A stretch of 64,000 nt of DNA from a bacterium (GTDB taxonomy: Bacteria; Moduliflexota; Moduliflexia; Moduliflexales; JAUQPW01): positions 23,873-87,872 of the forward strand of contig JAUQPW010000005.1 in assembly GCA_030550175.1 (NCBI GenBank), given 5' to 3'. The position numbers were made by a program, and so were the translations under genes. The notes beneath the pieces are model-generated. The model saw only the letters and a program-made list of their open reading frames with translations, did no database searches and had not been told where the DNA came from. Below are positions 1 through 64,000 of this stretch, piece by piece; positions within the stretch are counted from its first letter, which is position 1, and every line of letters starts with the position of its first letter.

Positions 1-231
1 ACAGGAGACGGTCTTCAAGAGCTACTAAACGATACAAATTCTTTTTTACAAGAACCCTAATAGAATCCACAGCTTAACCTTAGGCTTTCTGTATCTCCTG
101 TTTACTCTGAGCCGAAGTACGATCCGTTTTGGCAGCGAGGAATTGACAGGGAAGGTCAACCTTCAACCTCGTTCAGAGCAAAATGGCAGGATGCTCAAAG
201 TCGGATGATGGGAGAAGATCCCCGAATATGT

Positions 232-283
232 TTTAAAATACTTGCAGAAAGGGGAAATTTAAAATACTTGCAGAAGGGGGAAA
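232..283. repeat. 26-bp tandem duplication upstream of prs
   Basis: TTTAAAATACTTGCAGAAAGGGGAAA (232-257) is followed directly by TTTAAAATACTTGCAGAAGGGGGAAA (258-283), 25/26 identical. Confidence 0.9.
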
Positions 284-524
284 AAGGTTGTATTTCTTAT
301 ACAGATAAACCTCTTGCCTCGAATCCGGGTAGAAAACCAGAAAAATTTCTTGAATTTTCTAGAGGAGTGTGGTATTTAACTAAACTGGACTCAGGAACCG
401 GAAGGGATCCAAAATTTTTTAATTTTATTGACTGATATCATAAAGTTCTGAATAGATCTACAAAGGTCAGTCAATTCATCTGAAAGTAAATAGCAACTGA
501 TCGGTGGCCCGTGGTAGAAGTGTG

Positions 525-557
525 AATGGCAAATGGCTAAATTGGTCATTTGCCATT
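525..557 (+). promoter_or_regulatory. Hairpin in the prs leader
   Basis: AATGGCAAATG (525-535) pairs with CATTTGCCATT (547-557), about 50 nt before the likely prs start. Function unknown. Confidence 0.4.
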
Positions 558-607
558 TCTTCTTTATTCCATTTATCATAGTCCACGTATCAGGGGCTAG
601 AAAAACA

Positions 608-1543
608 ATGACCGGAGAGTTAAAACTCTTTACTGGTAACTCAAATCGTGCTTTAGCTGAAGAAATCAGTAAATATTTAGGAGTTCCTCTGGGAAAAGCA
701 ACCGTTACAAAATTTAGCGACGGGGAAACCTTTGTGCGTATTGAAGAGAATGTCCGAGGTTCAGAGGTTTTTGTCATCCAATCTATCTGTCATCCCAGTA
801 ATGATAACCTCATGGAGCTTCTCATCATGATGGATGCATTGTCCCGGGCATCTGCTCAGAGTATTACGGCAGTTCTTCCTTATTATGGCTATGGAAGGCA
901 GGATCGTAAGTCGATGCCGAGGGTCCCTATCTCCGCCAAATTGGTTGCCAACCTGATCACAACAGCCGGAGCAGATCGAGTTGTTACCATTGACTTGCAT
1001 GCCGGACAGATCCAGGGGTTTTTTGATATCCCGGTCGATAACCTCTTTGCAACGTCCGTCCTTTTAGACTATATTGTAAAAAAGAATTTGCCCGACCTGA
1101 TCATTGTCTCACCAGATGCTGGTGGAACTGAAAGAGCTCGGGTTTATGCCAAGAAGTTGAATTGTTCACTTGCCATCATTGATAAAAGAAGAAGTGAACC
1201 CAATGTTGCCCACGTTATGAACGTCATTGGAGATGTAAGAGGAAAAACTGCTATCATTGTCGATGACATGATCGACACTGCAGGAACTTTAGTAAAATCG
1301 GCGAAGGCCTTGCAAGAGCAGGGTGCCGTTAAAGTCTATGCAGCCTGTACACATCCGGTTTTGTCGGGTCCTGCCATAGAAAATATCGATAATTCCAACC
1401 TAGTGGAGGTGGTCGTTACTAATACCATTCCCTTGAACGGAAAATATAGCAGTAAAATCCGGGTGCTTTCCATTGCCGGATTATTAGCCGAGGCTATCGA
1501 CAGAATTTTTAAACGAACCTCGGTCAGTGAAATGTTTGAATAA
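608..1543 (+). CDS. prs: Ribose-phosphate pyrophosphokinase
   Basis: Motifs [46 protein letters not shown]. Start moved from 533 to ATG 608 ([13 protein letters not shown]), the typical N-terminus. Confidence 0.98.
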
Positions 1544-1642
1544 TCCTTTGTGTGTTGTTCTTCGTCGATTGCTTCGGGTAATGACCTTTAGAGAAACCGA
1601 CCCGCAAAAGGCAAGGGACGAAGAATACCCAACGAATATTTT

Positions 1643-2305
1643 ATGGAAACCGTTGAACTGATAACCGAAGTCAGAACTCCCGGGGGAAAGGGAGTCGCTC
1701 GAAAACTCAGGAGAGCCGGACGTATACCCGGCATTGTTTATGGAGGATCGGATGGATCTGTGCCGATCAGTATCAATCCCAGAAGTCTAGCCAAAACCTT
1801 AGAAAAGGAAAATGTTCTGATCGATTTAACCATTCAGCAGGGAAACACCACTACAAAAAAAACGGCCATTGTAAAAGAAGTTCAAAGGGATCCGGTTACA
1901 CGGGCAGTATTACATGCGGACTTTTTTGAGATTTCTATGGATAAACCCATTGAAGTAGAAGTTCCCATTGAACTGGTTGGAAAGGCGAAAGGAGTCACGG
2001 AAAGTGGCGGTGTACTGGAGATTGCCATGAGGGCACTTACCATTGAATGTCTCCCTTCGGCAATCCCACCGCATATTGAAGTGGATATCTCGGACTTAAA
2101 CATTGGGGATTTTATAGCCGTGCGGGATGTTAAAGTTCCTCAAACGATTAAAATCGTCAGTGATCCGGAAAAAACCATTGTAACCGTTGTACCTCCGATG
2201 GCAGAAGAGATTGCTGAAAAAGTTGAAGCGGCACCCGGTGAGCCGGAGGTTATCGGAAAAGGTAAGGCTCCTGCTGAGGAAGAAGGTGAAGAAGCCAAAG
2301 CTTAA
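1643..2305 (+). CDS. rplY: 50S ribosomal protein L25 / general stress protein Ctc
   Basis: GKGVARKLRRAGRIPGIVYG, KEVQRDPV, LHADF, acidic C-tail; conserved prs-rplY-pth order. Confidence 0.97.
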   Translation: METVELITEVRTPGGKGVARKLRRAGRIPGIVYGGSDGSVPISINPRSLAKTLEKENVLIDLTIQQGNTTTKKTAIVKEVQRDPVTRAVLHADFFEISMDKPIEVEVPIELVGKAKGVTESGGVLEIAMRALTIECLPSAIPPHIEVDISDLNIGDFIAVRDVKVPQTIKIVSDPEKTIVTVVPPMAEEIAEKVEAAPGEPEVIGKGKAPAEEEGEEAKA

Positions 2306-2373
2306 CTCAATCAGCCATGAACAACGAACAAACTCCGGATTGTTCCTTTTCATGGCTAATTACGAATGGTTAA

Positions 2374-2952
2374 TTGAAAGCAGTACTAGGCCTGGGGAAT
2401 CCCGGTAGAACTTATGAGGCTACCCGGCATAATGTAGGTTTTCAGGTTATTCGGCAACTTGCGCAAGAATTAGGTATTCCTTTAGCGAAAAAGGGGTTTA
2501 AATCCCGTTTTGGCCGGGGGACTTTTAACCATATACCTGTTCTGCTGGTAGAACCACTCACTTATATGAATCTCAGTGGACAGGCCGTTAAGGAGCTGGT
2601 TGCTACGTTTAATTTAACTCCCTCCGATTTGATTGTGGTCCATGATGATATAGATTTGGAACTCGGCAGAATTCGGATCAAAAGGAGAGGTGGGGATGGA
2701 GGCCACAAGGGAATCCGATCTATTCGAGAGCATTTAGGAACCGATGAATTCTTGCGGGTTAAAGTAGGAGTCGGTCGGCCTGGGTCTTCTACGGAAGTAG
2801 CAGATTATGTTCTAAGCCCCTTTGATCCGCAAGAACAGGAACAGCTCAAAGAAGCCCTATCTAAAGCGGTGGGAGCGGTTAAACTCCTGATACTAGGTGA
2901 AGTGGACAAAGCGATGAATATCTATAATAAGTCCAAGGATTCCTCGCAATGA
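2374..2952 (+). CDS. pth: Peptidyl-tRNA hydrolase
   Basis: GLGNPG..YE.TRHNVGF, PLTYMNLSG, VHDDIDL, GHKGIRSI; TTG start. Confidence 0.98.
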   Translation: MKAVLGLGNPGRTYEATRHNVGFQVIRQLAQELGIPLAKKGFKSRFGRGTFNHIPVLLVEPLTYMNLSGQAVKELVATFNLTPSDLIVVHDDIDLELGRIRIKRRGGDGGHKGIRSIREHLGTDEFLRVKVGVGRPGSSTEVADYVLSPFDPQEQEQLKEALSKAVGAVKLLILGEVDKAMNIYNKSKDSSQ

Positions 2953-3020
2953 AAACTTCACGTCTGACTGGAAGAGGTATTAGAGAATACTTTGGAATAT
3001 CCCTGTTAGGGGAACCAATC

Positions 3021-3059
3021 AAAAACCAAGGGCGATCTGGATGATCGCCCTTGGTTTTT
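3021..3059. terminator. Bidirectional intrinsic terminator
   Basis: Perfect 17-bp stem AAAAACCAAGGGCGATC / GATCGCCCTTGGTTTTT with a 5-nt loop and A/T tails on both sides, between convergent genes. Confidence 0.9.
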
Positions 3060-3066
3060 AGTTTTC

Positions 3067-4269
3067 TTATTTCTTTCCGCCTTTATCAAAATCGGCCGGA
3101 AGTTTTACAACGGTAACGGGATCTTGATTGGTATTGGGAGCCAGTGCAGAGAGTTCGGGAATAACCAGGAGGTAGCTTCCATCGGCCATTTTACGAACTG
3201 CAATATCCGCCGGTCCGGCTAGTGTTTTGTCCGGCTGATCATAGGTCAACATCATCGGTTTTCCATCCGGCAGGAGGGTTACAATAACCGAGTTGGTATT
3301 TACAATCTCTGTATCCAGCCGGGCATTACCGGCGAAATCCAAACCATCCAGGGCTCCTAAACCGGTAACGAAGGGTGCCGGAAGCTTACCACTCTTGAAA
3401 TCTTCCACGGAGAGTTTGTACATACCTCCCTGGGCGGGATCTTTCATACCGGCAGCCACACCAACGGTATTGGTATGAATGCTCCCATCCGGGGCTACTT
3501 CCACACCATCCGGTCCACCCTCGGGCATGGCAATAAAGCTAACGGAAGCTTCTTTTCCATCCGCCAGATCATCCAGGGCCCCATGGGGAATCATATAAAC
3601 CCCTCCATTGGTTTTCACAGGAGGATCAAAGCTGGCACCGCCAATCCCGGTGTCTGCAACATATAAGTTACCATCTTTATCAAAGCCGGCTGCATTGGGA
3701 AGGGTAGCCGGAGATCCTCCATTGACCTTGGCAAAAACAGAGTCCATGCCCATTTTAATTTCGCCCAGGACTTTCCCCTCGGTATCAAACGCAACCAGTT
3801 TAGGATCCATGCGTTTGGCATCTTTAATTTCGGTCCCGTTGGCTTCGGCTATGGGAGCAGCTCCAGCACACAAAAAGATGGTACCTTTGGGGAATTTCTT
3901 GGTGGCCACAGGAAGGACCGCCATTCCCAAGGGGGCCGTCAGACCCGTGATCAGTTTATCCTTTACCATCTTTAAGGTTCCATCGGGTTGAACTTCTAGC
4001 TTACTAATGTAACCGGCCTTTTCAGTCCAGTGAAATCCTTTTTCCTTCATCCCCAACTCAGCCGCGTTAGAGACAAATACAAACTTTCCATCGGCACTAA
4101 AAATAGCCCCTTCAGGATTGTCGAAGGCCTTTAATGTCTGGATAACCTGTCCTTTAACAGGGTAAGGTGGAGGAGGAGCCGGTTTTTCCTTTTCTTCGGC
4201 CAAAGAAACAGACGTAACTAAAAGACTAACTAAAACAAGGGAGAGAATCGATTTAACGCGTACATCCAT
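3067..4269 (-). CDS. Exported SMP-30/gluconolactonase/NHL-like beta-propeller protein
   Basis: Signal peptide (SILSLVLVSLLVTSVSLA), Pro-rich linker, blade motifs NPEG, PLGM, PNAAGFDKDGNLYVADTG, PDGVEV, GPADI. AGGAGG lies 7 nt before ATG 4269. Confidence 0.7.
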   Translation of the reverse strand: MDVRVKSILSLVLVSLLVTSVSLAEEKEKPAPPPPYPVKGQVIQTLKAFDNPEGAIFSADGKFVFVSNAAELGMKEKGFHWTEKAGYISKLEVQPDGTLKMVKDKLITGLTAPLGMAVLPVATKKFPKGTIFLCAGAAPIAEANGTEIKDAKRMDPKLVAFDTEGKVLGEIKMGMDSVFAKVNGGSPATLPNAAGFDKDGNLYVADTGIGGASFDPPVKTNGGVYMIPHGALDDLADGKEASVSFIAMPEGGPDGVEVAPDGSIHTNTVGVAAGMKDPAQGGMYKLSVEDFKSGKLPAPFVTGLGALDGLDFAGNARLDTEIVNTNSVIVTLLPDGKPMMLTYDQPDKTLAGPADIAVRKMADGSYLLVIPELSALAPNTNQDPVTVVKLPADFDKGGKK

Positions 4270-4744
4270 AATCATACCTCCTTTTTGGTTAATAATTGGT
4301 TAGGCTTTTGAATCTGTCAACCCCTGTTCGAGCACCTCGAATAGGAGTGGACAAGCCCGGCTTGTAAGAATCCACATCTTCTATAGAGGCTATGTCTGAC
4401 CAGCAATTCTATATTGGGTGCTGATTTTCGTTTTGTCAATAAGAATTTGGTCACTTTTGTGAACTCTAGATTTATCCTGTAATTAGACAGGGACTTCTTG
4501 CCTAAATTGATCTACTTAGATGATCATAGAGAGATTATAATCGACTATGGTCCGAAAATCCCACTTTATCCAGAAAAGACCATACTTCTTTAAGTAAATC
4601 TGTTATCCGAATATTTATAACCCTTTAATATTAAAGAGCTTACAACTTTGCCCCTCGGCTGGTATACTTATTGCCTCTATAGGAATCAGTAACTCTCAAT
4701 GGAGATTATCCATGGATAAGCCCCGGTTTCAAGGAGGATAAGAT

Positions 4745-4987
4745 ATGGAGAACTTTCTGGATAAAATCAAGAGGGAAATCGAAGCCCTGCAAAGGGATCT
4801 GATGAAATTCAAGAGGGAAGTGAAGAAGCAGGAAGCGATTACAAAAAAAATACGAAACTCAAAACACCTAAGACCGACCGAAAAGCTACAAACTCCACGA
4901 TCACCGGAAATATGTTCCAGAGGACAGGGACAAAAACTACAGGGACCCATAACCGAAAGCGACCAATCCTTGAAGAGAGAAGAGTAA
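4745..4987 (+). CDS. Small hypothetical protein with N-terminal coiled coil
   Basis: AGGAGG RBS; heptad pattern LDKIKREIEALQRDLMKFKREVKKQE. No family recognised. Confidence 0.55.
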   Translation: MENFLDKIKREIEALQRDLMKFKREVKKQEAITKKIRNSKHLRPTEKLQTPRSPEICSRGQGQKLQGPITESDQSLKREE

Positions 4988-5149
4988 GTTTTCTTTCGCC
5001 TTAACAGAAATATTTTTATTGACAAGGTGCCTTTTAGGGAGATTAAAATAAATAAAAAAGAGGATAGGTTTTCCTGACTCCCTTATTCTTTTAAAGCTTA
5101 CATCAAAGTCCTGTTTGCCAACTTTAATAAAAAGAAAAGGAGGTAAACA

Positions 5150-5386
5150 ATGAAAACTGCCAAGTCCAAGAAACCAGATGCCCAGATAGATGTCTCCCCT
5201 ATAACCCCAGAGAAAAAGAATGAAAACGGACGGAAGACCATTACCTGCCGATATTGTAAAACAGATACCTTGATAAAAGCAAAGCCACGAAATTTTATAG
5301 ATACCTATATCTTTCCAATTATACGAATTAGTCCCTATCGCTGTTCTAATTGTAAGAGACGGGATTATTATTTCGAGCGGGCCTGA
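5150..5386 (+). CDS. Small zinc-ribbon-like protein
   Basis: AGGAGG RBS; two CxxC pairs (CRYC, CSNC); basic. Confidence 0.65.
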   Translation: MKTAKSKKPDAQIDVSPITPEKKNENGRKTITCRYCKTDTLIKAKPRNFIDTYIFPIIRISPYRCSNCKRRDYYFERA

Positions 5387-5403
5387 TTTCTTTTACCGAT
5401 AGA

Positions 5404-6576
5404 ATGATGCAAAGCCGTTTTCAGGAGTTTAAAGAAAGAGTTCTGTCCCAGAATCCAGAAGTTAACCTAGATCTCATAGAAAAAGCCTATCATTTTGTCG
5501 AGGAAAATCATAGAGGACAACACCGGGGTGAAGGGAGTGATTACGCGATTCATCCCATACGGGTAGCCTGTATCCTCTTAGAGGAGTTGAAAATAACAGA
5601 TTCAAACGTGCTCTGTGCAGCTTTACTCCACGATGTTTTAGAAGATTGTCAGGTCGATTACGCAGTTTTGGTAGAAACTTTTGGAGAACCCATTGCGGAT
5701 AGGGTGAAAATGTTAACAAAAGAAGATATCAACCGATACTCCTCCAAAGAGGAGAGAGATCGGGTCTACCTGGAAAGGATCCGGCAAGTCCCTCGAGAAA
5801 TCCAGCTCATTAAATTATCAGATCGACTGGACCATATTCGGTATTTGCATCTCTCACCTTCCCAGGAAAGGCAATTGAGATATTACCGTGAAACGTGCGA
5901 AAAGTACCTCCCTTTAGCTAAAGAAGTATCTCCTTACCTTTATGATCAGATGACGACCTGGGCGAATGGGTTCTGGAAACACCGGGCCAATACAGTCAGT
6001 TTCTGGGAAAATTTATATCAACAAAGAGAAGCTCTTTGGGATCTTGGACAGGTCGCCCCACCTTTTGCATCTTTTTTAGAATCTCCTGCTGCACCTCCCC
6101 CAGGCTCTCTGGCCGTATTGGGTTGTGGACGTGGACATGATGCAGTTTTTTTTGCTCAAAAGGGCTTCCAGGTCGTTGGGTTTGATTTTGCTCCGTCGGC
6201 AATTCAGGGGGCTGCGGAAGTAGCAAAAAAAGCCGGAGTACCCCTCAAACTGGTCCAACAGGATCTGTTTGAGTTAATTCCAAAGTATGCGCATCAATTT
6301 GATTATGTCTTAGAACATACCTGCTTTTGTGCCATTGATCCGGCCCGACGAGGAGAATATGTTCAAATTGTAAGAAATCTTTTGCGACCCGGTGGACAGT
6401 TTATTGCTCTCTTTTATACCCATGGGCAGCCGGGAGGTCCCCCTTATACCACCGATTCCGAGGAAATCCGCGCCTTGTTTTCCCCGTTTTTTGAAATTAA
6501 AACCCTGGAAGTCCCGTCTAATTCTGTTGAAAGGCGTCTGGGTAAGGAGCTTTTTAGCCTCATGGAGGTTCGTTAG
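5404..6576 (+). CDS. RelA/SpoT/Mesh1-like HD domain fused to a thiopurine/thiol S-methyltransferase (TPMT-like) domain
   Basis: N-half: HRGQHR..YAIHPIRVA, LLHDVLED, IKLSDRLDHIR. C-half: FWENLY..WDLG..P, VLGCGRGHDA, GFDF, DYVLEHTCFCAIDP..R.EY. Confidence 0.8.
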   Translation: MMQSRFQEFKERVLSQNPEVNLDLIEKAYHFVEENHRGQHRGEGSDYAIHPIRVACILLEELKITDSNVLCAALLHDVLEDCQVDYAVLVETFGEPIADRVKMLTKEDINRYSSKEERDRVYLERIRQVPREIQLIKLSDRLDHIRYLHLSPSQERQLRYYRETCEKYLPLAKEVSPYLYDQMTTWANGFWKHRANTVSFWENLYQQREALWDLGQVAPPFASFLESPAAPPPGSLAVLGCGRGHDAVFFAQKGFQVVGFDFAPSAIQGAAEVAKKAGVPLKLVQQDLFELIPKYAHQFDYVLEHTCFCAIDPARRGEYVQIVRNLLRPGGQFIALFYTHGQPGGPPYTTDSEEIRALFSPFFEIKTLEVPSNSVERRLGKELFSLMEVR

Positions 6577-6678
6577 AGAGTATAAGAGGGTGGGGGTATG
6601 AAAGTAGGGGGCGTGGGAGTGTGGAAGTGAGGAGGTGTGGGGGTATGGGAGTGTGGAGGTATGGGAGTGGGGGAGTAT
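6576..6678 (+). repeat. Degenerate G-rich octamer tandem array (about 13 units, consensus GGRRGTRT)
   Basis: Units such as GGGGGTAT, GGGAGTGT and GGAGGTAT run from the upstream TAG to the tupB ATG. Confidence 0.85.
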
Positions 6679-7375
6679 GGATTTAATTTGGGAAGGAATT
6701 CGAAAAGCCTTTGAGCTTTTAATACACCGGGACCGGGAGGTATTGGAGATTACGCTGCTTTCCCTTCGGGTCTCCGGATTGGCAACGATAGGTAGTTTGT
6801 TTCTGGGGGTTTCTATAGGGACTTTTCTGGCTTTAAGTCGCTTCCCCGGTCGCCGCTTATGGATTACCCTGATTAATACCGGAATGGGTCTACCCCCTGT
6901 TGTGGTGGGGTTGTTTGTTACGATTTTACTTTGGCGAAACGGACCTTTAGGATTCTTTCACCTGCTCTATACTCCCACGGCGATGGTGATAGCCCAGACT
7001 ATCCTTGCAACGCCTATTATGGCCGGATTAACCATAGCAGCCATCCAACATCTTAACCCCAAACTCCGTTTACAAATCCTGGCCCTTGGGGCCTCCCGCT
7101 GCCAGATGGTCTGGCTTCTCTTAAAGGAAGCCAGGCTCCCCTTACTGGCAGCTATTATGGCCAGTTTTGGAGGGGTTATTTCAGAGGTCGGGGCTTCGAT
7201 GATGGTAGGAGGGAATATCAAGGGACAAACCCGGGTGCTGACAACGGCTACGGTGTTGGAAACCAGTCGAGGTGAATTCGGTATGGCTATTGCCTTAAGT
7301 ATTCTGCTTTTTCTTTTAACCTTTAGTGTAAACCTGACCCTGACACTCCTTCAACAGCGAGAGCGACCTAAATAA
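6677..7375 (+). CDS. tupB: Tungstate/molybdate ABC transporter permease (TupB-like)
   Basis: NTGMGLPPVVVGL, LLYTPTAMVIAQ, EVGASMMVGGNI.GQTRVLTTA. Start moved to ATG 6677 because the upstream GTG lies inside the repeat array. Confidence 0.88.
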   Translation: MDLIWEGIRKAFELLIHRDREVLEITLLSLRVSGLATIGSLFLGVSIGTFLALSRFPGRRLWITLINTGMGLPPVVVGLFVTILLWRNGPLGFFHLLYTPTAMVIAQTILATPIMAGLTIAAIQHLNPKLRLQILALGASRCQMVWLLLKEARLPLLAAIMASFGGVISEVGASMMVGGNIKGQTRVLTTATVLETSRGEFGMAIALSILLFLLTFSVNLTLTLLQQRERPK

Positions 7376-7388
7376 GCCCTTAAGCGTT

Positions 7389-7436
7389 AGAAGCCAGGAG
7401 TTCCCAGGACTCCAGGCTTCTGACTCCGGAACTCCT
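7389..7436. repeat. Inverted heptamer-repeat hairpin between tupB and tupC
   Basis: AGAAGCCAGGAGT pairs with ACTCCAGGCTTCT; further GACTCC/GAACTCC units extend up to the GTG start. Confidence 0.7.
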
Positions 7437-7438
7437 CC

Positions 7439-8590
7439 GTGAAAGAAGTTATTCTAGAAGTCAGAAATCTACAAGTTCTGGGTGATAAGCAAACGATTCT
7501 GGATGTTCCCAAACTCCAGGTAGAGATGGGAGAAACCCTGGCTTTTCTCGGGCCTAATGGAGCCGGGAAAACGACTCTGCTTCAGGTTCTGGCCTTCCTC
7601 CAATCTCCCCATGAAGGAACCGTCTTCTTTAAAGGTCTGCCGGTTGATTATAAAAAGAATCTTCTCCCATTACGACGATCTCTGGCAGTCGTTTTTCAAG
7701 AGCCACTTTTATTCGATACCACCGTCTTCGAAAATGTCGCTTCCGGCTTGAAACTAAGGAGAGCCTCCCGGCAGGAGATCTACGAAAAGGTTTTTATATG
7801 GCTGGAACGATTGGGAATCTCCCATTTAGCGAATCGCTCGGCTAGAACCCTGTCAGGCGGCGAAGCCCAACGAACCAGCCTGGCGCGCGCCTTTGTCCTA
7901 AATCCCCAAATCCTCTTCCTGGATGAACCCTTTGCAGCTTTAGATTCTCCTTCCCGTGAAGCTCTTATCGAAGATATCGAACACATCCTCCGCGAAACCC
8001 ATACCACCACGATCCTGGTAACCCATGATCGCTCCGAAGTCCTCAGACTGGCAGATCGGGTTGCAATCATGGACCGCGGGAAAATCCTCCAGATGGGTAG
8101 AACCGATGAGGTCTTCAATCATCCCATCAATGAAACCGTAGCTGCTTTCGTAGGTATCGAAACGGTTCTACCCGGCAAAGTCGTAGAGGGAAGAGAAGGA
8201 ACTTTTCTGGTGAAGATTTCAGAAGGCCACACCATTGAAACTATCGGCAACCTTCGGGTCGGGGGAGATGTTCTGGTCTGTTTGAGGCCTGAACAGGTTA
8301 CGCTGGAGACCCTGGAAAGAGACCCGGGAACCTGCAGATCCGAAGGTAGGGAGAAGAAAGATTCTATACTTCTTCGGCCAGAAAAAATCACTTCCAGCGC
8401 CAGAAACCGGATAAAAGGGCGTATCCTGAGGGTAGTACCCCAAGGCTTGTATTATAAAGTAATTTTGGATTGTGGATTTCCGTTAACCTCGTTTGTGACC
8501 AAACATTCCGTGGAAGCACTAAACTTGAAGGAAGGACGGTCTATCCTGGCTACTTTTAAAGCGACGGCAGTCCACATTATCCCGAAATAA
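7439..8590 (+). CDS. tupC: Tungstate/molybdate ABC ATPase with C-terminal TOBE domains (TupC-like)
   Basis: Walker A GPNGAGKT, signature LSGGEAQR, Walker B LFLDEPF, H-loop VTHD, TOBE region SSARN..F.ATAVH. Confidence 0.88.
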   Translation: MKEVILEVRNLQVLGDKQTILDVPKLQVEMGETLAFLGPNGAGKTTLLQVLAFLQSPHEGTVFFKGLPVDYKKNLLPLRRSLAVVFQEPLLFDTTVFENVASGLKLRRASRQEIYEKVFIWLERLGISHLANRSARTLSGGEAQRTSLARAFVLNPQILFLDEPFAALDSPSREALIEDIEHILRETHTTTILVTHDRSEVLRLADRVAIMDRGKILQMGRTDEVFNHPINETVAAFVGIETVLPGKVVEGREGTFLVKISEGHTIETIGNLRVGGDVLVCLRPEQVTLETLERDPGTCRSEGREKKDSILLRPEKITSSARNRIKGRILRVVPQGLYYKVILDCGFPLTSFVTKHSVEALNLKEGRSILATFKATAVHIIPK

Positions 8591-8637
8591 CACCATTTCT
8601 ACGTTAAAACATCGCCTGCCTCACCCCCCCTTTCCCA

Positions 8638-8799
8638 TAGGTGCCAGGATAAGAAAGTTAGCCCCAGCAGGGCAACCCGTTTAACAGGCCGCTCCTCCGG
8701 AGCCTGAAGAAAATTCTGAATGACTGACTCCCCCAACTTGCATGGGGGGCTACCAACTGTTCGCCCCTGACAGGGCTTTTCAGCTTAACCTGGCGCCTA
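8638..8799 (+). mobile_element. MITE family A, copy 1 (158 bp plus TA flanks)
   Basis: TA|GGTGCCAGGATAAG ... CTTAACCTGGCGCC|TA; interior homologous to copies at 16720, 36614 and 62560. Confidence 0.85.
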
Positions 8800-8809
8800 T
8801 GCTCCCCTT

Positions 8810-8837
8810 CCCCTCTCCTGAAGCTTCTGGAGAGGGG
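8810..8837. repeat. CCCCTCTCC/GGAGAGGGG palindromic repeat (AAGCTT loop)
   Basis: 9-bp perfect stem; same family as hairpins at 16679, 16894, 24761, 27511, 36778 and 57059. Confidence 0.8.
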
Positions 8838-8968
8838 AGATGAGGGGGTGAGGCGGGGAACAAGGGGGTGAGGGAAGAATGGGAATCCAGGCCATTCCTG
8901 AGTCCCCCCTTCTTCCCAACTCGGGAAAGGGGTTAGGTTAGAAAAAACCTGCCCCCCTGCTATACGAT

Positions 8969-11900
8969 TTATCCATGACCTTCCCAGATTGCCAGGGTTT
9001 CTTCCTGCAGGGATCGAACCTTGTCCACCATGTCCCTCAGCCTCTGATTATCAGGTTCGTACTGAAGGGCATTCTGATAGATGTGCATCGCTTCTCGATC
9101 TATGCGTTGATGTTTCAGACAACTTCGACTTAAGATCTGATAAACAAGTTTATTACGATGGCCCAGACGATACAGGCGCTTACAGATGGTCACCATCGCC
9201 TGCTCTTTGCTTAGATGATTTTCCCATATCTTATATTCTGATTCATCGGCTTTTAAATAAGCCTCCAGCAAAATGCTGAGAAGTTCCACATTATCAGGTT
9301 GAAATTCCAATGCCCTTTCATAGGCCCAGATGGCTCGTGGACCAGTCATTCTTCTCTGAAGGTAATAGTTAGCCAGAAGTAAGGCAGGGCCTCGCAGTTC
9401 TGGATCCAGGGAAAGGGCTTTATGATGGACCCAGAAAGCCCTGGCGTGAAAACGACCTGTTTTAAGATAAAGGGCACTTAACCGGGGAAAAATCCACACT
9501 TTCTTGGGATTCTTGTTCAGGAGTCGCTCATAAACCCGGATGACCTTGTCCCAGGCTCCCAAAGAGGCATAGAAGCGAATTTTAAGGCTCGAAGGTCTTA
9601 AGGAAAGAAGTATTCGGGTTGTCCCTAAAGCATTCCAGCACTCCATCAGCTTATTTCGAGATCGCTCTTTCCATTCGGGAATTTTGCGAATCTTCCGGAA
9701 CTCCCGAATAGCTTTACGGATTTTTCCCTGTTCCATATATAACAATCCCAACTGATAATGTGCAGCCGGAGCCTGGCCATCTTCTGTTGTCAGAAAGCGA
9801 TAGACAACTTCCAGTTTATTGAGGATAGTATCCAAGGTATGGGAGGGTACATCCCCTTTCCCGGAAGTCGATGGGGAGTTTTTACTGAACTTATAAGCAA
9901 GGGTTAGATATTCCCTGGCAAGGAGGGGTTTTCCCTTTGCCCAGAACAGGTCTGCTAACTTCAAGTAAAGATCCGTAAAAGAAGGATCTATGGGGATAAT
10001 CTCATGGAGGAAATCAATCCCCATAGCCAAAGTATTTGTTTTCTCACAGGCCTTTAGAAAAAGAGACAAAAATCTGAAATGGTCGGGATTTTCCGGAAGA
10101 AGTACCCAGGCCTTAAGGAGGATGGCATTTAACAGGGTCCGATTATAAGGATCTATTTTCAGCGCGTTTTCAAAAACCCAGAGGGCCCGCTCGCTGATCT
10201 TAAAGTTTCTCAGGTAACGGTAAGAGACCGGAATTATGGCCTCCGGATGGGTAAAGCCTAGAGATAAGGCACGGTCATAAACCTTTGCGGCTTCCTCATC
10301 CTGTCTTCCCATTTTGATATAAAGATCTGCCAGTAGGGGATAAATCCAAAGCTTATCCATCTGTTGGGAGTCCGTGGAAAGATCCTTCTCCAGCATCCTT
10401 TGGTAAATCTCGGCAGCTTTAGCATATCGGCCCAGAGTTTTATAAAAAGCTGCCTCCAGAACTTTGCTCTGGGTAAGTGAATCGAAAGATTTCTTCCTTC
10501 TCAAGATGAGGACAAAGAGAAGGCTTACCAGGATTCCCAGGCCTATGGTGGCATACCGAATCAGATTTCTTCGATATATTTCTTCATCTTTGGCTCTGCG
10601 CATCTGGTGTTCCTGTTGAGCGCGCAGAAGTTGACGTTCTCGTTGCTGATCTTCTTCCCAATATTGAAGGCCGGTTACTACCTCCTGGAGCTTTTGCAAG
10701 GTCTCAGGGTCGGCAGGATCTATCTCCAGGGCTTTTAAGAAGTAAGTTTTCGCGGCATCCCAATCCCATTCTTTTAGCTTTTCTTCCCCTAGACGCAGCA
10801 AAGGCTGGATTTGTTCTTGTTTTTGCCGGGTTATGAAAGAAACGGTCTGGTTCAGCTTTCTACGGGCATCTGAATGATAAGGATCTGCTTCCAGGGCTTT
10901 CTCAAAGAGTTTCCCGGCTTCTGTCCAGTCTTGCCGATCCATGGCAAGAGAGCCCCGGGCATAATAGAGGTTTGCCTGGAGCCTCTGGATTTGAAGGGTA
11001 GAATCGGGAATCGGGAATCGGGAATTTTCCAACTCAGATAGAGCCTGGCTAAAGTAGATAATGGCCTGGTCCCAGTTTTGTTGTTGAAGCTGGGCCTGCC
11101 CCTCCTGATGATTTTGATTTATAATGGCCTGTTGAAGCCGGCGCCGTGCTTCTTCGGTATCCTTCTCCTGAAGGGCCAACACAAAACTTTCCCTAGCTCG
11201 TGCCCATTGTTCCCGGCTAACCTGCTCGAGTCCTGTCTGGTACCATTGGGTATATCGGACCTCTCTCAAGTGGGTACGGGCTTCTTCGGTATCCAAAAAG
11301 CCCAAAGCCAGGGTAAAGCTGGCTCCTGCCTGGGACCACAAGCCCCGATCTGCCTGACTAAGGCCAGCTTCGTACCACTTATGATAACTGGCTTCCTGAA
11401 GTCCTTTTCGAGACTCTTCGGTATCCAGGGTACTTAAGGCAAGATTAAAATTTTCTATGGCATCGTCCCATCGTTTTTGTTTCATCCGCTCCATACCCAA
11501 ATCATACCATCGGTGATGGATCGCTTCCTTAAGCTTTTCTTTGACTTCGTCAACCGGTTTCACTTCCAAAGCCCGCTTTAAATTCTCAATAGCACTCTCC
11601 CATTTCCTTTCGGCCATCCGCATAAGGCCAAGCTTATACCATTTTTGAAAAATACTTTCAGGGTCTACGTTGGTCTTCTCCACCTTATCGGACTTTGCTT
11701 TATCCATTTCCTCCACTTTAGAGGGGGATGGAGGGGAGATTATTTCATCTTTAGGGGGTGGGGTTGCTTGGTCTTTGTTTTTCTCCTCCGGTTCTGTTTT
11801 CGGATTCTGTAAGCCTGGGGTGAGTTCGGTTGAATCAGAGGATCGACCCCTGATCTCTACTTTTTTACCGGGAGAATGTTGGGTGGAAGTCAGAGGTTTT

Positions 11901-14059
11901 TGTTTTTTCGTCTCACCACGTTCGGCTTTCAGCTTACTGAAACCGGCCTCCAGCTCTTTGCTTTTTAGAGTTTCCGGCCAGTCTATTCCCCATATCAGGG
12001 CGGTTCCATCGAAACTCCCGGATATTAACAAAGAGCCATCTTGATTAAAACTCAGACAATTAACCCAACTGGTATGACCTTTTAAGGTTTTGAGGAGTCG
12101 GCCTTCGTTCACGGTCCAGAGGAAGATGATGGAATCTGAACCGGCGCCTGCTAACCGGGATCCGTCCGGACTGAAGGCCAAGCTCCAAATGGGACCCGTA
12201 GGCCCCCGGAGAGTCCTCACTTCCCGGTTATCGGAAACACTCCAGAGGGTTACGGAATTATCCAGATTCCCTATAGCCAAAAGCTCTCCATCTGGACTCA
12301 AGGCCAGAGAGCTCATCCAGTTGCCGGGTCTTGTCAGGGTATGAATAGGCTCTCCCTGTTCTATATCCCAAAATATAACGGTTCCATCAGAGCCTGCCGA
12401 TATTAAAACCTTTCTATCGGGACTAAAAACAAGGGCCAAAACATCCTGGCTTTGGTTCCATAAGGTTTTCACCTTCTCTCCGGCCTGAAGATCCCAAAGG
12501 AAGATCACCTGATCGTCTCCCCCGGATGCCAAAAAAGCGTCGTCCGGGCTGAAAGCAAGTCTTAGAACAGAACCCCGGTGTCCCTCCAATACCCGCTGTT
12601 TCGCGCCACTTTGGGCATCCCAGAGGATAATCTGTTTATCCTCCCCACCTGAAGCCAGCAGGGTACCTTCTCGGTTAAAGGCAACGGTTCTTACAGCACC
12701 CAGATGGCCCTGTAGGGAAGAACGGGAGAGTTCAGAGTTACGTGGGCCTTCATCTTTTTCTTCTAGTTTTTTATTCTTCTTCCCTATCTGGATGAGGGGG
12801 GCCAGGTTCCATAGCTCTAACGTCCCGTTATCGCCTGCCAGGGCCAGAGTATCCTGGCTTATAGCCGAGGACCAAAGGGGAGAGGTATGATCCCATACCA
12901 CCGTAGGGGTAGAGTGGGCCACATCTCCATTTTGGAGATCCCATCGGACGAGCATATTTTCAGAACTGCTTGCGAGCAGGAAATGACCATCTGGGTTGAA
13001 AGCTACCGACCAGATATGATGGGCCGGACTCTGGAGGGTTTTCGATGCAGCGGCAGGTTCACGACCCCATTGGGAAATACTCCAAAGTCGCACGGTTCCA
13101 TCAAAACTTCCAGAAGCTAAGAAAGTTCCGTCAGGATTAAAAGCAACCGATTTCACGGCATCTTGATGATCTCGGATCACCTGGATCTTTTCCCCTTTTT
13201 TAATATCCCATAAAATCACGCTGGCATCATCGCTTCCAGAGGCTAACAAAGATCCCTGCGGGTTAAAAGCCAGGGACTGAACGGCATCTTGATGGCCCGA
13301 CAGAATTTTGTAGGAAAGTTGCCGGTCATCGGCTACGGCAGGTCTCAAATCGGTCAAAGCTTTCAGATCCCATAAAATCACCTGATGATCTGAACCACCG
13401 GAAGCCAGCAAAGTATGGTCCGGGTTAAAAGCCACCGATAGTACATGACCTCGATGACCCCGGAGTGTTCTGAGGGGTGAGGCCTGTTTAACTCCCGCTT
13501 TTAAATTCCAGAGAATAACCGTCTCATCATAGCTTCCAGAAGCCAGTAAAGTTCCATCCTTACTAAAGGCAAGAGCCGTAACCCAATTCTGATGACCGTG
13601 AAGGGTTGCTAATCTCTCTCCGGTTGCGGTTTTCCAAAGAATAATGGCTTTATCATATCCTCCAGAAGCTAAAATGGATCCATCGGGGCTAAAAGCGAGG
13701 GATCCAATGGGTCCAGTATGCCCCTGTAGCGGCATGCCTAATCGCATCTTAACTTCTGACAAAGTAGCCGGATCCCTTAATTCTATTCCTATGGATGTCG
13801 CTACGGCAACAGACTTACCATCCGGTGCATATTGGATGGTACTGATCCATCCTTTACCTAACCGTTGTAATAACCCGTCATCTGCCCTCTGTGGATCGTT
13901 ATCTGTAGTTTGGCGTTTATAATCTGCAGGGACATTTCCCGCCAGAACCTGGGCGTTAAAATAGAAGGAGACCTTAAACCCTTCTCTACCTAGGATCCCC
14001 ATTAAAAGGAGAATCCAGACACCCATCAAGATCTTTATGAATTTGAAAGAAACCCGCAT
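8969..14059 (-). CDS. Giant exported WD40 (about 14 blades)-linker-TPR-TM-TPR protein
   Basis: Signal/anchor MRVSFKFIKILMGVWILLLMGILG; 14 GH..S(L/V)AF.PDG..LASG..D....LW repeats; K/E/P-rich linker; 44-aa TPR-like repeats; TM YATIGLGILVSLLFVLIL followed by RRKK; C-terminal TPRs. Start moved from 14116. Confidence 0.85.
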   Translation of the reverse strand: MRVSFKFIKILMGVWILLLMGILGREGFKVSFYFNAQVLAGNVPADYKRQTTDNDPQRADDGLLQRLGKGWISTIQYAPDGKSVAVATSIGIELRDPATLSEVKMRLGMPLQGHTGPIGSLAFSPDGSILASGGYDKAIILWKTATGERLATLHGHQNWVTALAFSKDGTLLASGSYDETVILWNLKAGVKQASPLRTLRGHRGHVLSVAFNPDHTLLASGGSDHQVILWDLKALTDLRPAVADDRQLSYKILSGHQDAVQSLAFNPQGSLLASGSDDASVILWDIKKGEKIQVIRDHQDAVKSVAFNPDGTFLASGSFDGTVRLWSISQWGREPAAASKTLQSPAHHIWSVAFNPDGHFLLASSSENMLVRWDLQNGDVAHSTPTVVWDHTSPLWSSAISQDTLALAGDNGTLELWNLAPLIQIGKKNKKLEEKDEGPRNSELSRSSLQGHLGAVRTVAFNREGTLLASGGEDKQIILWDAQSGAKQRVLEGHRGSVLRLAFSPDDAFLASGGDDQVIFLWDLQAGEKVKTLWNQSQDVLALVFSPDRKVLISAGSDGTVIFWDIEQGEPIHTLTRPGNWMSSLALSPDGELLAIGNLDNSVTLWSVSDNREVRTLRGPTGPIWSLAFSPDGSRLAGAGSDSIIFLWTVNEGRLLKTLKGHTSWVNCLSFNQDGSLLISGSFDGTALIWGIDWPETLKSKELEAGFSKLKAERGETKKQKPLTSTQHSPGKKVEIRGRSSDSTELTPGLQNPKTEPEEKNKDQATPPPKDEIISPPSPSKVEEMDKAKSDKVEKTNVDPESIFQKWYKLGLMRMAERKWESAIENLKRALEVKPVDEVKEKLKEAIHHRWYDLGMERMKQKRWDDAIENFNLALSTLDTEESRKGLQEASYHKWYEAGLSQADRGLWSQAGASFTLALGFLDTEEARTHLREVRYTQWYQTGLEQVSREQWARARESFVLALQEKDTEEARRRLQQAIINQNHQEGQAQLQQQNWDQAIIYFSQALSELENSRFPIPDSTLQIQRLQANLYYARGSLAMDRQDWTEAGKLFEKALEADPYHSDARRKLNQTVSFITRQKQEQIQPLLRLGEEKLKEWDWDAAKTYFLKALEIDPADPETLQKLQEVVTGLQYWEEDQQRERQLLRAQQEHQMRRAKDEEIYRRNLIRYATIGLGILVSLLFVLILRRKKSFDSLTQSKVLEAAFYKTLGRYAKAAEIYQRMLEKDLSTDSQQMDKLWIYPLLADLYIKMGRQDEEAAKVYDRALSLGFTHPEAIIPVSYRYLRNFKISERALWVFENALKIDPYNRTLLNAILLKAWVLLPENPDHFRFLSLFLKACEKTNTLAMGIDFLHEIIPIDPSFTDLYLKLADLFWAKGKPLLAREYLTLAYKFSKNSPSTSGKGDVPSHTLDTILNKLEVVYRFLTTEDGQAPAAHYQLGLLYMEQGKIRKAIREFRKIRKIPEWKERSRNKLMECWNALGTTRILLSLRPSSLKIRFYASLGAWDKVIRVYERLLNKNPKKVWIFPRLSALYLKTGRFHARAFWVHHKALSLDPELRGPALLLANYYLQRRMTGPRAIWAYERALEFQPDNVELLSILLEAYLKADESEYKIWENHLSKEQAMVTICKRLYRLGHRNKLVYQILSRSCLKHQRIDREAMHIYQNALQYEPDNQRLRDMVDKVRSLQEETLAIWEGHG
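11001..11026. repeat. Heptamer tandem (GAATCGG)x3 inside the WD40/TPR coding sequence
   Basis: GAATCGGGAATCGGGAATCGGGAATT, encoding SRFPIPDS on the minus strand. Confidence 0.85.
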
Positions 14060-14127
14060 CTGGTTTTTGTTCTCTGTTATCCTTGTCCTCTGTCCTTCCT
14101 GCAGGAGGTATAACAATGGACAATAGA

Positions 14128-14988
14128 TTAAAGAGAATATCGAGCTTCCCAGGCTCGAACTTCTGGGAATCCTATGAGTTCATCCAATTCCTTAAAGCTG
14201 ATCATTTCTTCAACCAGCCCTTTCGTGGTGCCTTTTTCTTTTAGAACGGTGAGAGCTCTTTTCATGGCTGTGAGGGAGGCTAAGAGGAGGGTAATAGGAT
14301 AGGCAACCAACTTGAATCCGAAGGATTGTAATTCCTGGTTGGAGATCAAAGGGGTTTTTCCTCCTTCAACCATATTGGCCATGGTGGGGACTTTAAAAGA
14401 TCCTCCGGCCCGTTTCAATTCCTCTAACGTGGTAGGGGATTCGACAAAAATAATATCGGCTCCCGCCTTCTCATAGAGTTGTCCCCGGTAAATAGCATCC
14501 TCAATCCCGGTTACGGTAACGGCATCTGTTCGGGCAATGATCAGAAAGTCGTCGCTTTGTCTTGAGTTTACAGCCGCTTCTACCTTTAAGGCCATTTCCT
14601 TTGCATCGATGAGGCGTTTGCCGGGGGTATGCCCGCATTTTTTAGGTATTTCTTGATCTTCGATTTGAATGGCCTGAGCCCCTGCCCATTCATATTCCTG
14701 AACCGTTCGGCGTACATTAATTACATTCCCAAACCCGGTATCTCCATCGGCCACCACGGGAATATTTACCGACCTGGCCAGATTGTGGACCCGTTCCACC
14801 ATTTCTGCAAAGGAGATCAATCCGGCATCAGGAAGGCCCAGGTGCGACGCCGTATGGCCATACCCCGAGAGGTAAACAGCTTCAAATCCCGCCTGTTCGA
14901 TGACCTTACCGGAAACCATATCAAAGGAAGCCGGAACCACTAAAATTTGTTCCCGGCGTAGAAGCTCTCTTAAAGTAGCTTTTCTCAT
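14128..14988 (-). CDS. Isocitrate lyase/PEP mutase family lyase (PrpB/2,3-dimethylmalate lyase-like)
   Basis: YLSG, DGDTGFG, QIEDQEIPKKCGH, IIARTDA, IFVE, ANMVEGGKTP. Likely start MRKATLREL at 14988. Confidence 0.9.
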   Translation of the reverse strand: MRKATLRELLRREQILVVPASFDMVSGKVIEQAGFEAVYLSGYGHTASHLGLPDAGLISFAEMVERVHNLARSVNIPVVADGDTGFGNVINVRRTVQEYEWAGAQAIQIEDQEIPKKCGHTPGKRLIDAKEMALKVEAAVNSRQSDDFLIIARTDAVTVTGIEDAIYRGQLYEKAGADIIFVESPTTLEELKRAGGSFKVPTMANMVEGGKTPLISNQELQSFGFKLVAYPITLLLASLTAMKRALTVLKEKGTTKGLVEEMISFKELDELIGFPEVRAWEARYSL

Positions 14989-15076
14989 AGCCTTTCCCCT
15001 TTTCTTTCTCCTAAAACCCAATAGGGACTCCCTCTATAAGAAGACTTTCTCAAGTCGAGAAGGATACTTTAAACAG

Positions 15077-15178
15077 GTCCTCGCCACCGGCGATAGGAGC
15101 GAAGCCATCTCCTTCCCTGTGTAAAAGGGTTTCATCCCCTTCGCTGTGGGCTTCGACTTCCATCGCGGGGGCGAGGAC
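15077..15178. repeat. Structured ~100-nt palindromic element, family C copy 1
   Basis: Nested stems GTCCTCGCC/GGCGAGGAC, GCGAT/ATCGC, CGAAGCC/GGCTTCG; homologous to 60470-60577 in opposite orientation. Confidence 0.75.
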
Positions 15179-15363
15179 AGATTCTTTATCACTTAAAAGG
15201 TATAAAACCGAATTCAGCAAGGAAGTATATTTATTTTTACCGATTTGTAAAGCATCTTTTATAAGAAATTTATGAAGTTTGAGAATTTTTATTGCTTTTT
15301 TTCCCGAAATCTACTTTAATAAGAGAATAACCGTTTATCCTTTAACTATCATCCGGAGAGGAT

Positions 15364-16455
15364 ATGCTTATGGCACTAGATTTATCTACAGTCCTTGGTT
15401 TAGATATTGGTTCTCGTTATACCAAGCTGGTGGAACTCCGAAAATCCGGTAAGAAAATCGAGCTCGGTCGCAAACTCAAGGTTGAGACTCCCCAACAATT
15501 TGAAGAGATTCCGGCTTTTATTCAAGGGATCCTTCGGGATCACTTTACCGGGCTACCCCAACCCGAGAACCCTTTTTCGGCCTCTACCCTGGTATTAGGT
15601 ATGCCGAAAAGTCAAATTACCTTAAAGTATATTCAACTGGCTACCTCAGATCCCGAGCAAATTCACAAAGCTTTAGAATCTGAGGTGCGGAAGCTCCTTC
15701 CATTTCCTCCTAAAGACATTACCTTCTCTTACCATCTTCAAAAGAGGCTACTAAATAAAAAAGCACAAATACTTCTGGTTGCCTTAAGAAAGGATCTTTT
15801 GGATCAATATACCTCTATTTTAAAGGAAGGAGACTTTAATACCAGGATATTAGAAATCACTCCCATTGCCCAGATAAATTGTTACCTGTATAACTACAAT
15901 CCGAGTTCCAGAGAGAGCATCGCCCTTATGGATATAGGTGCGACGACCACCACCATAACCCTTTTAAAGGAAGAACTTCTTCGCTTTAGCCGGGATATCC
16001 CCATCGGGGGAGATACGGTCGTAACTGCCATTAAAGACAAGCTGAATCTCGACTGGGAAAGAGCCGCAGCCATGGAAATAAACCCAGGAATTGCTCTCAC
16101 TCCAAGGGAAGCTGATGAGACGGCCCGGGAGATCTATTACGCGTTAGAACCTATTTTAGATCAATTGATTATTGAAACCGAGCGATCTTTCAAGATTTCT
16201 TACTATGTAGATCATCCTAACCTGGTCACTCCTCAGGCTCTTGTGTTAATGGGAGGTGGGAGTCGGTTAAAGAATCTGGATAAGTACCTCGAAAGGCGCT
16301 TAAACGTACCTGTGATCAGAGCGAATCCATTTAACAAAATCGAAACCCCAGGAGAAGTAGAAGAAGATAACTCTATTTGGAGTATTGCAGTCGGATTAGG
16401 ATTGAGGGGATTGGTGGAGTTTCCGATCAGCTTTAATCTTTTCCCGGAGACTTGA
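15364..16455 (+). CDS. pilM: Type IV pilus assembly protein PilM (actin-like)
   Basis: LGLDIGS phosphate loop, ILLVA, ALMDIGATTT, IPIGG, LMGGGS.LKNL..YL, AVGLGLR. Confidence 0.9.
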   Translation: MLMALDLSTVLGLDIGSRYTKLVELRKSGKKIELGRKLKVETPQQFEEIPAFIQGILRDHFTGLPQPENPFSASTLVLGMPKSQITLKYIQLATSDPEQIHKALESEVRKLLPFPPKDITFSYHLQKRLLNKKAQILLVALRKDLLDQYTSILKEGDFNTRILEITPIAQINCYLYNYNPSSRESIALMDIGATTTTITLLKEELLRFSRDIPIGGDTVVTAIKDKLNLDWERAAAMEINPGIALTPREADETAREIYYALEPILDQLIIETERSFKISYYVDHPNLVTPQALVLMGGGSRLKNLDKYLERRLNVPVIRANPFNKIETPGEVEEDNSIWSIAVGLGLRGLVEFPISFNLFPET

Positions 16456-16593
16456 TCCTTTGCAAGGCAAGGACCAACGGGCAGGGACTCATCCCCTTTA
16501 CGTATACTATACTGTTCCGGCTCCACTGCCTGTGGCTTGCTGCTTTTTACCTATTACCTCCTGCTTCTGATACGCTACCCGGATCAACCTTGA
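16456..16593 (+). pseudogene. Possible decayed PilN-like remnant in frame after the pilM stop
   Basis: PilM ends ISFNLFPET, resembling the PilN INLLP motif. Reading through the TGA gives 45 aa with a hydrophobic stretch (GLLLFTYYLLLLI) before a second TGA. Confidence 0.3.
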
Positions 16594-16671
16594 AACTCCA
16601 GGCCATCTTCGAGGAGTTCTGCATCAGAGCCTGTTCTGAGATCTATCATATTCCTCTTTTTATCCATTCAT

Positions 16672-16715
16672 CCCTACACCCTTCTCCCGAAGCTTCAGGA
16701 GAGGGGTCGTGGGGG
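16672..16715. repeat. CCCTC-type hairpin (CCCGAAGCTTCAGG loop)
   Basis: CCCTTCTCC-CGAAGCTTCA-GGAGAGGGG; abuts MITE A copy 2. Confidence 0.75.
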
Positions 16716-16717
16716 CC

Positions 16718-16880
16718 TACGCGCCAGGATAAGAAGGTTAGCCCCGGCGGGGCAACCTGTTTCACAAGCCGCTGCTACGGAGCTTGAAGAAAATTCTGAA
16801 TGACTGAAACCCCCGACTTGCGTTGGGGGCTACCAACCGTTCACCCCTGACGGGGCTTTTTATCCTTATCCTGGCGTTTA
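16718..16880 (+). mobile_element. MITE family A, copy 2 (159 bp plus TA flanks)
   Basis: TA|CGCGCCAGGATAAG ... CTTATCCTGGCGTT|TA; colinear with copy 1 along its whole length. Confidence 0.85.
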
Positions 16881-16893
16881 TGCCCCCACCCCT

Positions 16894-16917
16894 TCCCTCC
16901 CCGTCCACGGGGAGGGA
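16894..16917. repeat. CCCTC-type hairpin
   Basis: TCCCTCCCCGT-CC-ACGGGGAGGGA, perfect 11-bp stem. Confidence 0.75.
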
Positions 16918-16947
16918 GAAGGAGGGAGGGGGTGAGGGAGCATAATT

Positions 16948-19659
16948 TTACGGCTGTAGTTGAATCTGACCTCGGATTTCACCGTTCGGGTTCACGGTGG
17001 TATGAATATTGACATAAGCGGTTCCGTTGCGCATTTCTGTTATCAATTGATCAAAGGTAATTCCCTGAACGTCTGCCGAGGTGAAGGTTCCCTGAACTAG
17101 GACTCCCGTGAGAGGAGCTGCCAGGCCCGTGACCGGTGCCGGTAATAAGGTTACACGAATAGGCCCATTAACCCCGGTTGCACCGGAGTGGATATGTGCG
17201 GCAGTTATATCATTACCGGGACCGCCCAGGTTGGTTACATCAATTCGATAGCTAACTGTGGTCCCTTGCAAAGTAAAGGTAGTAGTTGCCGTGGCACTGG
17301 TGGATACGGAAGGTACCTCGTTTCCACCGCTCAGGGTTGCCCTGAAGTTCGTTACCGGAGCAGGGGTAGGAGCCGGAGGTACAGGACTCTGTTGCTGGAA
17401 GGGCACAGTCTTTTCGTCGATGGTCCTGAGGAAGGCAATAAGGGGAATTCGATCCCTGGGATCCGGTACTACGTGCACATCTCCTGGATGCCGAGGAGTT
17501 CCAACGATAACCTGTTCCAGTGTACGGGCCGATCCGTTATGGAAATAAGGCGCCGTAGCAAAAACCCCCAATAGTGAAGGCGGATTAAAACCATCCAGTC
17601 CCCGAGCCTGTTGATTGAAGCCGACGGTATTGGCTCGGATCTCATTACCTCTACCATCCCCAAAGAGGTCAATATCAAACGTTCCTACCCTGCTCAGGAA
17701 CCGGATAAGCTGGGTATCTATGATAGGTTCTCCGGATGGAGGAGGTGTAAAATCACGAATACTACTGGTCCAGTCGCCTCCACTGTGACAGACTACACAA
17801 CCTGCATCTTGAAAAACTTGCCGACCTTTGGCCACAGCCTTTTGGGCGCTCTTGGGGACCAGCGGAGCTATGCGAGATCGGACTCCCAGTTGTATGAAGG
17901 TAGCAATGGCATCCAGATCCGAGCTTCTTCCAGAATTAGCCGTAGGTGTTAAGTTAAGTACCGGTTGTCCATCTGTGATCAACCCTTGCCCTCCCGATAC
18001 GCCTCGAATATTCAACTCGAAATCCTGCACCTCATCTCGGGTAGCCGAGAAGTTCAGTACACGCTGTCTGGTGTAATCATGGGGATCAAAGGTAGCATCC
18101 ATGGAAATGGCTTGGCGAGGTCCATCTCCAAACATCCAGGTCACATTGTCGGTTCGGCCATCTTCATGGCATGAAAAACAAGATCCCCAGCCTTCACTGG
18201 ACATTCGACCGGCCGGTGGATCCGATTGGGGAGCGGTTCCTGCCGGTCCAACAGAGGTATTAAATAATTCCTTTCCGCGATGAACAAACTCTTCGAATGA
18301 GCCCGGACTTGGGAGGAGATCGGGTTGATCAATGGTCGTAATCACACCGGGTGTTGCACCGGAAATATCAACCACCGTCAGGTTTCTGGAGATATAGTTC
18401 ATGACATACGCCCTTGTATCATCGGGATGGATAACAATTCCCCGGGGATCCTTTCCAACATTGACTCTGACCGGGTTTGGGGCATTAATCGTGGGAGTTC
18501 CATTTGCGTCCAGATTAACCCGTATAATCTGATTAATAGCCTTCGCCGTAACGTAACCTTCACTGGAACTTAAACGTTTAAAGGCAATGGCAAAGGGATT
18601 CGTAGGAAACAATCGGGTTGTTTCACTCTCATTCTGAATCCCGCTGTTCATGTTAATCGTCTGACCCGAGTCCTGGTCTAAAACCGTATCGAATACCGAA
18701 AGAAAACTCTGGACGTTGACATTAAACCGTACCGGGCCATCAGGAGAAGCTGCAGTATTGGGCAGATAAGCCCTGTTGAAGAAGGGATTGATGGTAATAC
18801 TTTGCATCAAATTGGGAAATGCTCCCGTAGGTAATCCTCCTCCGGCCGGAGGTATACAACCCGTCACGCTACAAGGAATCCGATTGATGGTCGATCCATC
18901 TGCCCTAAACCCGGTATCCAATAAAGGAGCCAGGGCAATGGTTTTTTCAACCCTCTGGAAAAGGGTTGAAATGAGGGTAACTCTCCCCTCTTTACTATCA
19001 TCCCTTCCTTCATCGTAGGGGGTTCTACCGGGTCGGGGTTGAGCAAAGAAGTGCGTGACATAGACCTTGAAACTATCGGCAGTAATGGCAATTCCCCTTG
19101 GATCGTTCTCTACAGGAATTGTGGTCACCACGGGATTACTGGCAGCGTTACAGACGGGACCAAAATCTGCACTGGTATCAATAACGGTCACATCATTGGA
19201 TGAAGCATTGGCTACATAAAGAAAAACTCCATTAGGGGTAACGGCTGCTCCATAAGGTTCTGTACCTATTTTAACCGTCTTGCAAAACTGGGCAGCCCCT
19301 GTGTTTTGATTTATCCGAAAAACCGAAACGGTGCCATCGACCATATTGGTAATATAAGCTCTGGCACCGCCGGGATGAATGGCAACGCTTTGGGGTTCTG
19401 TTCCAACCGGGATTGGATTTCCGACCCTCGTGTTAGTTTGGGTATTAAAAATGGAAAAGCTGTTGTTATCCGGATTTACCATAAATACAAAATTACCGTT
19501 CGGGGTAATATCTATGGGACCGGAGCGGGTTGGAAAGGGTTGAGCTAATACCCGGGGGTGATAACCAAGGAAAATAAATAAGCCCAGGTTAAGTTGGAAT
19601 ATGAAAATTACTGCATTCAACCATTTCCTCTTTTGGGTTAAATTTAAAAGAGTCTTCAT
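16948..19659 (-). CDS. Exported YVTN-type beta-propeller + di-heme cytochrome c (CCP/MauG-like) + CHRD domain protein
   Basis: Signal peptide ending VLA-Q; YVTN blades (YITNMVDGTVSV, LYVANASSNDVTVID); CFSCH and CVVCH; NPPSLLGVFATAPYFHNGS; CHRD (LSGGNEVP..AAHIH..NIHT..NP.GEIRGQI). GAAAGGAG RBS before ATG 19659. Confidence 0.85.
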   Translation of the reverse strand: MKTLLNLTQKRKWLNAVIFIFQLNLGLFIFLGYHPRVLAQPFPTRSGPIDITPNGNFVFMVNPDNNSFSIFNTQTNTRVGNPIPVGTEPQSVAIHPGGARAYITNMVDGTVSVFRINQNTGAAQFCKTVKIGTEPYGAAVTPNGVFLYVANASSNDVTVIDTSADFGPVCNAASNPVVTTIPVENDPRGIAITADSFKVYVTHFFAQPRPGRTPYDEGRDDSKEGRVTLISTLFQRVEKTIALAPLLDTGFRADGSTINRIPCSVTGCIPPAGGGLPTGAFPNLMQSITINPFFNRAYLPNTAASPDGPVRFNVNVQSFLSVFDTVLDQDSGQTINMNSGIQNESETTRLFPTNPFAIAFKRLSSSEGYVTAKAINQIIRVNLDANGTPTINAPNPVRVNVGKDPRGIVIHPDDTRAYVMNYISRNLTVVDISGATPGVITTIDQPDLLPSPGSFEEFVHRGKELFNTSVGPAGTAPQSDPPAGRMSSEGWGSCFSCHEDGRTDNVTWMFGDGPRQAISMDATFDPHDYTRQRVLNFSATRDEVQDFELNIRGVSGGQGLITDGQPVLNLTPTANSGRSSDLDAIATFIQLGVRSRIAPLVPKSAQKAVAKGRQVFQDAGCVVCHSGGDWTSSIRDFTPPPSGEPIIDTQLIRFLSRVGTFDIDLFGDGRGNEIRANTVGFNQQARGLDGFNPPSLLGVFATAPYFHNGSARTLEQVIVGTPRHPGDVHVVPDPRDRIPLIAFLRTIDEKTVPFQQQSPVPPAPTPAPVTNFRATLSGGNEVPSVSTSATATTTFTLQGTTVSYRIDVTNLGGPGNDITAAHIHSGATGVNGPIRVTLLPAPVTGLAAPLTGVLVQGTFTSADVQGITFDQLITEMRNGTAYVNIHTTVNPNGEIRGQIQLQP

Positions 19660-19836
19660 GATATTTCTCCTTTCGCTCCTTGGGGGATTTTTTAGACTAA
19701 GAATTAGACATAAACCCACCTGATTTACGGATATTGAACGTCGTTTTGTTAGATATTACAATTTGAGGAAAAGTCAAAGTGAAAATTAACAATTATAAAA
19801 ATTTTTTTAAAAAATCTGATCCTAATGAATTAAAGC

Positions 19837-19865
19837 TTGACAGGAAAGTGACTCCAGGCTATCCT
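19837..19865 (+). promoter_or_regulatory. Sigma70-type promoter for the YkgJ-carbamoyltransferase operon
   Basis: TTGACA-17 nt-TATCCT. Confidence 0.6.
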
Positions 19866-19931
19866 TTCCAGATATGGATAAAAGAAAATCTGGACCTCTT
19901 TAAAATGCAGGGAGTTTGAAAAAATGGAATT

Positions 19932-20147
19932 ATGATTCCGGGTGTACCTGATGAAGCCTGTATTCGATGTGGGGTCTGTTGTATTGCTTTGCGAGTTAAA
20001 TTACCGGATGGAACTTACAAACCGGAAGGGATGCCTTGTCCTTACCTGATTCCGAGAACCGAGGAAAAGCCCGCGAGCTGTAAAATCTACGATCAACGAC
20101 CCCAGGCTTGTGAGCTTTTCTTTTGCATGGATTTATTACCCCTTTGA
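19932..20147 (+). CDS. YkgJ family cysteine-cluster (CxxCxxCC) protein
   Basis: CIRCGVCC...CPYL...CKIYDQRPQAC. Confidence 0.8.
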   Translation: MIPGVPDEACIRCGVCCIALRVKLPDGTYKPEGMPCPYLIPRTEEKPASCKIYDQRPQACELFFCMDLLPL

Positions 20148-20180
20148 TTCCCATACGGGAAGGTAGGATGTGGAATAACT

Positions 20181-21998
20181 ATGTATATCCTTGGTATATC
20201 CTGTTTTTATCACGATAGTGCGGCCTGCTTAGCACAAGATGGAGAAATTATAGCTGCCGCTCAAGAAGAGCGATTTACCCGAAAGAAACACGATCATAGG
20301 TTTCCCCGGCATGCCATTCGTTATTGTCTGGAAGAGGCAGGAATTACAGTAAAAGATCTGGATTTTATCGGTTTCTACGATAAACCTCTCCTTAAGTTTG
20401 AGCGGATTTTGGAAACCTATCTAGCTTATGCGCCTTTTGGAATCCGGTCTTTTATGAAGGCCATTCCTCTCTGGATCAAACAAAAGCTTTGGATTCCCGA
20501 CCTTATCAAAAAAGAGCTGGGATATGAGGGAAAGATCATCTTCCCCGAGCATCATGAATCCCATGCTGCCAGTACCTTTTATCCTTCTCCCTTTAGAGAG
20601 GCAGCTATTTTGACCATGGATGGGGTCGGGGAATGGACCACAACCAGTTTCGGAGCCGGTTGTGGGAATGATTTTGAATTAGATTATGAAATTCGATTTC
20701 CCCACTCGTTAGGACTTTTATATTCGGCTTTTACGTATTACACAGGTTTTAAGGTCAACTCCGGCGAATACAAAGTAATGGGGCTGGCCCCTTATGGAGA
20801 GCCCAAATATGTAGATTTAATTTTAACCAAGCTGATGGACTTGAAAGAAGATGGATCTTTCAAGCTGAATATGGAGTATTTTGATTACTGTGCCGGATTG
20901 ACCATGACCAATGAGAAGTTCCATAAGCTTTTGGGAGGACCTCCGCGGGTACCGGAGACAAAGTTGACCCAAAAGGAAATGGATCTGGCCCGGTCCATCC
21001 AGGTGGTCACCGAAGAGACTATGCTCCGGATGGCCCGACATGTCCACAAAGTTACCGGGCAGAAAAACCTCTGTCTGGCCGGAGGAGTCGCCTTAAACTG
21101 TGTTGGCAATGGGCTTATCTTGAGGGAAGGCCCCTTTGAGAACATCTGGATACAGCCCGCCGCCGGAGATGCCGGAGGAGCTCTGGGTGCGGCCCTGTTT
21201 ATATGGTATAAATATCTGGGAAACGAGCGAAAACCCGATGGGAAGAAAGACTTCCAGAAAGGTTCTTATCTGGGACCTGCTTACTCCGACGAGGCCATTG
21301 AGAAGTTTCTGAGAAGTCGTCAGATACCTTACAAACGCCTGAGTCGAGAAGAACTGATCGATGTAGTTTCAGATCTTATCGCCAAAGAAAAGGTTGTGGG
21401 ATGGTTCCAGGGACGTATGGAATTCGGGCCTCGGGCTTTAGGCTCCCGAAGTATCCTGGGTGATCCCCGATCACCTAAAATGCAGGCGGAGATGAATATC
21501 AAGATTAAATTCCGGGAAGGGTTTAGACCCTTTGCCCCCAGTGTCCTGCTGGATAAGGTCTCTGATTATTTTGAGTTGGACCGGGAAAGCCCCTATATGC
21601 TGCTGGTGGCACCGGTCAAGGAAATCCATCGAAGGAAAATGACCGAAGAAGAACAAAAACTCTGGGGAATCGATAAGTTAAATGTGGTTCGTTCTTCGGT
21701 ACCGGCCATTACCCATGTAGATTACTCGGCAAGGATCCAAACGGTTAATCGAGAAGATCATCCCCTCTACTATGATTTAATCCATAAATTTTATGAAAAG
21801 ACCGGCTGTCCCGTTATCATCAACACCTCTTTCAATGTTCGAGGGGAACCCATTGTATGCCGACCAGAAGAGGCCTATATCTGCTTTATGCGAACTAATA
21901 TCGATTACCTTGCCATGGGTAGTTTCTTACTGGACAAACGCGAGCAAAAACCCCTGGAAAAAGACATTGATTGGAAAAAGGAGTTCGAACTAGATTGA
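20181..21998 (+). CDS. O-carbamoyltransferase (NodU/CmcH/TobZ/SxtI family)
   Basis: HHESHAAS, TMDGVGE, GEYKVMGLAPYG, GGVALNC, GDAGGALG, MEFGPRALG.RSIL, FRPFAP, NTSFN.RGEPIV. Confidence 0.95.
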   Translation: MYILGISCFYHDSAACLAQDGEIIAAAQEERFTRKKHDHRFPRHAIRYCLEEAGITVKDLDFIGFYDKPLLKFERILETYLAYAPFGIRSFMKAIPLWIKQKLWIPDLIKKELGYEGKIIFPEHHESHAASTFYPSPFREAAILTMDGVGEWTTTSFGAGCGNDFELDYEIRFPHSLGLLYSAFTYYTGFKVNSGEYKVMGLAPYGEPKYVDLILTKLMDLKEDGSFKLNMEYFDYCAGLTMTNEKFHKLLGGPPRVPETKLTQKEMDLARSIQVVTEETMLRMARHVHKVTGQKNLCLAGGVALNCVGNGLILREGPFENIWIQPAAGDAGGALGAALFIWYKYLGNERKPDGKKDFQKGSYLGPAYSDEAIEKFLRSRQIPYKRLSREELIDVVSDLIAKEKVVGWFQGRMEFGPRALGSRSILGDPRSPKMQAEMNIKIKFREGFRPFAPSVLLDKVSDYFELDRESPYMLLVAPVKEIHRRKMTEEEQKLWGIDKLNVVRSSVPAITHVDYSARIQTVNREDHPLYYDLIHKFYEKTGCPVIINTSFNVRGEPIVCRPEEAYICFMRTNIDYLAMGSFLLDKREQKPLEKDIDWKKEFELD

Positions 21999-22435
21999 AA
22001 GCCTTATTAGAAGAAATAAAAAAAATAAAACCAGATCGTAAAGATCTCCGTAAATTCGGAATAACCATTGCCATCGTACTGGGACTTCTGGGGAGTCTGG
22101 CCCTTTACAAGGGAAGCGGTAAATACCTGGGGTTCTGGGGAATAGGAGGCCTGTTTCTGGTTCTGGGTCTTCTCCTTCCAGAACTTCTTAAACCCATCCA
22201 CAAAGCCTGGATGGCCCTGGCTCTGATTTTGGGCTGGATTAACACCCATATCATCCTGGGTCTCATCTTTTTCCTGATCTTTACCCCTATTGGGCTGATT
22301 TTGAGATTGATGGGAAAAGACCTGCTCGATCAAAAATTTCCCCAACCCGGAACCGGATCGGGTTCTGATTTGACTTACTGGAAAAAAAGAGAAAAAAATT
22401 CGAAAGATAAAGTAAGATATGAACGGATGTTTTAA
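21995..22435 (+). CDS. SxtJ-family membrane protein
   Basis: LRKFG, P..L.PI.KAWM, LGWINT.IILGLIFFLIFTPIG, YW...YERMF. TTG start overlaps the upstream TGA (TTGA). Confidence 0.85.
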   Translation: MKALLEEIKKIKPDRKDLRKFGITIAIVLGLLGSLALYKGSGKYLGFWGIGGLFLVLGLLLPELLKPIHKAWMALALILGWINTHIILGLIFFLIFTPIGLILRLMGKDLLDQKFPQPGTGSGSDLTYWKKREKNSKDKVRYERMF

Positions 22436-22512
22436 TCCACTCTCTGCTGTCTGTTGCTCCCCACCTTATACGGGTAGTTTCCAACAGACAATGGATAAGG
22501 GATAATCCACAG

Positions 22513-22671
22513 ATGAGTAAATTATCTCTCCTCTCTGAGTTCTGGCTCTTTCTGAGAGAACGGAAAAAATGGTGGTTAGGCCCTATCGTGTTTATGCTCC
22601 TTGGATTGGGTTTACTGATTATCCTTACAGAAGGTTCGGCGGTAGCTCCTTTTATTTATGCTCTTTTCTAA
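22513..22671 (+). CDS. DUF5989/SxtK-like small membrane protein (52 aa, missing from the ORF track)
   Basis: Hand translation MSKLSLLSEFWLFLRERKKWWLGPIVFMLLGLGLLIILTEGSAVAPFIYALF*, with the family motifs RKKWWL.P and S.VAPFIY.LF. Confidence 0.9.
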   Translation: MSKLSLLSEFWLFLRERKKWWLGPIVFMLLGLGLLIILTEGSAVAPFIYALF

Positions 22672-22683
22672 TTGTTCGTAGTT

Positions 22684-22775
22684 CTTGTCCGTTGTCTGTT
22701 GTCAGGTGGTGATATCTTTCATTGGGTAATTCTACTTGAGGACAACGGACAACGGACAACGGACAACGGACAATG
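22684..22775. repeat. Inverted (GACAACG)n heptamer arrays before GT2
   Basis: TTGTCCGTTGTCTGTTGTC (22684-22702) and (GACAACG)x4+GACAATG (22741-22775); the last unit supplies the GT2 ATG. Confidence 0.9.
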
Positions 22776-23519
22776 ACGGACAAAAATAAACGGCTTTCCA
22801 GCATTTCGGTTTTTTTCCCCTGCTATAACGACGCAGGAACTATCGCAAGTCTTGTTATTTCCGCTTTTAAAACCCTTCGTTCCCTGACCGATGACTATGA
22901 AGTGATTGTCGTCGATGATGCCAGTAAGGATTTTAGTCGGGAAATTTTGGAAGAACTGAAAACCCACTATAAAAACCTTAAAGTCATTTATCATACCCAG
23001 AACAAAGGATATGGAGGGGCCCTTCGATCCGGTTTTGCCCATGCTACCAAGGATTTTGTTTTCTATACCGATGGAGACGGTCAGTACGATCCTCGAGAAT
23101 TGGCCCTCCTGGCCCCTGAAATGGTGGATGGGGTCGATATCGTGAACGGGTATAAAATCCAACGGCATGATCCCTTTTATCGAATTATCCTGGGTAAAAT
23201 TTATTATATCGTAGTAAAAAACCTTTTTCGATTAAAGGTCAGAGATGTAGATTGTGACTTTCGTCTTATCCGACGGGAGGTGTTTGATAAAATCGAACTG
23301 GAATCCGATGATGGGGCTATCTGTGTGGAAATGGTGAAAAAGCTTCAAAATGCCGGATTTGTTTTCAAAGAGGTCCCGGTTAATCATTATCACCGGGTTT
23401 GTGGAAGATCCCAGGTCTTTGTTGTAAACCGGGTCGTTAAAGGAGGGATCACCGTCCTTAAACTCTGGTGGAAAATCTGTCTAAAACCTTTTCTTGCCAG
23501 AAAAAACCTGATCCGTTAA
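22773..23519 (+). CDS. GT2 polyprenol-phosphate glycosyltransferase (DPM1/ArnC-like)
   Basis: SVFFPCYND, VIVVDDASKD, NKGYGGALRSG, TDGDGQYDP, DVDCDFRL.RR. Confidence 0.9.
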   Translation: MTDKNKRLSSISVFFPCYNDAGTIASLVISAFKTLRSLTDDYEVIVVDDASKDFSREILEELKTHYKNLKVIYHTQNKGYGGALRSGFAHATKDFVFYTDGDGQYDPRELALLAPEMVDGVDIVNGYKIQRHDPFYRIILGKIYYIVVKNLFRLKVRDVDCDFRLIRREVFDKIELESDDGAICVEMVKKLQNAGFVFKEVPVNHYHRVCGRSQVFVVNRVVKGGITVLKLWWKICLKPFLARKNLIR

Positions 23520-23553
23520 GATCGATCCAGGAAATTATCCTTTTGTTCGCGAT

Positions 23554-23919
23554 ATGAAACCTATCGGATTAATTCTGATTCCTGTGGTATTTGCGTCTAT
23601 TAGTGAGTTGTCCATGAAGAAAGCCATATCCTCCTTCGGTGAAATATCTTTCAAAGCCTTACTCACCTGGACTTTTCATATCACCCTTTTTACTAATCCT
23701 TATGTCCTCTTTGCTTTGGGACTATATGCGATAAGTGTCCTGCTCTGGTTGGTTGTGTTATCCAGAGTCCCTTTGAGCTATGCCTACCCCATGGTTAGTT
23801 TAAGCTATGTCCTGGTTATACTGGCATCAAAATGGATTTTAGGAGAATCGATATCCTGGATCCGATGGGTAGGGGTCCTACTGATCTGCCTGGGAGTTGC
23901 CTTGATCGCCAGATCCTAA
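23554..23919 (+). CDS. EamA/SMR-type small transporter (ArnE/ArnF-like flippase)
   Basis: 121 aa, 4 TM segments, W..VLSRVPLSYAYPMVSLSY, LGE.IS..RWVGV.LI..GV. Confidence 0.85.
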   Translation: MKPIGLILIPVVFASISELSMKKAISSFGEISFKALLTWTFHITLFTNPYVLFALGLYAISVLLWLVVLSRVPLSYAYPMVSLSYVLVILASKWILGESISWIRWVGVLLICLGVALIARS

Positions 23920-23950
23920 GGACCTGGGAATCAGAAGTCGGAGTGAGGCT

Positions 23951-24727
23951 GTGAATCTGCGCGAATACGAAATCATGTACCATCTGGAGGATACGTACTG
24001 GTGGTACCGGGGGATGAGGAAAATAGCGTATACCCTTATCCCCGAGCTCTTCCACTGCAAAACCTCTGCAAAGATTCTCGATGCCGGATGTGGAACGGGT
24101 GCTCGACTGCAATACCTTTTGGAGATCGGGAACCGGACCCGGGAGACAGGCTTAAAACCCCAAACCGTTGGGATCGATCTATCTTCTGAAGCCCTTAAAT
24201 TCTGTAAAATTCGTAAACTGAGAGATCTCGTTCAGGCCTCGGTAGAAGACCTCCCTTTCCGCGATGAAACCTTTGATTTTATAACTTCCTATGATGTCTT
24301 GGTTTGTGTTCCCAACGATGAGAAAGCCCTTCGGGAATATTACCGGGTTTGCCGACCCGGCGGAAAAGTTTTTTTAACGGTAGCTGCCTTCAACTGGCTC
24401 CGGGGCGAGCACGACCGGGCTGGACAGGTCCTAAGACGATACACCGAATCGGATTTGTGTCAAAAATTAGAAAAAGCCGGTTTTACCGTTGAAAAAACTA
24501 CCTATGCCAATACCTTCCTTGTTCTACCCATTTTCCTGTTCCGTAAAGCCGTTAATCTCCTAAATCCGGCGAAGACCGATCAGGAAGCTATTTCTGACTT
24601 TCATTTCACACCGACTTACCTCAATACGTTTTTGACCTCTCTCCTTTACCTGGAAGCCTTTTTACTCAAATGGATCCGCTTTCCGATAGGAGTGACCCTT
24701 ATAGTTAAGGGAAGGAAAAGGGTCTAA
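23951..24727 (+). CDS. Class I SAM-dependent methyltransferase
   Basis: YWWYRG, ILDAGCGTG, VGID.S, ASVEDLPF..ETFD, RVCRPGG; GTG start. Confidence 0.9.
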   Translation: MNLREYEIMYHLEDTYWWYRGMRKIAYTLIPELFHCKTSAKILDAGCGTGARLQYLLEIGNRTRETGLKPQTVGIDLSSEALKFCKIRKLRDLVQASVEDLPFRDETFDFITSYDVLVCVPNDEKALREYYRVCRPGGKVFLTVAAFNWLRGEHDRAGQVLRRYTESDLCQKLEKAGFTVEKTTYANTFLVLPIFLFRKAVNLLNPAKTDQEAISDFHFTPTYLNTFLTSLLYLEAFLLKWIRFPIGVTLIVKGRKRV

Positions 24728-24850
24728 TACCTTGTAAAGTTAAATTGGGATAACCATTTTGCCCTCACCCCTGACCCCTCTCCCGCAGCGTGGGAGGGGG
24801 GTCAGGGGTGAGGGCAGAGAATTCCACAAAACTAACTTTACAAAGCACTA
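24725..24850. mobile_element. MITE-like family B element carrying a CCCTC hairpin
   Basis: TAATACCTTGTAAAGTTA ... TAACTTTACAAAGCACTA (15/18 inverted match, TA at both ends); internal 18-bp perfect stem 24761-24815. Confidence 0.65.
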
Positions 24851-24881
24851 AGTTGTTACAGTTACCAGGGATAGTTTTTGC

Positions 24882-24910
24882 TTGACCTGAACCGGTTCAC
24901 AGGATAGATT
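24882..24910 (+). promoter_or_regulatory. Sigma70-type promoter with a palindrome in the spacer
   Basis: TTGACC-17 nt-TAGATT; the spacer contains the perfect palindrome TGAACCGGTTCA (24888-24899). Confidence 0.55.
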
Positions 24911-25118
24911 ATTTTCAGTTGGGTACGGGGAAAAAGAATTCTTGCTCCGTTGCCTTCCCCAGGAGGAGGGTCTTTCTAAGATATAAAATAGATGCAGAAT
25001 CAAAAATCTTATAAATCTCTCCGGACTTATCGGTGAGAGGGTTCAGGATAAAATTAAGGAGTCTGAGCACCGGAAAGGGTTTTGGAAATCTCAACCCTTT
25101 CGTTGCTCGAAAAACTGG

Positions 25119-26060
25119 ATGGGAGTAAATCAAACACCTTCCCATCTTGCGGTTATTATCAATCACTCTTCCGGTTCTAAGGATAAACAGAAAGAGATAG
25201 AGCAGGTGACCGAGCTATTTAAATCAAAAAATATCAAAGCCTCTATCTCGCTGGCCCAAAGTGGTGAAGAGTTGGTGGAAACCACCTACCGGATAATTCG
25301 TGAGGGTTATGATATGGTTGTAGCCGGAGGCGGTGATGGTACCATCAATACGGTTGCCTCTGTGCTGGTGGGCACGGATAAGATCCTGGGAATCCTCCCG
25401 CTGGGGACACTTAATCACTTTGCCAAAGATTTAAAAATACCGCTGGATCTTGAACAGGCCGTGGATAACCTCATCTCAGGTTCTGTTGTTAGCGTCGATG
25501 TGGGAGAGGTCAACGGATACATCTTCGTTAATAATTCCAGTATAGGCATTTATTCGCATATGGTACGTCACCGGGAGTGGTATCGGCGACGGGGATGGAG
25601 CAAGGGGATCGCTTTCTTTTGGGCATTACTCAAAGTGTTTCACCGCTATCCTTTTTTCAATGTCCGCCTGATCGCAGATGATCAAGAAATCACGCGAATA
25701 ACCCCCTTTGTTTTCGTAGGTAATAACGAATATGAGATAGAAAGTCTTAACATTGGGTCCCGTAGATGTCTCAACGCAGGATATTTATGTTTATATGTGA
25801 CCCACCAAACCGGGCGGTTAGGTCTTCTACGCCTGGCTTTAAGCCTGCTTTTAGGACGGTTACGCCAGGAAAAAGATTTAGATAAGCTCCTGGTTAAAGA
25901 AGTCTGGGTCGGTACCAAACGAAGGAAGCGGAGACGGAGGTATGTGTATGTTTCTGTGGATGGGGAAGTTATTTTGATGGAAATGCCACTTCATTACCAA
26001 ATTCGGCCTCGTGCTCTACAGGTTATGGTACCGAAAAGTAAAGGAGAAACAGAAAACTAA
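25119..26060 (+). CDS. Diacylglycerol kinase family lipid kinase (YegS/BmrU-like)
   Basis: VIIN.SSG, AGGGDGTINTV, ILPLGTLNHFAKDL, FVNNSSIG, DGE. Confidence 0.9.
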   Translation: MGVNQTPSHLAVIINHSSGSKDKQKEIEQVTELFKSKNIKASISLAQSGEELVETTYRIIREGYDMVVAGGGDGTINTVASVLVGTDKILGILPLGTLNHFAKDLKIPLDLEQAVDNLISGSVVSVDVGEVNGYIFVNNSSIGIYSHMVRHREWYRRRGWSKGIAFFWALLKVFHRYPFFNVRLIADDQEITRITPFVFVGNNEYEIESLNIGSRRCLNAGYLCLYVTHQTGRLGLLRLALSLLLGRLRQEKDLDKLLVKEVWVGTKRRKRRRRYVYVSVDGEVILMEMPLHYQIRPRALQVMVPKSKGETEN

Positions 26061-26075
26061 AGCAAGAAAACGAGG

Positions 26076-26670
26076 ATGCTTACGCTGGTCCATCTTTCAG
26101 ACCTCCATTTTGGTCGTGTAGACACGGCTGTTGTGCATTCTCTCAGGACAACGGTTGAGGAGATCCAACCGGAGGTGGTTGTTGTATCAGGGGATCTTAC
26201 CCAGCGCGCTCGAACGCAAGAGTTCAAAGAGGCCCGGGCTTTTTTAGATCTCCTTCCCTCAACCCAAATTATCGTTCCTGGGAATCATGATATACCTCAC
26301 CCATCATCCCTTTGAGGTACCGGAAGGTTATCATACCTGTGAACCGGTCGGTCGCTCAGGTGGGGCTATGGAAATCCTGGTGGAATGCGGAGTAGATGTT
26401 TTTCTTGCCGGTCATCTCCACATAAGCCATGTAGGCGATACCGTTGTAGGTTACAAAACAGGCAGGTATTCTGCTCTGATCATCCAAGCAGGAACGGCTA
26501 CTTCTACCCGCAGCCAGGGGAAACCTCCCTCCTTTAACAGGGTTCGTATAGCCCATTCGCAAATTACGGTTGAACGCTTCTCCTGGCACCCCGAAAACAG
26601 GGCCTTCGGGGTCACTTCAATTCAACACTTTCGGCGCACCCCAGAAGGGTGGTTACCTATCCGGAATTAA
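26076..26670 (+). pseudogene. Metallophosphoesterase (Icc/CpdA-like), internally deleted and frameshifted
   Basis: Frame 1 holds HLSDLHFG, SGDLTQR and PGNHDIP, then stops at 26315. Frame 2 resumes at THHPF and continues to LAGHLH and QAGTATS. The central region expected between GNHD and HHP is absent. Confidence 0.8.
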
Positions 26671-26745
26671 ACAGGGAAAGGACTACCGGAACCTGAATAT
26701 CTAAATTCACTTACCCATTGACCGGAATCCGTTCGTTCAGGATTT

Positions 26746-27486
26746 CTATCCAACAACCTGCCTTCGAGCCGCTTTAGTTGTACCCAGATAGGCTCTTTTT
26801 ACCTGTTCGTTATTGAGTAGATTTGTAGCCAGATCATGGAGGACAATTTTTCCCGTTTCCATTACATAACCCCGATGGGCTACCTTAAGAGCCATAAAAG
26901 CATTTTGTTCTACGAGAAGAATGGTAGTACCCCGGGTATTAATATCCCGAATGATATGAAAAACCTCCTGTACAAGTACAGGAGCCAGACCCAGGGAAGG
27001 TTCATCCAACAATAGAAGCTTAGGACGGGCCATTAATCCTCGAGCAATGGCCAGCATTTGCTGTTGACCCCCACTGAGGGTCCAACCCAATTTATCTGCA
27101 AAGGGTTTAAGAGCGGGGAAAAGTTCCAGCATTTGCTCTGCTTCTTCGGCTATTTGAGCTTTACTCAACTTAACCCGTCCTGAAGCCCCTAACATGAGAT
27201 TGTCTCGAACGGTCAAACCGGGGAAAATTTTTCTTCCTTCCGGGACATGGGCGATTCCCTTCTGTACGATAACTTCAGGCTTCAAATGATCGATACGCTC
27301 ACCCATAAATTCAATTGTTCCCCTGACCGGACGGAGAAGACCGGAGATGGTTTTAAGGGTAGTGCTTTTCCCGGCCCCATTACTTCCAAGTAAGGTTACA
27401 ACTTCTCCTTCGTTGACCTCCAGGGAGATCCCTTTTAAGGCTTGAATGCTACCGTAATAGGTTTCAATATCTTTAACTTTAAGCAT
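26746..27486 (-). CDS. livF: Branched-chain amino acid ABC ATPase
   Basis: GSNGAGKST, HVPEGRKIFP, LSGGQQQMLAIARGLM..P.LLLLDEPSLGLAP. Confidence 0.93.
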   Translation of the reverse strand: MLKVKDIETYYGSIQALKGISLEVNEGEVVTLLGSNGAGKSTTLKTISGLLRPVRGTIEFMGERIDHLKPEVIVQKGIAHVPEGRKIFPGLTVRDNLMLGASGRVKLSKAQIAEEAEQMLELFPALKPFADKLGWTLSGGQQQMLAIARGLMARPKLLLLDEPSLGLAPVLVQEVFHIIRDINTRGTTILLVEQNAFMALKVAHRGYVMETGKIVLHDLATNLLNNEQVKRAYLGTTKAARRQVVG

Positions 27487-27507
27487 CGCAGTATTCCCTT
27501 TCTAACT

Positions 27508-27588
27508 ATACCCCCCTCCCGAAGCTTCGGAAGAGGGGCCGGGGGTGAGGGCAGAGAACTGCCTGGAATTGACTTAACAAAATACTAG
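27508..27588. repeat. Partial family B element plus CCCTC hairpin at the livG stop
   Basis: GGGGGTGAGGGCAGAGAA...TTGACTTAACAAAATACTAG is homologous to the right end of 24725-24850; its terminal TA lies in the livG TAG. Confidence 0.6.
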
Positions 27589-28358
27589 GTTTGCAAAACT
27601 TCTTCCTTACCCAGGTAGGCTTCTATAACCTCCGGGTTGTTCTGGATTTCCTCCGGAGTACCTTGGGCTATTTTTGCACCAAAATTAAGCACGGTAATAT
27701 AATCTGATATCCCCATGACCAGGTTCATATCATGTTCGACCAACAGCAGGGTTATACCCTGGTTTCGTATTTTAATCAGTAAATCATCCAGGACTTCTGT
27801 TTCATGGGGGTTTAATCCGGCTGCAGGTTCGTCCAGGAGAAGAAGTTCGGGTTCGGTGGCCAGTGCTCTTGCCAATTCCAGCAACCGTTGTTGTCCATAG
27901 GGAAGGCTCTTTGCCGGTCGGTTACGTTTATCCTGGAGTCCTACAAATTCAAGGACCTGCATGGCTTTTTCTTCGATGTGGCGTTCTTCTTTTCTTGCTC
28001 CCGATAAGCCGAATATAATACTTACCAAATCCGATTTGGTACGACAGTGTTGGCCTACTTTAACATTCTGAAGTACCGTCAGTTCTGGAAAAAGGCGGAT
28101 ATTTTGGAAGGTACGGGCCATGCCGTACTCTACCAAAATATGAGGTTTTTTTCCGGTTATATCCATGCCTTTAAATAGAATTTTACCTTCTGTGGGTTGA
28201 TAAATACCACTGAGTATATTGAGGATGGTGGTTTTACCCGATCCGTTAGGTCCGATCAGAGCCCGGATCTCTCCTTTCTGGATGGAAAGATCTACCTTAT
28301 CTACGGCCTTAAGTCCACCGAAGTGTTTACTTAATTGGATGGTCTTTAGAATTTCCAT
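27585..28358 (-). CDS. livG: Branched-chain amino acid ABC ATPase
   Basis: GPNGSGKT, ARTFQNIRLF, LPYGQQRLLELARAL, LLDEPAAGL, VEHDM. Confidence 0.93.
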   Translation of the reverse strand: MEILKTIQLSKHFGGLKAVDKVDLSIQKGEIRALIGPNGSGKTTILNILSGIYQPTEGKILFKGMDITGKKPHILVEYGMARTFQNIRLFPELTVLQNVKVGQHCRTKSDLVSIIFGLSGARKEERHIEEKAMQVLEFVGLQDKRNRPAKSLPYGQQRLLELARALATEPELLLLDEPAAGLNPHETEVLDDLLIKIRNQGITLLLVEHDMNLVMGISDYITVLNFGAKIAQGTPEEIQNNPEVIEAYLGKEEVLQT

Positions 28359-28433
28359 TCTGTTTATTGTTCAGAGTCCATTGTCCGTTGATGGTCTCCC
28401 GGAGTGATTCCTGGCAACGGACAATAAACAAGC
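28359..28433. repeat. Inverted GACAA-family heptamer hairpin (livM-livG junction)
   Basis: TGTTTATTGT...CATTGTCCGTTG pairs with CAACGGACAATAAACA and ends 2 nt from the livG ATG. Confidence 0.7.
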
Positions 28434-29441
28434 CTATTTTTTTGCTCCTACAGAGAGTTCTGCTTTTCTGGGTTCACCTGGCCTGTCCAGTGGTGGAATG
28501 ACTTCGACCGGTTTACCGATTATTCGTTCATGGATCATTTCCAAAAGCCCCCACATACCTGTAGGCAGGAAAATCATCATCAGGAGGACTCCGGCTCCGT
28601 AGACGGCCATATAATAACTTTTAAGGAATCGTAACCATTCAGGTAGAAAGGTTATTAGGATAGCTCCAAGGAGGGTGCCGTAGACCGAGCCAGAACCACC
28701 CAGTACCAGCATGACCAGAAATATTACCGATTGATCAAAAGAAAAGGTATCTGGGCTGATATAACCTGCAGAATGGGCGTAGAGAGAGCCTGCAATTCCT
28801 GCATATAAGGCACTAAACATAAACGCAATAAGTTTATACCGATTGATATTAACCCCAGTTGCGCTGGCAGCCATCTCATTTTCACGGATAGCCTGGAAGG
28901 CGCGTCCTGCCCGGGAGTGTTGGACTCTCAAAGCAACTATACTCAAGAGGATCAGGAAACCCAGGGCGAAATAATAGAACTTCCGGTTATCATCAATGTC
29001 AAATCCCAACAAGGTTGGAGCCGGAATACCCGCAATACCATCGGCACCTCCCGTTAAATCGGTTTCATTTTGAAGTACCAGCCGCACAATAATCCCAAAT
29101 CCGATGGTGGTCATGGCCAGGTAATGTCCAGATAACTTAAAGGAAGGAAAGCCGAGTAGGATACCAAATAAGGCCGATACAGCAGCGGCGGCAGGCAATC
29201 CAATCCAGAAAGATAATTCATGGCGTACCGTTAACAGTGCTGAAGTATACGCACCGATACCCCAAAAAGCGGCCTGGGCCAGAGATAATTGTCCGGTTAA
29301 TCCCAGGGTGAAATTAAGACCAAGGGCTACAATGGCGTAAATTGCTGCCAATACCATCAGATGATGCCAGTAGTCGGTCGTCCAGATGAGTGGAGCCACG
29401 ATGGCAAAAGCCAGAATTAAAAATATAAGAATAAATTTCAT
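28434..29441 (-). CDS. livM: Branched-chain amino acid ABC permease
   Basis: GQLSLAQAAFWGIGAY, L.GHYLAMTTIGF, GRAFQAIRENE.AA, LVMLVLGG.G. Confidence 0.92.
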   Translation of the reverse strand: MKFILIFLILAFAIVAPLIWTTDYWHHLMVLAAIYAIVALGLNFTLGLTGQLSLAQAAFWGIGAYTSALLTVRHELSFWIGLPAAAAVSALFGILLGFPSFKLSGHYLAMTTIGFGIIVRLVLQNETDLTGGADGIAGIPAPTLLGFDIDDNRKFYYFALGFLILLSIVALRVQHSRAGRAFQAIRENEMAASATGVNINRYKLIAFMFSALYAGIAGSLYAHSAGYISPDTFSFDQSVIFLVMLVLGGSGSVYGTLLGAILITFLPEWLRFLKSYYMAVYGAGVLLMMIFLPTGMWGLLEMIHERIIGKPVEVIPPLDRPGEPRKAELSVGAKK

Positions 29442-29524
29442 GACAGGGCTGTGGATGGTAGGTTGTGGGTCGTAGTCGGTTATTTTCTGTTACCACTACT
29501 GCCCATGATCTACAGTCCACCCAA

Positions 29525-30403
29525 TTAGGCCTTTTCAGCAATACGTTCTCCAAAAATCCCCTGGGGTCTAAAGAGCAGAACTGCGATCAATACGAAAAAG
29601 GCAACCCCATCGGTATAAGCAGAATAATATTTACCGGCTATGGCTTCGATGACCCCGACAAAAAGACCGCCTAAAATAGCTCCAGGGATGCTTCCGAAAC
29701 CACCGATAATACTTGAAGAGAAAGCCTTTAAAGCTATAGGCCCTCCCATATCCTTGGTTACATTGAGAATTGGAGCTACCAGAAGAGCTGCCACCCCACC
29801 CAACAGGGCACTATAGATAAAAGTAAGGGCGATCATTTTATTGATAGGGATTCCCATTAATCGGGCCGTCTGTTTATCCTGTGCCGTCGCCTGCATTTTT
29901 TTCCCGAGTAGGGTTTTCTCAAAGAGCAGATATTGCAAAATCAGGAGGATAAGCGTTACTCCTAAAATAAGGAGATGTTGTAAACCTATCCGCAAGCCTC
30001 CGAGGTTAAGGGTACCTGTTTCGAATAATCCCGGGAACCGAAGGGGAATAGCTCCCCAGATATTTTGGGCCAGATTTTTTAGCAAAATGGAAGCTCCAAT
30101 GGTACTGATGACGACAGGCAAAAAAGGACGATTCCGGAGGGGATAATAGGCAATTAATTCAAAAACAAGCCCAAAGACGACCATGGCTGCAAGTACAAGG
30201 GAATAAGCAACAGGAACCGGAAGATACCAGGTAACCAGAGCGGTGATTCCAAAAAAAGCGGGTATCATGATAAACTCCCCTTGGGCAAAGTTTACGATAC
30301 CTACCGCATTATAAATAAGGACAAATCCCAATGCAACCAGAGCATAAATTGCCCCCATGGCAAGGCCACTGATAATCAGTTGCAGGAAAGTTATGAAATC
30401 CAC
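29525..30403 (-). CDS. livH: Branched-chain amino acid ABC permease
   Basis: QLIISGL.MGAIYALVALG, NFAQGEF, MQATAQD, IIGGFGSIPGA. Start moved to GTG 30403 because the upstream extension is translated repeat. Confidence 0.92.
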   Translation of the reverse strand: MDFITFLQLIISGLAMGAIYALVALGFVLIYNAVGIVNFAQGEFIMIPAFFGITALVTWYLPVPVAYSLVLAAMVVFGLVFELIAYYPLRNRPFLPVVISTIGASILLKNLAQNIWGAIPLRFPGLFETGTLNLGGLRIGLQHLLILGVTLILLILQYLLFEKTLLGKKMQATAQDKQTARLMGIPINKMIALTFIYSALLGGVAALLVAPILNVTKDMGGPIALKAFSSSIIGGFGSIPGAILGGLFVGVIEAIAGKYYSAYTDGVAFFVLIAVLLFRPQGIFGERIAEKA

Positions 30404-30407
30404 AGAT

Positions 30408-30481
30408 CTTTGTCCGTTATCCGTTGTCCATTGCCTGAAGCCGTTACAATAGACAACGGATAAGAAACAATCCACAATCCT
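30408..30481. repeat. Inverted GACAA-family heptamer hairpin (livJ-livH junction)
   Basis: TTTGTCCGTTATCCGTTGTCCATTG versus ACAATAGACAACGGATAAG. Confidence 0.75.
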
Positions 30482-30485
30482 CTAC

Positions 30486-31661
30486 TTATTCATTTTCTTT
30501 GATGACCCTTAAAAGAGAAGGTTGACCGTTCTTAATCTGAACCATACTTACTTCATGAAGCCCATCCCCAAACTCATCGAAGTTAAATTCACCCAGGACT
30601 CCTTTAAAACCTTTGGTGGCAAGAATGGCTTCTCGAATCTTTTCTGGATCTGTACCGGCTTTTTTCATGGCTTCGGCGAGAATATACAAGGCATCATAGT
30701 TCCAGGCAGCTAATGTATCCGGTTCAGAACCGTACTTTTTCACATACGCTTCACGATATCTTTTTGCTACCTCACTTTGTCCGGGTACGTAGTCCACCAC
30801 GGCATAAATACCCTCGGCGGCTTCTTTAGCCAAATCCAGGGTAATTTTTTGAGCATTGGAGGGAGATCCTACGACTTTAAAATCCAGACCCAATTCTTTA
30901 ATTTGACGAAGGATTTTTGCATCATCATTGGCGTTGGTTCCATAGATAACCAGGGCTTCAACCCCTGCCGATTTCATGTTTAAAAGTTGAGGTTGATAAT
31001 TCTCTGTTCCCGTAGCATACTTTTCTATAAGCAGGGGCTCTGTACCTAGCTTCTTGAGGGTATCTTTAACGATACCGGCTCCGGTTGTACCAAAGGTATC
31101 ACTGTCATGGAGAATTCCTACTTTGTTGATTTTCAAATCTTCGATAATAAAACGGGCAATGGCGACTCCGGCGATACTATCTGCGGGTCGACATCGAAAT
31201 ATCCAGGGATTTACGACCTTATTATCGATCCGGGTCAATTTGGGATTAGTTCCTCCAAACATGGTGGGTAGGTGAGCTTTTTTTATAATATCACTGACGG
31301 CTTGCATCTGGGTGCTTTTTACCGGACCTACCATGGCGACAACCTTATGGGAATTGATAAGCTTATTGGTTGCTGCAACTGCCCCCTGGTTACTGGATTG
31401 ACTATCTTCGGCAATTAAATCAATGGGGCGCCCATTAATACCACCCGCAGCATTTATCTCCTCAACGGCTAGATCCGCTGCTTTTTTAGATAAATCTCCC
31501 AGATCTGCAGCTAAACCCGTTAGTTCTACATTTAAACCTACCTTGATAGGGGTATTATCCTGGGCCTGTAGCTTCGACCCTGAGCTTATAAAAATCAACA
31601 ACAGGAGAGATATTACACGTAAGTGTAAAGAACCTCCTTGAGGACTTTTTATTTTTGGCAT
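30486..31661 (-). CDS. livJ: Branched-chain amino acid ABC substrate-binding protein (LivJ/LivK family)
   Basis: Signal peptide, IKVG..ELTG..A.LG, EEINAAGGINGRPI.LI.ED, F.G..G...FD..GD. Confidence 0.85.
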   Translation of the reverse strand: MPKIKSPQGGSLHLRVISLLLLIFISSGSKLQAQDNTPIKVGLNVELTGLAADLGDLSKKAADLAVEEINAAGGINGRPIDLIAEDSQSSNQGAVAATNKLINSHKVVAMVGPVKSTQMQAVSDIIKKAHLPTMFGGTNPKLTRIDNKVVNPWIFRCRPADSIAGVAIARFIIEDLKINKVGILHDSDTFGTTGAGIVKDTLKKLGTEPLLIEKYATGTENYQPQLLNMKSAGVEALVIYGTNANDDAKILRQIKELGLDFKVVGSPSNAQKITLDLAKEAAEGIYAVVDYVPGQSEVAKRYREAYVKKYGSEPDTLAAWNYDALYILAEAMKKAGTDPEKIREAILATKGFKGVLGEFNFDEFGDGLHEVSMVQIKNGQPSLLRVIKENE

Positions 31662-32020
31662 ACTTATCTCCTTTCGGTTAACGTGTTTAAAATTGATAGT
31701 AGCTTATTGAGGAAAAATAGTAGATCTCAAAAATCATTTTCGGCGGGGGTGGGAACCTCCGCGGGAGAAAATGGACCTACGAAACCCTCTTTTCCTGCAT
31801 GTTTATTGCAATGTAGGTTAATGTGTTTAAGTTAAACTAGATAGCTTCTTTAAACTTGTCAATAAAAAAGCAAGGGGAACGCAAAGAAAAGTAGAAGCGG
31901 AGTAGGAGTTCATAAGCCGGCAAGGGATGGATCAGTTTACCCGGCCAGAGCTTGCTTCTAATTTCGAGGATCCTGGCTCAAAGGGTCATCTCAGAAGATC
32001 ACGCCGGAAATAGTTTTTGC

Positions 32021-32050
32021 TTGACCGTTCTTTCTTTCTTTAAATATAAT
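32021..32050 (+). promoter_or_regulatory. Sigma70-type promoter
   Basis: TTGACC-18 nt-TATAAT, upstream of the exported-protein/patatin gene pair. Confidence 0.6.
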
Positions 32051-32161
32051 ACCTCTACCCTTAGCTGCTGCTTTTTAGATCCCCGGTTAATCTACCCTAT
32101 TTTTGGATAGAGAATGCTTCTCAGGATGAGAAACAAAATCAATCCAAAGGAAAAAGGAAAG

Positions 32162-32641
32162 ATGAACATGAAAAGAAATAAACCCATGGGTCTTATTAAA
32201 AGTCTTGGTCTGATTCTCCTTATTGAATTAGCCCTTATAAATCCGTCCCTTACTCTGGCTCAAGAAGAAATCCTGCTGGAAACACTGGGAGCAACGACCG
32301 CTCAAGGATTATTCCTTACCCATATGGCGATCGGTACCCTCGTCGATGGGTACGCGGCAAAGGCTTACGATAAAGAGAAAGCAATCCAAATCATGGATGC
32401 TTATATACAAATCTCTCAATCTACCAAGGATGGATTGAATAAGCTTCTTACTTCATATCCCCTCAGTGAGGAGGATACCCGGTATCTTAGAAGGATCATT
32501 TCCACCTATGATCTTCTCATAGCTTCTGCACACGATGTAAAAGCCTTCATCAATACGGGGAATAAATCCCATGTAGAAGCTTATACAAAAGATAGAGATC
32601 AAGCCTGGGCACAGATTTCGGATCTGTTAGGTCTTAAATGA
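32162..32641 (+). CDS. Exported helical hypothetical protein
   Basis: Signal peptide (LIKSLGLILLIELALINPSLTLA-Q) and an amphipathic-helix pattern. AAAGGAAAG lies before ATG 32162; exact start uncertain. Confidence 0.7.
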   Translation: MNMKRNKPMGLIKSLGLILLIELALINPSLTLAQEEILLETLGATTAQGLFLTHMAIGTLVDGYAAKAYDKEKAIQIMDAYIQISQSTKDGLNKLLTSYPLSEEDTRYLRRIISTYDLLIASAHDVKAFINTGNKSHVEAYTKDRDQAWAQISDLLGLK

Positions 32642-32704
32642 GAAGTTCCCTTATAAACCTCCGGGATTTTAAAAATCCCGGGGGACCTTAGAAAGGGGAT
32701 TGAT

Positions 32705-34609
32705 ATGGAAAGCCTCATACCTCTGTTACAAAAAAACCGGATATTCAAATCGGTTCCTTTAGAAGAGTTGGAAAAACTGGCAGCGCTCTTTCGCCGCAAG
32801 TATTACCCCCGAGGAGTTCGGATTTGCCGAGAGGGAGAGGTCAGTAATGAATTCTATATCTTGGTATCCGGGCAGGTGAGGGTTTTGAAAAAGACGGAAA
32901 GTGGAGATGAGATAGAGTTTGCCTACTTGAGTCCGGGTGATTTTTTCGGCGATATGCCCCTTCTGGCCAGCGAGCCCCGATTAACCTCCGTGGAGGTAGT
33001 GATCGATGCCGAAGTCCTTGAAATAACCCGAGACGAGTTCGAAAAAGCCATCGAAACCCATATTCCTATCCTTAAAAATTTGGTAGAACTCTTGAGCTTC
33101 AAGTTACGCCAAAAAAGAGAAACGATCCAAAGCCAGCAGCGAAGCAAATACCCTATCATTACCGTTTATAGCACCGAAGAACGCATCGGTAAAACCTTGC
33201 TTGTGGCCAATCTTGCCGCCAGCCTTGTAAAAGAAACCCGCAAAAAGGTGGTGGTCGTGGACATGGGAATCAAAGAAGAAAGTCTGACCCGGGTTTTGAA
33301 AATCCCTCCTACGAAGCGGATTAATTCTTCCCAAATCGCCTCCGGCTATCTGGAAGAGTGCACCGTAAACCATGAAGGAGGGCTTGAGGTGGTTTCCATA
33401 GCACCGGAGCTCCTAATGGAGGAATCTAAAGGGCGGGAGTCGATTGCTCTCATTCTGGGAATCTTAAAAGATCGTTACGATTATGTCTTGATCGATACAA
33501 GCTCGAAACTGAGTCGGAGTACCTTTGAAGCCCTGGATTTATCCAATATGGTACTTTTTGTTACCTCCAACAGTTCCGAAGAATATCCGTTGATCATCTT
33601 AGATCATCAAGAGGTTAGAACGGTTTTGAACTTATCGGATACGGGGATCGGAGGTATTGCTAAGACCCGAAGGGGATTTCATGTATTACCCAGGGATTAT
33701 GAAGTTTCAACCGCTTTCTTCCAAACAGGGAAACCTTTTATTCTGGATTACCCCCATTCTGAGCTCAGCAAAAGCCTGGAGGCTCTCGCCCGGGATATCG
33801 AAGGAAAGAAAATCGGATTGGCCCTAGGGGGTGGTTCTGCCAGAGGTATGGCCCATATCGGAGTTCTCTATGCTTTGGAAGAGTACGGAATCCCCATCGA
33901 TATGATATCGGGAACCAGTGCCGGGGCACTGATAGGCTCCGCTTATGCGGCCGGAGTTCCTCTCGATATAATTAAAACTTCCGTCCTTAAATGGGGCTCT
34001 AAACTCGGATTACTTCGATTGGCCGATATTCAATTCTTTAAGGCAGGTCTATTCGGAGGGGATCGGGTCGACAAATTATTTCTGGATGTGGTTGGAGACC
34101 CTGATTTCAGTGAGCTTAAAATCCCCTTATCGGTGGTAGCCATGGATCTCAATACAGGGGAGGAAGTTGTGTTTGAAAAAGGAAACGTAAGAAATGCCGT
34201 TCGAGCCAGCTTCTCCATTCCAGGAGTTTTTGTACCGGTTAAATACCGGGATCGTTACTTAATTGATGGGTCGGTGGTAGATCCAGTTCCTGTTAAACCC
34301 TTGTTAGATCGGGGCGCCGATATTACCCTGGCCGTAAGTGTGACACCTCCCCTGGAGACGAGCGAGAAACCCTCCTTTTCTCGATTCTCCATTATGCCCA
34401 AAGTTTTGGATGCCATCATGCGTTCACTTCAAAGCCTTCAGTATGAGATTACAAATATCAAAGCAATGCCGGCCAGTATTTTAATCACCCCGGAGGTGGG
34501 AAATATCGCCTGGGCAGAGTTTTATAAAGCAGACAGGCTTATCGAAGCAGGACGAAAGGCAATCGAACAGGTACTTCCCGAGATTCAAAAGCTAAGGTGG
34601 AATACTTAA
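32705..34609 (+). CDS. cNMP-binding + MinD/CpaE-like + patatin-like phospholipase
   Basis: cNMP domain (FYILVSGQV.V, L.PGDFFGD, R..SV); deviant Walker A YSTEERIGKT and DYVLIDT; patatin GGGSARG, GTSAG, DGS. Confidence 0.88.
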   Translation: MESLIPLLQKNRIFKSVPLEELEKLAALFRRKYYPRGVRICREGEVSNEFYILVSGQVRVLKKTESGDEIEFAYLSPGDFFGDMPLLASEPRLTSVEVVIDAEVLEITRDEFEKAIETHIPILKNLVELLSFKLRQKRETIQSQQRSKYPIITVYSTEERIGKTLLVANLAASLVKETRKKVVVVDMGIKEESLTRVLKIPPTKRINSSQIASGYLEECTVNHEGGLEVVSIAPELLMEESKGRESIALILGILKDRYDYVLIDTSSKLSRSTFEALDLSNMVLFVTSNSSEEYPLIILDHQEVRTVLNLSDTGIGGIAKTRRGFHVLPRDYEVSTAFFQTGKPFILDYPHSELSKSLEALARDIEGKKIGLALGGGSARGMAHIGVLYALEEYGIPIDMISGTSAGALIGSAYAAGVPLDIIKTSVLKWGSKLGLLRLADIQFFKAGLFGGDRVDKLFLDVVGDPDFSELKIPLSVVAMDLNTGEEVVFEKGNVRNAVRASFSIPGVFVPVKYRDRYLIDGSVVDPVPVKPLLDRGADITLAVSVTPPLETSEKPSFSRFSIMPKVLDAIMRSLQSLQYEITNIKAMPASILITPEVGNIAWAEFYKADRLIEAGRKAIEQVLPEIQKLRWNT

Positions 34610-34699
34610 AGACATTCTAAACTCTCAAAGTTGCTCTTCTTCAGGTACAGGATAACGGGGGGTAGAAATGGGAGAAAATATCTTTTTACTTTAAAGGGT

Positions 34700-35047
34700 C
34701 TAGGCAAAATTTTTTAAGGCTTCTTCCTCCGACTTCAAAATAGGGGCATACTGAGTTAACCCGATCATTCCAAAAATCTTCTTAAAATGCGGTGTCAATC
34801 CGTAGACCTTAAAATTAATCCCTTTGGCATTATAACTCGTTACGATCCCGATTAATATGGCAATCCCACTGCTGTTGATATAACTTACATCGGTAAAATT
34901 AAAAATAACTTTTTTAATCCCCTCGCCAACAACGCTTTCCATGGCACCATGTAAAGGTACGTCCGCAAGGGAAGTTACATCTCCCTTCATATCAATAATC
35001 GCCACATCCTCCAATTTCCTCACGTCTACTTTGACTTTCTCATCCAT
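34700..35047 (-). CDS. STAS-domain anti-sigma factor antagonist
   Basis: IIDMKGDV, VIFNFTDVSYINSSGIAILI, IFGMIGL. AGGAGAGG RBS before ATG 35047. Confidence 0.88.
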   Translation of the reverse strand: MDEKVKVDVRKLEDVAIIDMKGDVTSLADVPLHGAMESVVGEGIKKVIFNFTDVSYINSSGIAILIGIVTSYNAKGINFKVYGLTPHFKKIFGMIGLTQYAPILKSEEEALKNFA

Positions 35048-35148
35048 ATAAACCTCTCCTTTAACGGCCGATAATCCATCTTGAACCTCCAGGCTTTTAT
35101 AGCTTTTATTAAAGAGGATGTCAAGAAAAAGTTGAAGGGACTCCCTTC

Positions 35149-36519
35149 TCAATTGTTTAATTTTCTGAATCGGGAGAGACTTTCGGTGGCATAACTGACC
35201 AGCAAGAATTTACTCAGTTGATCCGGTTCTACATAGTAGACGTTTCCTCGATTGATCTCGGCCATACGATTGGCAAAATCGGTTAAATATTTGTCCTGGG
35301 CCAGCATGATAATGTGTAGTCGGACCCCCTTCATGGTGCATAATTCGACTTCCCGAAGCGTTTTTCTTGCGATAATATCATCAACCGGACGGTAAGGATT
35401 TTTATATAATTTTCCATCCAGGCTGCATATGGTGGGATGTCCATCGGTAACCATGATAATTTGTTTAAGATGGTAAGGATATTTCTGGAGAAGCTTTCTG
35501 GAAAGGCGTAAAGCTGCTTCCATATTGGTCCAGAGACGTTCCTGAATTAGAGAGTAAAGCTGAGAGGGGTGAATCAACTCTGCCGTGCTATCCATTCCAA
35601 CTACCCAAATCTGATCTCCCGGATATAAGCTGGTAATCAATTGAAACAATGCCAGGCTGGTCTTTCTGACCGCAACGATACGGTTATCATGGGACATACT
35701 TTCACTTCGATCTACAATAAGGACGGTCGCCATGTTGGATTGATGTTGCAAGAGGTTGATTCTAAAATCTTCTGCATTCAATCGGACGGGCACCTGCATA
35801 TTACGTCGGACTCCGTTAAGGAGAGATTGAACGATATTAACCCGAAAAAGATCTCCATATTCATAGGGTTTCGTTTCATGGGCTTTGATGAGTCCCATAC
35901 CTTTTTCAGGGGTCTCATGTAAACCGAATCCGGCCTTTTTTAAATCTTGAAAAACGGTTCTGAGTAAGCATTGTCCCATCTCCTGCAAAGCTTTAGAGGT
36001 CAGTCGGCCTTTTTCATCTATGTACTGCATCTTTTTCAGTTCTTGTAAAGCCCTTGATTTAATGGCCTGATCAGCCCATGCTTCCTCCCCTTTATCCGGA
36101 ACAGGTTTGTAAAAATCGGATTCCACCTCTTCAGAGGGATAAAGGTCTTTTTGTCGGGTTCCTTTCTTCGAAATAAAGCTTCCGCCGCCGGGCTTTCCCG
36201 ATTCATCGGCCAGGGTTGCAGTCTGTGATCCTGCCTCTAACCCTTCCCCACCGGCTTCGCCTTCCTCTGAAAGGCCTTTTGAAGAGTATAACTTTTCTTG
36301 AATTCTACGGGAAAAGACATCTTTAAGCCGGATCTGACGATTTCCACTATAGATTCCTTTGTCCTGTTGCCGGTCCTCTTCCAACATTCTATCCAGGATT
36401 TCTTCCGGAGAATATCCATCGGCAGCTTTATCTAAAAAACGGGCTTTAAATTCCTCCAAGAGAGAAGCAGTATCCGGAGAATGGGAAGAGCCGGAATAAT
36501 ATTCAAACGTAGGGGACAT
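35149..36519 (-). CDS. VWA-domain protein (chelatase/AAA-partner type)
   Basis: MIDAS residues DRSES, T (WTNMEAAL) and VTDG; N-terminal acidic linker; T.PYEYGD...N. Confidence 0.8.
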   Translation of the reverse strand: MSPTFEYYSGSSHSPDTASLLEEFKARFLDKAADGYSPEEILDRMLEEDRQQDKGIYSGNRQIRLKDVFSRRIQEKLYSSKGLSEEGEAGGEGLEAGSQTATLADESGKPGGGSFISKKGTRQKDLYPSEEVESDFYKPVPDKGEEAWADQAIKSRALQELKKMQYIDEKGRLTSKALQEMGQCLLRTVFQDLKKAGFGLHETPEKGMGLIKAHETKPYEYGDLFRVNIVQSLLNGVRRNMQVPVRLNAEDFRINLLQHQSNMATVLIVDRSESMSHDNRIVAVRKTSLALFQLITSLYPGDQIWVVGMDSTAELIHPSQLYSLIQERLWTNMEAALRLSRKLLQKYPYHLKQIIMVTDGHPTICSLDGKLYKNPYRPVDDIIARKTLREVELCTMKGVRLHIIMLAQDKYLTDFANRMAEINRGNVYYVEPDQLSKFLLVSYATESLSRFRKLNN

Positions 36520-36611
36520 GATGAAACAGGATAGATTTTTAGTTTAGATGCGAAGGGAGTAGACTCCCTTCTCTCACCTTCCCCTGGTTGTGGCCAAGGA
36601 AGGCCAGGAAA

Positions 36612-36764
36612 TAGACGCCAGGATAAGCTGAAAAGCCCCGTCAGGGATGAACCGTTGGTAGTCCCAGACACAAGTCGGGGGATTCAGAATTTTTTTAAGC
36701 TCTGTAGGAGCGGCCTGTTAAACAGGTTGCTCCGCTGGGGCTAACCTTCTTATCCTGGCGCGTA
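36612..36764 (-). mobile_element. MITE family A, copy 3 (149 bp, inverted, ~10-bp internal deletion)
   Basis: TA|GACGCCAGGATAAG ... CTTATCCTGGCGCG|TA; interior is the reverse complement of copies 1 and 2. Confidence 0.85.
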
Positions 36765-36777
36765 GGGCCCCACTCTC

Positions 36778-36798
36778 CCCTTCCCCGGTGGGGAAGGG
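36778..36798. repeat. CCCTC-type hairpin flanking MITE copy 3
   Basis: CCCTTCCCC-GGT-GGGGAAGGG. Confidence 0.7.
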
Positions 36799-36898
36799 AA
36801 GTCGGAGAGGTGGAAAGTCAGGAGAATCTCCCTTATTTACTTACAGATTATTCATCAAAATACCGTTATCTGATTTTTAACAGGGCTTCGGGCCGGGG

Positions 36899-37210
36899 TT
36901 ATAATATTCCCAGTTCCAACTTCGCCGCTTCTGACATCATACTCGGATTCCACATGGGTTCCCATACGACGTCAACCTTTGCATCGGTCACCCCGGGAAT
37001 AGACCTTACCTTGCTTTCGACTTCAAAGGGCAGAGAAGCTGCTGCCGGGCAATGAGGCGTCGTAAGGGTCATTTTAATAAACACCTCATTGGAAGGACTG
37101 ATCTTTACTTCGTAAATAAGTCCCAATTCGTAAATATTTACCGGAATTTCTGGATCGTAGCAGGTTTTTAAAACCTCAACGACCTGTTCTTCAGTTACAG
37201 GTGTACTCAT
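36899..37210 (-). CDS. sufT: Fe-S cluster assembly protein SufT (DUF59)
   Basis: LKTCYDPEIPVNIYELGLIY, MTLTTPHCP, VWEP.W.P.MMSE.AKL.LG. Confidence 0.9.
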   Translation of the reverse strand: MSTPVTEEQVVEVLKTCYDPEIPVNIYELGLIYEVKISPSNEVFIKMTLTTPHCPAAASLPFEVESKVRSIPGVTDAKVDVVWEPMWNPSMMSEAAKLELGIL

Positions 37211-37302
37211 AATAATAAGTACTCAGTACCCAGTACTGAGTACTGAGTACTCAAGCAAGCTAAAAACTCAGTTCCAGTACTCAGTACTCAGTACTTATTA
37301 TT
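37211..37302. repeat. (AGTACTC/G)n heptamer hairpin filling the sufU-sufT junction
   Basis: Outer arms AATAATAAGTACT / AGTACTTATTATT pair perfectly; interior is AGTACT-containing heptamers. It overlaps the sufU stop and abuts the sufT ATG. Confidence 0.9.
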
Positions 37303-37750
37303 CTGTTGATACCGTTTCACACCTCCCATTTAAGGCCGCATGCATGGTATGCCAGGCAAGGGTTGCACATTTAACCCGAACCGGGAACTCAGAGACTCCT
37401 GCAAAAACCGCGAGTTTCCCTAACTCTTCCAGGTGATCGGTTGGGTCTAATCGGCCTGTAACCACTTCATGGAATCTCTGGAAAAGCATCTCAGCTTCAG
37501 CTTTGGTTTTTCCCTTTAATACCGAACTCATCAAGGAAGCTGAAGCCTTGGAAATAGCGCAACCTTCTCCTTCAAAACTCAGATCTTTGATCACATCATC
37601 TTCCAGCTGCATGTAGATAAAGTAGTGATCCCCACAAAGCGGATTATACCCTTCGACTTTCCGATTTGCTCCTTCTATTTTACGAAAATTGCGCGGATTT
37701 TTATTATGATCCAATATGACCTGCTGGTACAGTTCGCGCAGTTCGTCCAT
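37298..37750 (-). CDS. sufU: SufU (SUF-system NifU/IscU-like protein)
   Basis: LYQQVILDHNKNPRN, NPLCGD, GCAISKASAS, RVKCATL.W. Confidence 0.95.
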   Translation of the reverse strand: MDELRELYQQVILDHNKNPRNFRKIEGANRKVEGYNPLCGDHYFIYMQLEDDVIKDLSFEGEGCAISKASASLMSSVLKGKTKAEAEMLFQRFHEVVTGRLDPTDHLEELGKLAVFAGVSEFPVRVKCATLAWHTMHAALNGRCETVSTE

Positions 37751-37757
37751 TAAAAAA

Positions 37758-37816
37758 AGAATTCAGGAGTCCGGAGTCAAAAGAGTTAATCTTCTGACTC
37801 CGGACTCCTGAATTCT
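37758..37816 (-). terminator. Perfect 22-bp GGAGTC-heptamer stem followed by a U-tract (sufS-sufU junction)
   Basis: AGAATTCAGGAGTCCGGAGTCA / TGACTCCGGACTCCTGAATTCT; on the coding strand it is followed by T7-A-ATG. Confidence 0.65.
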
Positions 37817-39113
37817 AGGATCCGAATATTTCCTTAACTTTATAAATTCCCCTAACCAGGGCGTCGATATCCTCTTTTGTATTGTAAAAAGCCAGTGATG
37901 CTCGGGCGGTGGCCGGTATCCCGAAGCGTTGCATCACTGGCTGGGTACAGTGATGACCGGTACGGATGGCAATCCCTTCGGTATCTAATATCGTACCCAT
38001 ATCGTGGGGATGTACACCTTCCAGGACAAAAGACAAAACACTTGCTTTCTCCTTAGCCGTTCCGATAATACGTAAACCCTCGATTTCGGATAGGGCTTCT
38101 GTTGCATATTTAAGTAATTCCTGCTCGTAAGCGGCGATGGCATCTAAACCGATTTTACTCACGTAATCAACGGCAACTCCCAGTCCAATCCCCCCCTCGA
38201 TATGGGGCGTACCTGCTTCGAATTTAGCTGGTAAAGTATTATAAATGGTTTTTTCAAAGGTGACCGAGAGAATCATGTCACCGCCACCCTGGTAAGGAGG
38301 CATGACTTCCAGCAATCTTTCTTTACCGTACAGAATACCAATTCCCGTAGGGCCGAAGATTTTATGCCCTGAAAAGACGTAAAAGTCACAATCCAGATCT
38401 CTTACATCTACCGGCATGTGTTGTACGGCCTGCGCTCCATCGATTAAAACCGGGATTCCATAGTTATGGGCCATCTGGATAATTTGACGAACGGGATTAA
38501 CGGTACCTAAGGAGTTGGATACCTGAACGACCGAAACAAATTTTGTTCTTTCGTTTAAAAGTTCCTCGTACTCGTCGATCAACAGCTCGCCTGCGTCGTT
38601 CATTGGAATAATCCGTAGTTTAGCCCCTTTTTCTTCACAGAGCATCTGCCAGGGAACAATATTGGAGTGGTGCTCCATGGCCGAGATGATAATCTCATCT
38701 CCCGGCTGTATGTACTTTCGCCCGTAGCTGTTTACAACCAGATTGATTCCTTCGGTGGCGCCGCGAACGAAAATAATTTCTTTATCCTTGGAAGCATTTA
38801 TAAACCGTCTTATCCTGGATCGGGCCCCTTCATAGGCCTGGGTAGCCTTTTCGCTCAGGAAATGAACACCTCGGTGAACATTAGCGTTTTCTTCTGTATA
38901 ATATTTCTGTATGGCCTCTATAACTACCCGGGGCTTCTGAGTGGTGGCTGCATTGTCGAGATAAACCAGGGGTTTACCATGGACTCGCTGTTTCAAAATG
39001 GGAAAGTCTTCCCTGATTTTTTCCACATCAAACCCTGTTCTGAACTGGGTCGAAGATCGTGGAGTTAGCTGCTCGGTGATGTTTGGTATGGTTATATTGG
39101 AACTGGCTTTCAT
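37815..39113 (-). CDS. sufS: Cysteine desulfurase SufS
   Basis: LVYLDNAATTQKP, EHHSNIVPW, DGAQ, SGHKIFGP, RTGHHCTQP. Start moved to 39113 because the upstream extension is translated repeat. Confidence 0.97.
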   Translation of the reverse strand: MKASSNITIPNITEQLTPRSSTQFRTGFDVEKIREDFPILKQRVHGKPLVYLDNAATTQKPRVVIEAIQKYYTEENANVHRGVHFLSEKATQAYEGARSRIRRFINASKDKEIIFVRGATEGINLVVNSYGRKYIQPGDEIIISAMEHHSNIVPWQMLCEEKGAKLRIIPMNDAGELLIDEYEELLNERTKFVSVVQVSNSLGTVNPVRQIIQMAHNYGIPVLIDGAQAVQHMPVDVRDLDCDFYVFSGHKIFGPTGIGILYGKERLLEVMPPYQGGGDMILSVTFEKTIYNTLPAKFEAGTPHIEGGIGLGVAVDYVSKIGLDAIAAYEQELLKYATEALSEIEGLRIIGTAKEKASVLSFVLEGVHPHDMGTILDTEGIAIRTGHHCTQPVMQRFGIPATARASLAFYNTKEDIDALVRGIYKVKEIFGS

Positions 39114-39116
39114 CTC

Positions 39117-39185
39117 TTGTCCGTTGTCTGTTGTCCGTTGTCCGTTGCGACTTTTAGAGAGACAACGGACAACGGACAACGGACG
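39117..39185. repeat. Inverted (GACAACG)n arrays (sufD-sufS junction)
   Basis: TTGTCCGTTGTCTGTTGTCCGTTGTCCGTTG and GACAACGGACAACGGACAACGGAC separated by a 13-nt spacer. Confidence 0.9.
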
Positions 39186-39191
39186 ATTCTT

Positions 39192-40559
39192 TTATTTTCC
39201 AAACCGGGATAATAACCTCCTATCGATATCGGTTCGGACTGCTTCAAGCTTAATACGGCTAATGATATCACTGGCAAAAGCGTAGGTCAGAATTGTGCGA
39301 GCCATCTCTCGATCCACTCCCCGGGAACGGAGATAGAAGATGGGATCTTCCTCCAGTTGGCCTATGGTAGCCCCATGACTACACTTTACATCGTTGGCAA
39401 AAATTTCCAATTGAGGTTTTGTGTCGATTAAGGCTTCATCGGAGAGCAAAAGATTTTTGTTTGTTTGATGGGCGTTAGTTTTTTGAGCATTGGGTCGAAC
39501 CAGGATCTTTCCGTTGAATACCCCCCTCGACTTTCCATCCAGTATACCTTTGTATAACTCATTACTTGTACAGTGAGGCTTTGCATGATCGATCATGGTA
39601 TGATTATCCACATGCTGCCGATCGGCTACCACATAAAGGCCATTCAAAGTACACTCGCCCCCTTCTGCTTCGAACACAACGGTTATATTGTTTCGAACAA
39701 GTTTTCCACCAAAGGATAGCGAATGGGATGAAAAATTACTACTCCTCCCCTGACGCACCTGTACGGTCCCAATGTGGAAAGCCTCCAGACTCTCATATTG
39801 AAGCTTATAATAATCTACCACCGAGTTTTCACCTATCACAACTTCTGTAATGGTATTGGTGAAATAAGAGCTATGGGTAGGACTTACATAACTTTCGATC
39901 AAGGCCACCTGACTGTTTTTACCCGTAATGATAAGATTTCGAGGTTGAGAAAGGGGAGGCGCTTTATCAACCGAGGCAGCCTCTGAATCACCGATTCCGA
40001 CGAACAGCAGATGAATGGGGACTTCAACAATTACACCGTCCGGAATATATACAAAAGCTCCGTCTCGAATAAAAGCCGTATTGAGCGCCGTAAACCCATT
40101 ATCCTCATAAGAGGACGGAAATCCTACTCCTACCGATAAATACCTGGTCAGGGTCGTGGGGTCCTTTTCGATGACTGTAGCCAGGCTTCCTATTTGAACG
40201 TCCTTTGCAAGGGGATGCGGGTACGAAAGCTCCCGGGAATAATAGCCATTTACAAAAACAATTCGATGGTATCCGGTTTCTTCCAGCGTGAAACGTCGAA
40301 TGGCTTGGATAGTCAAGGGGAGTAACCAGCGAGCCGCTTCTGCCTCTGCAAAGGTCGGTTTGAAGGTACGCTCGACAATAGGAGAAACATCCGTGTATTT
40401 CCACTCTTCATCGTGAATAGTGGGAAAACCAAGTTCAACAAATCGAGAAATAGCCGTCTTACGAATCTTATGAATCGGCGACGCCTGGTCTCCATCGAGA
40501 TTCTTCTCGAACGCCTGGAAGTTGGAAAGGTACCATTCCTGATTCTTAGTAACTCGCAT
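39192..40559 (-). CDS. sufD: Fe-S cluster assembly protein SufD
   Basis: P...DEEWKYT, F.ALNTAF, VFNGKI.V...AQKT.A.Q...NLLLS, PQLEI.A.DVKCSHGAT, FYLRSRG. Start moved to 40559. Confidence 0.95.
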   Translation of the reverse strand: MRVTKNQEWYLSNFQAFEKNLDGDQASPIHKIRKTAISRFVELGFPTIHDEEWKYTDVSPIVERTFKPTFAEAEAARWLLPLTIQAIRRFTLEETGYHRIVFVNGYYSRELSYPHPLAKDVQIGSLATVIEKDPTTLTRYLSVGVGFPSSYEDNGFTALNTAFIRDGAFVYIPDGVIVEVPIHLLFVGIGDSEAASVDKAPPLSQPRNLIITGKNSQVALIESYVSPTHSSYFTNTITEVVIGENSVVDYYKLQYESLEAFHIGTVQVRQGRSSNFSSHSLSFGGKLVRNNITVVFEAEGGECTLNGLYVVADRQHVDNHTMIDHAKPHCTSNELYKGILDGKSRGVFNGKILVRPNAQKTNAHQTNKNLLLSDEALIDTKPQLEIFANDVKCSHGATIGQLEEDPIFYLRSRGVDREMARTILTYAFASDIISRIKLEAVRTDIDRRLLSRFGK

Positions 40560-40561
40560 TG

Positions 40562-40665
40562 TAAAAGTGCCTGAAGTATTTAAAGTTTTTAAGTACCTGA
40601 AGAGTCTTTTAAGCACCTGAAGCATCCAAAGTAGTATTCAATTCAGGTCACTCCAAACCCTTCAG
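40562..40665. repeat. Degenerate nonamer array (AAGTACCTG-like) with imperfect inverted copies (sufC-sufD junction)
   Basis: AAGTGCCTG AAGTATTTA ... AAGTACCTG ... AAGCACCTG AAGCATCCA, then TTCAGGTCACT and TTCAGGTCTTT. Confidence 0.7.
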
Positions 40666-40669
40666 GTCT

Positions 40670-41431
40670 TTAACTACGAACGGTTTCGACTTCTTCTTTA
40701 ATCCAATCGTATCCCTTTTCTTCAAGTTCTAAAGCCAGTTCTTTTCCACCCGATTTAATAATCCGTCCATCAAACAGAACGTGGACATAGTCGGGAATCA
40801 CATAATTTAACAATCGCTGGTAATGGGTTACCAGAATGATCGCATTATCCTTGCTTCTGAGCTTGTTGATGCCATTGGCTACAATTTTGAGGGCATCGAT
40901 ATCCAACCCGGAATCTGTTTCGTCTAGTATAGCCAGTTTAGGCTCTAATATAGCCATCTGGAATATTTCGTTACGCTTCTTTTCACCCCCCGAGAAGCCT
41001 TCGTTAACCGGGCGATTCAGAAAGCTTGGATCCATTTCAACAATTTTTAATTTTTGTTTTGCTAGGGTGAGGAATTCCATGGCATCCAATTCTTCGAGGC
41101 CCTTATGCTTTCGGATGGCATTGAGGGCGGCTTTCAGGAAATAGCTATTGCTAATTCCTGGAATTTCAATAGGGTATTGAAAGGCAAGGAAAATCCCTTC
41201 CCGGGCTCGTTCCTCGGGAGGCATCTTCAGCAAATCTTTCCCTTCATAAAGGACCTCTCCACTGGTGACCTGGTAGGTCTCACGTCCTGCCAGGACCTGG
41301 GCAAGGGTACTTTTCCCCGAGCCGTTTGGACCCATAATCGCATGGACTTCTCCGGCATTGACCTCCAGATTGATTCCTTTGAGAATTTCTTTATCCTCCA
41401 CGGCTACTCGCAGATCACGTATTTTTAACAT
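40670..41431 (-). CDS. sufC: Fe-S cluster assembly ATPase SufC
   Basis: [54 protein letters not shown]. Confidence 0.98.
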
Positions 41432-41438
41432 TCTTTCT

Positions 41439-41510
41439 AAGAGTTCAAGAGTCAGAAGCCAGAAGTCAGAAGCGTAAAAATCCGGCTTCTGATTTCTGGC
41501 TTCTGAATTC
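41439..41510. repeat. Inverted (AGAAGYC)n heptamer hairpin (sufB-sufC junction)
   Basis: TCAGAAGCCAGAAGTCAGAAGC (41452-41473) pairs with GCTTCTGATTTCTGGCTTCTGA (41485-41506) at 21/22 positions. Confidence 0.9.
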
Positions 41511-41515
41511 CAAAG

Positions 41516-42961
41516 CTAACCAACACTTCCTTCAAGACTTACTGCCAGTAGTTTCTGGGCTTCCACTGCAAATTCCATGGGTAAATGGTGAAAGACCTCT
41601 TTACAGTATCCGTTAACGATCAAATTCACCGCGTCCTCTGTAGAGAGACCCCGCTGATTACAGTAAAAGAGCTGATCTTCCCCGATCTTTGAGGTGGTCG
41701 CTTCATGTTCTAACCGCGCCGAATTATTTCTTACTTCAATATACGGAAAGGTATGGGCCCCGCACTTGTCCCCGATCAATAAAGAGTCACACTGGGAATA
41801 ATTCCGGGCCCCTGAAGCACTTTTCGTGATTTTAATCAAACCCCGGTAAGTGTTGTTCCCATGACCCGCCGAGATTCCCTTGGAAATGACGGTACTGCGG
41901 GTGTTCTTTCCGATGTGAATCATCTTCGTACCTGTATCCGCCTGCTGATAATTATTGGTGAGGGCCACCGAGTAGAACTCGCCTACGGAATTATCTCCCT
42001 TTAGGATTACACTGGGATACTTCCAGGTAATGGCCGAACCGGTCTCCACCTGGGTCCAGGAAATTTTAGAGTTGTCTCCCAGGCATAGACCCCGTTTGGT
42101 TACAAAATTATAAATTCCTCCCTTACCGTCTTTGTCACCCGGGTACCAGTTCTGGACGGTGGAGTATTTGATTTCCGCATTCTTATGGGCAATCAACTCC
42201 ACCACCGCTGCATGTAATTGATTCTCATCCCGCATGGGAGCTGTACAACCCTCTAAATAGGATACATACGCTCCTTCCTCGGCAATGATAAGGGTACGCT
42301 CAAATTGACCGGTTTCTGAAGCATTGATGCGGAAGTAAGTCGATAACTCCATGGGGCAGCGTACCCCCTTCGGGATGTAACAGAAGGACCCATCACTGAA
42401 AACAGCCGAATTCAATGCCGCGAAGAAGTTATCTGTATACGGCACTACAGAGCCGAGATATCTCTGAACCAGATCCGGGTAATTTTGAACCGCTTCGGAA
42501 AAGGAACAGAAAATGATCCCTAATTCCGCAAGTTTTTCCTTATAGGTGGTCGCTACCGAAACACTATCAAAAACCGCATCAACGGCCACACCGCTCAGTC
42601 GCTTTTGCTCTTCCAGCGGGATACCTAGCCTCTCAAAGGTACGTAACAGCTCGGGATCTACTTCTTCGAGGCTGTTCCACTTAGGTTTCCGTTTCGGAGC
42701 TGCATAATAAATAATATCCTGATAATCAATGGGCGGATAGTGAACATTAGCCCACTTCGGCTCTTTCATGGTCAGCCAGTGTCGATAAGCCTTTAACCGC
42801 CACTCCAGCAGAAAATCCGGTTCCTTCTTTTTGGAGGAGATTAAACGAATAATGTCCTCATTCAACCCTTTAGGAACAGTCTCCTCCTCGATTTCCGTCA
42901 CAAATCCATATTTGTATTCCTGGCTCGTTAAAGTTTCCAGGGTGCTCGTCTCATTACTCAT
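41516..42961 (-). CDS. sufB: Fe-S cluster assembly protein SufB
   Basis: [62 protein letters not shown]. Confidence 0.98.
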
Positions 42962-43133
42962 AACTTCATCATCCCTTCTTCGTTGCCCGTAGTTTTCGGT
43001 TTCTTCACTTTATCTTTAATTAAAGCATAAGCTCTTAAACCCGGGCAACGGGCTGATTAGTATCCGGAAAAACTTACCGGTGTTCTTACAAATCCAATTA
43101 AAAATATGACTCCTTCTGCCTGAAGGCAGAACC

Positions 43134-43165
43134 TTTTATACCTGACAAAATTGTCAGGTATAAAA
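43134..43165. promoter_or_regulatory. Perfect 32-bp palindromic operator upstream of sufB (IscR/Rrf2-type box)
   Basis: TTTTATACCTGACAA-AA-TTGTCAGGTATAAAA; the core ATAC.TGAC...GTCA.GTAT resembles IscR type-1 sites. Confidence 0.75.
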
Positions 43166-43310
43166 TCAAAAAAAATAATCTTAAATTTTAAATCTGGAAA
43201 CTACTTTATACACAGTTTCCAACCAACTTTGGCTATTTTCCATAGCCCAATAATTAAAATGGGTAGTCTTAGGTTCTTCGTCAAGCCCTTTTTGTGAAAA
43301 ATCTTCGGTA

Positions 43311-43817
43311 TTAACCGGAACCCTCACTGATCTGAATCAACTCCTGCTGAGGTTCCATTGCCTTATTCAGGAATTCTTTTCCTTTTTCTTCTCTCATGAG
43401 GTGAGCCAGCGTGATATGACTAAACACACTGTAGATATATTGCATGAGGGAATACCATACGGGACGAATACCACACTGTTTCACATGGGTACATTCCTCA
43501 AGCTTTCCGGGGAATTGCCTGCAAAGATCTGATCCACCTGTTTCGTGGTAGAAAAAAGAGTCTTCATCTAAAGCCTGTAAGACATCGATCATCAGGATAT
43601 TTTCTGGACTTTTAGTCAGCGTATAACCCCCATTAACCCCGCGAATACTTTCAACCAAACCTGCCCGTCGTAGGAGAACCAGAAGTTTCGTTACATAATC
43701 TGTGGAAAGGCCTTCCTTCTCGGCAATTTCAGTGACCGATACCGGTTCACCGGGAGGATAATGGGCCAGTTGCAGAATACAACGCAACCCATATTCTTCT
43801 TGTGCCGTGATTTTCAT
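43311..43817 (-). CDS. Rrf2-family transcriptional regulator (IscR/SufR-like)
   Basis: MKITAQEEYGLR, EIAEKEGLS.DYV.KLL, LV.SIRG.NGGY.L, three Cys (C-x9-C-x5-C). Start moved to 43817. Confidence 0.92.
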   Translation of the reverse strand: MKITAQEEYGLRCILQLAHYPPGEPVSVTEIAEKEGLSTDYVTKLLVLLRRAGLVESIRGVNGGYTLTKSPENILMIDVLQALDEDSFFYHETGGSDLCRQFPGKLEECTHVKQCGIRPVWYSLMQYIYSVFSHITLAHLMREEKGKEFLNKAMEPQQELIQISEGSG

Positions 43818-43879
43818 AATAAACCTCGTTTCTCGTTTGCATATAAAAACGTTGCGAGGTATAAACATCCTTTTACATT

Positions 43880-43909
43880 AGTTTATCAAATCCTGACCGC
43901 TCTGTCAAG
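43880..43909 (-). promoter_or_regulatory. Sigma70 promoter of the rrf2 gene overlapped by a second operator
   Basis: Minus strand TTGACA (43908-43903)-17 nt-TAAACT (43885-43880); CCTGAC-N6-GTCAAG (43892-43909) has the same half-sites and spacing as the sufB palindrome. Confidence 0.7.
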
Positions 43910-43918
43910 TTTTTTCGT

Positions 43919-44908
43919 CTATTTCCAATCGGGGTGGTTATTGACGCTCCTATCGTTGGTAAGTTGAACGGGGTTACTTCCATCCACATTGATGATAAAA
44001 AGATTCCAGTCGGCTTTTTTTTTGTCGGTTGTATTGGCATAAACGATTTTGGTTCCGTCCGGAGACCAGGAGGGATGGTAATCATAATTCGGATCGGTGG
44101 TAACTCGGGTTTTGTTGCTCCCGTCGGGATCCATAATCCAGATGTCTCCTTTTCCATCCCCTTCTGTGGAGACATAGGCTATTTTTTTACTGTCCGGAGA
44201 AAAATGAGGTCTGCAACTTCCACTGGCATTGGTGAGTTGTTTTTCATCACTACCATCGGCATTCATCACATGAACCTGCCATCCCATAAGCCTTTTAGAT
44301 GTGAAAGCAACTTTAGAGCCGTCAGGAGACCAGTTTGCCAAGATATTCTCCTTCCAGGGACTTTCTACCTTATAGGGTCTCTTATTGGTTCCATCACTAT
44401 TCATGATATAAATACCCCAACGAGAAGTCTCCTTGGAATCAAAGAGAATCTGCTTGCCGTCGGGAGACCAGGTCGGAGAAGCATAATCGGTTTTATTATC
44501 GGTCAGCCGGATCTGATTGCTTCCATCTACATTCATGACATAGACATTCCAATGTCCATCCCGGTTTGAAACAAAAAGGATTTTACTCCGATCCGGAGAC
44601 CAGGTGGGATATTCATCCTCAGCATTATTGAAGGTAAGCTGTTTTAATCCACTTCCATCGGGATTGATGACAAAGATTTCAAAATCCCCATCTCGATTAG
44701 ATTGGAAGACAATCTTACCTGGAAGATGCCCCCGGTCGTTTGCGGAGGATTGATTGGATATGGGTTGAGCAACCTGCGGGGTAGACTCCTGAACCGAAAC
44801 CCCTTTTTTGGACGACTTATGAGGAGATGAGGTTTGATCCTGGCATCCCATGATAAGAAGAGAGATTAAAATAGATATCGGAAGGAACCAACGCTGTTTC
44901 ATTTCCAA
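43919..44908 (-). CDS. TolB-like PD40/WD40 beta-propeller lipoprotein
   Basis: Lipobox LIMG-C, S/Q-rich tether, six P.WSPDG.KI.F.S.R.G...I..MN.DGS...LT repeats. Confidence 0.85.
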   Translation of the reverse strand: MEMKQRWFLPISILISLLIMGCQDQTSSPHKSSKKGVSVQESTPQVAQPISNQSSANDRGHLPGKIVFQSNRDGDFEIFVINPDGSGLKQLTFNNAEDEYPTWSPDRSKILFVSNRDGHWNVYVMNVDGSNQIRLTDNKTDYASPTWSPDGKQILFDSKETSRWGIYIMNSDGTNKRPYKVESPWKENILANWSPDGSKVAFTSKRLMGWQVHVMNADGSDEKQLTNASGSCRPHFSPDSKKIAYVSTEGDGKGDIWIMDPDGSNKTRVTTDPNYDYHPSWSPDGTKIVYANTTDKKKADWNLFIINVDGSNPVQLTNDRSVNNHPDWK

Positions 44909-45164
44909 AATAACTTACACGTAATTCTATCCATAAGTTGTTTACACTTACATAGAATCACGGGCAAATTTTCTTTCTTCTAAGACGAGGAGATTTTGAA
45001 GCAAATAAAGCCGACAACACTTTATGTTTAGCGCTTAAATTTTCCCTTGTCAACGTTAAAAAGACCGGGTTCCTCAAATTTAGTTGACTTTTGGATGAAA
45101 AATTGGAGAGGATAGAGGAGGGAGAAAAGGGTCCTGTGAATTTCTACGAAAAAGATACCTTGCT

Positions 45165-47513
45165 ATGAGATCTATTCCGCATCTAACGAAACGTTCAACC
45201 TTCCTTCTCGGATGTCTGGCCCTTCTATCCTTGGGGGGCTATGGATTAGACCGACACTTTGCGATTCCCCAGGGACTAAGGGGCAGCTATTATCCTAATC
45301 CAAACTGGCAGGGAGAACCTGTGTTGGTGGCCCTGGATTCAGAAATTTCTACTGATTTACTCAAAGTGTGCCGGAAAAGATTCCAGGAAAATCGATTCAG
45401 TGTCTTATGGACGGGATTTATGATCATCGAAAAGACCGGAGAGTATGCCTTTACCATCGCTTCGGACGATGGTTCTTCTCTGTATATAAATAACCAGCTC
45501 GTGGTGGACAATGGAGGTATCCACGGTTTAGAAACGGCTACCGGACATATCTATCTGGAAGCCGGAGTTTATCCAATTCAACTGAAATATTTTCAGGCCG
45601 GAGGTTCCTACGGGCTGGCCCTTTCCTGGGCTCAAGGGAATCAATCTTTACAACGTCTTCCTTCATCGATTTTGTCGCCCCAACCGGTGAATTATCGAAA
45701 TTACAAGCTTCGTCAAAAACTGCATGCCGTTGGGTTTCTTCTTAAACTGGTTTGGGCAGGAGTCTCAGGCTATCTGATCTTCTCTTCGGATCGATGGTTA
45801 AAGCTTTTTAAATCCCTGGGGATTAAAGTGAGAAGATTTTATTCCAGGGCCCATCCAGATTATCCCCCCTATTATCCCATCCCCTTACGTCAGGGACTCT
45901 TTGCCATGTTTTTTTTCCTGTTTTTGACGGTTTTTCATACCTGGCCTTTGGTGACAAATCCGGCCCGATGGTCCCGTAACAACAACCTGGATACCGTACA
46001 TATTACCTGGACCTTGTGTTGGATTGCCCATAGTCTAACCCGGGATCCCCTACACCTCTTCCATGCCAACATTTTTTATCCTGAACCCTACGCTCTGACT
46101 TTTTCCGATCCGTTTCTCGTTCCGGGTCTTCTGGCCGTACCCTTACGGGAGTTCGGAGCTTCCCCGGTTCTTACCTATAATGTGCTCTTGCTTTTAGGAT
46201 TTTTTCTGACGGCCCTGGCCATATATGTGCTGATGGTAAGGTTCACAGGAGATCCTCTGGCAGGTCTTTTGGGAGGCTCCCTCCTGGCCTTTAATGCCCA
46301 TACCTTAACCCGGTTACCGCATCTTCAAGCCCATTACGCTTTCTGGCTTCCGTGGGCTCTTTTGACCCTGGATCGGTTAATCCTCCACCGGCACCTGAAA
46401 GATGCCATCTGGTTAGGCTGCTTGGTAGCCCTTTTGGGCCTGACTTCGGGTTACCTGGGGGTCTTTGCTATTTTTGCTGTAGGTATCGGGCTGATGATAC
46501 GGATCGACGAATGGTGGGGAAGCCGTGCCGTTTCCGTTCTTTCTCGTATGGTTTTGGCCGGCCTGGTTACCGCTATGATCATCCTCCCCTTATTGGCACC
46601 CTACTGGGCCGTTCATCGGAGTCCAGAAATGATCCGCCCGCTCGATACCGTAATATCTGCTTCCTTAACCTCTTACCTGGCTGCCGTCGGAAGATTGCAT
46701 TATGCTATCTGGAGTCATCGTTTATCCTCCTTCCAGGAAACATTATTCCCGGGTATTCTTGCGCTAGGACTCTCGGTCATCAATCTAGTTAATGGACGAC
46801 GCATCCTGGGCAACGGACGGATCCGTATGTTCACGGGTATCGGAATAATGGGTTTTTTATTATCTTTTGGGCCTGCAACACCAGTTTATACCTGGCTTTA
46901 TCGACTCTTTCCACCTTTGTGGGGAATTCGCGCAACCTTCCGGTTCGGATATCTGTTCTTACTGGCCATAGCAGCCCTTGCGAGCTATGGCCTTATCCAG
47001 CTGAGACGGCGATTCGCCAGACGCCGCTGGATAACCCCCCTGGCCTTTGGACTTGTAATCGCGGTCAATGTAGAAGCCCTTCGCGCACCCATGAATTATG
47101 TTCCCTTTGAGGGAATTCCGGAAATTTATCAATACATTGCCCGGGATCCCGGACCTGCTGTAGTTGCCGAAATGCCTTTCTACCCCATCCCGCAGGCCGC
47201 CGATAACGCCCCTTATATGCTGGCTTCAACCCTGCACTGGAAACCCCTCGTCAACGGGTATAGTAGCTTCTTCCCCTCCTCCTACAGACGGTATTCTAAA
47301 ATACTCCCGGACTTCCCATCGGAAGCTGCCATTGAAGAACTACAACGGATAGGAGTCACCTATGTGGTGGTTCATCCGGCCCATTATTACGACCCCTCTA
47401 AGGCAGAAACAGTCCTTGCGACCCTGGCCCATCGACCTGAGTTCATACAGGTAGCTACAGGATCAGATGGAACCGTGCTTTACCGATTACAACAGCGTAG
47501 CAATCCTCGATAA
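45165..47513 (+). CDS. PA14 domain + multi-TM GT-C-like (YfhO-like) membrane protein
   Basis: N-terminal TM; PA14 (GL.G.YY.N.NW.GEP, ASDDGSSLYIN..LVVDNGG.H); DT..ITW.L.W..H.L, NIFYP; C-terminal HW.PLVNGYS. Confidence 0.75.
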   Translation: MRSIPHLTKRSTFLLGCLALLSLGGYGLDRHFAIPQGLRGSYYPNPNWQGEPVLVALDSEISTDLLKVCRKRFQENRFSVLWTGFMIIEKTGEYAFTIASDDGSSLYINNQLVVDNGGIHGLETATGHIYLEAGVYPIQLKYFQAGGSYGLALSWAQGNQSLQRLPSSILSPQPVNYRNYKLRQKLHAVGFLLKLVWAGVSGYLIFSSDRWLKLFKSLGIKVRRFYSRAHPDYPPYYPIPLRQGLFAMFFFLFLTVFHTWPLVTNPARWSRNNNLDTVHITWTLCWIAHSLTRDPLHLFHANIFYPEPYALTFSDPFLVPGLLAVPLREFGASPVLTYNVLLLLGFFLTALAIYVLMVRFTGDPLAGLLGGSLLAFNAHTLTRLPHLQAHYAFWLPWALLTLDRLILHRHLKDAIWLGCLVALLGLTSGYLGVFAIFAVGIGLMIRIDEWWGSRAVSVLSRMVLAGLVTAMIILPLLAPYWAVHRSPEMIRPLDTVISASLTSYLAAVGRLHYAIWSHRLSSFQETLFPGILALGLSVINLVNGRRILGNGRIRMFTGIGIMGFLLSFGPATPVYTWLYRLFPPLWGIRATFRFGYLFLLAIAALASYGLIQLRRRFARRRWITPLAFGLVIAVNVEALRAPMNYVPFEGIPEIYQYIARDPGPAVVAEMPFYPIPQAADNAPYMLASTLHWKPLVNGYSSFFPSSYRRYSKILPDFPSEAAIEELQRIGVTYVVVHPAHYYDPSKAETVLATLAHRPEFIQVATGSDGTVLYRLQQRSNPR

Positions 47514-47516
47514 AAC

Positions 47517-48800
47517 TTAGGGTTTTATTTTCTCTGCAAAAATCCGGTCATAGAGAGCCTCTGCCAGGATTTTATGCCCGATAACATTGGGGTGGCAGGT
47601 ATCGCTGGTGACATACCACAGGCGCCTGTTCCTGAGGGATTCCTCCCCGAATAAATCCTTATAGTACTGAACAAGCTCCGGATAGCGCTTTCCTTCCCGA
47701 ACTTCAGGAATACTTTGGATCAACACATGCATGCCGTCTATCAGTGGAACATTCTTGCTTTGAGCAACCTTTCGCATAATATCCAGATAACTCTTTGGGC
47801 AGCAAAGTCCCAGGAGAACCGTTTCAATACCTTTTTCCCTTCCTGTATCGATCAGGTATTCTAAATTTTTTTGGTATTCTGGAAAGGTCACAAAGGGTTC
47901 CACAGGACCCTTTGGGTTTTGGCTATGCAGGGCATCAAAGGGATTATAAAAGGAAAGAAGGATTTTCCGCATCAACTTATACGTGGAGAAGTTTCTTAAA
48001 AATCCCTGCAGATCTTCCATCCAGGGATTAAACTTCAAAAACTTCTTGGCCCTTTGAGGCACAGGCTTTCCGTCATTGGCCCCAAAGCTGAGAATCATCA
48101 TATCGGGAGAATATTTTAAGGCATAGTGTCGAAAAGCAGCCACCCCATGATCCGTGGTATACCCCGGTATTCCCAGGTTAATAATCTCATATCGGGTGGA
48201 ATTCTGAACAGAATTCAGCTTATCCTCTAGAAATTTTGAAAACCTCTCGTCTTGGTTGACTCCCCACCCGAACGTGCTGGAATCTCCCAGAAGAACAATT
48301 CGATAGACATTTTTCTCCTTGTGGATGGAAATCTCTTCGGTTCGAAATCCCTCGGAGTTAGATTTCATAAACACTTTAATCCCCTTTTCCAGTTCTATCC
48401 GATTTACCGTGTTGGTAACATAAGCAGAAACCCGGGGCTTCATCTTATAGTGGACATAGGGGGCTTCTTCAAAATAGTTCAGCCAGTCTGCAGACTCCAC
48501 GGAAAGGGTATTATCCATAATTTGTCTGTAAATTCCTTCCGCGGCAAAAAAATTGATATCGTTGGAGGCCCAGACGGGTACCTCAATCTGAAAATTCTTA
48601 CTTTTAACCACGTCGGTATTGATTCCTGAAAATCTGATAAGGGCTTCCAGCAGGGCGAAAAAGATGAGGGGAATTCCCATAGTTAAAAAAACCCTCTCTC
48701 CCGTTTTTCTCCAAAGATTTCTTTTCCTCATAAAACTTATTTTACCGATCCCCCTATCCGATATCCGGGTTTTAGATAAGATTTCATTTTCTGTTGACAT
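47517..48800 (-). CDS. Membrane-anchored SGNH/GDSL hydrolase-fold protein
   Basis: Block I LGDSSTFG, block II NLGIPG, block III FGAND, block V DTCHPN; N-terminal TM. Confidence 0.88.
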   Translation of the reverse strand: MSTENEILSKTRISDRGIGKISFMRKRNLWRKTGERVFLTMGIPLIFFALLEALIRFSGINTDVVKSKNFQIEVPVWASNDINFFAAEGIYRQIMDNTLSVESADWLNYFEEAPYVHYKMKPRVSAYVTNTVNRIELEKGIKVFMKSNSEGFRTEEISIHKEKNVYRIVLLGDSSTFGWGVNQDERFSKFLEDKLNSVQNSTRYEIINLGIPGYTTDHGVAAFRHYALKYSPDMMILSFGANDGKPVPQRAKKFLKFNPWMEDLQGFLRNFSTYKLMRKILLSFYNPFDALHSQNPKGPVEPFVTFPEYQKNLEYLIDTGREKGIETVLLGLCCPKSYLDIMRKVAQSKNVPLIDGMHVLIQSIPEVREGKRYPELVQYYKDLFGEESLRNRRLWYVTSDTCHPNVIGHKILAEALYDRIFAEKIKP

Positions 48801-49073
48801 CCGGATTTCTTTCGATAATATCTTTGATGCTATAGATGCTATTAGAATAAAGCGAACTTACTAGAATGAGCAACCGGATTATATCCTAAAAAAGCAGGAA
48901 ATGACCTCCTCAGAGAGTTTTTTTTACTTAAAATGTGTAATTCTTGTTTGAGGGAATTCCAGGGTTTACGTACCTTACCGTTTTATCAATTCCCTTTCTT
49001 TTTTAAATTTAGCGGATTTAACTTCAGCCGGACCTGGCAGGAAAAGTCTCTGTGGCTCATTACCGGATGATAA

Positions 49074-51140
49074 ATGTCGAAACCGATGACCATTTTTCCT
49101 CCTTCCATAAGGTCAGGGAAACTAAAGATTTTCCTTCTAGGATGCTTGATCATTCTATCCTTGGGGGCTTATGGACTGAATCGATATTTTCGAATTCCCC
49201 ATGGACTGGAGGGAAAGTACTACGCTAACCTGAATTGGGAAGGAGAACCCGAGTTTGTAACCCTTGACCAGGAAATTTCGCAAGACTTACTTAGAGAACA
49301 CCAGGCGAGATTTCCGGGAAATCAATTCAGTATCGAGTGGAGAGGGTTTATAGCCATCCAGGAGACCGGAGAATATAGTTTTGCAACCCAGTCCGATGAC
49401 GGTTCTTCACTTTATATAAACGATCGGCTTGTTGTAGATAACGGAGGGGTTCATGGGTTAAAAATGGCCAGAGGGCAGATTTCTCTGAAGGCAAAAATTT
49501 ATCCGATTCGAATCCGATATTTTCAAATCGGAGGGAATTATGGGTTGGTCCTTTTATGGGCCCGAGGAGACCAATCCCTGGAACCTCTTCCTTCCTCCCT
49601 CCTGTTACCCCCTTCGGTCCGTTCCCGAGATTATATCTTCAAACAGAGATTAGACTCTGCTATAAACCTTCTGGCATTGATCTGGTCAGGAGTCTTCCTG
49701 TATGTCCTCCATCTTACCCGACAAAAAATCTCGGCTTTAGGTATCATTATAGGGGTTGGAATAGCGGCCCGGTTTATTATGACCCTGAGTACTTACGGGA
49801 TTCTATGGCCGGATTCCATTATCTACTATAATACGGCCCGTGCCATCCTGAGCCAGTTCAGTCTTTCTCCCCATTCGATTTATCACACCCCCCTGTATCC
49901 GTTATTTTTGGCGCTGTTTTTATATTTCGGTGAAACTGCGAAAATAGGAACCCTCGTTATCATAGCCCAACGCATCTTAGGGATCCTGTCTATCATTTTC
50001 TTTTATAAAATCGCAAAAAAAATCTTTGATCCCACCGTCGCCTTTTACAGTAGCCTGCTCTTTAGCCTATATACCCTCCTGTTATATTATGAAACCGTCG
50101 TTCAAACCGAAGTACTGTTTATTTTTTTCTTAAGTTTATTGCTGTATGCCTCTTTAAAGATCCTGGAGGAAAATTCCTGGAAGGGATATCTTCTCCTGGG
50201 GATTTTATACGGTTTACTTGCTCTGACCCGACCCGTAGCCCAGTTTTTTATTTTAAGTCTGCCACTTGTCCTCTGGTTTAAAGCCGGGAAAGTTAAGAGA
50301 ATACTATTCCCGTCTGTTCTGGCTTTCGCCGCTTATCTTGCCGTTGTTTCTCCCTGGATGTTCATCAATCATAAGACCTATGGGTTTTGGGGTCTCAGCA
50401 GAGGTCAGGGCCTGGGGCTTTTTTACAGGGTATTGGATCTGGATGGCTTGAGGCCTGTAGAGAATACGCGTTACCCCCTCATAAAACAAATCTACGAGGA
50501 AGAACGTTTACGAAAAGAGGTGGTTTATTACCAGGTAAAAAATCGGTTAACTTTCAAACTCGGATACTCGGAACTTGAGGCCGATAAGGTTCTGTTTTCC
50601 TTTGCGTTAGAAACCCTCCGGGTACATCCTTACCAATTTATCATCAATACCTTCAAGCGATTCTATGAAATGCTTACAGTTCCGGAGTACAGCGTCCATA
50701 TCTGCTCGGTCAACCTTATCCCCAATTTATGTTGCAAATGGACGAGGGGATTCTCTGTGGGTGCTTTTCCCAATACCCCTACCGATCATTTCCCCTCTAT
50801 AAAGTGGGGCCTCCATTATTTTTTTACAAAAGGGACTATGAGGATGAAGGTAGTTTTGATATTTTGTTTACTGGGAATTATTTTTTATTTTTCTCATAGG
50901 CGGGATTCCAGAGCCTATGCAATTCTGTTGTTGATGACCATAGGTTACTTTACCCTGATACCCTCGATTTTTAATAGTCCAGAAGACAGATATCGGCTTC
51001 CCATCGATGCACTTTTATTTATGTTTGCCGTTGAAGGCATCTATGGGCTGATCCGGTATCTGCAAGGACTTAAAACCTTTTTAAATATTTGGGTCGGAGA
51101 TAAATCCAAGGCCCTTCTAAGGGGTTATTACTCGGGATGA
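49074..51140 (+). CDS. PA14 domain + ArnT/PMT-family (GT39/GT83-like) glycosyltransferase
   Basis: PA14 (QSDDGSSLYINDRLVVDNGGVH); PDSIIYY, HTPLYPLFLA, TEVLF, LTRP; many TM segments; DRYRLP. Confidence 0.82.
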   Translation: MSKPMTIFPPSIRSGKLKIFLLGCLIILSLGAYGLNRYFRIPHGLEGKYYANLNWEGEPEFVTLDQEISQDLLREHQARFPGNQFSIEWRGFIAIQETGEYSFATQSDDGSSLYINDRLVVDNGGVHGLKMARGQISLKAKIYPIRIRYFQIGGNYGLVLLWARGDQSLEPLPSSLLLPPSVRSRDYIFKQRLDSAINLLALIWSGVFLYVLHLTRQKISALGIIIGVGIAARFIMTLSTYGILWPDSIIYYNTARAILSQFSLSPHSIYHTPLYPLFLALFLYFGETAKIGTLVIIAQRILGILSIIFFYKIAKKIFDPTVAFYSSLLFSLYTLLLYYETVVQTEVLFIFFLSLLLYASLKILEENSWKGYLLLGILYGLLALTRPVAQFFILSLPLVLWFKAGKVKRILFPSVLAFAAYLAVVSPWMFINHKTYGFWGLSRGQGLGLFYRVLDLDGLRPVENTRYPLIKQIYEEERLRKEVVYYQVKNRLTFKLGYSELEADKVLFSFALETLRVHPYQFIINTFKRFYEMLTVPEYSVHICSVNLIPNLCCKWTRGFSVGAFPNTPTDHFPSIKWGLHYFFTKGTMRMKVVLIFCLLGIIFYFSHRRDSRAYAILLLMTIGYFTLIPSIFNSPEDRYRLPIDALLFMFAVEGIYGLIRYLQGLKTFLNIWVGDKSKALLRGYYSG

Positions 51141-51802
51141 AATTCATATTCATCATGAAAGGGATACTCCGACGAAGCCTTCCCCAGGTTTTACTTTTAT
51201 CAGGAAGTATAGGGTTCTCTCTTTATCAACCCGACCTGGTGATTGTAGGTTACGTTCTGAACGACCCGGAGACTGCAAAGGTGAAAGAGCCGTATATGAG
51301 AAAGGTCAGGAACCTCCTGGAGAGTGAATCTGACTTTTCTAAAAAACTGAAAGAAATCTCCCATCTTTATCGTTATCTTCACTTTCTCTATTACTGGGGA
51401 ATTGCCGGAGGGGATTTGTATTATAACGACTTTCTGGAATCTCTTTATTCGGAAAAGACCAATCCTTACCTATCCCACACCCAGCAGAATCTGGCTGAAA
51501 TAATTCAGCTTGTGAAGCAGCATAACGGTCGTGTGTTGATCGTTTTATTTCCGATTTTTAGCCTGGAACGCACAGAAGAAGAGCGGTTTACTAAAGCACG
51601 GAATATGCTTCAGGAAATCTGTGACCGGCACGGAGCGGTTTTCTTGAATAGGTATCCTGCTTTCCGGGAAGCCTTAAAAAAAGGAAAAGCAAAGCGGTAT
51701 TGGGTAAATCCTTTCGATTCCCATCCGAACAGGGAAGGTCACAGGATCTTTGCAGAAAAGATCTTTAAAACCCTTGTCACCGAGAAATGGGTAGATCTTT
51801 AA
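51137..51802 (+). pseudogene. SGNH paralogue with an in-frame internal deletion removing the catalytic Ser block
   Basis: Aligns with 57425-58447 on both sides of a ~112-aa gap (..LLLSGSI | G..LYQPDLVIVGYVLND..). It lacks GDS and block II but keeps ND and DSHPN. Confidence 0.75.
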
Positions 51803-51828
51803 AAAGTTGGGGTAAAGGAAGAAAATCT

Positions 51829-54219
51829 ATGCCTTTTAATGTCCAAAAAGTTTTTCTTCTTCTAAGAAACCGAGGACTTCTGGCCCTGGCCTTTTCCATG
51901 ACCCTGATTTTGTCTTTTTTCTGGTTCCTGCCCCCTCGGGGCTTAACGGTCTATTATTATAGCAATTCGGGATGGAGAGGAGAACCTGTCTTTTCTCAAC
52001 GTGAGGATCATATAAACTTGAATACAGTCCGGCAAAGGCATGAAACTTTTCCTCAAACCGGTTTCAGTATTCTCTGGACCGGATGGATCCGGATAGATCG
52101 GGAAGGAGAGTATACCTTTTTTACAAGATCCGATGATGGCTCTTTTATTTCTATTGATAATACCCTGGTGGTCAATAACGGAGGGGTTCATCCGCCCCAA
52201 GTAGCTTCTGGAAAAATCTCTTTAAATCGAGGAATTCATCGTATCGATGTTAAATATTTCCAAGAAAGAGGAGGCTATAAACTGCTGGTACACTGGACAG
52301 AGCCTGGGGGAAGAGAGACGGAAATTCCCCCGCATATTCTCTATGCTCGTCCCCCCTTTAAAGGAGTCGGGTTTCTACTCCGTCACTTAGGAGTTCTTTA
52401 TATCCTATCCTGGTTGTTTCTTCTCTGGATGATTACGGACAGGAAAGTCCTGGGGGAAAAAGGGCGCCTGGTTTTAGCCCTTGTGCCGATTTTGATTCTT
52501 CCCGTTTTCTGGTTCTGGCCTCCTCGAGGTTTAACAGCCAGTTATTATGATAACCCGGAATGGAGGGGAGAACCTGTCTTTTCCAGACGTGAAAAGTCCA
52601 TCAACCTGGAAAAAATTGATTCCCTGCAGGGGGTCTTCCCCTCCCGAAACTTCAGTATCCTCTGGGAGGGATGGATCGAAATAGATCGGGAGGGCGAATA
52701 TACCTTTTCCACCATATCCGATGATGGTTCTTTCCTTTACCTAGATGATAGCCCCGTTGTAGAGAATGGGGGGTATCACGTTGCCAGGAAGGCCTCAGGA
52801 AAAATCTTTCTAACCCGGGGGATGCATCGAATTAAAATCGGCTATTTTCAGGGTGGTGGAGAATATGAATTATTTGTACTCTGGACGGGAGAGGGAGGGG
52901 TAGAAACCCATCTTCCTTCGGATCTTCTCTATCCCCAGCCTCTGCCTGAAGGAATAGAATTTTTGGTCCGAAATTTAAAGGGTCTCTATGCCCTGGCCTG
53001 GTTGTGTTTTCTCGGGGTCGTGATACACAGGCAAGTCGTCAAGGAGAGGGAAAGGAAGGTTCAGGTTTTAAAAAGATATGTCCAGAACATTTCCCTTTCC
53101 CTGGCGGCGATTCTGGTTTTTGTCCTCGTAGCAGAAGGAACCATTCGGTTGATTTTATATCTCCAGGAAAATAGAAAAGACCTTCAACTACGCCTGAAGG
53201 AGTCCAAAGAAGCTGATTTTAATACGAATTCCCAGACCTATAACTTGAAAGGCATCGTCCAGGCCAGTCCCTACGAAGGGATCATTTACGAATTAAAGCC
53301 TCTGCTATCGGGTTACTTCATGCAAGCCCCCCTGGCTACCAACTCACGAGGATTGAGGGATTTCGAATATAGTGAGCAAAAGAAGGAAAATACTTTCAGA
53401 ATCGTGGGACTTGGAGATTCCTCCCTCTTCGGCTGGGGAGTAAAACTGGAGGATACCTCCCTGAAAGTCCTGGAGCGATACCTGAATCAAAATTCTTCTT
53501 CCCTTCGATATGAGGTCATTAACTTTTCCGTCCCGGGCTACAATACAGCTATGGAAGTGGAAGTTTTTATCCAAAAGTGCTTAAAATACTCACCGGATCT
53601 GGTCCTCATGAATTTCAATACCAATGATTATGATATTCCAAACTTCATGAAGCTCCCCGAAGATTACTCCCGGTTAAGAAAATCCTACCTGTTCGACTTT
53701 ATCTATTCCCGATATCAGATTTTACGAGGGAATCCAGAAAAAGAACTTCTCCCCTTTGTCTACGAAGGAAGAACCCTTTCCCGGGAGGAAGCAGACCATC
53801 TGGATGAGGATCCGGCTTTACCCGAAGAATATCGACCTATGGTTGGTACCAAAGGATATATAAGGGCCATGAACAAATTGGGAGAGGTGACCAGGGCTCA
53901 TAAAATTCCGGTGGTCCAGTTTGCCGTGATTTCTTATCCCGGTCTGCCGGAAGATCCCCTTTACCGGCCTAACTCTTTCAAGGAACTTCAATTAAACTTA
54001 ATTACCCGTCTAAGTCAAGAAAACGGCTTTTTCTTTCTGAATACCTATCCTTACTATGTCGATTATGCTAAAAAACACCTGGATGAACTTCCAGGTATCT
54101 TTTGGGTCTCTGGTCAAGATCATCATCCCAATGCCGTCGCTCATAAAATCGATGCCGAGGCCCTCTATCATTTTCTGATAGAAAATAAACTGGTTCCCCT
54201 GGATATTTCCGAAAAGTAA
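51829..54219 (+). CDS. Tandem PA14-PA14 + TM + SGNH hydrolase-fold protein
   Basis: Two PA14 copies (SDDGSF, VV.NGG.H) each preceded by FWF.PPRGLT; SGNH LGDSSLFG, NFSVPG, NTND, QDHHPN. Start moved to 51829. Confidence 0.85.
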   Translation: MPFNVQKVFLLLRNRGLLALAFSMTLILSFFWFLPPRGLTVYYYSNSGWRGEPVFSQREDHINLNTVRQRHETFPQTGFSILWTGWIRIDREGEYTFFTRSDDGSFISIDNTLVVNNGGVHPPQVASGKISLNRGIHRIDVKYFQERGGYKLLVHWTEPGGRETEIPPHILYARPPFKGVGFLLRHLGVLYILSWLFLLWMITDRKVLGEKGRLVLALVPILILPVFWFWPPRGLTASYYDNPEWRGEPVFSRREKSINLEKIDSLQGVFPSRNFSILWEGWIEIDREGEYTFSTISDDGSFLYLDDSPVVENGGYHVARKASGKIFLTRGMHRIKIGYFQGGGEYELFVLWTGEGGVETHLPSDLLYPQPLPEGIEFLVRNLKGLYALAWLCFLGVVIHRQVVKERERKVQVLKRYVQNISLSLAAILVFVLVAEGTIRLILYLQENRKDLQLRLKESKEADFNTNSQTYNLKGIVQASPYEGIIYELKPLLSGYFMQAPLATNSRGLRDFEYSEQKKENTFRIVGLGDSSLFGWGVKLEDTSLKVLERYLNQNSSSLRYEVINFSVPGYNTAMEVEVFIQKCLKYSPDLVLMNFNTNDYDIPNFMKLPEDYSRLRKSYLFDFIYSRYQILRGNPEKELLPFVYEGRTLSREEADHLDEDPALPEEYRPMVGTKGYIRAMNKLGEVTRAHKIPVVQFAVISYPGLPEDPLYRPNSFKELQLNLITRLSQENGFFFLNTYPYYVDYAKKHLDELPGIFWVSGQDHHPNAVAHKIDAEALYHFLIENKLVPLDISEK

Positions 54220-54287
54220 GGCAGGGAAACTCTAAAGCGAATAATTTTAACGGAAAATAGATGATTCCAAAAGGTAGAAAGGAAGAA

Positions 54288-56840
54288 ATGAAACTCTTTT
54301 CCCGTACAAATTTTTTAAAACTTATTAATGCCATTATTATTCTCGAATTCCTGGGTTTATTGTTCCTTTGTTTTATCGGTCCTATTAATTTTAAATTCGC
54401 CTGGTTTAAGCTTAAGTTATCCCACTACGACAGACCTCTTTTGATAATTACCGGGCTGTGGATACTCAAACAGATTACCACCCATTTTTCTTTCCAAAGG
54501 CTTCAGAAAATAGCCTCTAACAGGCCGTTTAATTATTATGCAGGAATATTGATCCTTTCTGCAGCGACCCTTCTGCTGGAGATTACCATGACGCGCATCT
54601 TTACGGTGCTTTTCTTTAATCACTTTGCCTTTCTGATTATCAGTACTGCTCTGTTCGGTTTTGGCCTTAGTGGGGTATTTTTATCTATCTTTCCCTCTGT
54701 CTACACCCGTCATCTGGGCAAATCTCTGACTGGCTTATCCCTGGCATTTGGAATGAGCAGCCTCTTAACCTTGAAAATTATCGTTACCGTCCCTTTAAAG
54801 TTCAGCGCTCTTTTCAATGAACCGATTCAGTTTTTCTACTTAACGGTTTATTATGTGGCTCTGGGAGTTCCCTTCTTTTTCTCGGGTATGGTCGTAGCTC
54901 TACTTCTCTCCAGTCTACCTAAACAGGTCAATGCACTGTATTTTTATGATCTGTTGGGAGCCGGTTTGGGATGTTTTATTATTGTACTCCTGATTCCGAA
55001 ACTGGGAGGATCCGGGACGGCTATTTTTGCTGCCACCATGGGTTTTATAAGTGCTATTTTTTTCAGTTTTTATACTCATCCAAGGTTTTTTTCCGTATGC
55101 CTCCTGTTTTTAATTATGGGTGGGATCGCTCTTTTTCATGCAGATACTTATTTTAAAATTCAAATACACGAAGGTAAAAGAACCTTCAAATTCGACGTAA
55201 AGGCTGGTCGAATTGAGTTTACCCGATGGAGTGCCGTATCCCGAATAGATGTAGCCGATATGTCTCCCTACAAAATTATATGGATTAACGGAGGAGCCAA
55301 CACGGCTTTCATGGTTCCCTTCCGTATGGGTGCCCCTCTACCTCCTCCCTCTATATGGGCCCCGGTGGTTTACCGCCTCAAGAAAAACTTTGATATTCTT
55401 ATCGTGGGACCTGCCGGAGGTGTTGAAGTATTACAGGCTCTTTCTTATTCCCCCCATTCTATTATCGGCGTAGAATTGGATCCTATCATCACCCATATCG
55501 TGCAAAATGAATATAAACAGTTCATCGGAGGCATCTTTAACCTGCCCCAGGTAACTCTTATTAACGATGAAGGAAGGAGTTATGTCAGTCGAAGCAAGGA
55601 GAAGTTTGATATTATTCAACAGGTGAATAATGCCTCTCCCATCGCCATTGCTTCAGGGGCTTTAAACCTCTCGGAGAGTTATCTGATTACCGTGGAAGCT
55701 TTCCATCAGTACCTGGATCACCTTAAAGAGGATGGCTATATTTATATCCGTCGTCACGGTACGATCCGACTGGCTGCAGTGGCCGCCCAAGCCCTCCGAG
55801 AAAGGGGTATCCAAAATCCGGAAGATTATGTGGTCGTCCTTTATGAGGGAGCTCCTATCAGCCAGGGCTTCTACCTGAAGAAAAGCCCTATTACCCCCGA
55901 GGAATTAGAAGTATTCCGTTGGTATCTTTCAAACTTACCCACCTACCGATTCCTCTACAGCCCCGAAACTAAAAGTGAAGACAATATTTATTATCATGTC
56001 CTATCCAGGGAAAAGGGATGGCAAGACTATTGGAATCTGGGTTTTAATCTTTCCCCTTCAACGGATGACAGGCCTTTTTTCAATCACTTTAAGAGGTTTG
56101 CTTTCTTTAAGTCGCTGGAAAATGTTCCCCCTCAGTTCGAGGATATCCGTCCATCGGGAAATTACATCGATTCCGATAAGATACTTCTGGTCATTCTGGC
56201 CGAGGCAGCCGGTTTATCCACCGTTTTTATTATTTTACCTCTTTATTTGTTCCATAGAACTGGACTCAGAACCAAAAACAAGGGCAAGTTTCTTATCTAC
56301 TTCTTTTCATTGGGTTTAGGTTTTATTCTGATCGAAATAAGCCTGATTCAAAAGTTTACCTTGTTTATCGGTTATCCCGCCTACTCCATCACGGCGGTGT
56401 TGTTTTCCATCCTCGCTTCGGCGGGGACCGGAAGTTATCTTTCCAAAAAATTCGTCACAAACCTCCGTCAGGCCATGGTTTTTATTATCCTGGGTCTGGG
56501 TGTAGGGATCCTTCTTCAACTCCTATTCACCCCTCTGATTTTCCGTACTTTTCTCGGGCAATCTTTGAGTGCTCACATTCTGATTTCGATGGTATTGATT
56601 GCCCCCCTAGGGCTGCTGATGGGAATGCCCTTTCCCCTGGGAATCCGGTGGGTAGATCAGGTAGCTCCGAAACTGATTCCCTGGGTTTGGGGAATTAACG
56701 GCTATTCGACGGTTATCGGTTCCGTCCTGTGCGTAATTCTTGCCCTCTTACTGGGCTTTAAATTCGTGCTGATGCTGGCCGGTCTGATTTATTTAATAGG
56801 TCTCAAAGCCCTTCTGGCCGTCAGGGTTGAAAATAGCTAG
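54288..56840 (+). CDS. Membrane-embedded spermidine-synthase-like SAM-binding protein
   Basis: TM blocks (LEITMTRIF, LYFYDLLGAGLG), SAM-fold core (IVGPAGG.EV, VELDP, DEGRSYV, FDII), STDDRPFF, C-terminal TMs (GFILIEI, W.WGING..TV.GS). Confidence 0.82.
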   Translation: MKLFSRTNFLKLINAIIILEFLGLLFLCFIGPINFKFAWFKLKLSHYDRPLLIITGLWILKQITTHFSFQRLQKIASNRPFNYYAGILILSAATLLLEITMTRIFTVLFFNHFAFLIISTALFGFGLSGVFLSIFPSVYTRHLGKSLTGLSLAFGMSSLLTLKIIVTVPLKFSALFNEPIQFFYLTVYYVALGVPFFFSGMVVALLLSSLPKQVNALYFYDLLGAGLGCFIIVLLIPKLGGSGTAIFAATMGFISAIFFSFYTHPRFFSVCLLFLIMGGIALFHADTYFKIQIHEGKRTFKFDVKAGRIEFTRWSAVSRIDVADMSPYKIIWINGGANTAFMVPFRMGAPLPPPSIWAPVVYRLKKNFDILIVGPAGGVEVLQALSYSPHSIIGVELDPIITHIVQNEYKQFIGGIFNLPQVTLINDEGRSYVSRSKEKFDIIQQVNNASPIAIASGALNLSESYLITVEAFHQYLDHLKEDGYIYIRRHGTIRLAAVAAQALRERGIQNPEDYVVVLYEGAPISQGFYLKKSPITPEELEVFRWYLSNLPTYRFLYSPETKSEDNIYYHVLSREKGWQDYWNLGFNLSPSTDDRPFFNHFKRFAFFKSLENVPPQFEDIRPSGNYIDSDKILLVILAEAAGLSTVFIILPLYLFHRTGLRTKNKGKFLIYFFSLGLGFILIEISLIQKFTLFIGYPAYSITAVLFSILASAGTGSYLSKKFVTNLRQAMVFIILGLGVGILLQLLFTPLIFRTFLGQSLSAHILISMVLIAPLGLLMGMPFPLGIRWVDQVAPKLIPWVWGINGYSTVIGSVLCVILALLLGFKFVLMLAGLIYLIGLKALLAVRVENS

Positions 56841-57058
56841 CCGCTTTCAGTTGCTTTTCAGATAATTTCGGTCTACCCTTTCCTTTTCCCTACCCTCCTC
56901 CAGGGAAATCCCGCCTTCCCTATCCTTTCCGTATGAAAACGGTTGCTTAAAGGTAAGGTAACCCTGCAGGACTGCCTTATACCGATTCTGATTGAACAGG
57001 TCGTATCCCCTCTACTCCCTCTAAAGAGGAGCGACTTGCGTAGCCCCTACGTAGGCAA

Positions 57059-57102
57059 CCCCACCTTAACCCTCCCCGCATGCAGGGAGGGTTAAGGTGG
57101 GG
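57059..57102. repeat. Perfect 18-bp CCCTC-family hairpin
   Basis: CCCCACCTTAACCCTCCC-CGCATGCA-GGGAGGGTTAAGGTGGGG. Confidence 0.85.
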
Positions 57103-57340
57103 CTGTCTCTACTTTACCCCCCATTTCCATACCGACCTGGTATTGAGGGGATAGTTTCCCTGAGGAAGGGTATCGGGTCCCCTCGCCACCGGGAAAGGAA
57201 AGAATTCTGCAGAGATCATTTCAGGAAGAATTCTAAAACCTAAAACAATCGTATTTTGTATAAGTTCTTATAATAAAGAGACTTAATGAAATATAAAAAA
57301 TTTTAAAAAAGAAAAATTTTAGGTAAAATTTATTTTTTCG

Positions 57341-57369
57341 TTGACACTTTCCCGGAAGGATCATAATCT
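57341..57369 (+). promoter_or_regulatory. Sigma70-type promoter
   Basis: TTGACA-17 nt-TAATCT. The ORF-track start at 57341 is this -35 box, so it is not the real start. Confidence 0.55.
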
Positions 57370-57424
57370 TTTCCTTACTTGTTCCTGTACCTTCATGAAT
57401 ATGGATAACCGGGGATACTTTTTT

Positions 57425-58447
57425 ATGAAATCTTTTCTCTTTTCTCTAAAAAGACCCGTCCAGCATATTTTGCTCTTGCTGGGTAGTATCGTAGTCTTTT
57501 TGCTGGGAGTAGAAGGCATCTTCCGACTTCTGGGAATTGCCTGTGTGGAACCTTACTCCGACCGGGACTGGTATAACCAGTACGTTCAGCTCAATTCCAG
57601 AGGGTTTCGAGACTATGAACATACCGAGGAAAAGCCACCCGGAACCTTTCGAATCCTGGGAATAGGAGATTCCTACACTTTCGGGGTTCGGGTGAATTTT
57701 GAGGATATTTATCTGACCCGGTTAGAACGCATGTTGAACGAGCGGTATCCTTCGAGGCATTACGAAGTGATCAACATGGGGGTACCCGGTTATGGTACTA
57801 TGGAAGAACTGCGGCTACTCCGGAAGAAGGGTCTTCTCTATCAGCCCGATCTTGTGATTGTGGGATATGTCTTAAACGACGCGGAGCATCCCCTGTTGGA
57901 ACATCTTTATAAGAAAAAGGTTCGGGCTCTGGTGGCGGCAGAACCTGATTACTCTAAGAAATTGAAGGAAATCTCTCAATTTTATCGCTACGTTTATTTT
58001 CTCTATTTCTGGGGAATCAAAGCAAGGGATCTAGACCGCGATGGTTATTTAGCATCCCTCTATTCAGCAGAGACCAATCCTTATTTACATGATGTCAAAA
58101 AAGCTCTGGCTCAAATGATCCAGTTGGTTAAACAACAAAATGGTCAGGTACTGGTCGTTTTATTCCCTATTTTTAGCCCGGATCCCCGGGAAGAAGAGCG
58201 ATTTGCCCAGGCCCGGCGCATTGTTCAAACCACCTGCCAACATCAAGGGGCCTATTTCCTGGATATGTATCCCCTTTTCCGGGATGCCTTAAAAAGCGGA
58301 AAAGCCAAGCGTTATTGGGCCACACCCTTTGATGCCCACCCCAATAAAGAAGCCCATGCCATCATCGCAGAACAGATTTTTAAAGTCATAGCCGAAGAAA
58401 AACTCATAACAGGCGATGGACAGTGGGCGGTGGACAATGAGCCGTAA
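57425..58447 (+). CDS. Membrane-anchored SGNH hydrolase-fold protein
   Basis: N-terminal TM, NSRGFRD, GIGDSYTFG, NMGVPG, YVLND, FDAHPN. The last ~10 codons come from TGGACAG-type heptamers. Confidence 0.88.
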   Translation: MKSFLFSLKRPVQHILLLLGSIVVFLLGVEGIFRLLGIACVEPYSDRDWYNQYVQLNSRGFRDYEHTEEKPPGTFRILGIGDSYTFGVRVNFEDIYLTRLERMLNERYPSRHYEVINMGVPGYGTMEELRLLRKKGLLYQPDLVIVGYVLNDAEHPLLEHLYKKKVRALVAAEPDYSKKLKEISQFYRYVYFLYFWGIKARDLDRDGYLASLYSAETNPYLHDVKKALAQMIQLVKQQNGQVLVVLFPIFSPDPREEERFAQARRIVQTTCQHQGAYFLDMYPLFRDALKSGKAKRYWATPFDAHPNKEAHAIIAEQIFKVIAEEKLITGDGQWAVDNEP

Positions 58448-58514
58448 ATAGCAGCTAAAAGATGGCAACTTTTTCACCTATCACCTGCCCTCATCCTTCT
58501 GTTTGGTTAAAAGG

Positions 58515-60257
58515 TTAAACGAAAAGACTCAGGGTAACCGGCTGAATAGGGACGGCCAGAGGCTTCAGCATATTGGCTAAAGGCTCGTACAAATCTTTAA
58601 ATTCAATTCCAAACCCCTGGGAAATAACTGCATTGGATACATTAAACATGGAATTTTTCTGAGCATCGTAATTCTCTTTACATCCATCGGTAGATAAAAT
58701 AGCAGGCTTACCGTAGGCCTTTAATCGATCCAGGGCACTCTGATTGAGGATTTTGAAATCTCCCGTGGTCCATTCGTTGGCATGGCTGGTTGTGATGTCT
58801 ACACCGGGATACCTGAAGATTTGATCTGAGATCGGAACATTCACATCGGTACTGGCAGATACGAGAACCGAGGGATTTTCAGACTTGATTACCTCCACAA
58901 CCCAATTATGCCAGCTGGCCCCACCCCATCCGTTATACTCATTGCAGACTTCAAAGATAATATTTTTCAGGTCCCGGAGGGAATTGACCATATATCGCAG
59001 GTATTTCTCCTGGAGAGCTTTAACCGTTAGATTTGGATTGTAAAATTCGGGTCGCCCATCTTTAGGATTCGAAATGGGTGCTTTCAAAGCGTTGTTGGGA
59101 TGCCAGGGATGCCTTGTCCAGGTCATTCCATCCCCAAAGTCGTAGAGGGCTACATTATCAAACAGATCCAACTGAACGATAATTCCGCGGCTGCCAAAGG
59201 TACTCACCAGGTTCCTGAGATTGTCCATGTAAGTTGAATCAAACTGATTGAGATCAAATTTGCTCCCCACCCTCTTCCAGGGAAAGATAGAACTGGTCCA
59301 GGTATCTATACAAAAGGTCCGGGTAAGATTGGCATTATATTTGACCAGTAAATCGGCGAATTCCTGACAACTTTTTCCTTTATAGGGATTCCAGGGATGG
59401 ATTTGCATGTTGGTCCACATATACGTAGACCAACCGGTCACCGTTAATTTTTGCGAACCGTTATAAAGTGAAGCCCCCTGGGTCTTAAGATCATAAATAT
59501 AGGTGCTCCGTGTAGATGGACGAACCATCTTCAGGAGTTCCTCATCCGAGGGAAGATCCCTGTTTACGTCGGTGATAATGGCTGGGTCAATGATACAAAC
59601 CAGTTTGATGGCCATATAGGTATAACCCATATAAAGCAGTCGAAATTCCAGTTGGGATTCGGTTGAAGGAGGCCGAAAGGGAAGGACCAGACGGATATGT
59701 TTCTGGGCCTCGGCAAAGTCTTTTCGGGTCATGACCTGTTTGGCAATGACCCGACTGGCATCTTGGGTTACATCTAAGGTACAGACATAGGCATCATCAA
59801 AGGTGTTGTTATCCACCGTGATACTGAACACAGCTGCTAAATCCTGAACGGGAAAGTTCTTTTCGTACTGACCGAAAATCAAAAATCCGGGAGTTGTGGT
59901 TGCACGAACGGCCCGTCCGTTTGCATCTATGAAAGCATTGGGATGGTTAGACGGATATTGAAGGGCATCGTAAACCCTTAAAACTCCTTTGGGAAGATTC
60001 AATCCGGAAGTAACCTCACGCTTTTTAATAACTTTATTCCCTGCCTCTCTCTTGGAAGCTGTAACCGATGGGGAAGTTTTACGAGGCGACGATCCAGAAA
60101 CGGACCGGGCAACCGGCTTAACCTCTTTTTTACGTGGATCGGATTTCCCCAGTTTTACCCCCTGTGGGACCTTTGAAGAGGCCTTTATTTCTTTCTTGGA
60201 CTTTAGCATAGCAGCAGATGAAACAGTTTTCTGGTTCTTACTGATTTTAGATTTCAT
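58515..60257 (-). CDS. Basic low-complexity tail + beta-sandwich + GH5/clan-A-like TIM barrel
   Basis: K/S-rich first ~85 aa, no signal peptide; RGIIVQLDLFD, NIIFEVCNEY, KPAILSTDG. Confidence 0.65.
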   Translation of the reverse strand: MKSKISKNQKTVSSAAMLKSKKEIKASSKVPQGVKLGKSDPRKKEVKPVARSVSGSSPRKTSPSVTASKREAGNKVIKKREVTSGLNLPKGVLRVYDALQYPSNHPNAFIDANGRAVRATTTPGFLIFGQYEKNFPVQDLAAVFSITVDNNTFDDAYVCTLDVTQDASRVIAKQVMTRKDFAEAQKHIRLVLPFRPPSTESQLEFRLLYMGYTYMAIKLVCIIDPAIITDVNRDLPSDEELLKMVRPSTRSTYIYDLKTQGASLYNGSQKLTVTGWSTYMWTNMQIHPWNPYKGKSCQEFADLLVKYNANLTRTFCIDTWTSSIFPWKRVGSKFDLNQFDSTYMDNLRNLVSTFGSRGIIVQLDLFDNVALYDFGDGMTWTRHPWHPNNALKAPISNPKDGRPEFYNPNLTVKALQEKYLRYMVNSLRDLKNIIFEVCNEYNGWGGASWHNWVVEVIKSENPSVLVSASTDVNVPISDQIFRYPGVDITTSHANEWTTGDFKILNQSALDRLKAYGKPAILSTDGCKENYDAQKNSMFNVSNAVISQGFGIEFKDLYEPLANMLKPLAVPIQPVTLSLFV

Positions 60258-60469
60258 GGAGAAAACCTCCTATCTGGATAGGCATTCAACCCTTCCCTAA
60301 GTACCTCTGTTTACATTCAGAATCCGAAGAACAAAGGGATTATTACTAACGTTAGTTAATTAGTCTGTCATGAATTAACAAAAGTCAAGAAAAAAATGAG
60401 TAATTTTATAAAAAATTTTTACCTGAGCCGAAGCAGGAAGGAGGATCTTTTCAGGCAGACCTGGGGCTT

Positions 60470-60577
60470 ATCCCTGCTCCTGGCAATGGGAAGTGAAGCC
60501 CGGGACAGAGCGAGGAGGACAAAACCATCTCCCTCGCCGTACAAGATGGCTTCGCTCCTATTGCCGTCGGCGAGGAT
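60470..60577. repeat. Structured palindromic element, family C copy 2
   Basis: Reverse complement begins GATCCTCGCCGACGGCAATAGGAGCGAAGCCATCT, versus GGTCCTCGCCACCGGCGATAGGAGCGAAGCCATCT at 15076. Confidence 0.75.
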
Positions 60578-60683
60578 CTGCTTGACTTGAAAAGTAAAAA
60601 CATCTCTTTTTTAGGAGTTCTTCAGGGAACCTTTTGGAGAATTTAGAGGTCTTATCCTTTATAAGGAAGGTAAGGTTAGAACA

Positions 60684-62264
60684 ATGTCTATTCCGGATAG
60701 GTCGAATCTGCAGTCTGATTCCTTCTACCGACGGCGCGTGCTTGCCTGGTCGTGGTATGATTGGGCTGATCATGCCTATATTACCACCATCGCTTCGACT
60801 TTTTTCCCACCTTATTTTGTTACCATCGCCGCTCCGGCTTTTATGGTCACAGGCCCAGTTGTGAATGAAGAAATGGCTAAAGCCATAGCTCGAAATACCG
60901 CTTCTAACCTTTATGCCTTCACCGTATCGGTTTCCCTCCTGGTAGCCGCCCTCCTTGCTCCCCTGGTAGGTACCTATGCCGACATTACCGGACAAAGGAA
61001 GCGTCTTTTGATTATAACCACCCTGGTGGGTGGCGGGTTAGCATCTGCGATGTTTGCGATAACCACAGATTTGTGGTACTTAGGATTGATATTATACCTT
61101 ACAACGCAGGTCATCGTAAACATTGCATTGGGTTTAAACAGTAGCCTACTTCCCCATATAGCCCGTCCGGATGACATGAATCGGGCTTCCAGTTTGGGAT
61201 ATGCCATGGGGTACATGGGGGGTGGTCTATCCCTGGCCCTCTGTACGGCACTTTTTTTGTTTTCAGATCATTGGGGAATCAGCCAGGGATTAGCCATACG
61301 TACGGCATTTCTATCTGTAGGTATCTGGTGGATCATATTTATGATTCCCATCACGCGCGGTGTACCTGAACCAGCGGCTGCACCTTTAATCTCCGGTAAT
61401 AAAGGTCATCCTTTCCGCGATACCCTGATTCGGCTCTCCCATACTTTGCGTGACATCCGACATTATCGTGAGCTCTTCAAGATGCTGATTGCATTCTGGT
61501 TCTATATGGAAGGGATCGGTGCGATTATTCTGTTGGCAACCGCATATGGTGCAGCCCTGGGACTTGACACCGCCGTTCTTATTAGTACCTTGCTACTCAC
61601 GCAATTTGTGGCCTTTCCCTATGCGCTAATGTACGGGCGTATTCCCGATCCGGCCAGTAAATGGCGGAATACCTTTGTTTCAATACTGATCTGGACAGGT
61701 ATTACCTTCCCCCTCATGGGTATCTATGTAAATAGGAAAGATGTTGTTCCCATTCCTTTGACCTTTGCACTCATGATGGGTAATCAAGCCCTGGGGGCCT
61801 TATTTTCTGTTTTGGTCGGCCGCCATCTATGGGCAGGCTTTACCCAACGGCTGGATACAAAACGGGCCGTTATCCTGGGACTGACCATCTATATCCTTAT
61901 CCCGGTTTGGGGTTTTTTTCTTCACAACCCGGCTGAATTCTTTATGCTGGGCTGGCTGGTAGGCACCTTGCAGGGTGGTATTCAGGCCCTTAGTCGAACC
62001 ATTTATACCCGCCTGTCTCCACGTTCCAAGTCCGGTGAGTTTTTTGGATTGTACAGTTTGAGTGAGAAATTTGCCGGGATTTTAGGACCTTTACTCTACA
62101 GCATCGTTGGGGAATTAACCCACAACCCCCGTGCAAGTGTGATTTCCATCTCGATTTTCTTCTTGATAGGTAGTTATCTGTTATGGCAGGTAGACGAGAT
62201 TCAAGGTGCCCAAATCGCCGCCGCTGAAGAGGCTTCCATTGAAGCGACCAGGGCGGCAGATTAG
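60684..62264 (+). CDS. MFS transporter, UMF1/Atg22-like, with a ~70-aa hydrophobic insertion
   Basis: AWSWYDWADHAY.T, APLVGTYAD, SSLGYAMGYMGG, GGIQALSR, SGEFFGLY, GILGPLL. Confidence 0.88.
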   Translation: MSIPDRSNLQSDSFYRRRVLAWSWYDWADHAYITTIASTFFPPYFVTIAAPAFMVTGPVVNEEMAKAIARNTASNLYAFTVSVSLLVAALLAPLVGTYADITGQRKRLLIITTLVGGGLASAMFAITTDLWYLGLILYLTTQVIVNIALGLNSSLLPHIARPDDMNRASSLGYAMGYMGGGLSLALCTALFLFSDHWGISQGLAIRTAFLSVGIWWIIFMIPITRGVPEPAAAPLISGNKGHPFRDTLIRLSHTLRDIRHYRELFKMLIAFWFYMEGIGAIILLATAYGAALGLDTAVLISTLLLTQFVAFPYALMYGRIPDPASKWRNTFVSILIWTGITFPLMGIYVNRKDVVPIPLTFALMMGNQALGALFSVLVGRHLWAGFTQRLDTKRAVILGLTIYILIPVWGFFLHNPAEFFMLGWLVGTLQGGIQALSRTIYTRLSPRSKSGEFFGLYSLSEKFAGILGPLLYSIVGELTHNPRASVISISIFFLIGSYLLWQVDEIQGAQIAAAEEASIEATRAAD

Positions 62265-62404
62265 GGATAAAGATCTGACTTCAGGGGGTACCGGGTTTAT
62301 CCTTATACCAGGTCCGTATTAGAAGGTGGTATAAAGGATTCCCCCAACCCCCCGTCAACGGCTTTCAGGGGCAGATTTTTTCTCACCTGACCCCTTCACT
62401 CCCA

Positions 62405-62541
62405 TACGTGCCAGGATAGGAGTGAGGTCCATTCCCCTTCCGGACCTTCCCCGCTTTGCAGGGGGAGGAACTTTGAAGCGAAGTTCCCTCCCCTGTGAAA
62501 CGGGGGAGGGACCGGGTGGGGACACCTTAACCTGGCACCTA
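62405..62541. mobile_element. MITE with family A ends but different (CCCTC-hairpin) cargo
   Basis: TA|CGTGCCAGGATAG ... CTTAACCTGGCACC|TA enclosing G/C-rich hairpins unrelated to the copy 1-3 interior. Confidence 0.75.
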
Positions 62542-62557
62542 GGGGGTTAGGGGGACT

Positions 62558-62640
62558 TAGGCGCCAGGATAAAAAGGTTAGCCCCGGCGGGGCAACCTGT
62601 TTAACAGGACGTTCCTACGGAGCTTGAAAAAATTCTGAAT
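62558..62640 (+). mobile_element. MITE family A, truncated copy 4 (left half)
   Basis: TA|GGCGCCAGGATAAAAAGGTTAGCCCCGGCGGGGCAACCTGTTTAACAGG...AATTCTGAAT, after which homology ends. Confidence 0.8.
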
Positions 62641-62722
62641 TTCTGGATCTGTGGAGTAAAAAGAATAGGTTAGCGAGAAGAAGTATCGGGAGGCCCCCTC
62701 TCCTCTCGTGCCTCCCATTTAC

Positions 62723-64000
62723 TTAAACGGTTCCTGCCGGTGCAAGGGGAACTGCGAAAGCTTTGACCTCCTGGGCTACGGGCTCGTATAAATCCTTGAA
62801 CTCCACGCCACAGTTCTGATCAATAGCAAATTTAGCCGCATTGACCATGTCCCGATGTTGGGCAGGGTAATTTTCTTCACAACCATCGGTGGAAAGAAGG
62901 ACGGGTTTTCCAGGTTCTTTGAGTTTAATGGTTACATAGTTTTTCCAGATGGTTTTAAAATCCCGGGATACCCAACCCCCGGTATGATCATAGATAATAT
63001 CGGTATTTTTATAGGACCAAACCTCGAAATATCCGGGCTTATCTACTTCCAGCGAAGCCGACACCAATACCTCACGATTTACCGACTTGATGACATCGGC
63101 GACCCAGTTATGCCAGGCAGCTCCTCCACCCATATTGTACTCGTTGCAGACTTCAAAGATAATATTTTTATACTCTCGCAACGTATCCACCATATAGCGA
63201 ACATAATTCTCTTGAAGGGCCCGCACGGTAGGATTGGGATTATAAAACTCGGGCCGACCATCCTTAGGATTGGTGATCGGGCCGCCATTGGCCGCATTAA
63301 AAGGATGTCTTCGCCAGGTCATGCCGGAGGGTGTGTCCCAAAGGGCTACGTTGTCGAACAAGTCTAAAACCACGATAATTCCCCTGGATCCAAAGGATTG
63401 GACCAGATTTTTCAGATTCTCCATATAGACCGGATCAAAACTGTACAGATCAAATTTATCCCCGACTTTACTCCAGGGGAATAGGTTAGAGGTCCAGGTA
63501 TCGATACAGAAAACCCGGGTAAGACATGCGTTATACCCCCGGATGATGTCGGCAAACTCGGCAGGGGTCTTTCCCTTGTAAGGACCGTCCCAGGGGTAAA
63601 AACTCATATCTGTCCACATATAGGTAGAGTAACCCGTAATGACCAGCTTTTGGGGGGGATTAATCTCATTATAAAGATCGTATCCCCGAGCCTTAAGGTT
63701 ATACACATAATTCCCGGTAAAGGGAGATACCGGAGAAGGTAAAAGTTTGGCCAATTCCTCGTCCGCGAGGAAACTCCCTTCTGGTAGGACCCACCCCGCC
63801 TGCGGAGAGGGTTGGGAAGGGGCCGGAAGGAGCGTGGGGTCCACAACACAGATAAACTTAATGGCCATATACGTATAACCCATATAATAAAGCCGGAACT
63901 CTAATTTGGAATCCTCTGAGGTAGGTCTAAAAGGTAAAGCGAACCGGACGGGTTTGCCGGCTTCGGGGAAATCTTTTCGGGTCAGGATCATTTTGGCGAT
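62723..64000 (-). CDS. Paralogue of 58515-60257 (GH5-like); 5' end lies outside the window
   Basis: Near-identical blocks LEFRL.YMGYTYMAIK, FCIDTWTS, KDGRPEFYNPN, NIIFEVCNEY, EFKDLYEP. The frame is open to the window edge (IAKMILTRKDF versus IAKQVMTRKDF), so Met 63991 is internal. Confidence 0.8.
   Translation of the reverse strand: MAKMILTRKDFPEAGKPVRFALPFRPTSEDSKLEFRLYYMGYTYMAIKFICVVDPTLLPAPSQPSPQAGWVLPEGSFLADEELAKLLPSPVSPFTGNYVYNLKARGYDLYNEINPPQKLVITGYSTYMWTDMSFYPWDGPYKGKTPAEFADIIRGYNACLTRVFCIDTWTSNLFPWSKVGDKFDLYSFDPVYMENLKNLVQSFGSRGIIVVLDLFDNVALWDTPSGMTWRRHPFNAANGGPITNPKDGRPEFYNPNPTVRALQENYVRYMVDTLREYKNIIFEVCNEYNMGGGAAWHNWVADVIKSVNREVLVSASLEVDKPGYFEVWSYKNTDIIYDHTGGWVSRDFKTIWKNYVTIKLKEPGKPVLLSTDGCEENYPAQHRDMVNAAKFAIDQNCGVEFKDLYEPVAQEVKAFAVPLAPAGTV

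Follow-up and report, generated by a model that had tools for sequence, protein, structure and literature searches.

A carbamoyltransferase–SxtJ–DUF5989 cassette of many phyla beside a putative lipid-linked sugar module in a Moduliflexota family

The genes for an O-carbamoyltransferase (hereafter CT), an SxtJ-family membrane protein, and a DUF5989 microprotein form a fixed cassette that is widespread over many phyla. In one Moduliflexota family, this cassette is part of a seven-gene string that we read, at somewhat short of an even chance, as two modules for envelope decoration that became joined in this lineage, where the cassette would feed carbamoyl groups to extracytoplasmic SGNH enzymes. 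The string lies in a 64,000-nucleotide stretch of DNA (hereafter the window) from an uncultured hot-spring Moduliflexota bacterium. ORF and profile searches confirmed the gene content given in the original prediction, namely seven same-strand ORFs for YkgJ-like, CT, SxtJ-like, DUF5989, GT2, EamA, and methyltransferase proteins, all matching the expected families (Table 1). The seven genes had also been placed in a single operon behind a TTGACA-17-TATCCT promoter. The promoter sequence is present and agrees with the consensus at 10 of 12 positions, but the number of such sites in the region (14 found, 8.6 ± 3.3 expected) was not above chance. The seven genes do share a strand, but the 101-nt spacer between the DUF5989 and GT2 genes is taken up by a hairpin of great stability (−56.8 kcal/mol, z −10.8), which extends its 3′ arm into the GT2 start codon and parts the string into two halves; continuous transcription across the spacer is therefore only putative. 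The same heptamer hairpin element occurs again at 39113-39184.

Table 1 Features of the seven-gene string and candidate partner genes in the window
Feature	Position	Strand	Basis or remark
Sigma-70-like promoter match TTGACA-17-TATCCT	19837..19865	+	212-nt divergent spacer; consensus match only
CxxCxxCC (YkgJ-like) cysteine-cluster protein, 71 aa	19932..20147	+	PF03692, E 8e-6
NodU/CmcH/TobZ-type O-carbamoyltransferase (CT), 605 aa	20181..21998	+	PF02543 + PF16861
SxtJ-family membrane protein, 146 aa	21995..22435 (longest ORF from 21971)	+	PF19588
DUF5989 microprotein, 52 aa	22513..22671	+	PF19451
Long hairpin, inverted heptamer arrays (TTGTCCG)n / (GGACAAC)n	22671..22774	+	Folding energy
GT2, polyprenol-phosphate sugar synthase type (ArnC/PpgS/DPM1-like), 248 aa	22773..23519	+	PF00535
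Small EamA-family membrane protein (ArnE/ArnF-like), 121 aa	23554..23919	+	PF00892
Class I SAM methyltransferase, hydrophobic C-terminal region, 258 aa	23951..24727	+	PF08241 and others
TM-anchored SGNH/GDSL protein, candidate partner (inferred)	47517..48800	-	N-terminal TM helix ending ExxxR
PA14 + PMT_2 GT-C glycosyltransferase, candidate consumer of lipid-linked sugar (inferred)	49074..51140	+	
SGNH (51137-51802) and PA14-SGNH (51787-54219), candidate partners (inferred)	51137..54219	+	
TM-anchored SGNH/AlgX-like protein, candidate partner (inferred)	57341..58447	+	

By family membership, CT is a TobZ/NovN-type enzyme: its Kae1-like Carbam_trans_N domain (350.5 bits, E 1.6e-104) and YrdC-like Carbam_trans_C domain (242.1 bits, E 3e-72) scored far above the cut-offs. 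Enzymes of this type convert carbamoyl phosphate and ATP to carbamoyl-AMP. Residues H124, H125, H128, D147, and D330, which do not vary among 41 sequences, are putative counterparts of the TobZ metal ligands. The closest solved relatives were NovN (9s2t), 7xb6, GdmN, and TobZ (E 1e-74 to 4e-89). CT aligned over its full length with NovN, GdmN, and TobZ, and its conserved C-terminal tail, in which W598, L604, and D605 are nearly invariant, reaches past the aligned part of NovN. Orthologs from more than 12 phyla share 62-76% identity, with a mean column identity of 68% across phyla. SxtJ matched its Pfam family with 57.1 bits (cut-off 24.4), and its start is most likely the TTG at 21995 rather than position 21971, because this codon and the CT stop share the sequence TTGA and AAGGAG lies 10 nt upstream of it; the overlap is likewise 4 nt in a more distant relative (L221). 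The AF2 model of SxtJ (mean pLDDT 87) contained helices at residues 2-17, 23-46, 52-68, and 70-113. Its sole invariant residues are W80 and M81, and it has no conserved catalytic His.

DUF5989 (84.4 bits, cut-off 27) has an amphipathic N-terminus that contains RERKKWW, then a single TM helix and, at the C-terminus, the tail GSAVAPFIYALF; the positive-inside rule predicts an N-in, C-out orientation. The protein ends in FIYALF, and this FxYxxF pattern occurs in 142 of 150 DUF5989 representatives, at the extreme C-terminus in 128. Across phyla, the mean column identity is 72%, and residues K18, K19, W21, P24, S42, Y49, and F52 do not vary. The same pattern, FXYXXF, has been published as the motif with which DltX and PatA shuttle acyl groups on a tyrosine, the PatA peptide being FIYANF (PMC12148441). 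DUF5989 is the sole TM microprotein in the genome with an FxYxxF ending. A Pfam scan that admitted E-values up to 10 gave it no match to the DltX family, and it had no sequence match in the PDB.

Structure prediction, which the original prediction had named as a check of the three-protein complex, gave a score of 0.51 for DUF5989 against CT plus SxtJ, as opposed to 0.00 for the best of three controls, among them a run with CT replaced. The predicted position of DUF5989 thus appears to depend on the presence of CT. At least 92% of contacts agreed between the runs, and partner pLDDT was 71 or higher. Of the 80 solved complexes used for calibration, 58 reached the mark, and 2 of 110 mismatched pairs did so too. 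Only 7 of the 80 solved complexes, but both of these mismatches, reached it with a score of 0.60 or less. The modeling therefore lends weak support to a placement of DUF5989 against CT and SxtJ.

The cassette recurs far beyond the Moduliflexota. In the 67 close CT loci whose flanks were long enough, from more than 12 phyla, SxtJ was adjacent in 66 and DUF5989 in 57, and the order CT-SxtJ-DUF5989 was found in 51. All three genes were present in nine of nine genomes of the window's own phylum. In a second phylum, the cassette was present in 101 of 251 sampled genomes, and 29 of 30 sampled DUF5989 loci adjoined a CT gene. The recurrent neighbors in the close CT loci were CarB (14 loci) and an NAD epimerase (11 loci); GT4 also recurred, and at least 25 of 79 related CT loci had an adjoining gene for a membrane-anchored SGNH enzyme. 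In several lineages, the cassette lies amid housekeeping genes (lepB-queA, lgt, def-fmt, and carB). In addition, in two unrelated settings with no CT nearby (L224-L227), DUF5989 was followed after 11-12 nt by an SGNH-TPR gene. A sister family retains the trio in partly unlinked form, with CT (72-74% identity) and SxtJ within a lepB-queA string and DUF5989 after lgt; an ortholog of the window's GT2 was not found there, the best match having about 30% identity.

The remaining genes fit the claim that lipid-linked sugar genes stand beside the trio, as GT2 and the small EamA protein look like such a pair and the neighbors of the GT2 relatives agree with it. The best NCBIfam models for GT2 were ArnC, PgfS, AglJ, and PpgS, all below their cut-offs (46-76 bits; cut-offs 325-529), and those for the EamA protein were ArnF and ArnE, also below cut-off (ArnF, E 8e-18, 65 bits; cut-off 99). 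The methyltransferase is DVU_1556-like, and both it and GT2 have hydrophobic C-terminal segments. Metagenome relatives of GT2 share 55-63% identity with it. The fetched flanks of its 80 closest relatives contained a methyltransferase in 29 cases, often directly adjoining GT2, an epimerase in 27, a DegT aminotransferase in 19, and a GT-C enzyme (PMT_2) in 4. No CT was detected by tblastn, and neither SxtJ nor DUF5989 by HMM, in the 658 kb around these 80 relatives. No GT-C transferase is encoded within the seven-gene string, the nearest being the PMT_2 protein of the window. No C..C..CC ORF was detected in the 80 CT loci or in the 80 GT2 loci.

These distributions indicate that the modules are separable, because the cassette mostly occurs without GT2, EamA, or methyltransferase (80 CT loci held a GT2-like match in 6, a methyltransferase in 2, and EamA in none), because the 80 GT2 relatives lack the cassette and the sister family has the trio without GT2, and because the hairpin separates the halves while CT and SxtJ overlap. 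They also suggest that the cassette has no need of a lipid-linked sugar as substrate. The comparison of relatives, however, may count against a two-module reading. The string recurs only within this Moduliflexota family, where its order is kept in three members (G000, G001, and L221) with different flanks; L221 is the more distant (CT 90% and methyltransferase 76% identity) and has a GT-C gene and a second GT2 directly upstream. The CxxCxxCC gene is retained in G001 and L221. An order kept despite changed flanks argues that the halves were selected to stay together in this lineage and may share a substrate.

On the two-module reading, CT, SxtJ, and DUF5989, here headed by the CxxCxxCC gene, would form a membrane-associated carbamoyl-transfer cassette, in which CT would dock on SxtJ and also on the N-terminal helix that DUF5989 has on the cytoplasmic side. 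The motif, the architecture, and the pairing of genes suggest that the carbamoyl group could be carried by the invariant Tyr of the outer FxYxxF tail and then passed to membrane-anchored SGNH transferases, much as from DltX to DltD or from the PatA tail to PatB. GT2, EamA, and the methyltransferase would make, possibly methylate, and flip a polyprenol-phosphate sugar for a GT-C enzyme, as family similarity and the neighbors of relatives suggest, and in this family both modules probably act on one and the same glycan of the envelope. The fuller proposal, in which the SxtK-type DUF5989 is a tyrosine shuttle from cytoplasmic CT to periplasmic SGNH transferases that works without MBOAT or AT3 and is wired here to a lipid-linked methyl-sugar module, is a possibility that we judge somewhat unlikely. 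The shuttle itself is proposed because Y49 and F52 of the C-terminal FxYxxF are invariant and DUF5989-SGNH-TPR pairs occur without CT, and because the genome encodes at least eight TM-anchored SGNH paralogs, a single MBOAT, located on another contig and lacking the FxYxxF motif, and this one FxYxxF microprotein, while no AT3 protein was found in it. Among the candidate partners in the window, the protein at 47517-48800 has a TM helix ending in ExxxR, as is common to SGNH genes linked with the cassette elsewhere, and the SGNH/AlgX-like protein matched a cassette-linked SGNH gene of another phylum (E 2e-21). Several observations suggest otherwise: CT is cytoplasmic and the carrier tyrosine would be on the outer face, no catalytic residue is invariant in SxtJ, an MBOAT does not accompany the cassette (the ORFs annotated in the operon and the window include none), sequence homology to the DltX family was not detectable, and none of the four SGNH genes in the window adjoins the cassette, the nearest lying 25-35 kb away.

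The original prediction had SxtJ and DUF5989 anchoring CT to an undecaprenyl-linked sugar. In the corresponding model, they tether CT to the inner membrane face, where it O-carbamoylates the polyprenol-phosphate sugar made by GT2, which is then methylated and flipped by EamA for a GT-C enzyme. The block conserved in G001 and L221, with GT-C and a second GT2 upstream in the latter, is consistent with this model, as are the hydrophobic C-terminal segments of the methyltransferase and GT2, the activity of solved CT relatives on sugar or small-molecule hydroxyls, and the CT-dependent, if by calibration weak, placement of DUF5989. We nevertheless consider it decidedly unlikely. The neighborhood statistics proposed as a check returned CarB and SGNH as cassette neighbors instead of GT2, EamA, and methyltransferase, none of the 80 loci of the GT2 subfamily has the cassette, and the sister family has the cassette without GT2; moreover, the model leaves the invariant extracytoplasmic tail and the DUF5989-SGNH pairing unexplained, and the hairpin splits the halves. 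In another reading, the adjacency is incidental: the target of carbamoylation would be a different, common molecule of the envelope or a small metabolite, SxtJ and DUF5989 would serve as scaffold or regulator, and the GT2-EamA-methyltransferase genes would simply have been inserted beside the cassette. The extreme conservation of CT and DUF5989 across phyla and the housekeeping surroundings in several lineages point this way, and a GT2 that has no sister-family ortholog but has 55-63% metagenome relatives fits horizontal acquisition. The persistence of the block in L221 and the epimerase, GT4, and SGNH glycan genes recurring beside the cassette argue against it, and we regard it as unlikely.

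The trio also resembles a segment of the saxitoxin clusters. In cyanobacterial sxt clusters, the gene for a CT of about 610 aa precedes two small genes, of about 135 and about 54 aa, and then a GDSL/SGNH gene (sxtI-sxtJ-sxtK-sxtL); a 2025 review still gives the roles of SxtJ and SxtK as presumed. The CT, SxtJ, and DUF5989 genes share the approximate sizes and the order of sxtI-sxtJ-sxtK, and SxtJ scored above its Pfam cut-off; the likeness of DUF5989 to SxtK here is one of gene size (sxtK is 165 bp), and no protein named SxtK was among the 120 homologs listed. The family name and gene order would be compatible with a secondary-metabolite cluster of saxitoxin-like type, as a remnant or in variant form, making a soluble carbamoylated small molecule, but this is highly improbable. 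The Pfam-annotated flanking ORFs, a subset of those in the window, encode transporters, SUF, lipid kinase, CHRD, and similar proteins, and include no typical biosynthetic family and no core sxt gene, such as the polyketide-synthase-like SxtA or the amidinotransferase SxtG; the prevalence of the cassette in its own and the second phylum speaks against it as well. Unlike in the saxitoxin clusters, no SGNH gene adjoins the cassette here, which is housekeeping-like and envelope-related and is followed by a putative lipid-linked sugar module.

Three further known systems resemble parts of the string. With its two-domain architecture, CT is similar to the soluble tailoring O-carbamoyltransferases NovN, GdmN, TobZ, and NodU, but its subfamily is far more conserved, and it has a conserved C-terminal tail and ties to two membrane proteins. 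The second module recalls Arn (ArnC, ArnE/F, and ArnT) or Gtr-type systems, since GT2 is nearest to ArnC, PpgS, and dolichyl-phosphate hexose synthases, the EamA protein is nearest to ArnF and ArnE, and GT2 relatives adjoin DegT aminotransferases, epimerases, and PMT_2 GT-C enzymes. By contrast with those systems, all matches fall under the curated cut-offs, and the string has no aminotransferase, dehydratase, or GT-C but an added membrane-associated methyltransferase. Should the fuller shuttle proposal hold, DUF5989 would stand for a third route to the acylation of envelope polymers, and in this Moduliflexota family a single operon would make a surface glycan that bears both carbamoyl and methyl groups. 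DUF5989 is like DltX and the PatA tail (PMC12148441) in being single-pass, about 50 aa long, and predicted N-in/C-out, in ending in FxYxxF with an invariant Tyr, and in recurrently adjoining a membrane-anchored SGNH enzyme. It differs from them in having no MBOAT partner and, as regards the DltX family, no detectable sequence homology; its donor would be a soluble ATP-dependent carbamoyltransferase, and the group carried would be carbamoyl rather than D-alanyl or acetyl.

Profile matches assigned the seven forward-strand open reading frames of the string to exactly the families named in the original prediction. Judging from the sequence, the SxtJ gene most likely starts at a TTG that shares the tetranucleotide TTGA with the stop codon of the carbamoyltransferase (CT) gene and is preceded by AAGGAG 10 nt before, and the same 4-nt overlap occurs in L221, a more distant relative on a metagenome contig that was reached via its DUF5989 protein. 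The 101-nt spacer between the DUF5989 and GT2 genes contains a predicted hairpin (−56.8 kcal/mol, z −10.8) made of inverted heptamer arrays, the 3′ arm of which extends to the GT2 start codon. The stop–start overlap and the hairpin between the two halves of the string suggest that CT and SxtJ are translationally coupled and that the two halves would not be. The predicted promoter fared less well: a promoter-like site was found, but the region shows no enrichment of such sites.

Features with coordinates or family assignments in the window and at other loci (aa, amino acids; GT-C, glycosyltransferase of the GT-C class)
Feature	Position	Sequence	Strand	Remarks
Promoter-like site	19837-19865	window		
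Seven-gene string	19932-24727	window	+	
CxxCxxCC protein		window	+	71 aa; first gene of string
CT	20181-21998	window	+	605 aa; both Carbam_trans domains
CT C-terminal tail	21930-21998	window		residues 586-605
SxtJ-family membrane protein	21995 (likely start, TTG)	window	+	
DUF5989 protein		window	+	52 aa; between SxtJ and GT2
GT2		window	+	248 aa; best curated models ArnC, PgfS, AglJ and PpgS (polyprenol-phosphate sugar synthases), all below cut-off
EamA protein		window	+	121 aa; closest to ArnF and ArnE, below cut-off
Class I methyltransferase		window	+	last gene of string
Heptamer-array hairpins	22671-22774; 39113-39184	window		
YegS/MamU-like lipid kinase	25119-26060	window		
Metallophosphoesterase frame	26076-26670	window		overlapping ORFs 26076-26315 and 26287-26670
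Second locus (45-58.5 kb)	45165-58447	window		PA14-domain envelope proteins
SGNH protein	47517-48800	window		
PA14 + PMT_2 GT-C	49074-51140	window		
SGNH protein	51137-51802	window		
SGNH protein	51787-54219	window		
SGNH protein	57341-58447	window		
MBOAT	52663-53895	host genome G000, contig C130		outside window
DUF5989	9909-10070	L016 (sister-family genome G003)		
79-aa ORF, CT (579 aa), DUF5989	3952-6180	L222 (Schekmanbacteria)		
DUF5989 + SGNH-TPR (~685 aa)	6001-8227	L224-L226		CT absent nearby
DUF5989 + SGNH-TPR (~685 aa)	3637-5870	L227		CT absent nearby

Inverted GGACAAC/TTGTCCG heptamer arrays form long spacer hairpins at two places in the window, and the pattern GGACAACGGACAAC, with at most one mismatch, has nine matches there against zero expected. 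Phase variation at (GGACAAC)n was rejected because the congener G001 has an equal copy number and the window contains further copies of the element, which resembles a dispersed repeat of the host genome more than a switch. A gap of 391 nt separates the methyltransferase gene from the lipid kinase gene downstream of it; the kinase gene is kept in the congener, and tblastn found none in L221 or in a fourth relative, L141. The metallophosphoesterase frame is split into two ORFs, and the congener has two matching parts approximately 210 nt apart; a frameshift or deletion may account for the split.

A scan with one genome per species gave 80 loci with CTs 62 to 76% identical to that of the window, from Ignavibacteria, Bacteroidota, Nitrospirota, Thermodesulfobacteriota, Acidobacteriota, Gemmatimonadota, Hydrogenedentota, Chloroflexota, Elusimicrobia, and others. 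According to HMMs built from our own alignments, SxtJ adjoins CT in 66 of the 67 loci with enough flank, DUF5989 does so in 57, and 51 have the order CT-SxtJ-DUF5989. In a second phylum, DUF5989 was present in 101 of 251 sampled genomes, and CT adjoined it in 29 of the 30 best loci. With 3101 cluster representatives for DUF5989, the trio ranks among the most conserved uncharacterized gene sets in bacteria. The 80 CT loci contained GT2-like matches in only six, methyltransferase matches in two, and no EamA match. When their neighbors were clustered de novo, CarB lay immediately upstream in 14 loci, at least 25 of 79 had an SGNH/GDSL protein bearing an N-terminal transmembrane (TM) helix, and 11 had an NAD-dependent epimerase; the remaining neighbors were scattered. 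The Schekmanbacteria locus, which immediately precedes DUF116, def, and fmt, is another housekeeping setting of the cassette.

The GT2 gene has a different set of partners. Within 658 kb of fetched flanks around its 80 closest relatives, a methyltransferase was found for 29, often directly adjacent, an epimerase/dehydratase for 27, a DegT aminotransferase for 19, a small EamA protein for six, and a PMT_2 GT-C for four, together with further GT2 paralogs; neither SxtJ and DUF5989 (by HMM) nor CT gave any match in these flanks. The CxxCxxCC gene was discarded as a member of either conserved module, as neither the 80 CT loci nor the 80 GT2 loci contained such an ORF. The differing partner sets indicate that the halves of the string are separately conserved modules, joined only in this Moduliflexota family, and we consider it very probable that the two are separable.

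The phylum (Moduliflexota/KSB3) is small, with nine species genomes in our collection, Bacterium UASB14 among them, and CT, SxtJ, and DUF5989 are all kept in the nine. Gene order in the congener is identical to that of the string. The seven genes recur in unchanged order in L221 (identities of 90% for CT, 89% for GT2, 79% for EamA, 76% for the methyltransferase, and 77% for CxxCxxCC) with different flanks on both sides, including a PMT/PMT_2 GT-C and a second GT2 directly upstream; L141 has GT2-EamA-methyltransferase on a contig that ends just upstream of GT2. Taken together, these loci indicate that the block is kept as a unit within the family. In the sister family, a CT of 72 to 74% identity with SxtJ adjoining was found in seven of seven genomes. 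Its DUF5989 loci (L015-L021) are not linked to CT-SxtJ, and that of G003 was annotated: the string there is lepB-queA-CT-SxtJ, and DUF5989 lies apart, after lgt and a HEAT-repeat gene. GT2, EamA, methyltransferase, and CxxCxxCC are all absent near CT-SxtJ and near DUF5989 in the sister family, where identity to the string GT2 is only about 30% for the best match; among metagenome relatives from other places, it rises to 55 to 63%. The lipid-linked sugar context, from which a role for the trio had been predicted, is local to this Moduliflexota family and does not belong to the cassette as such.

For a microprotein, DUF5989 shows extraordinary conservation: mean column identity across phyla is 72%, and K18, K19, W21, P24, S42, Y49, and F52 are invariant. 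It consists of a basic N-terminal helix (RERKKWW) followed by a single TM helix, and the positive-inside rule predicts that its tail, GSAVAPFIYALF, faces outward. Among the best 150 of the 3101 representatives, 142 contain FxYxxF, and 128 have it at the extreme C-terminus. The hexapeptide is the same as the published acyl-shuttle motif FXYXXF of DltX and PatA-type MBOATs, in which a D-alanyl or acetyl group travels on the tyrosine to an SGNH enzyme; in Neisseria PatA, the peptide reads FIYANF (PMC12148441). DUF5989 gave no DltX-like Pfam match at E ≤ 10 and only a chance hit (E 1.3) in a PDB sequence search. Away from CT, it can precede an SGNH-TPR gene by 11 to 12 nt, in a widely sampled metagenomic lineage and a KSB1 genome; in L224-L226, the pair has PorV and a rotamase as neighbors.

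SxtJ, at 39% identity, is far less conserved than DUF5989. Only W80 and M81 are invariant, and no His, Ser, or Asp that could act in catalysis is conserved in the alignment. In the AF2 model of SxtJ (mean pLDDT 87), an amphipathic helix at the N-terminus is followed by two TM helices, a helix of 44 residues, and a tail of low confidence; Foldseek at E ≤ 0.001 gave no structural match in PDB. SxtJ resembles a scaffold more than an enzyme. In a complex prediction for the three proteins, DUF5989 against CT plus SxtJ scored 0.51 over three runs, rated weak support by the tool. In the calibration of the tool, 58 of 80 solved complexes and 2 of 110 mismatched pairs reached the mark; at 0.60 or under, only 7 of those 80 did, as did both of the mismatches that passed. 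No contacts were reported. Controls, including a run with CT replaced, scored 0.00; contacts agreed by at least 92% between runs, and partner pLDDT was at least 71. The score would fit a ternary complex. We also noted a conserved CT C-terminal tail beyond the NovN-aligned part, with W598, L604, and D605 nearly invariant in the subfamily, which may be a docking element for membrane partners.

No SGNH gene adjoins the seven-gene string. A second locus in the window encodes a PA14 protein, the PA14 + PMT_2 GT-C, a spermine-synthase-like membrane protein of 859 aa, and four SGNH/GDSL proteins, one of them a fusion with PA14; its annotated ORFs include no MBOAT. In each of the two SGNH proteins that were translated, the N-terminal TM helix ends in ExxxR, matching cassette-linked SGNH genes of other phyla. 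The genome (97.6% complete) encodes at least eight such TM-anchored paralogs, no AT3, and a single MBOAT, which ends without FxYxxF; DUF5989 is its sole TM microprotein ending in the motif. This inventory is suggestive of transfer of carbamoyl groups via DUF5989 to SGNH enzymes but is not proof of it.

We favor a composite reading, in which one lineage has combined a general carbamoyl-transfer cassette with an Arn-like module for a lipid-linked sugar. A saxitoxin-like cluster was rejected, as the flanking ORFs scanned with Pfam include no other sxt-type genes. The original prediction suggested that SxtJ and DUF5989 tether CT to an undecaprenyl-linked sugar. Persistence of the block with changed flanks in L221, and beside a GT-C, speaks for this, yet we regard anchoring onto a polyprenol-phosphate sugar as unlikely for this Moduliflexota family, and it cannot be the general role of the two proteins. 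The window is a warning against inferring function from the gene order of one lineage.

Within the composite reading, the DUF5989 tyrosine would receive carbamoyl and pass the group to SGNH enzymes. Such a shuttle agrees with the FxYxxF motif, with the architecture, and with how the genes pair, and a ternary complex would be required by it as well as by tethering. Against it stand the lack of DltX homology and of an MBOAT, and the cytoplasmic CT opposite an outward-facing tyrosine, for which a loading path would need to exist. On these sequence features we hold the shuttle to be a tentative proposal, somewhat less probable than even, that is concrete and cheap to test.

SxtJ and SxtK have been assigned no role since the saxitoxin cluster was described: the sxt papers give the gene order sxtI-J-K-L with a joint role merely presumed, and a 2025 review says only that SxtJ and SxtK "combine with" SxtI. 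The name SxtK is absent among the 120 DUF5989 homologs listed as matches, and our literature search found no paper mentioning DUF5989 by name and no relevant one tying DltX to carbamoyltransferases or SGNH enzymes to O-carbamoylation. If true, the tyrosine shuttle would broaden the DltX/PatA mechanism to include carbamoyl groups and MBOAT-free systems.
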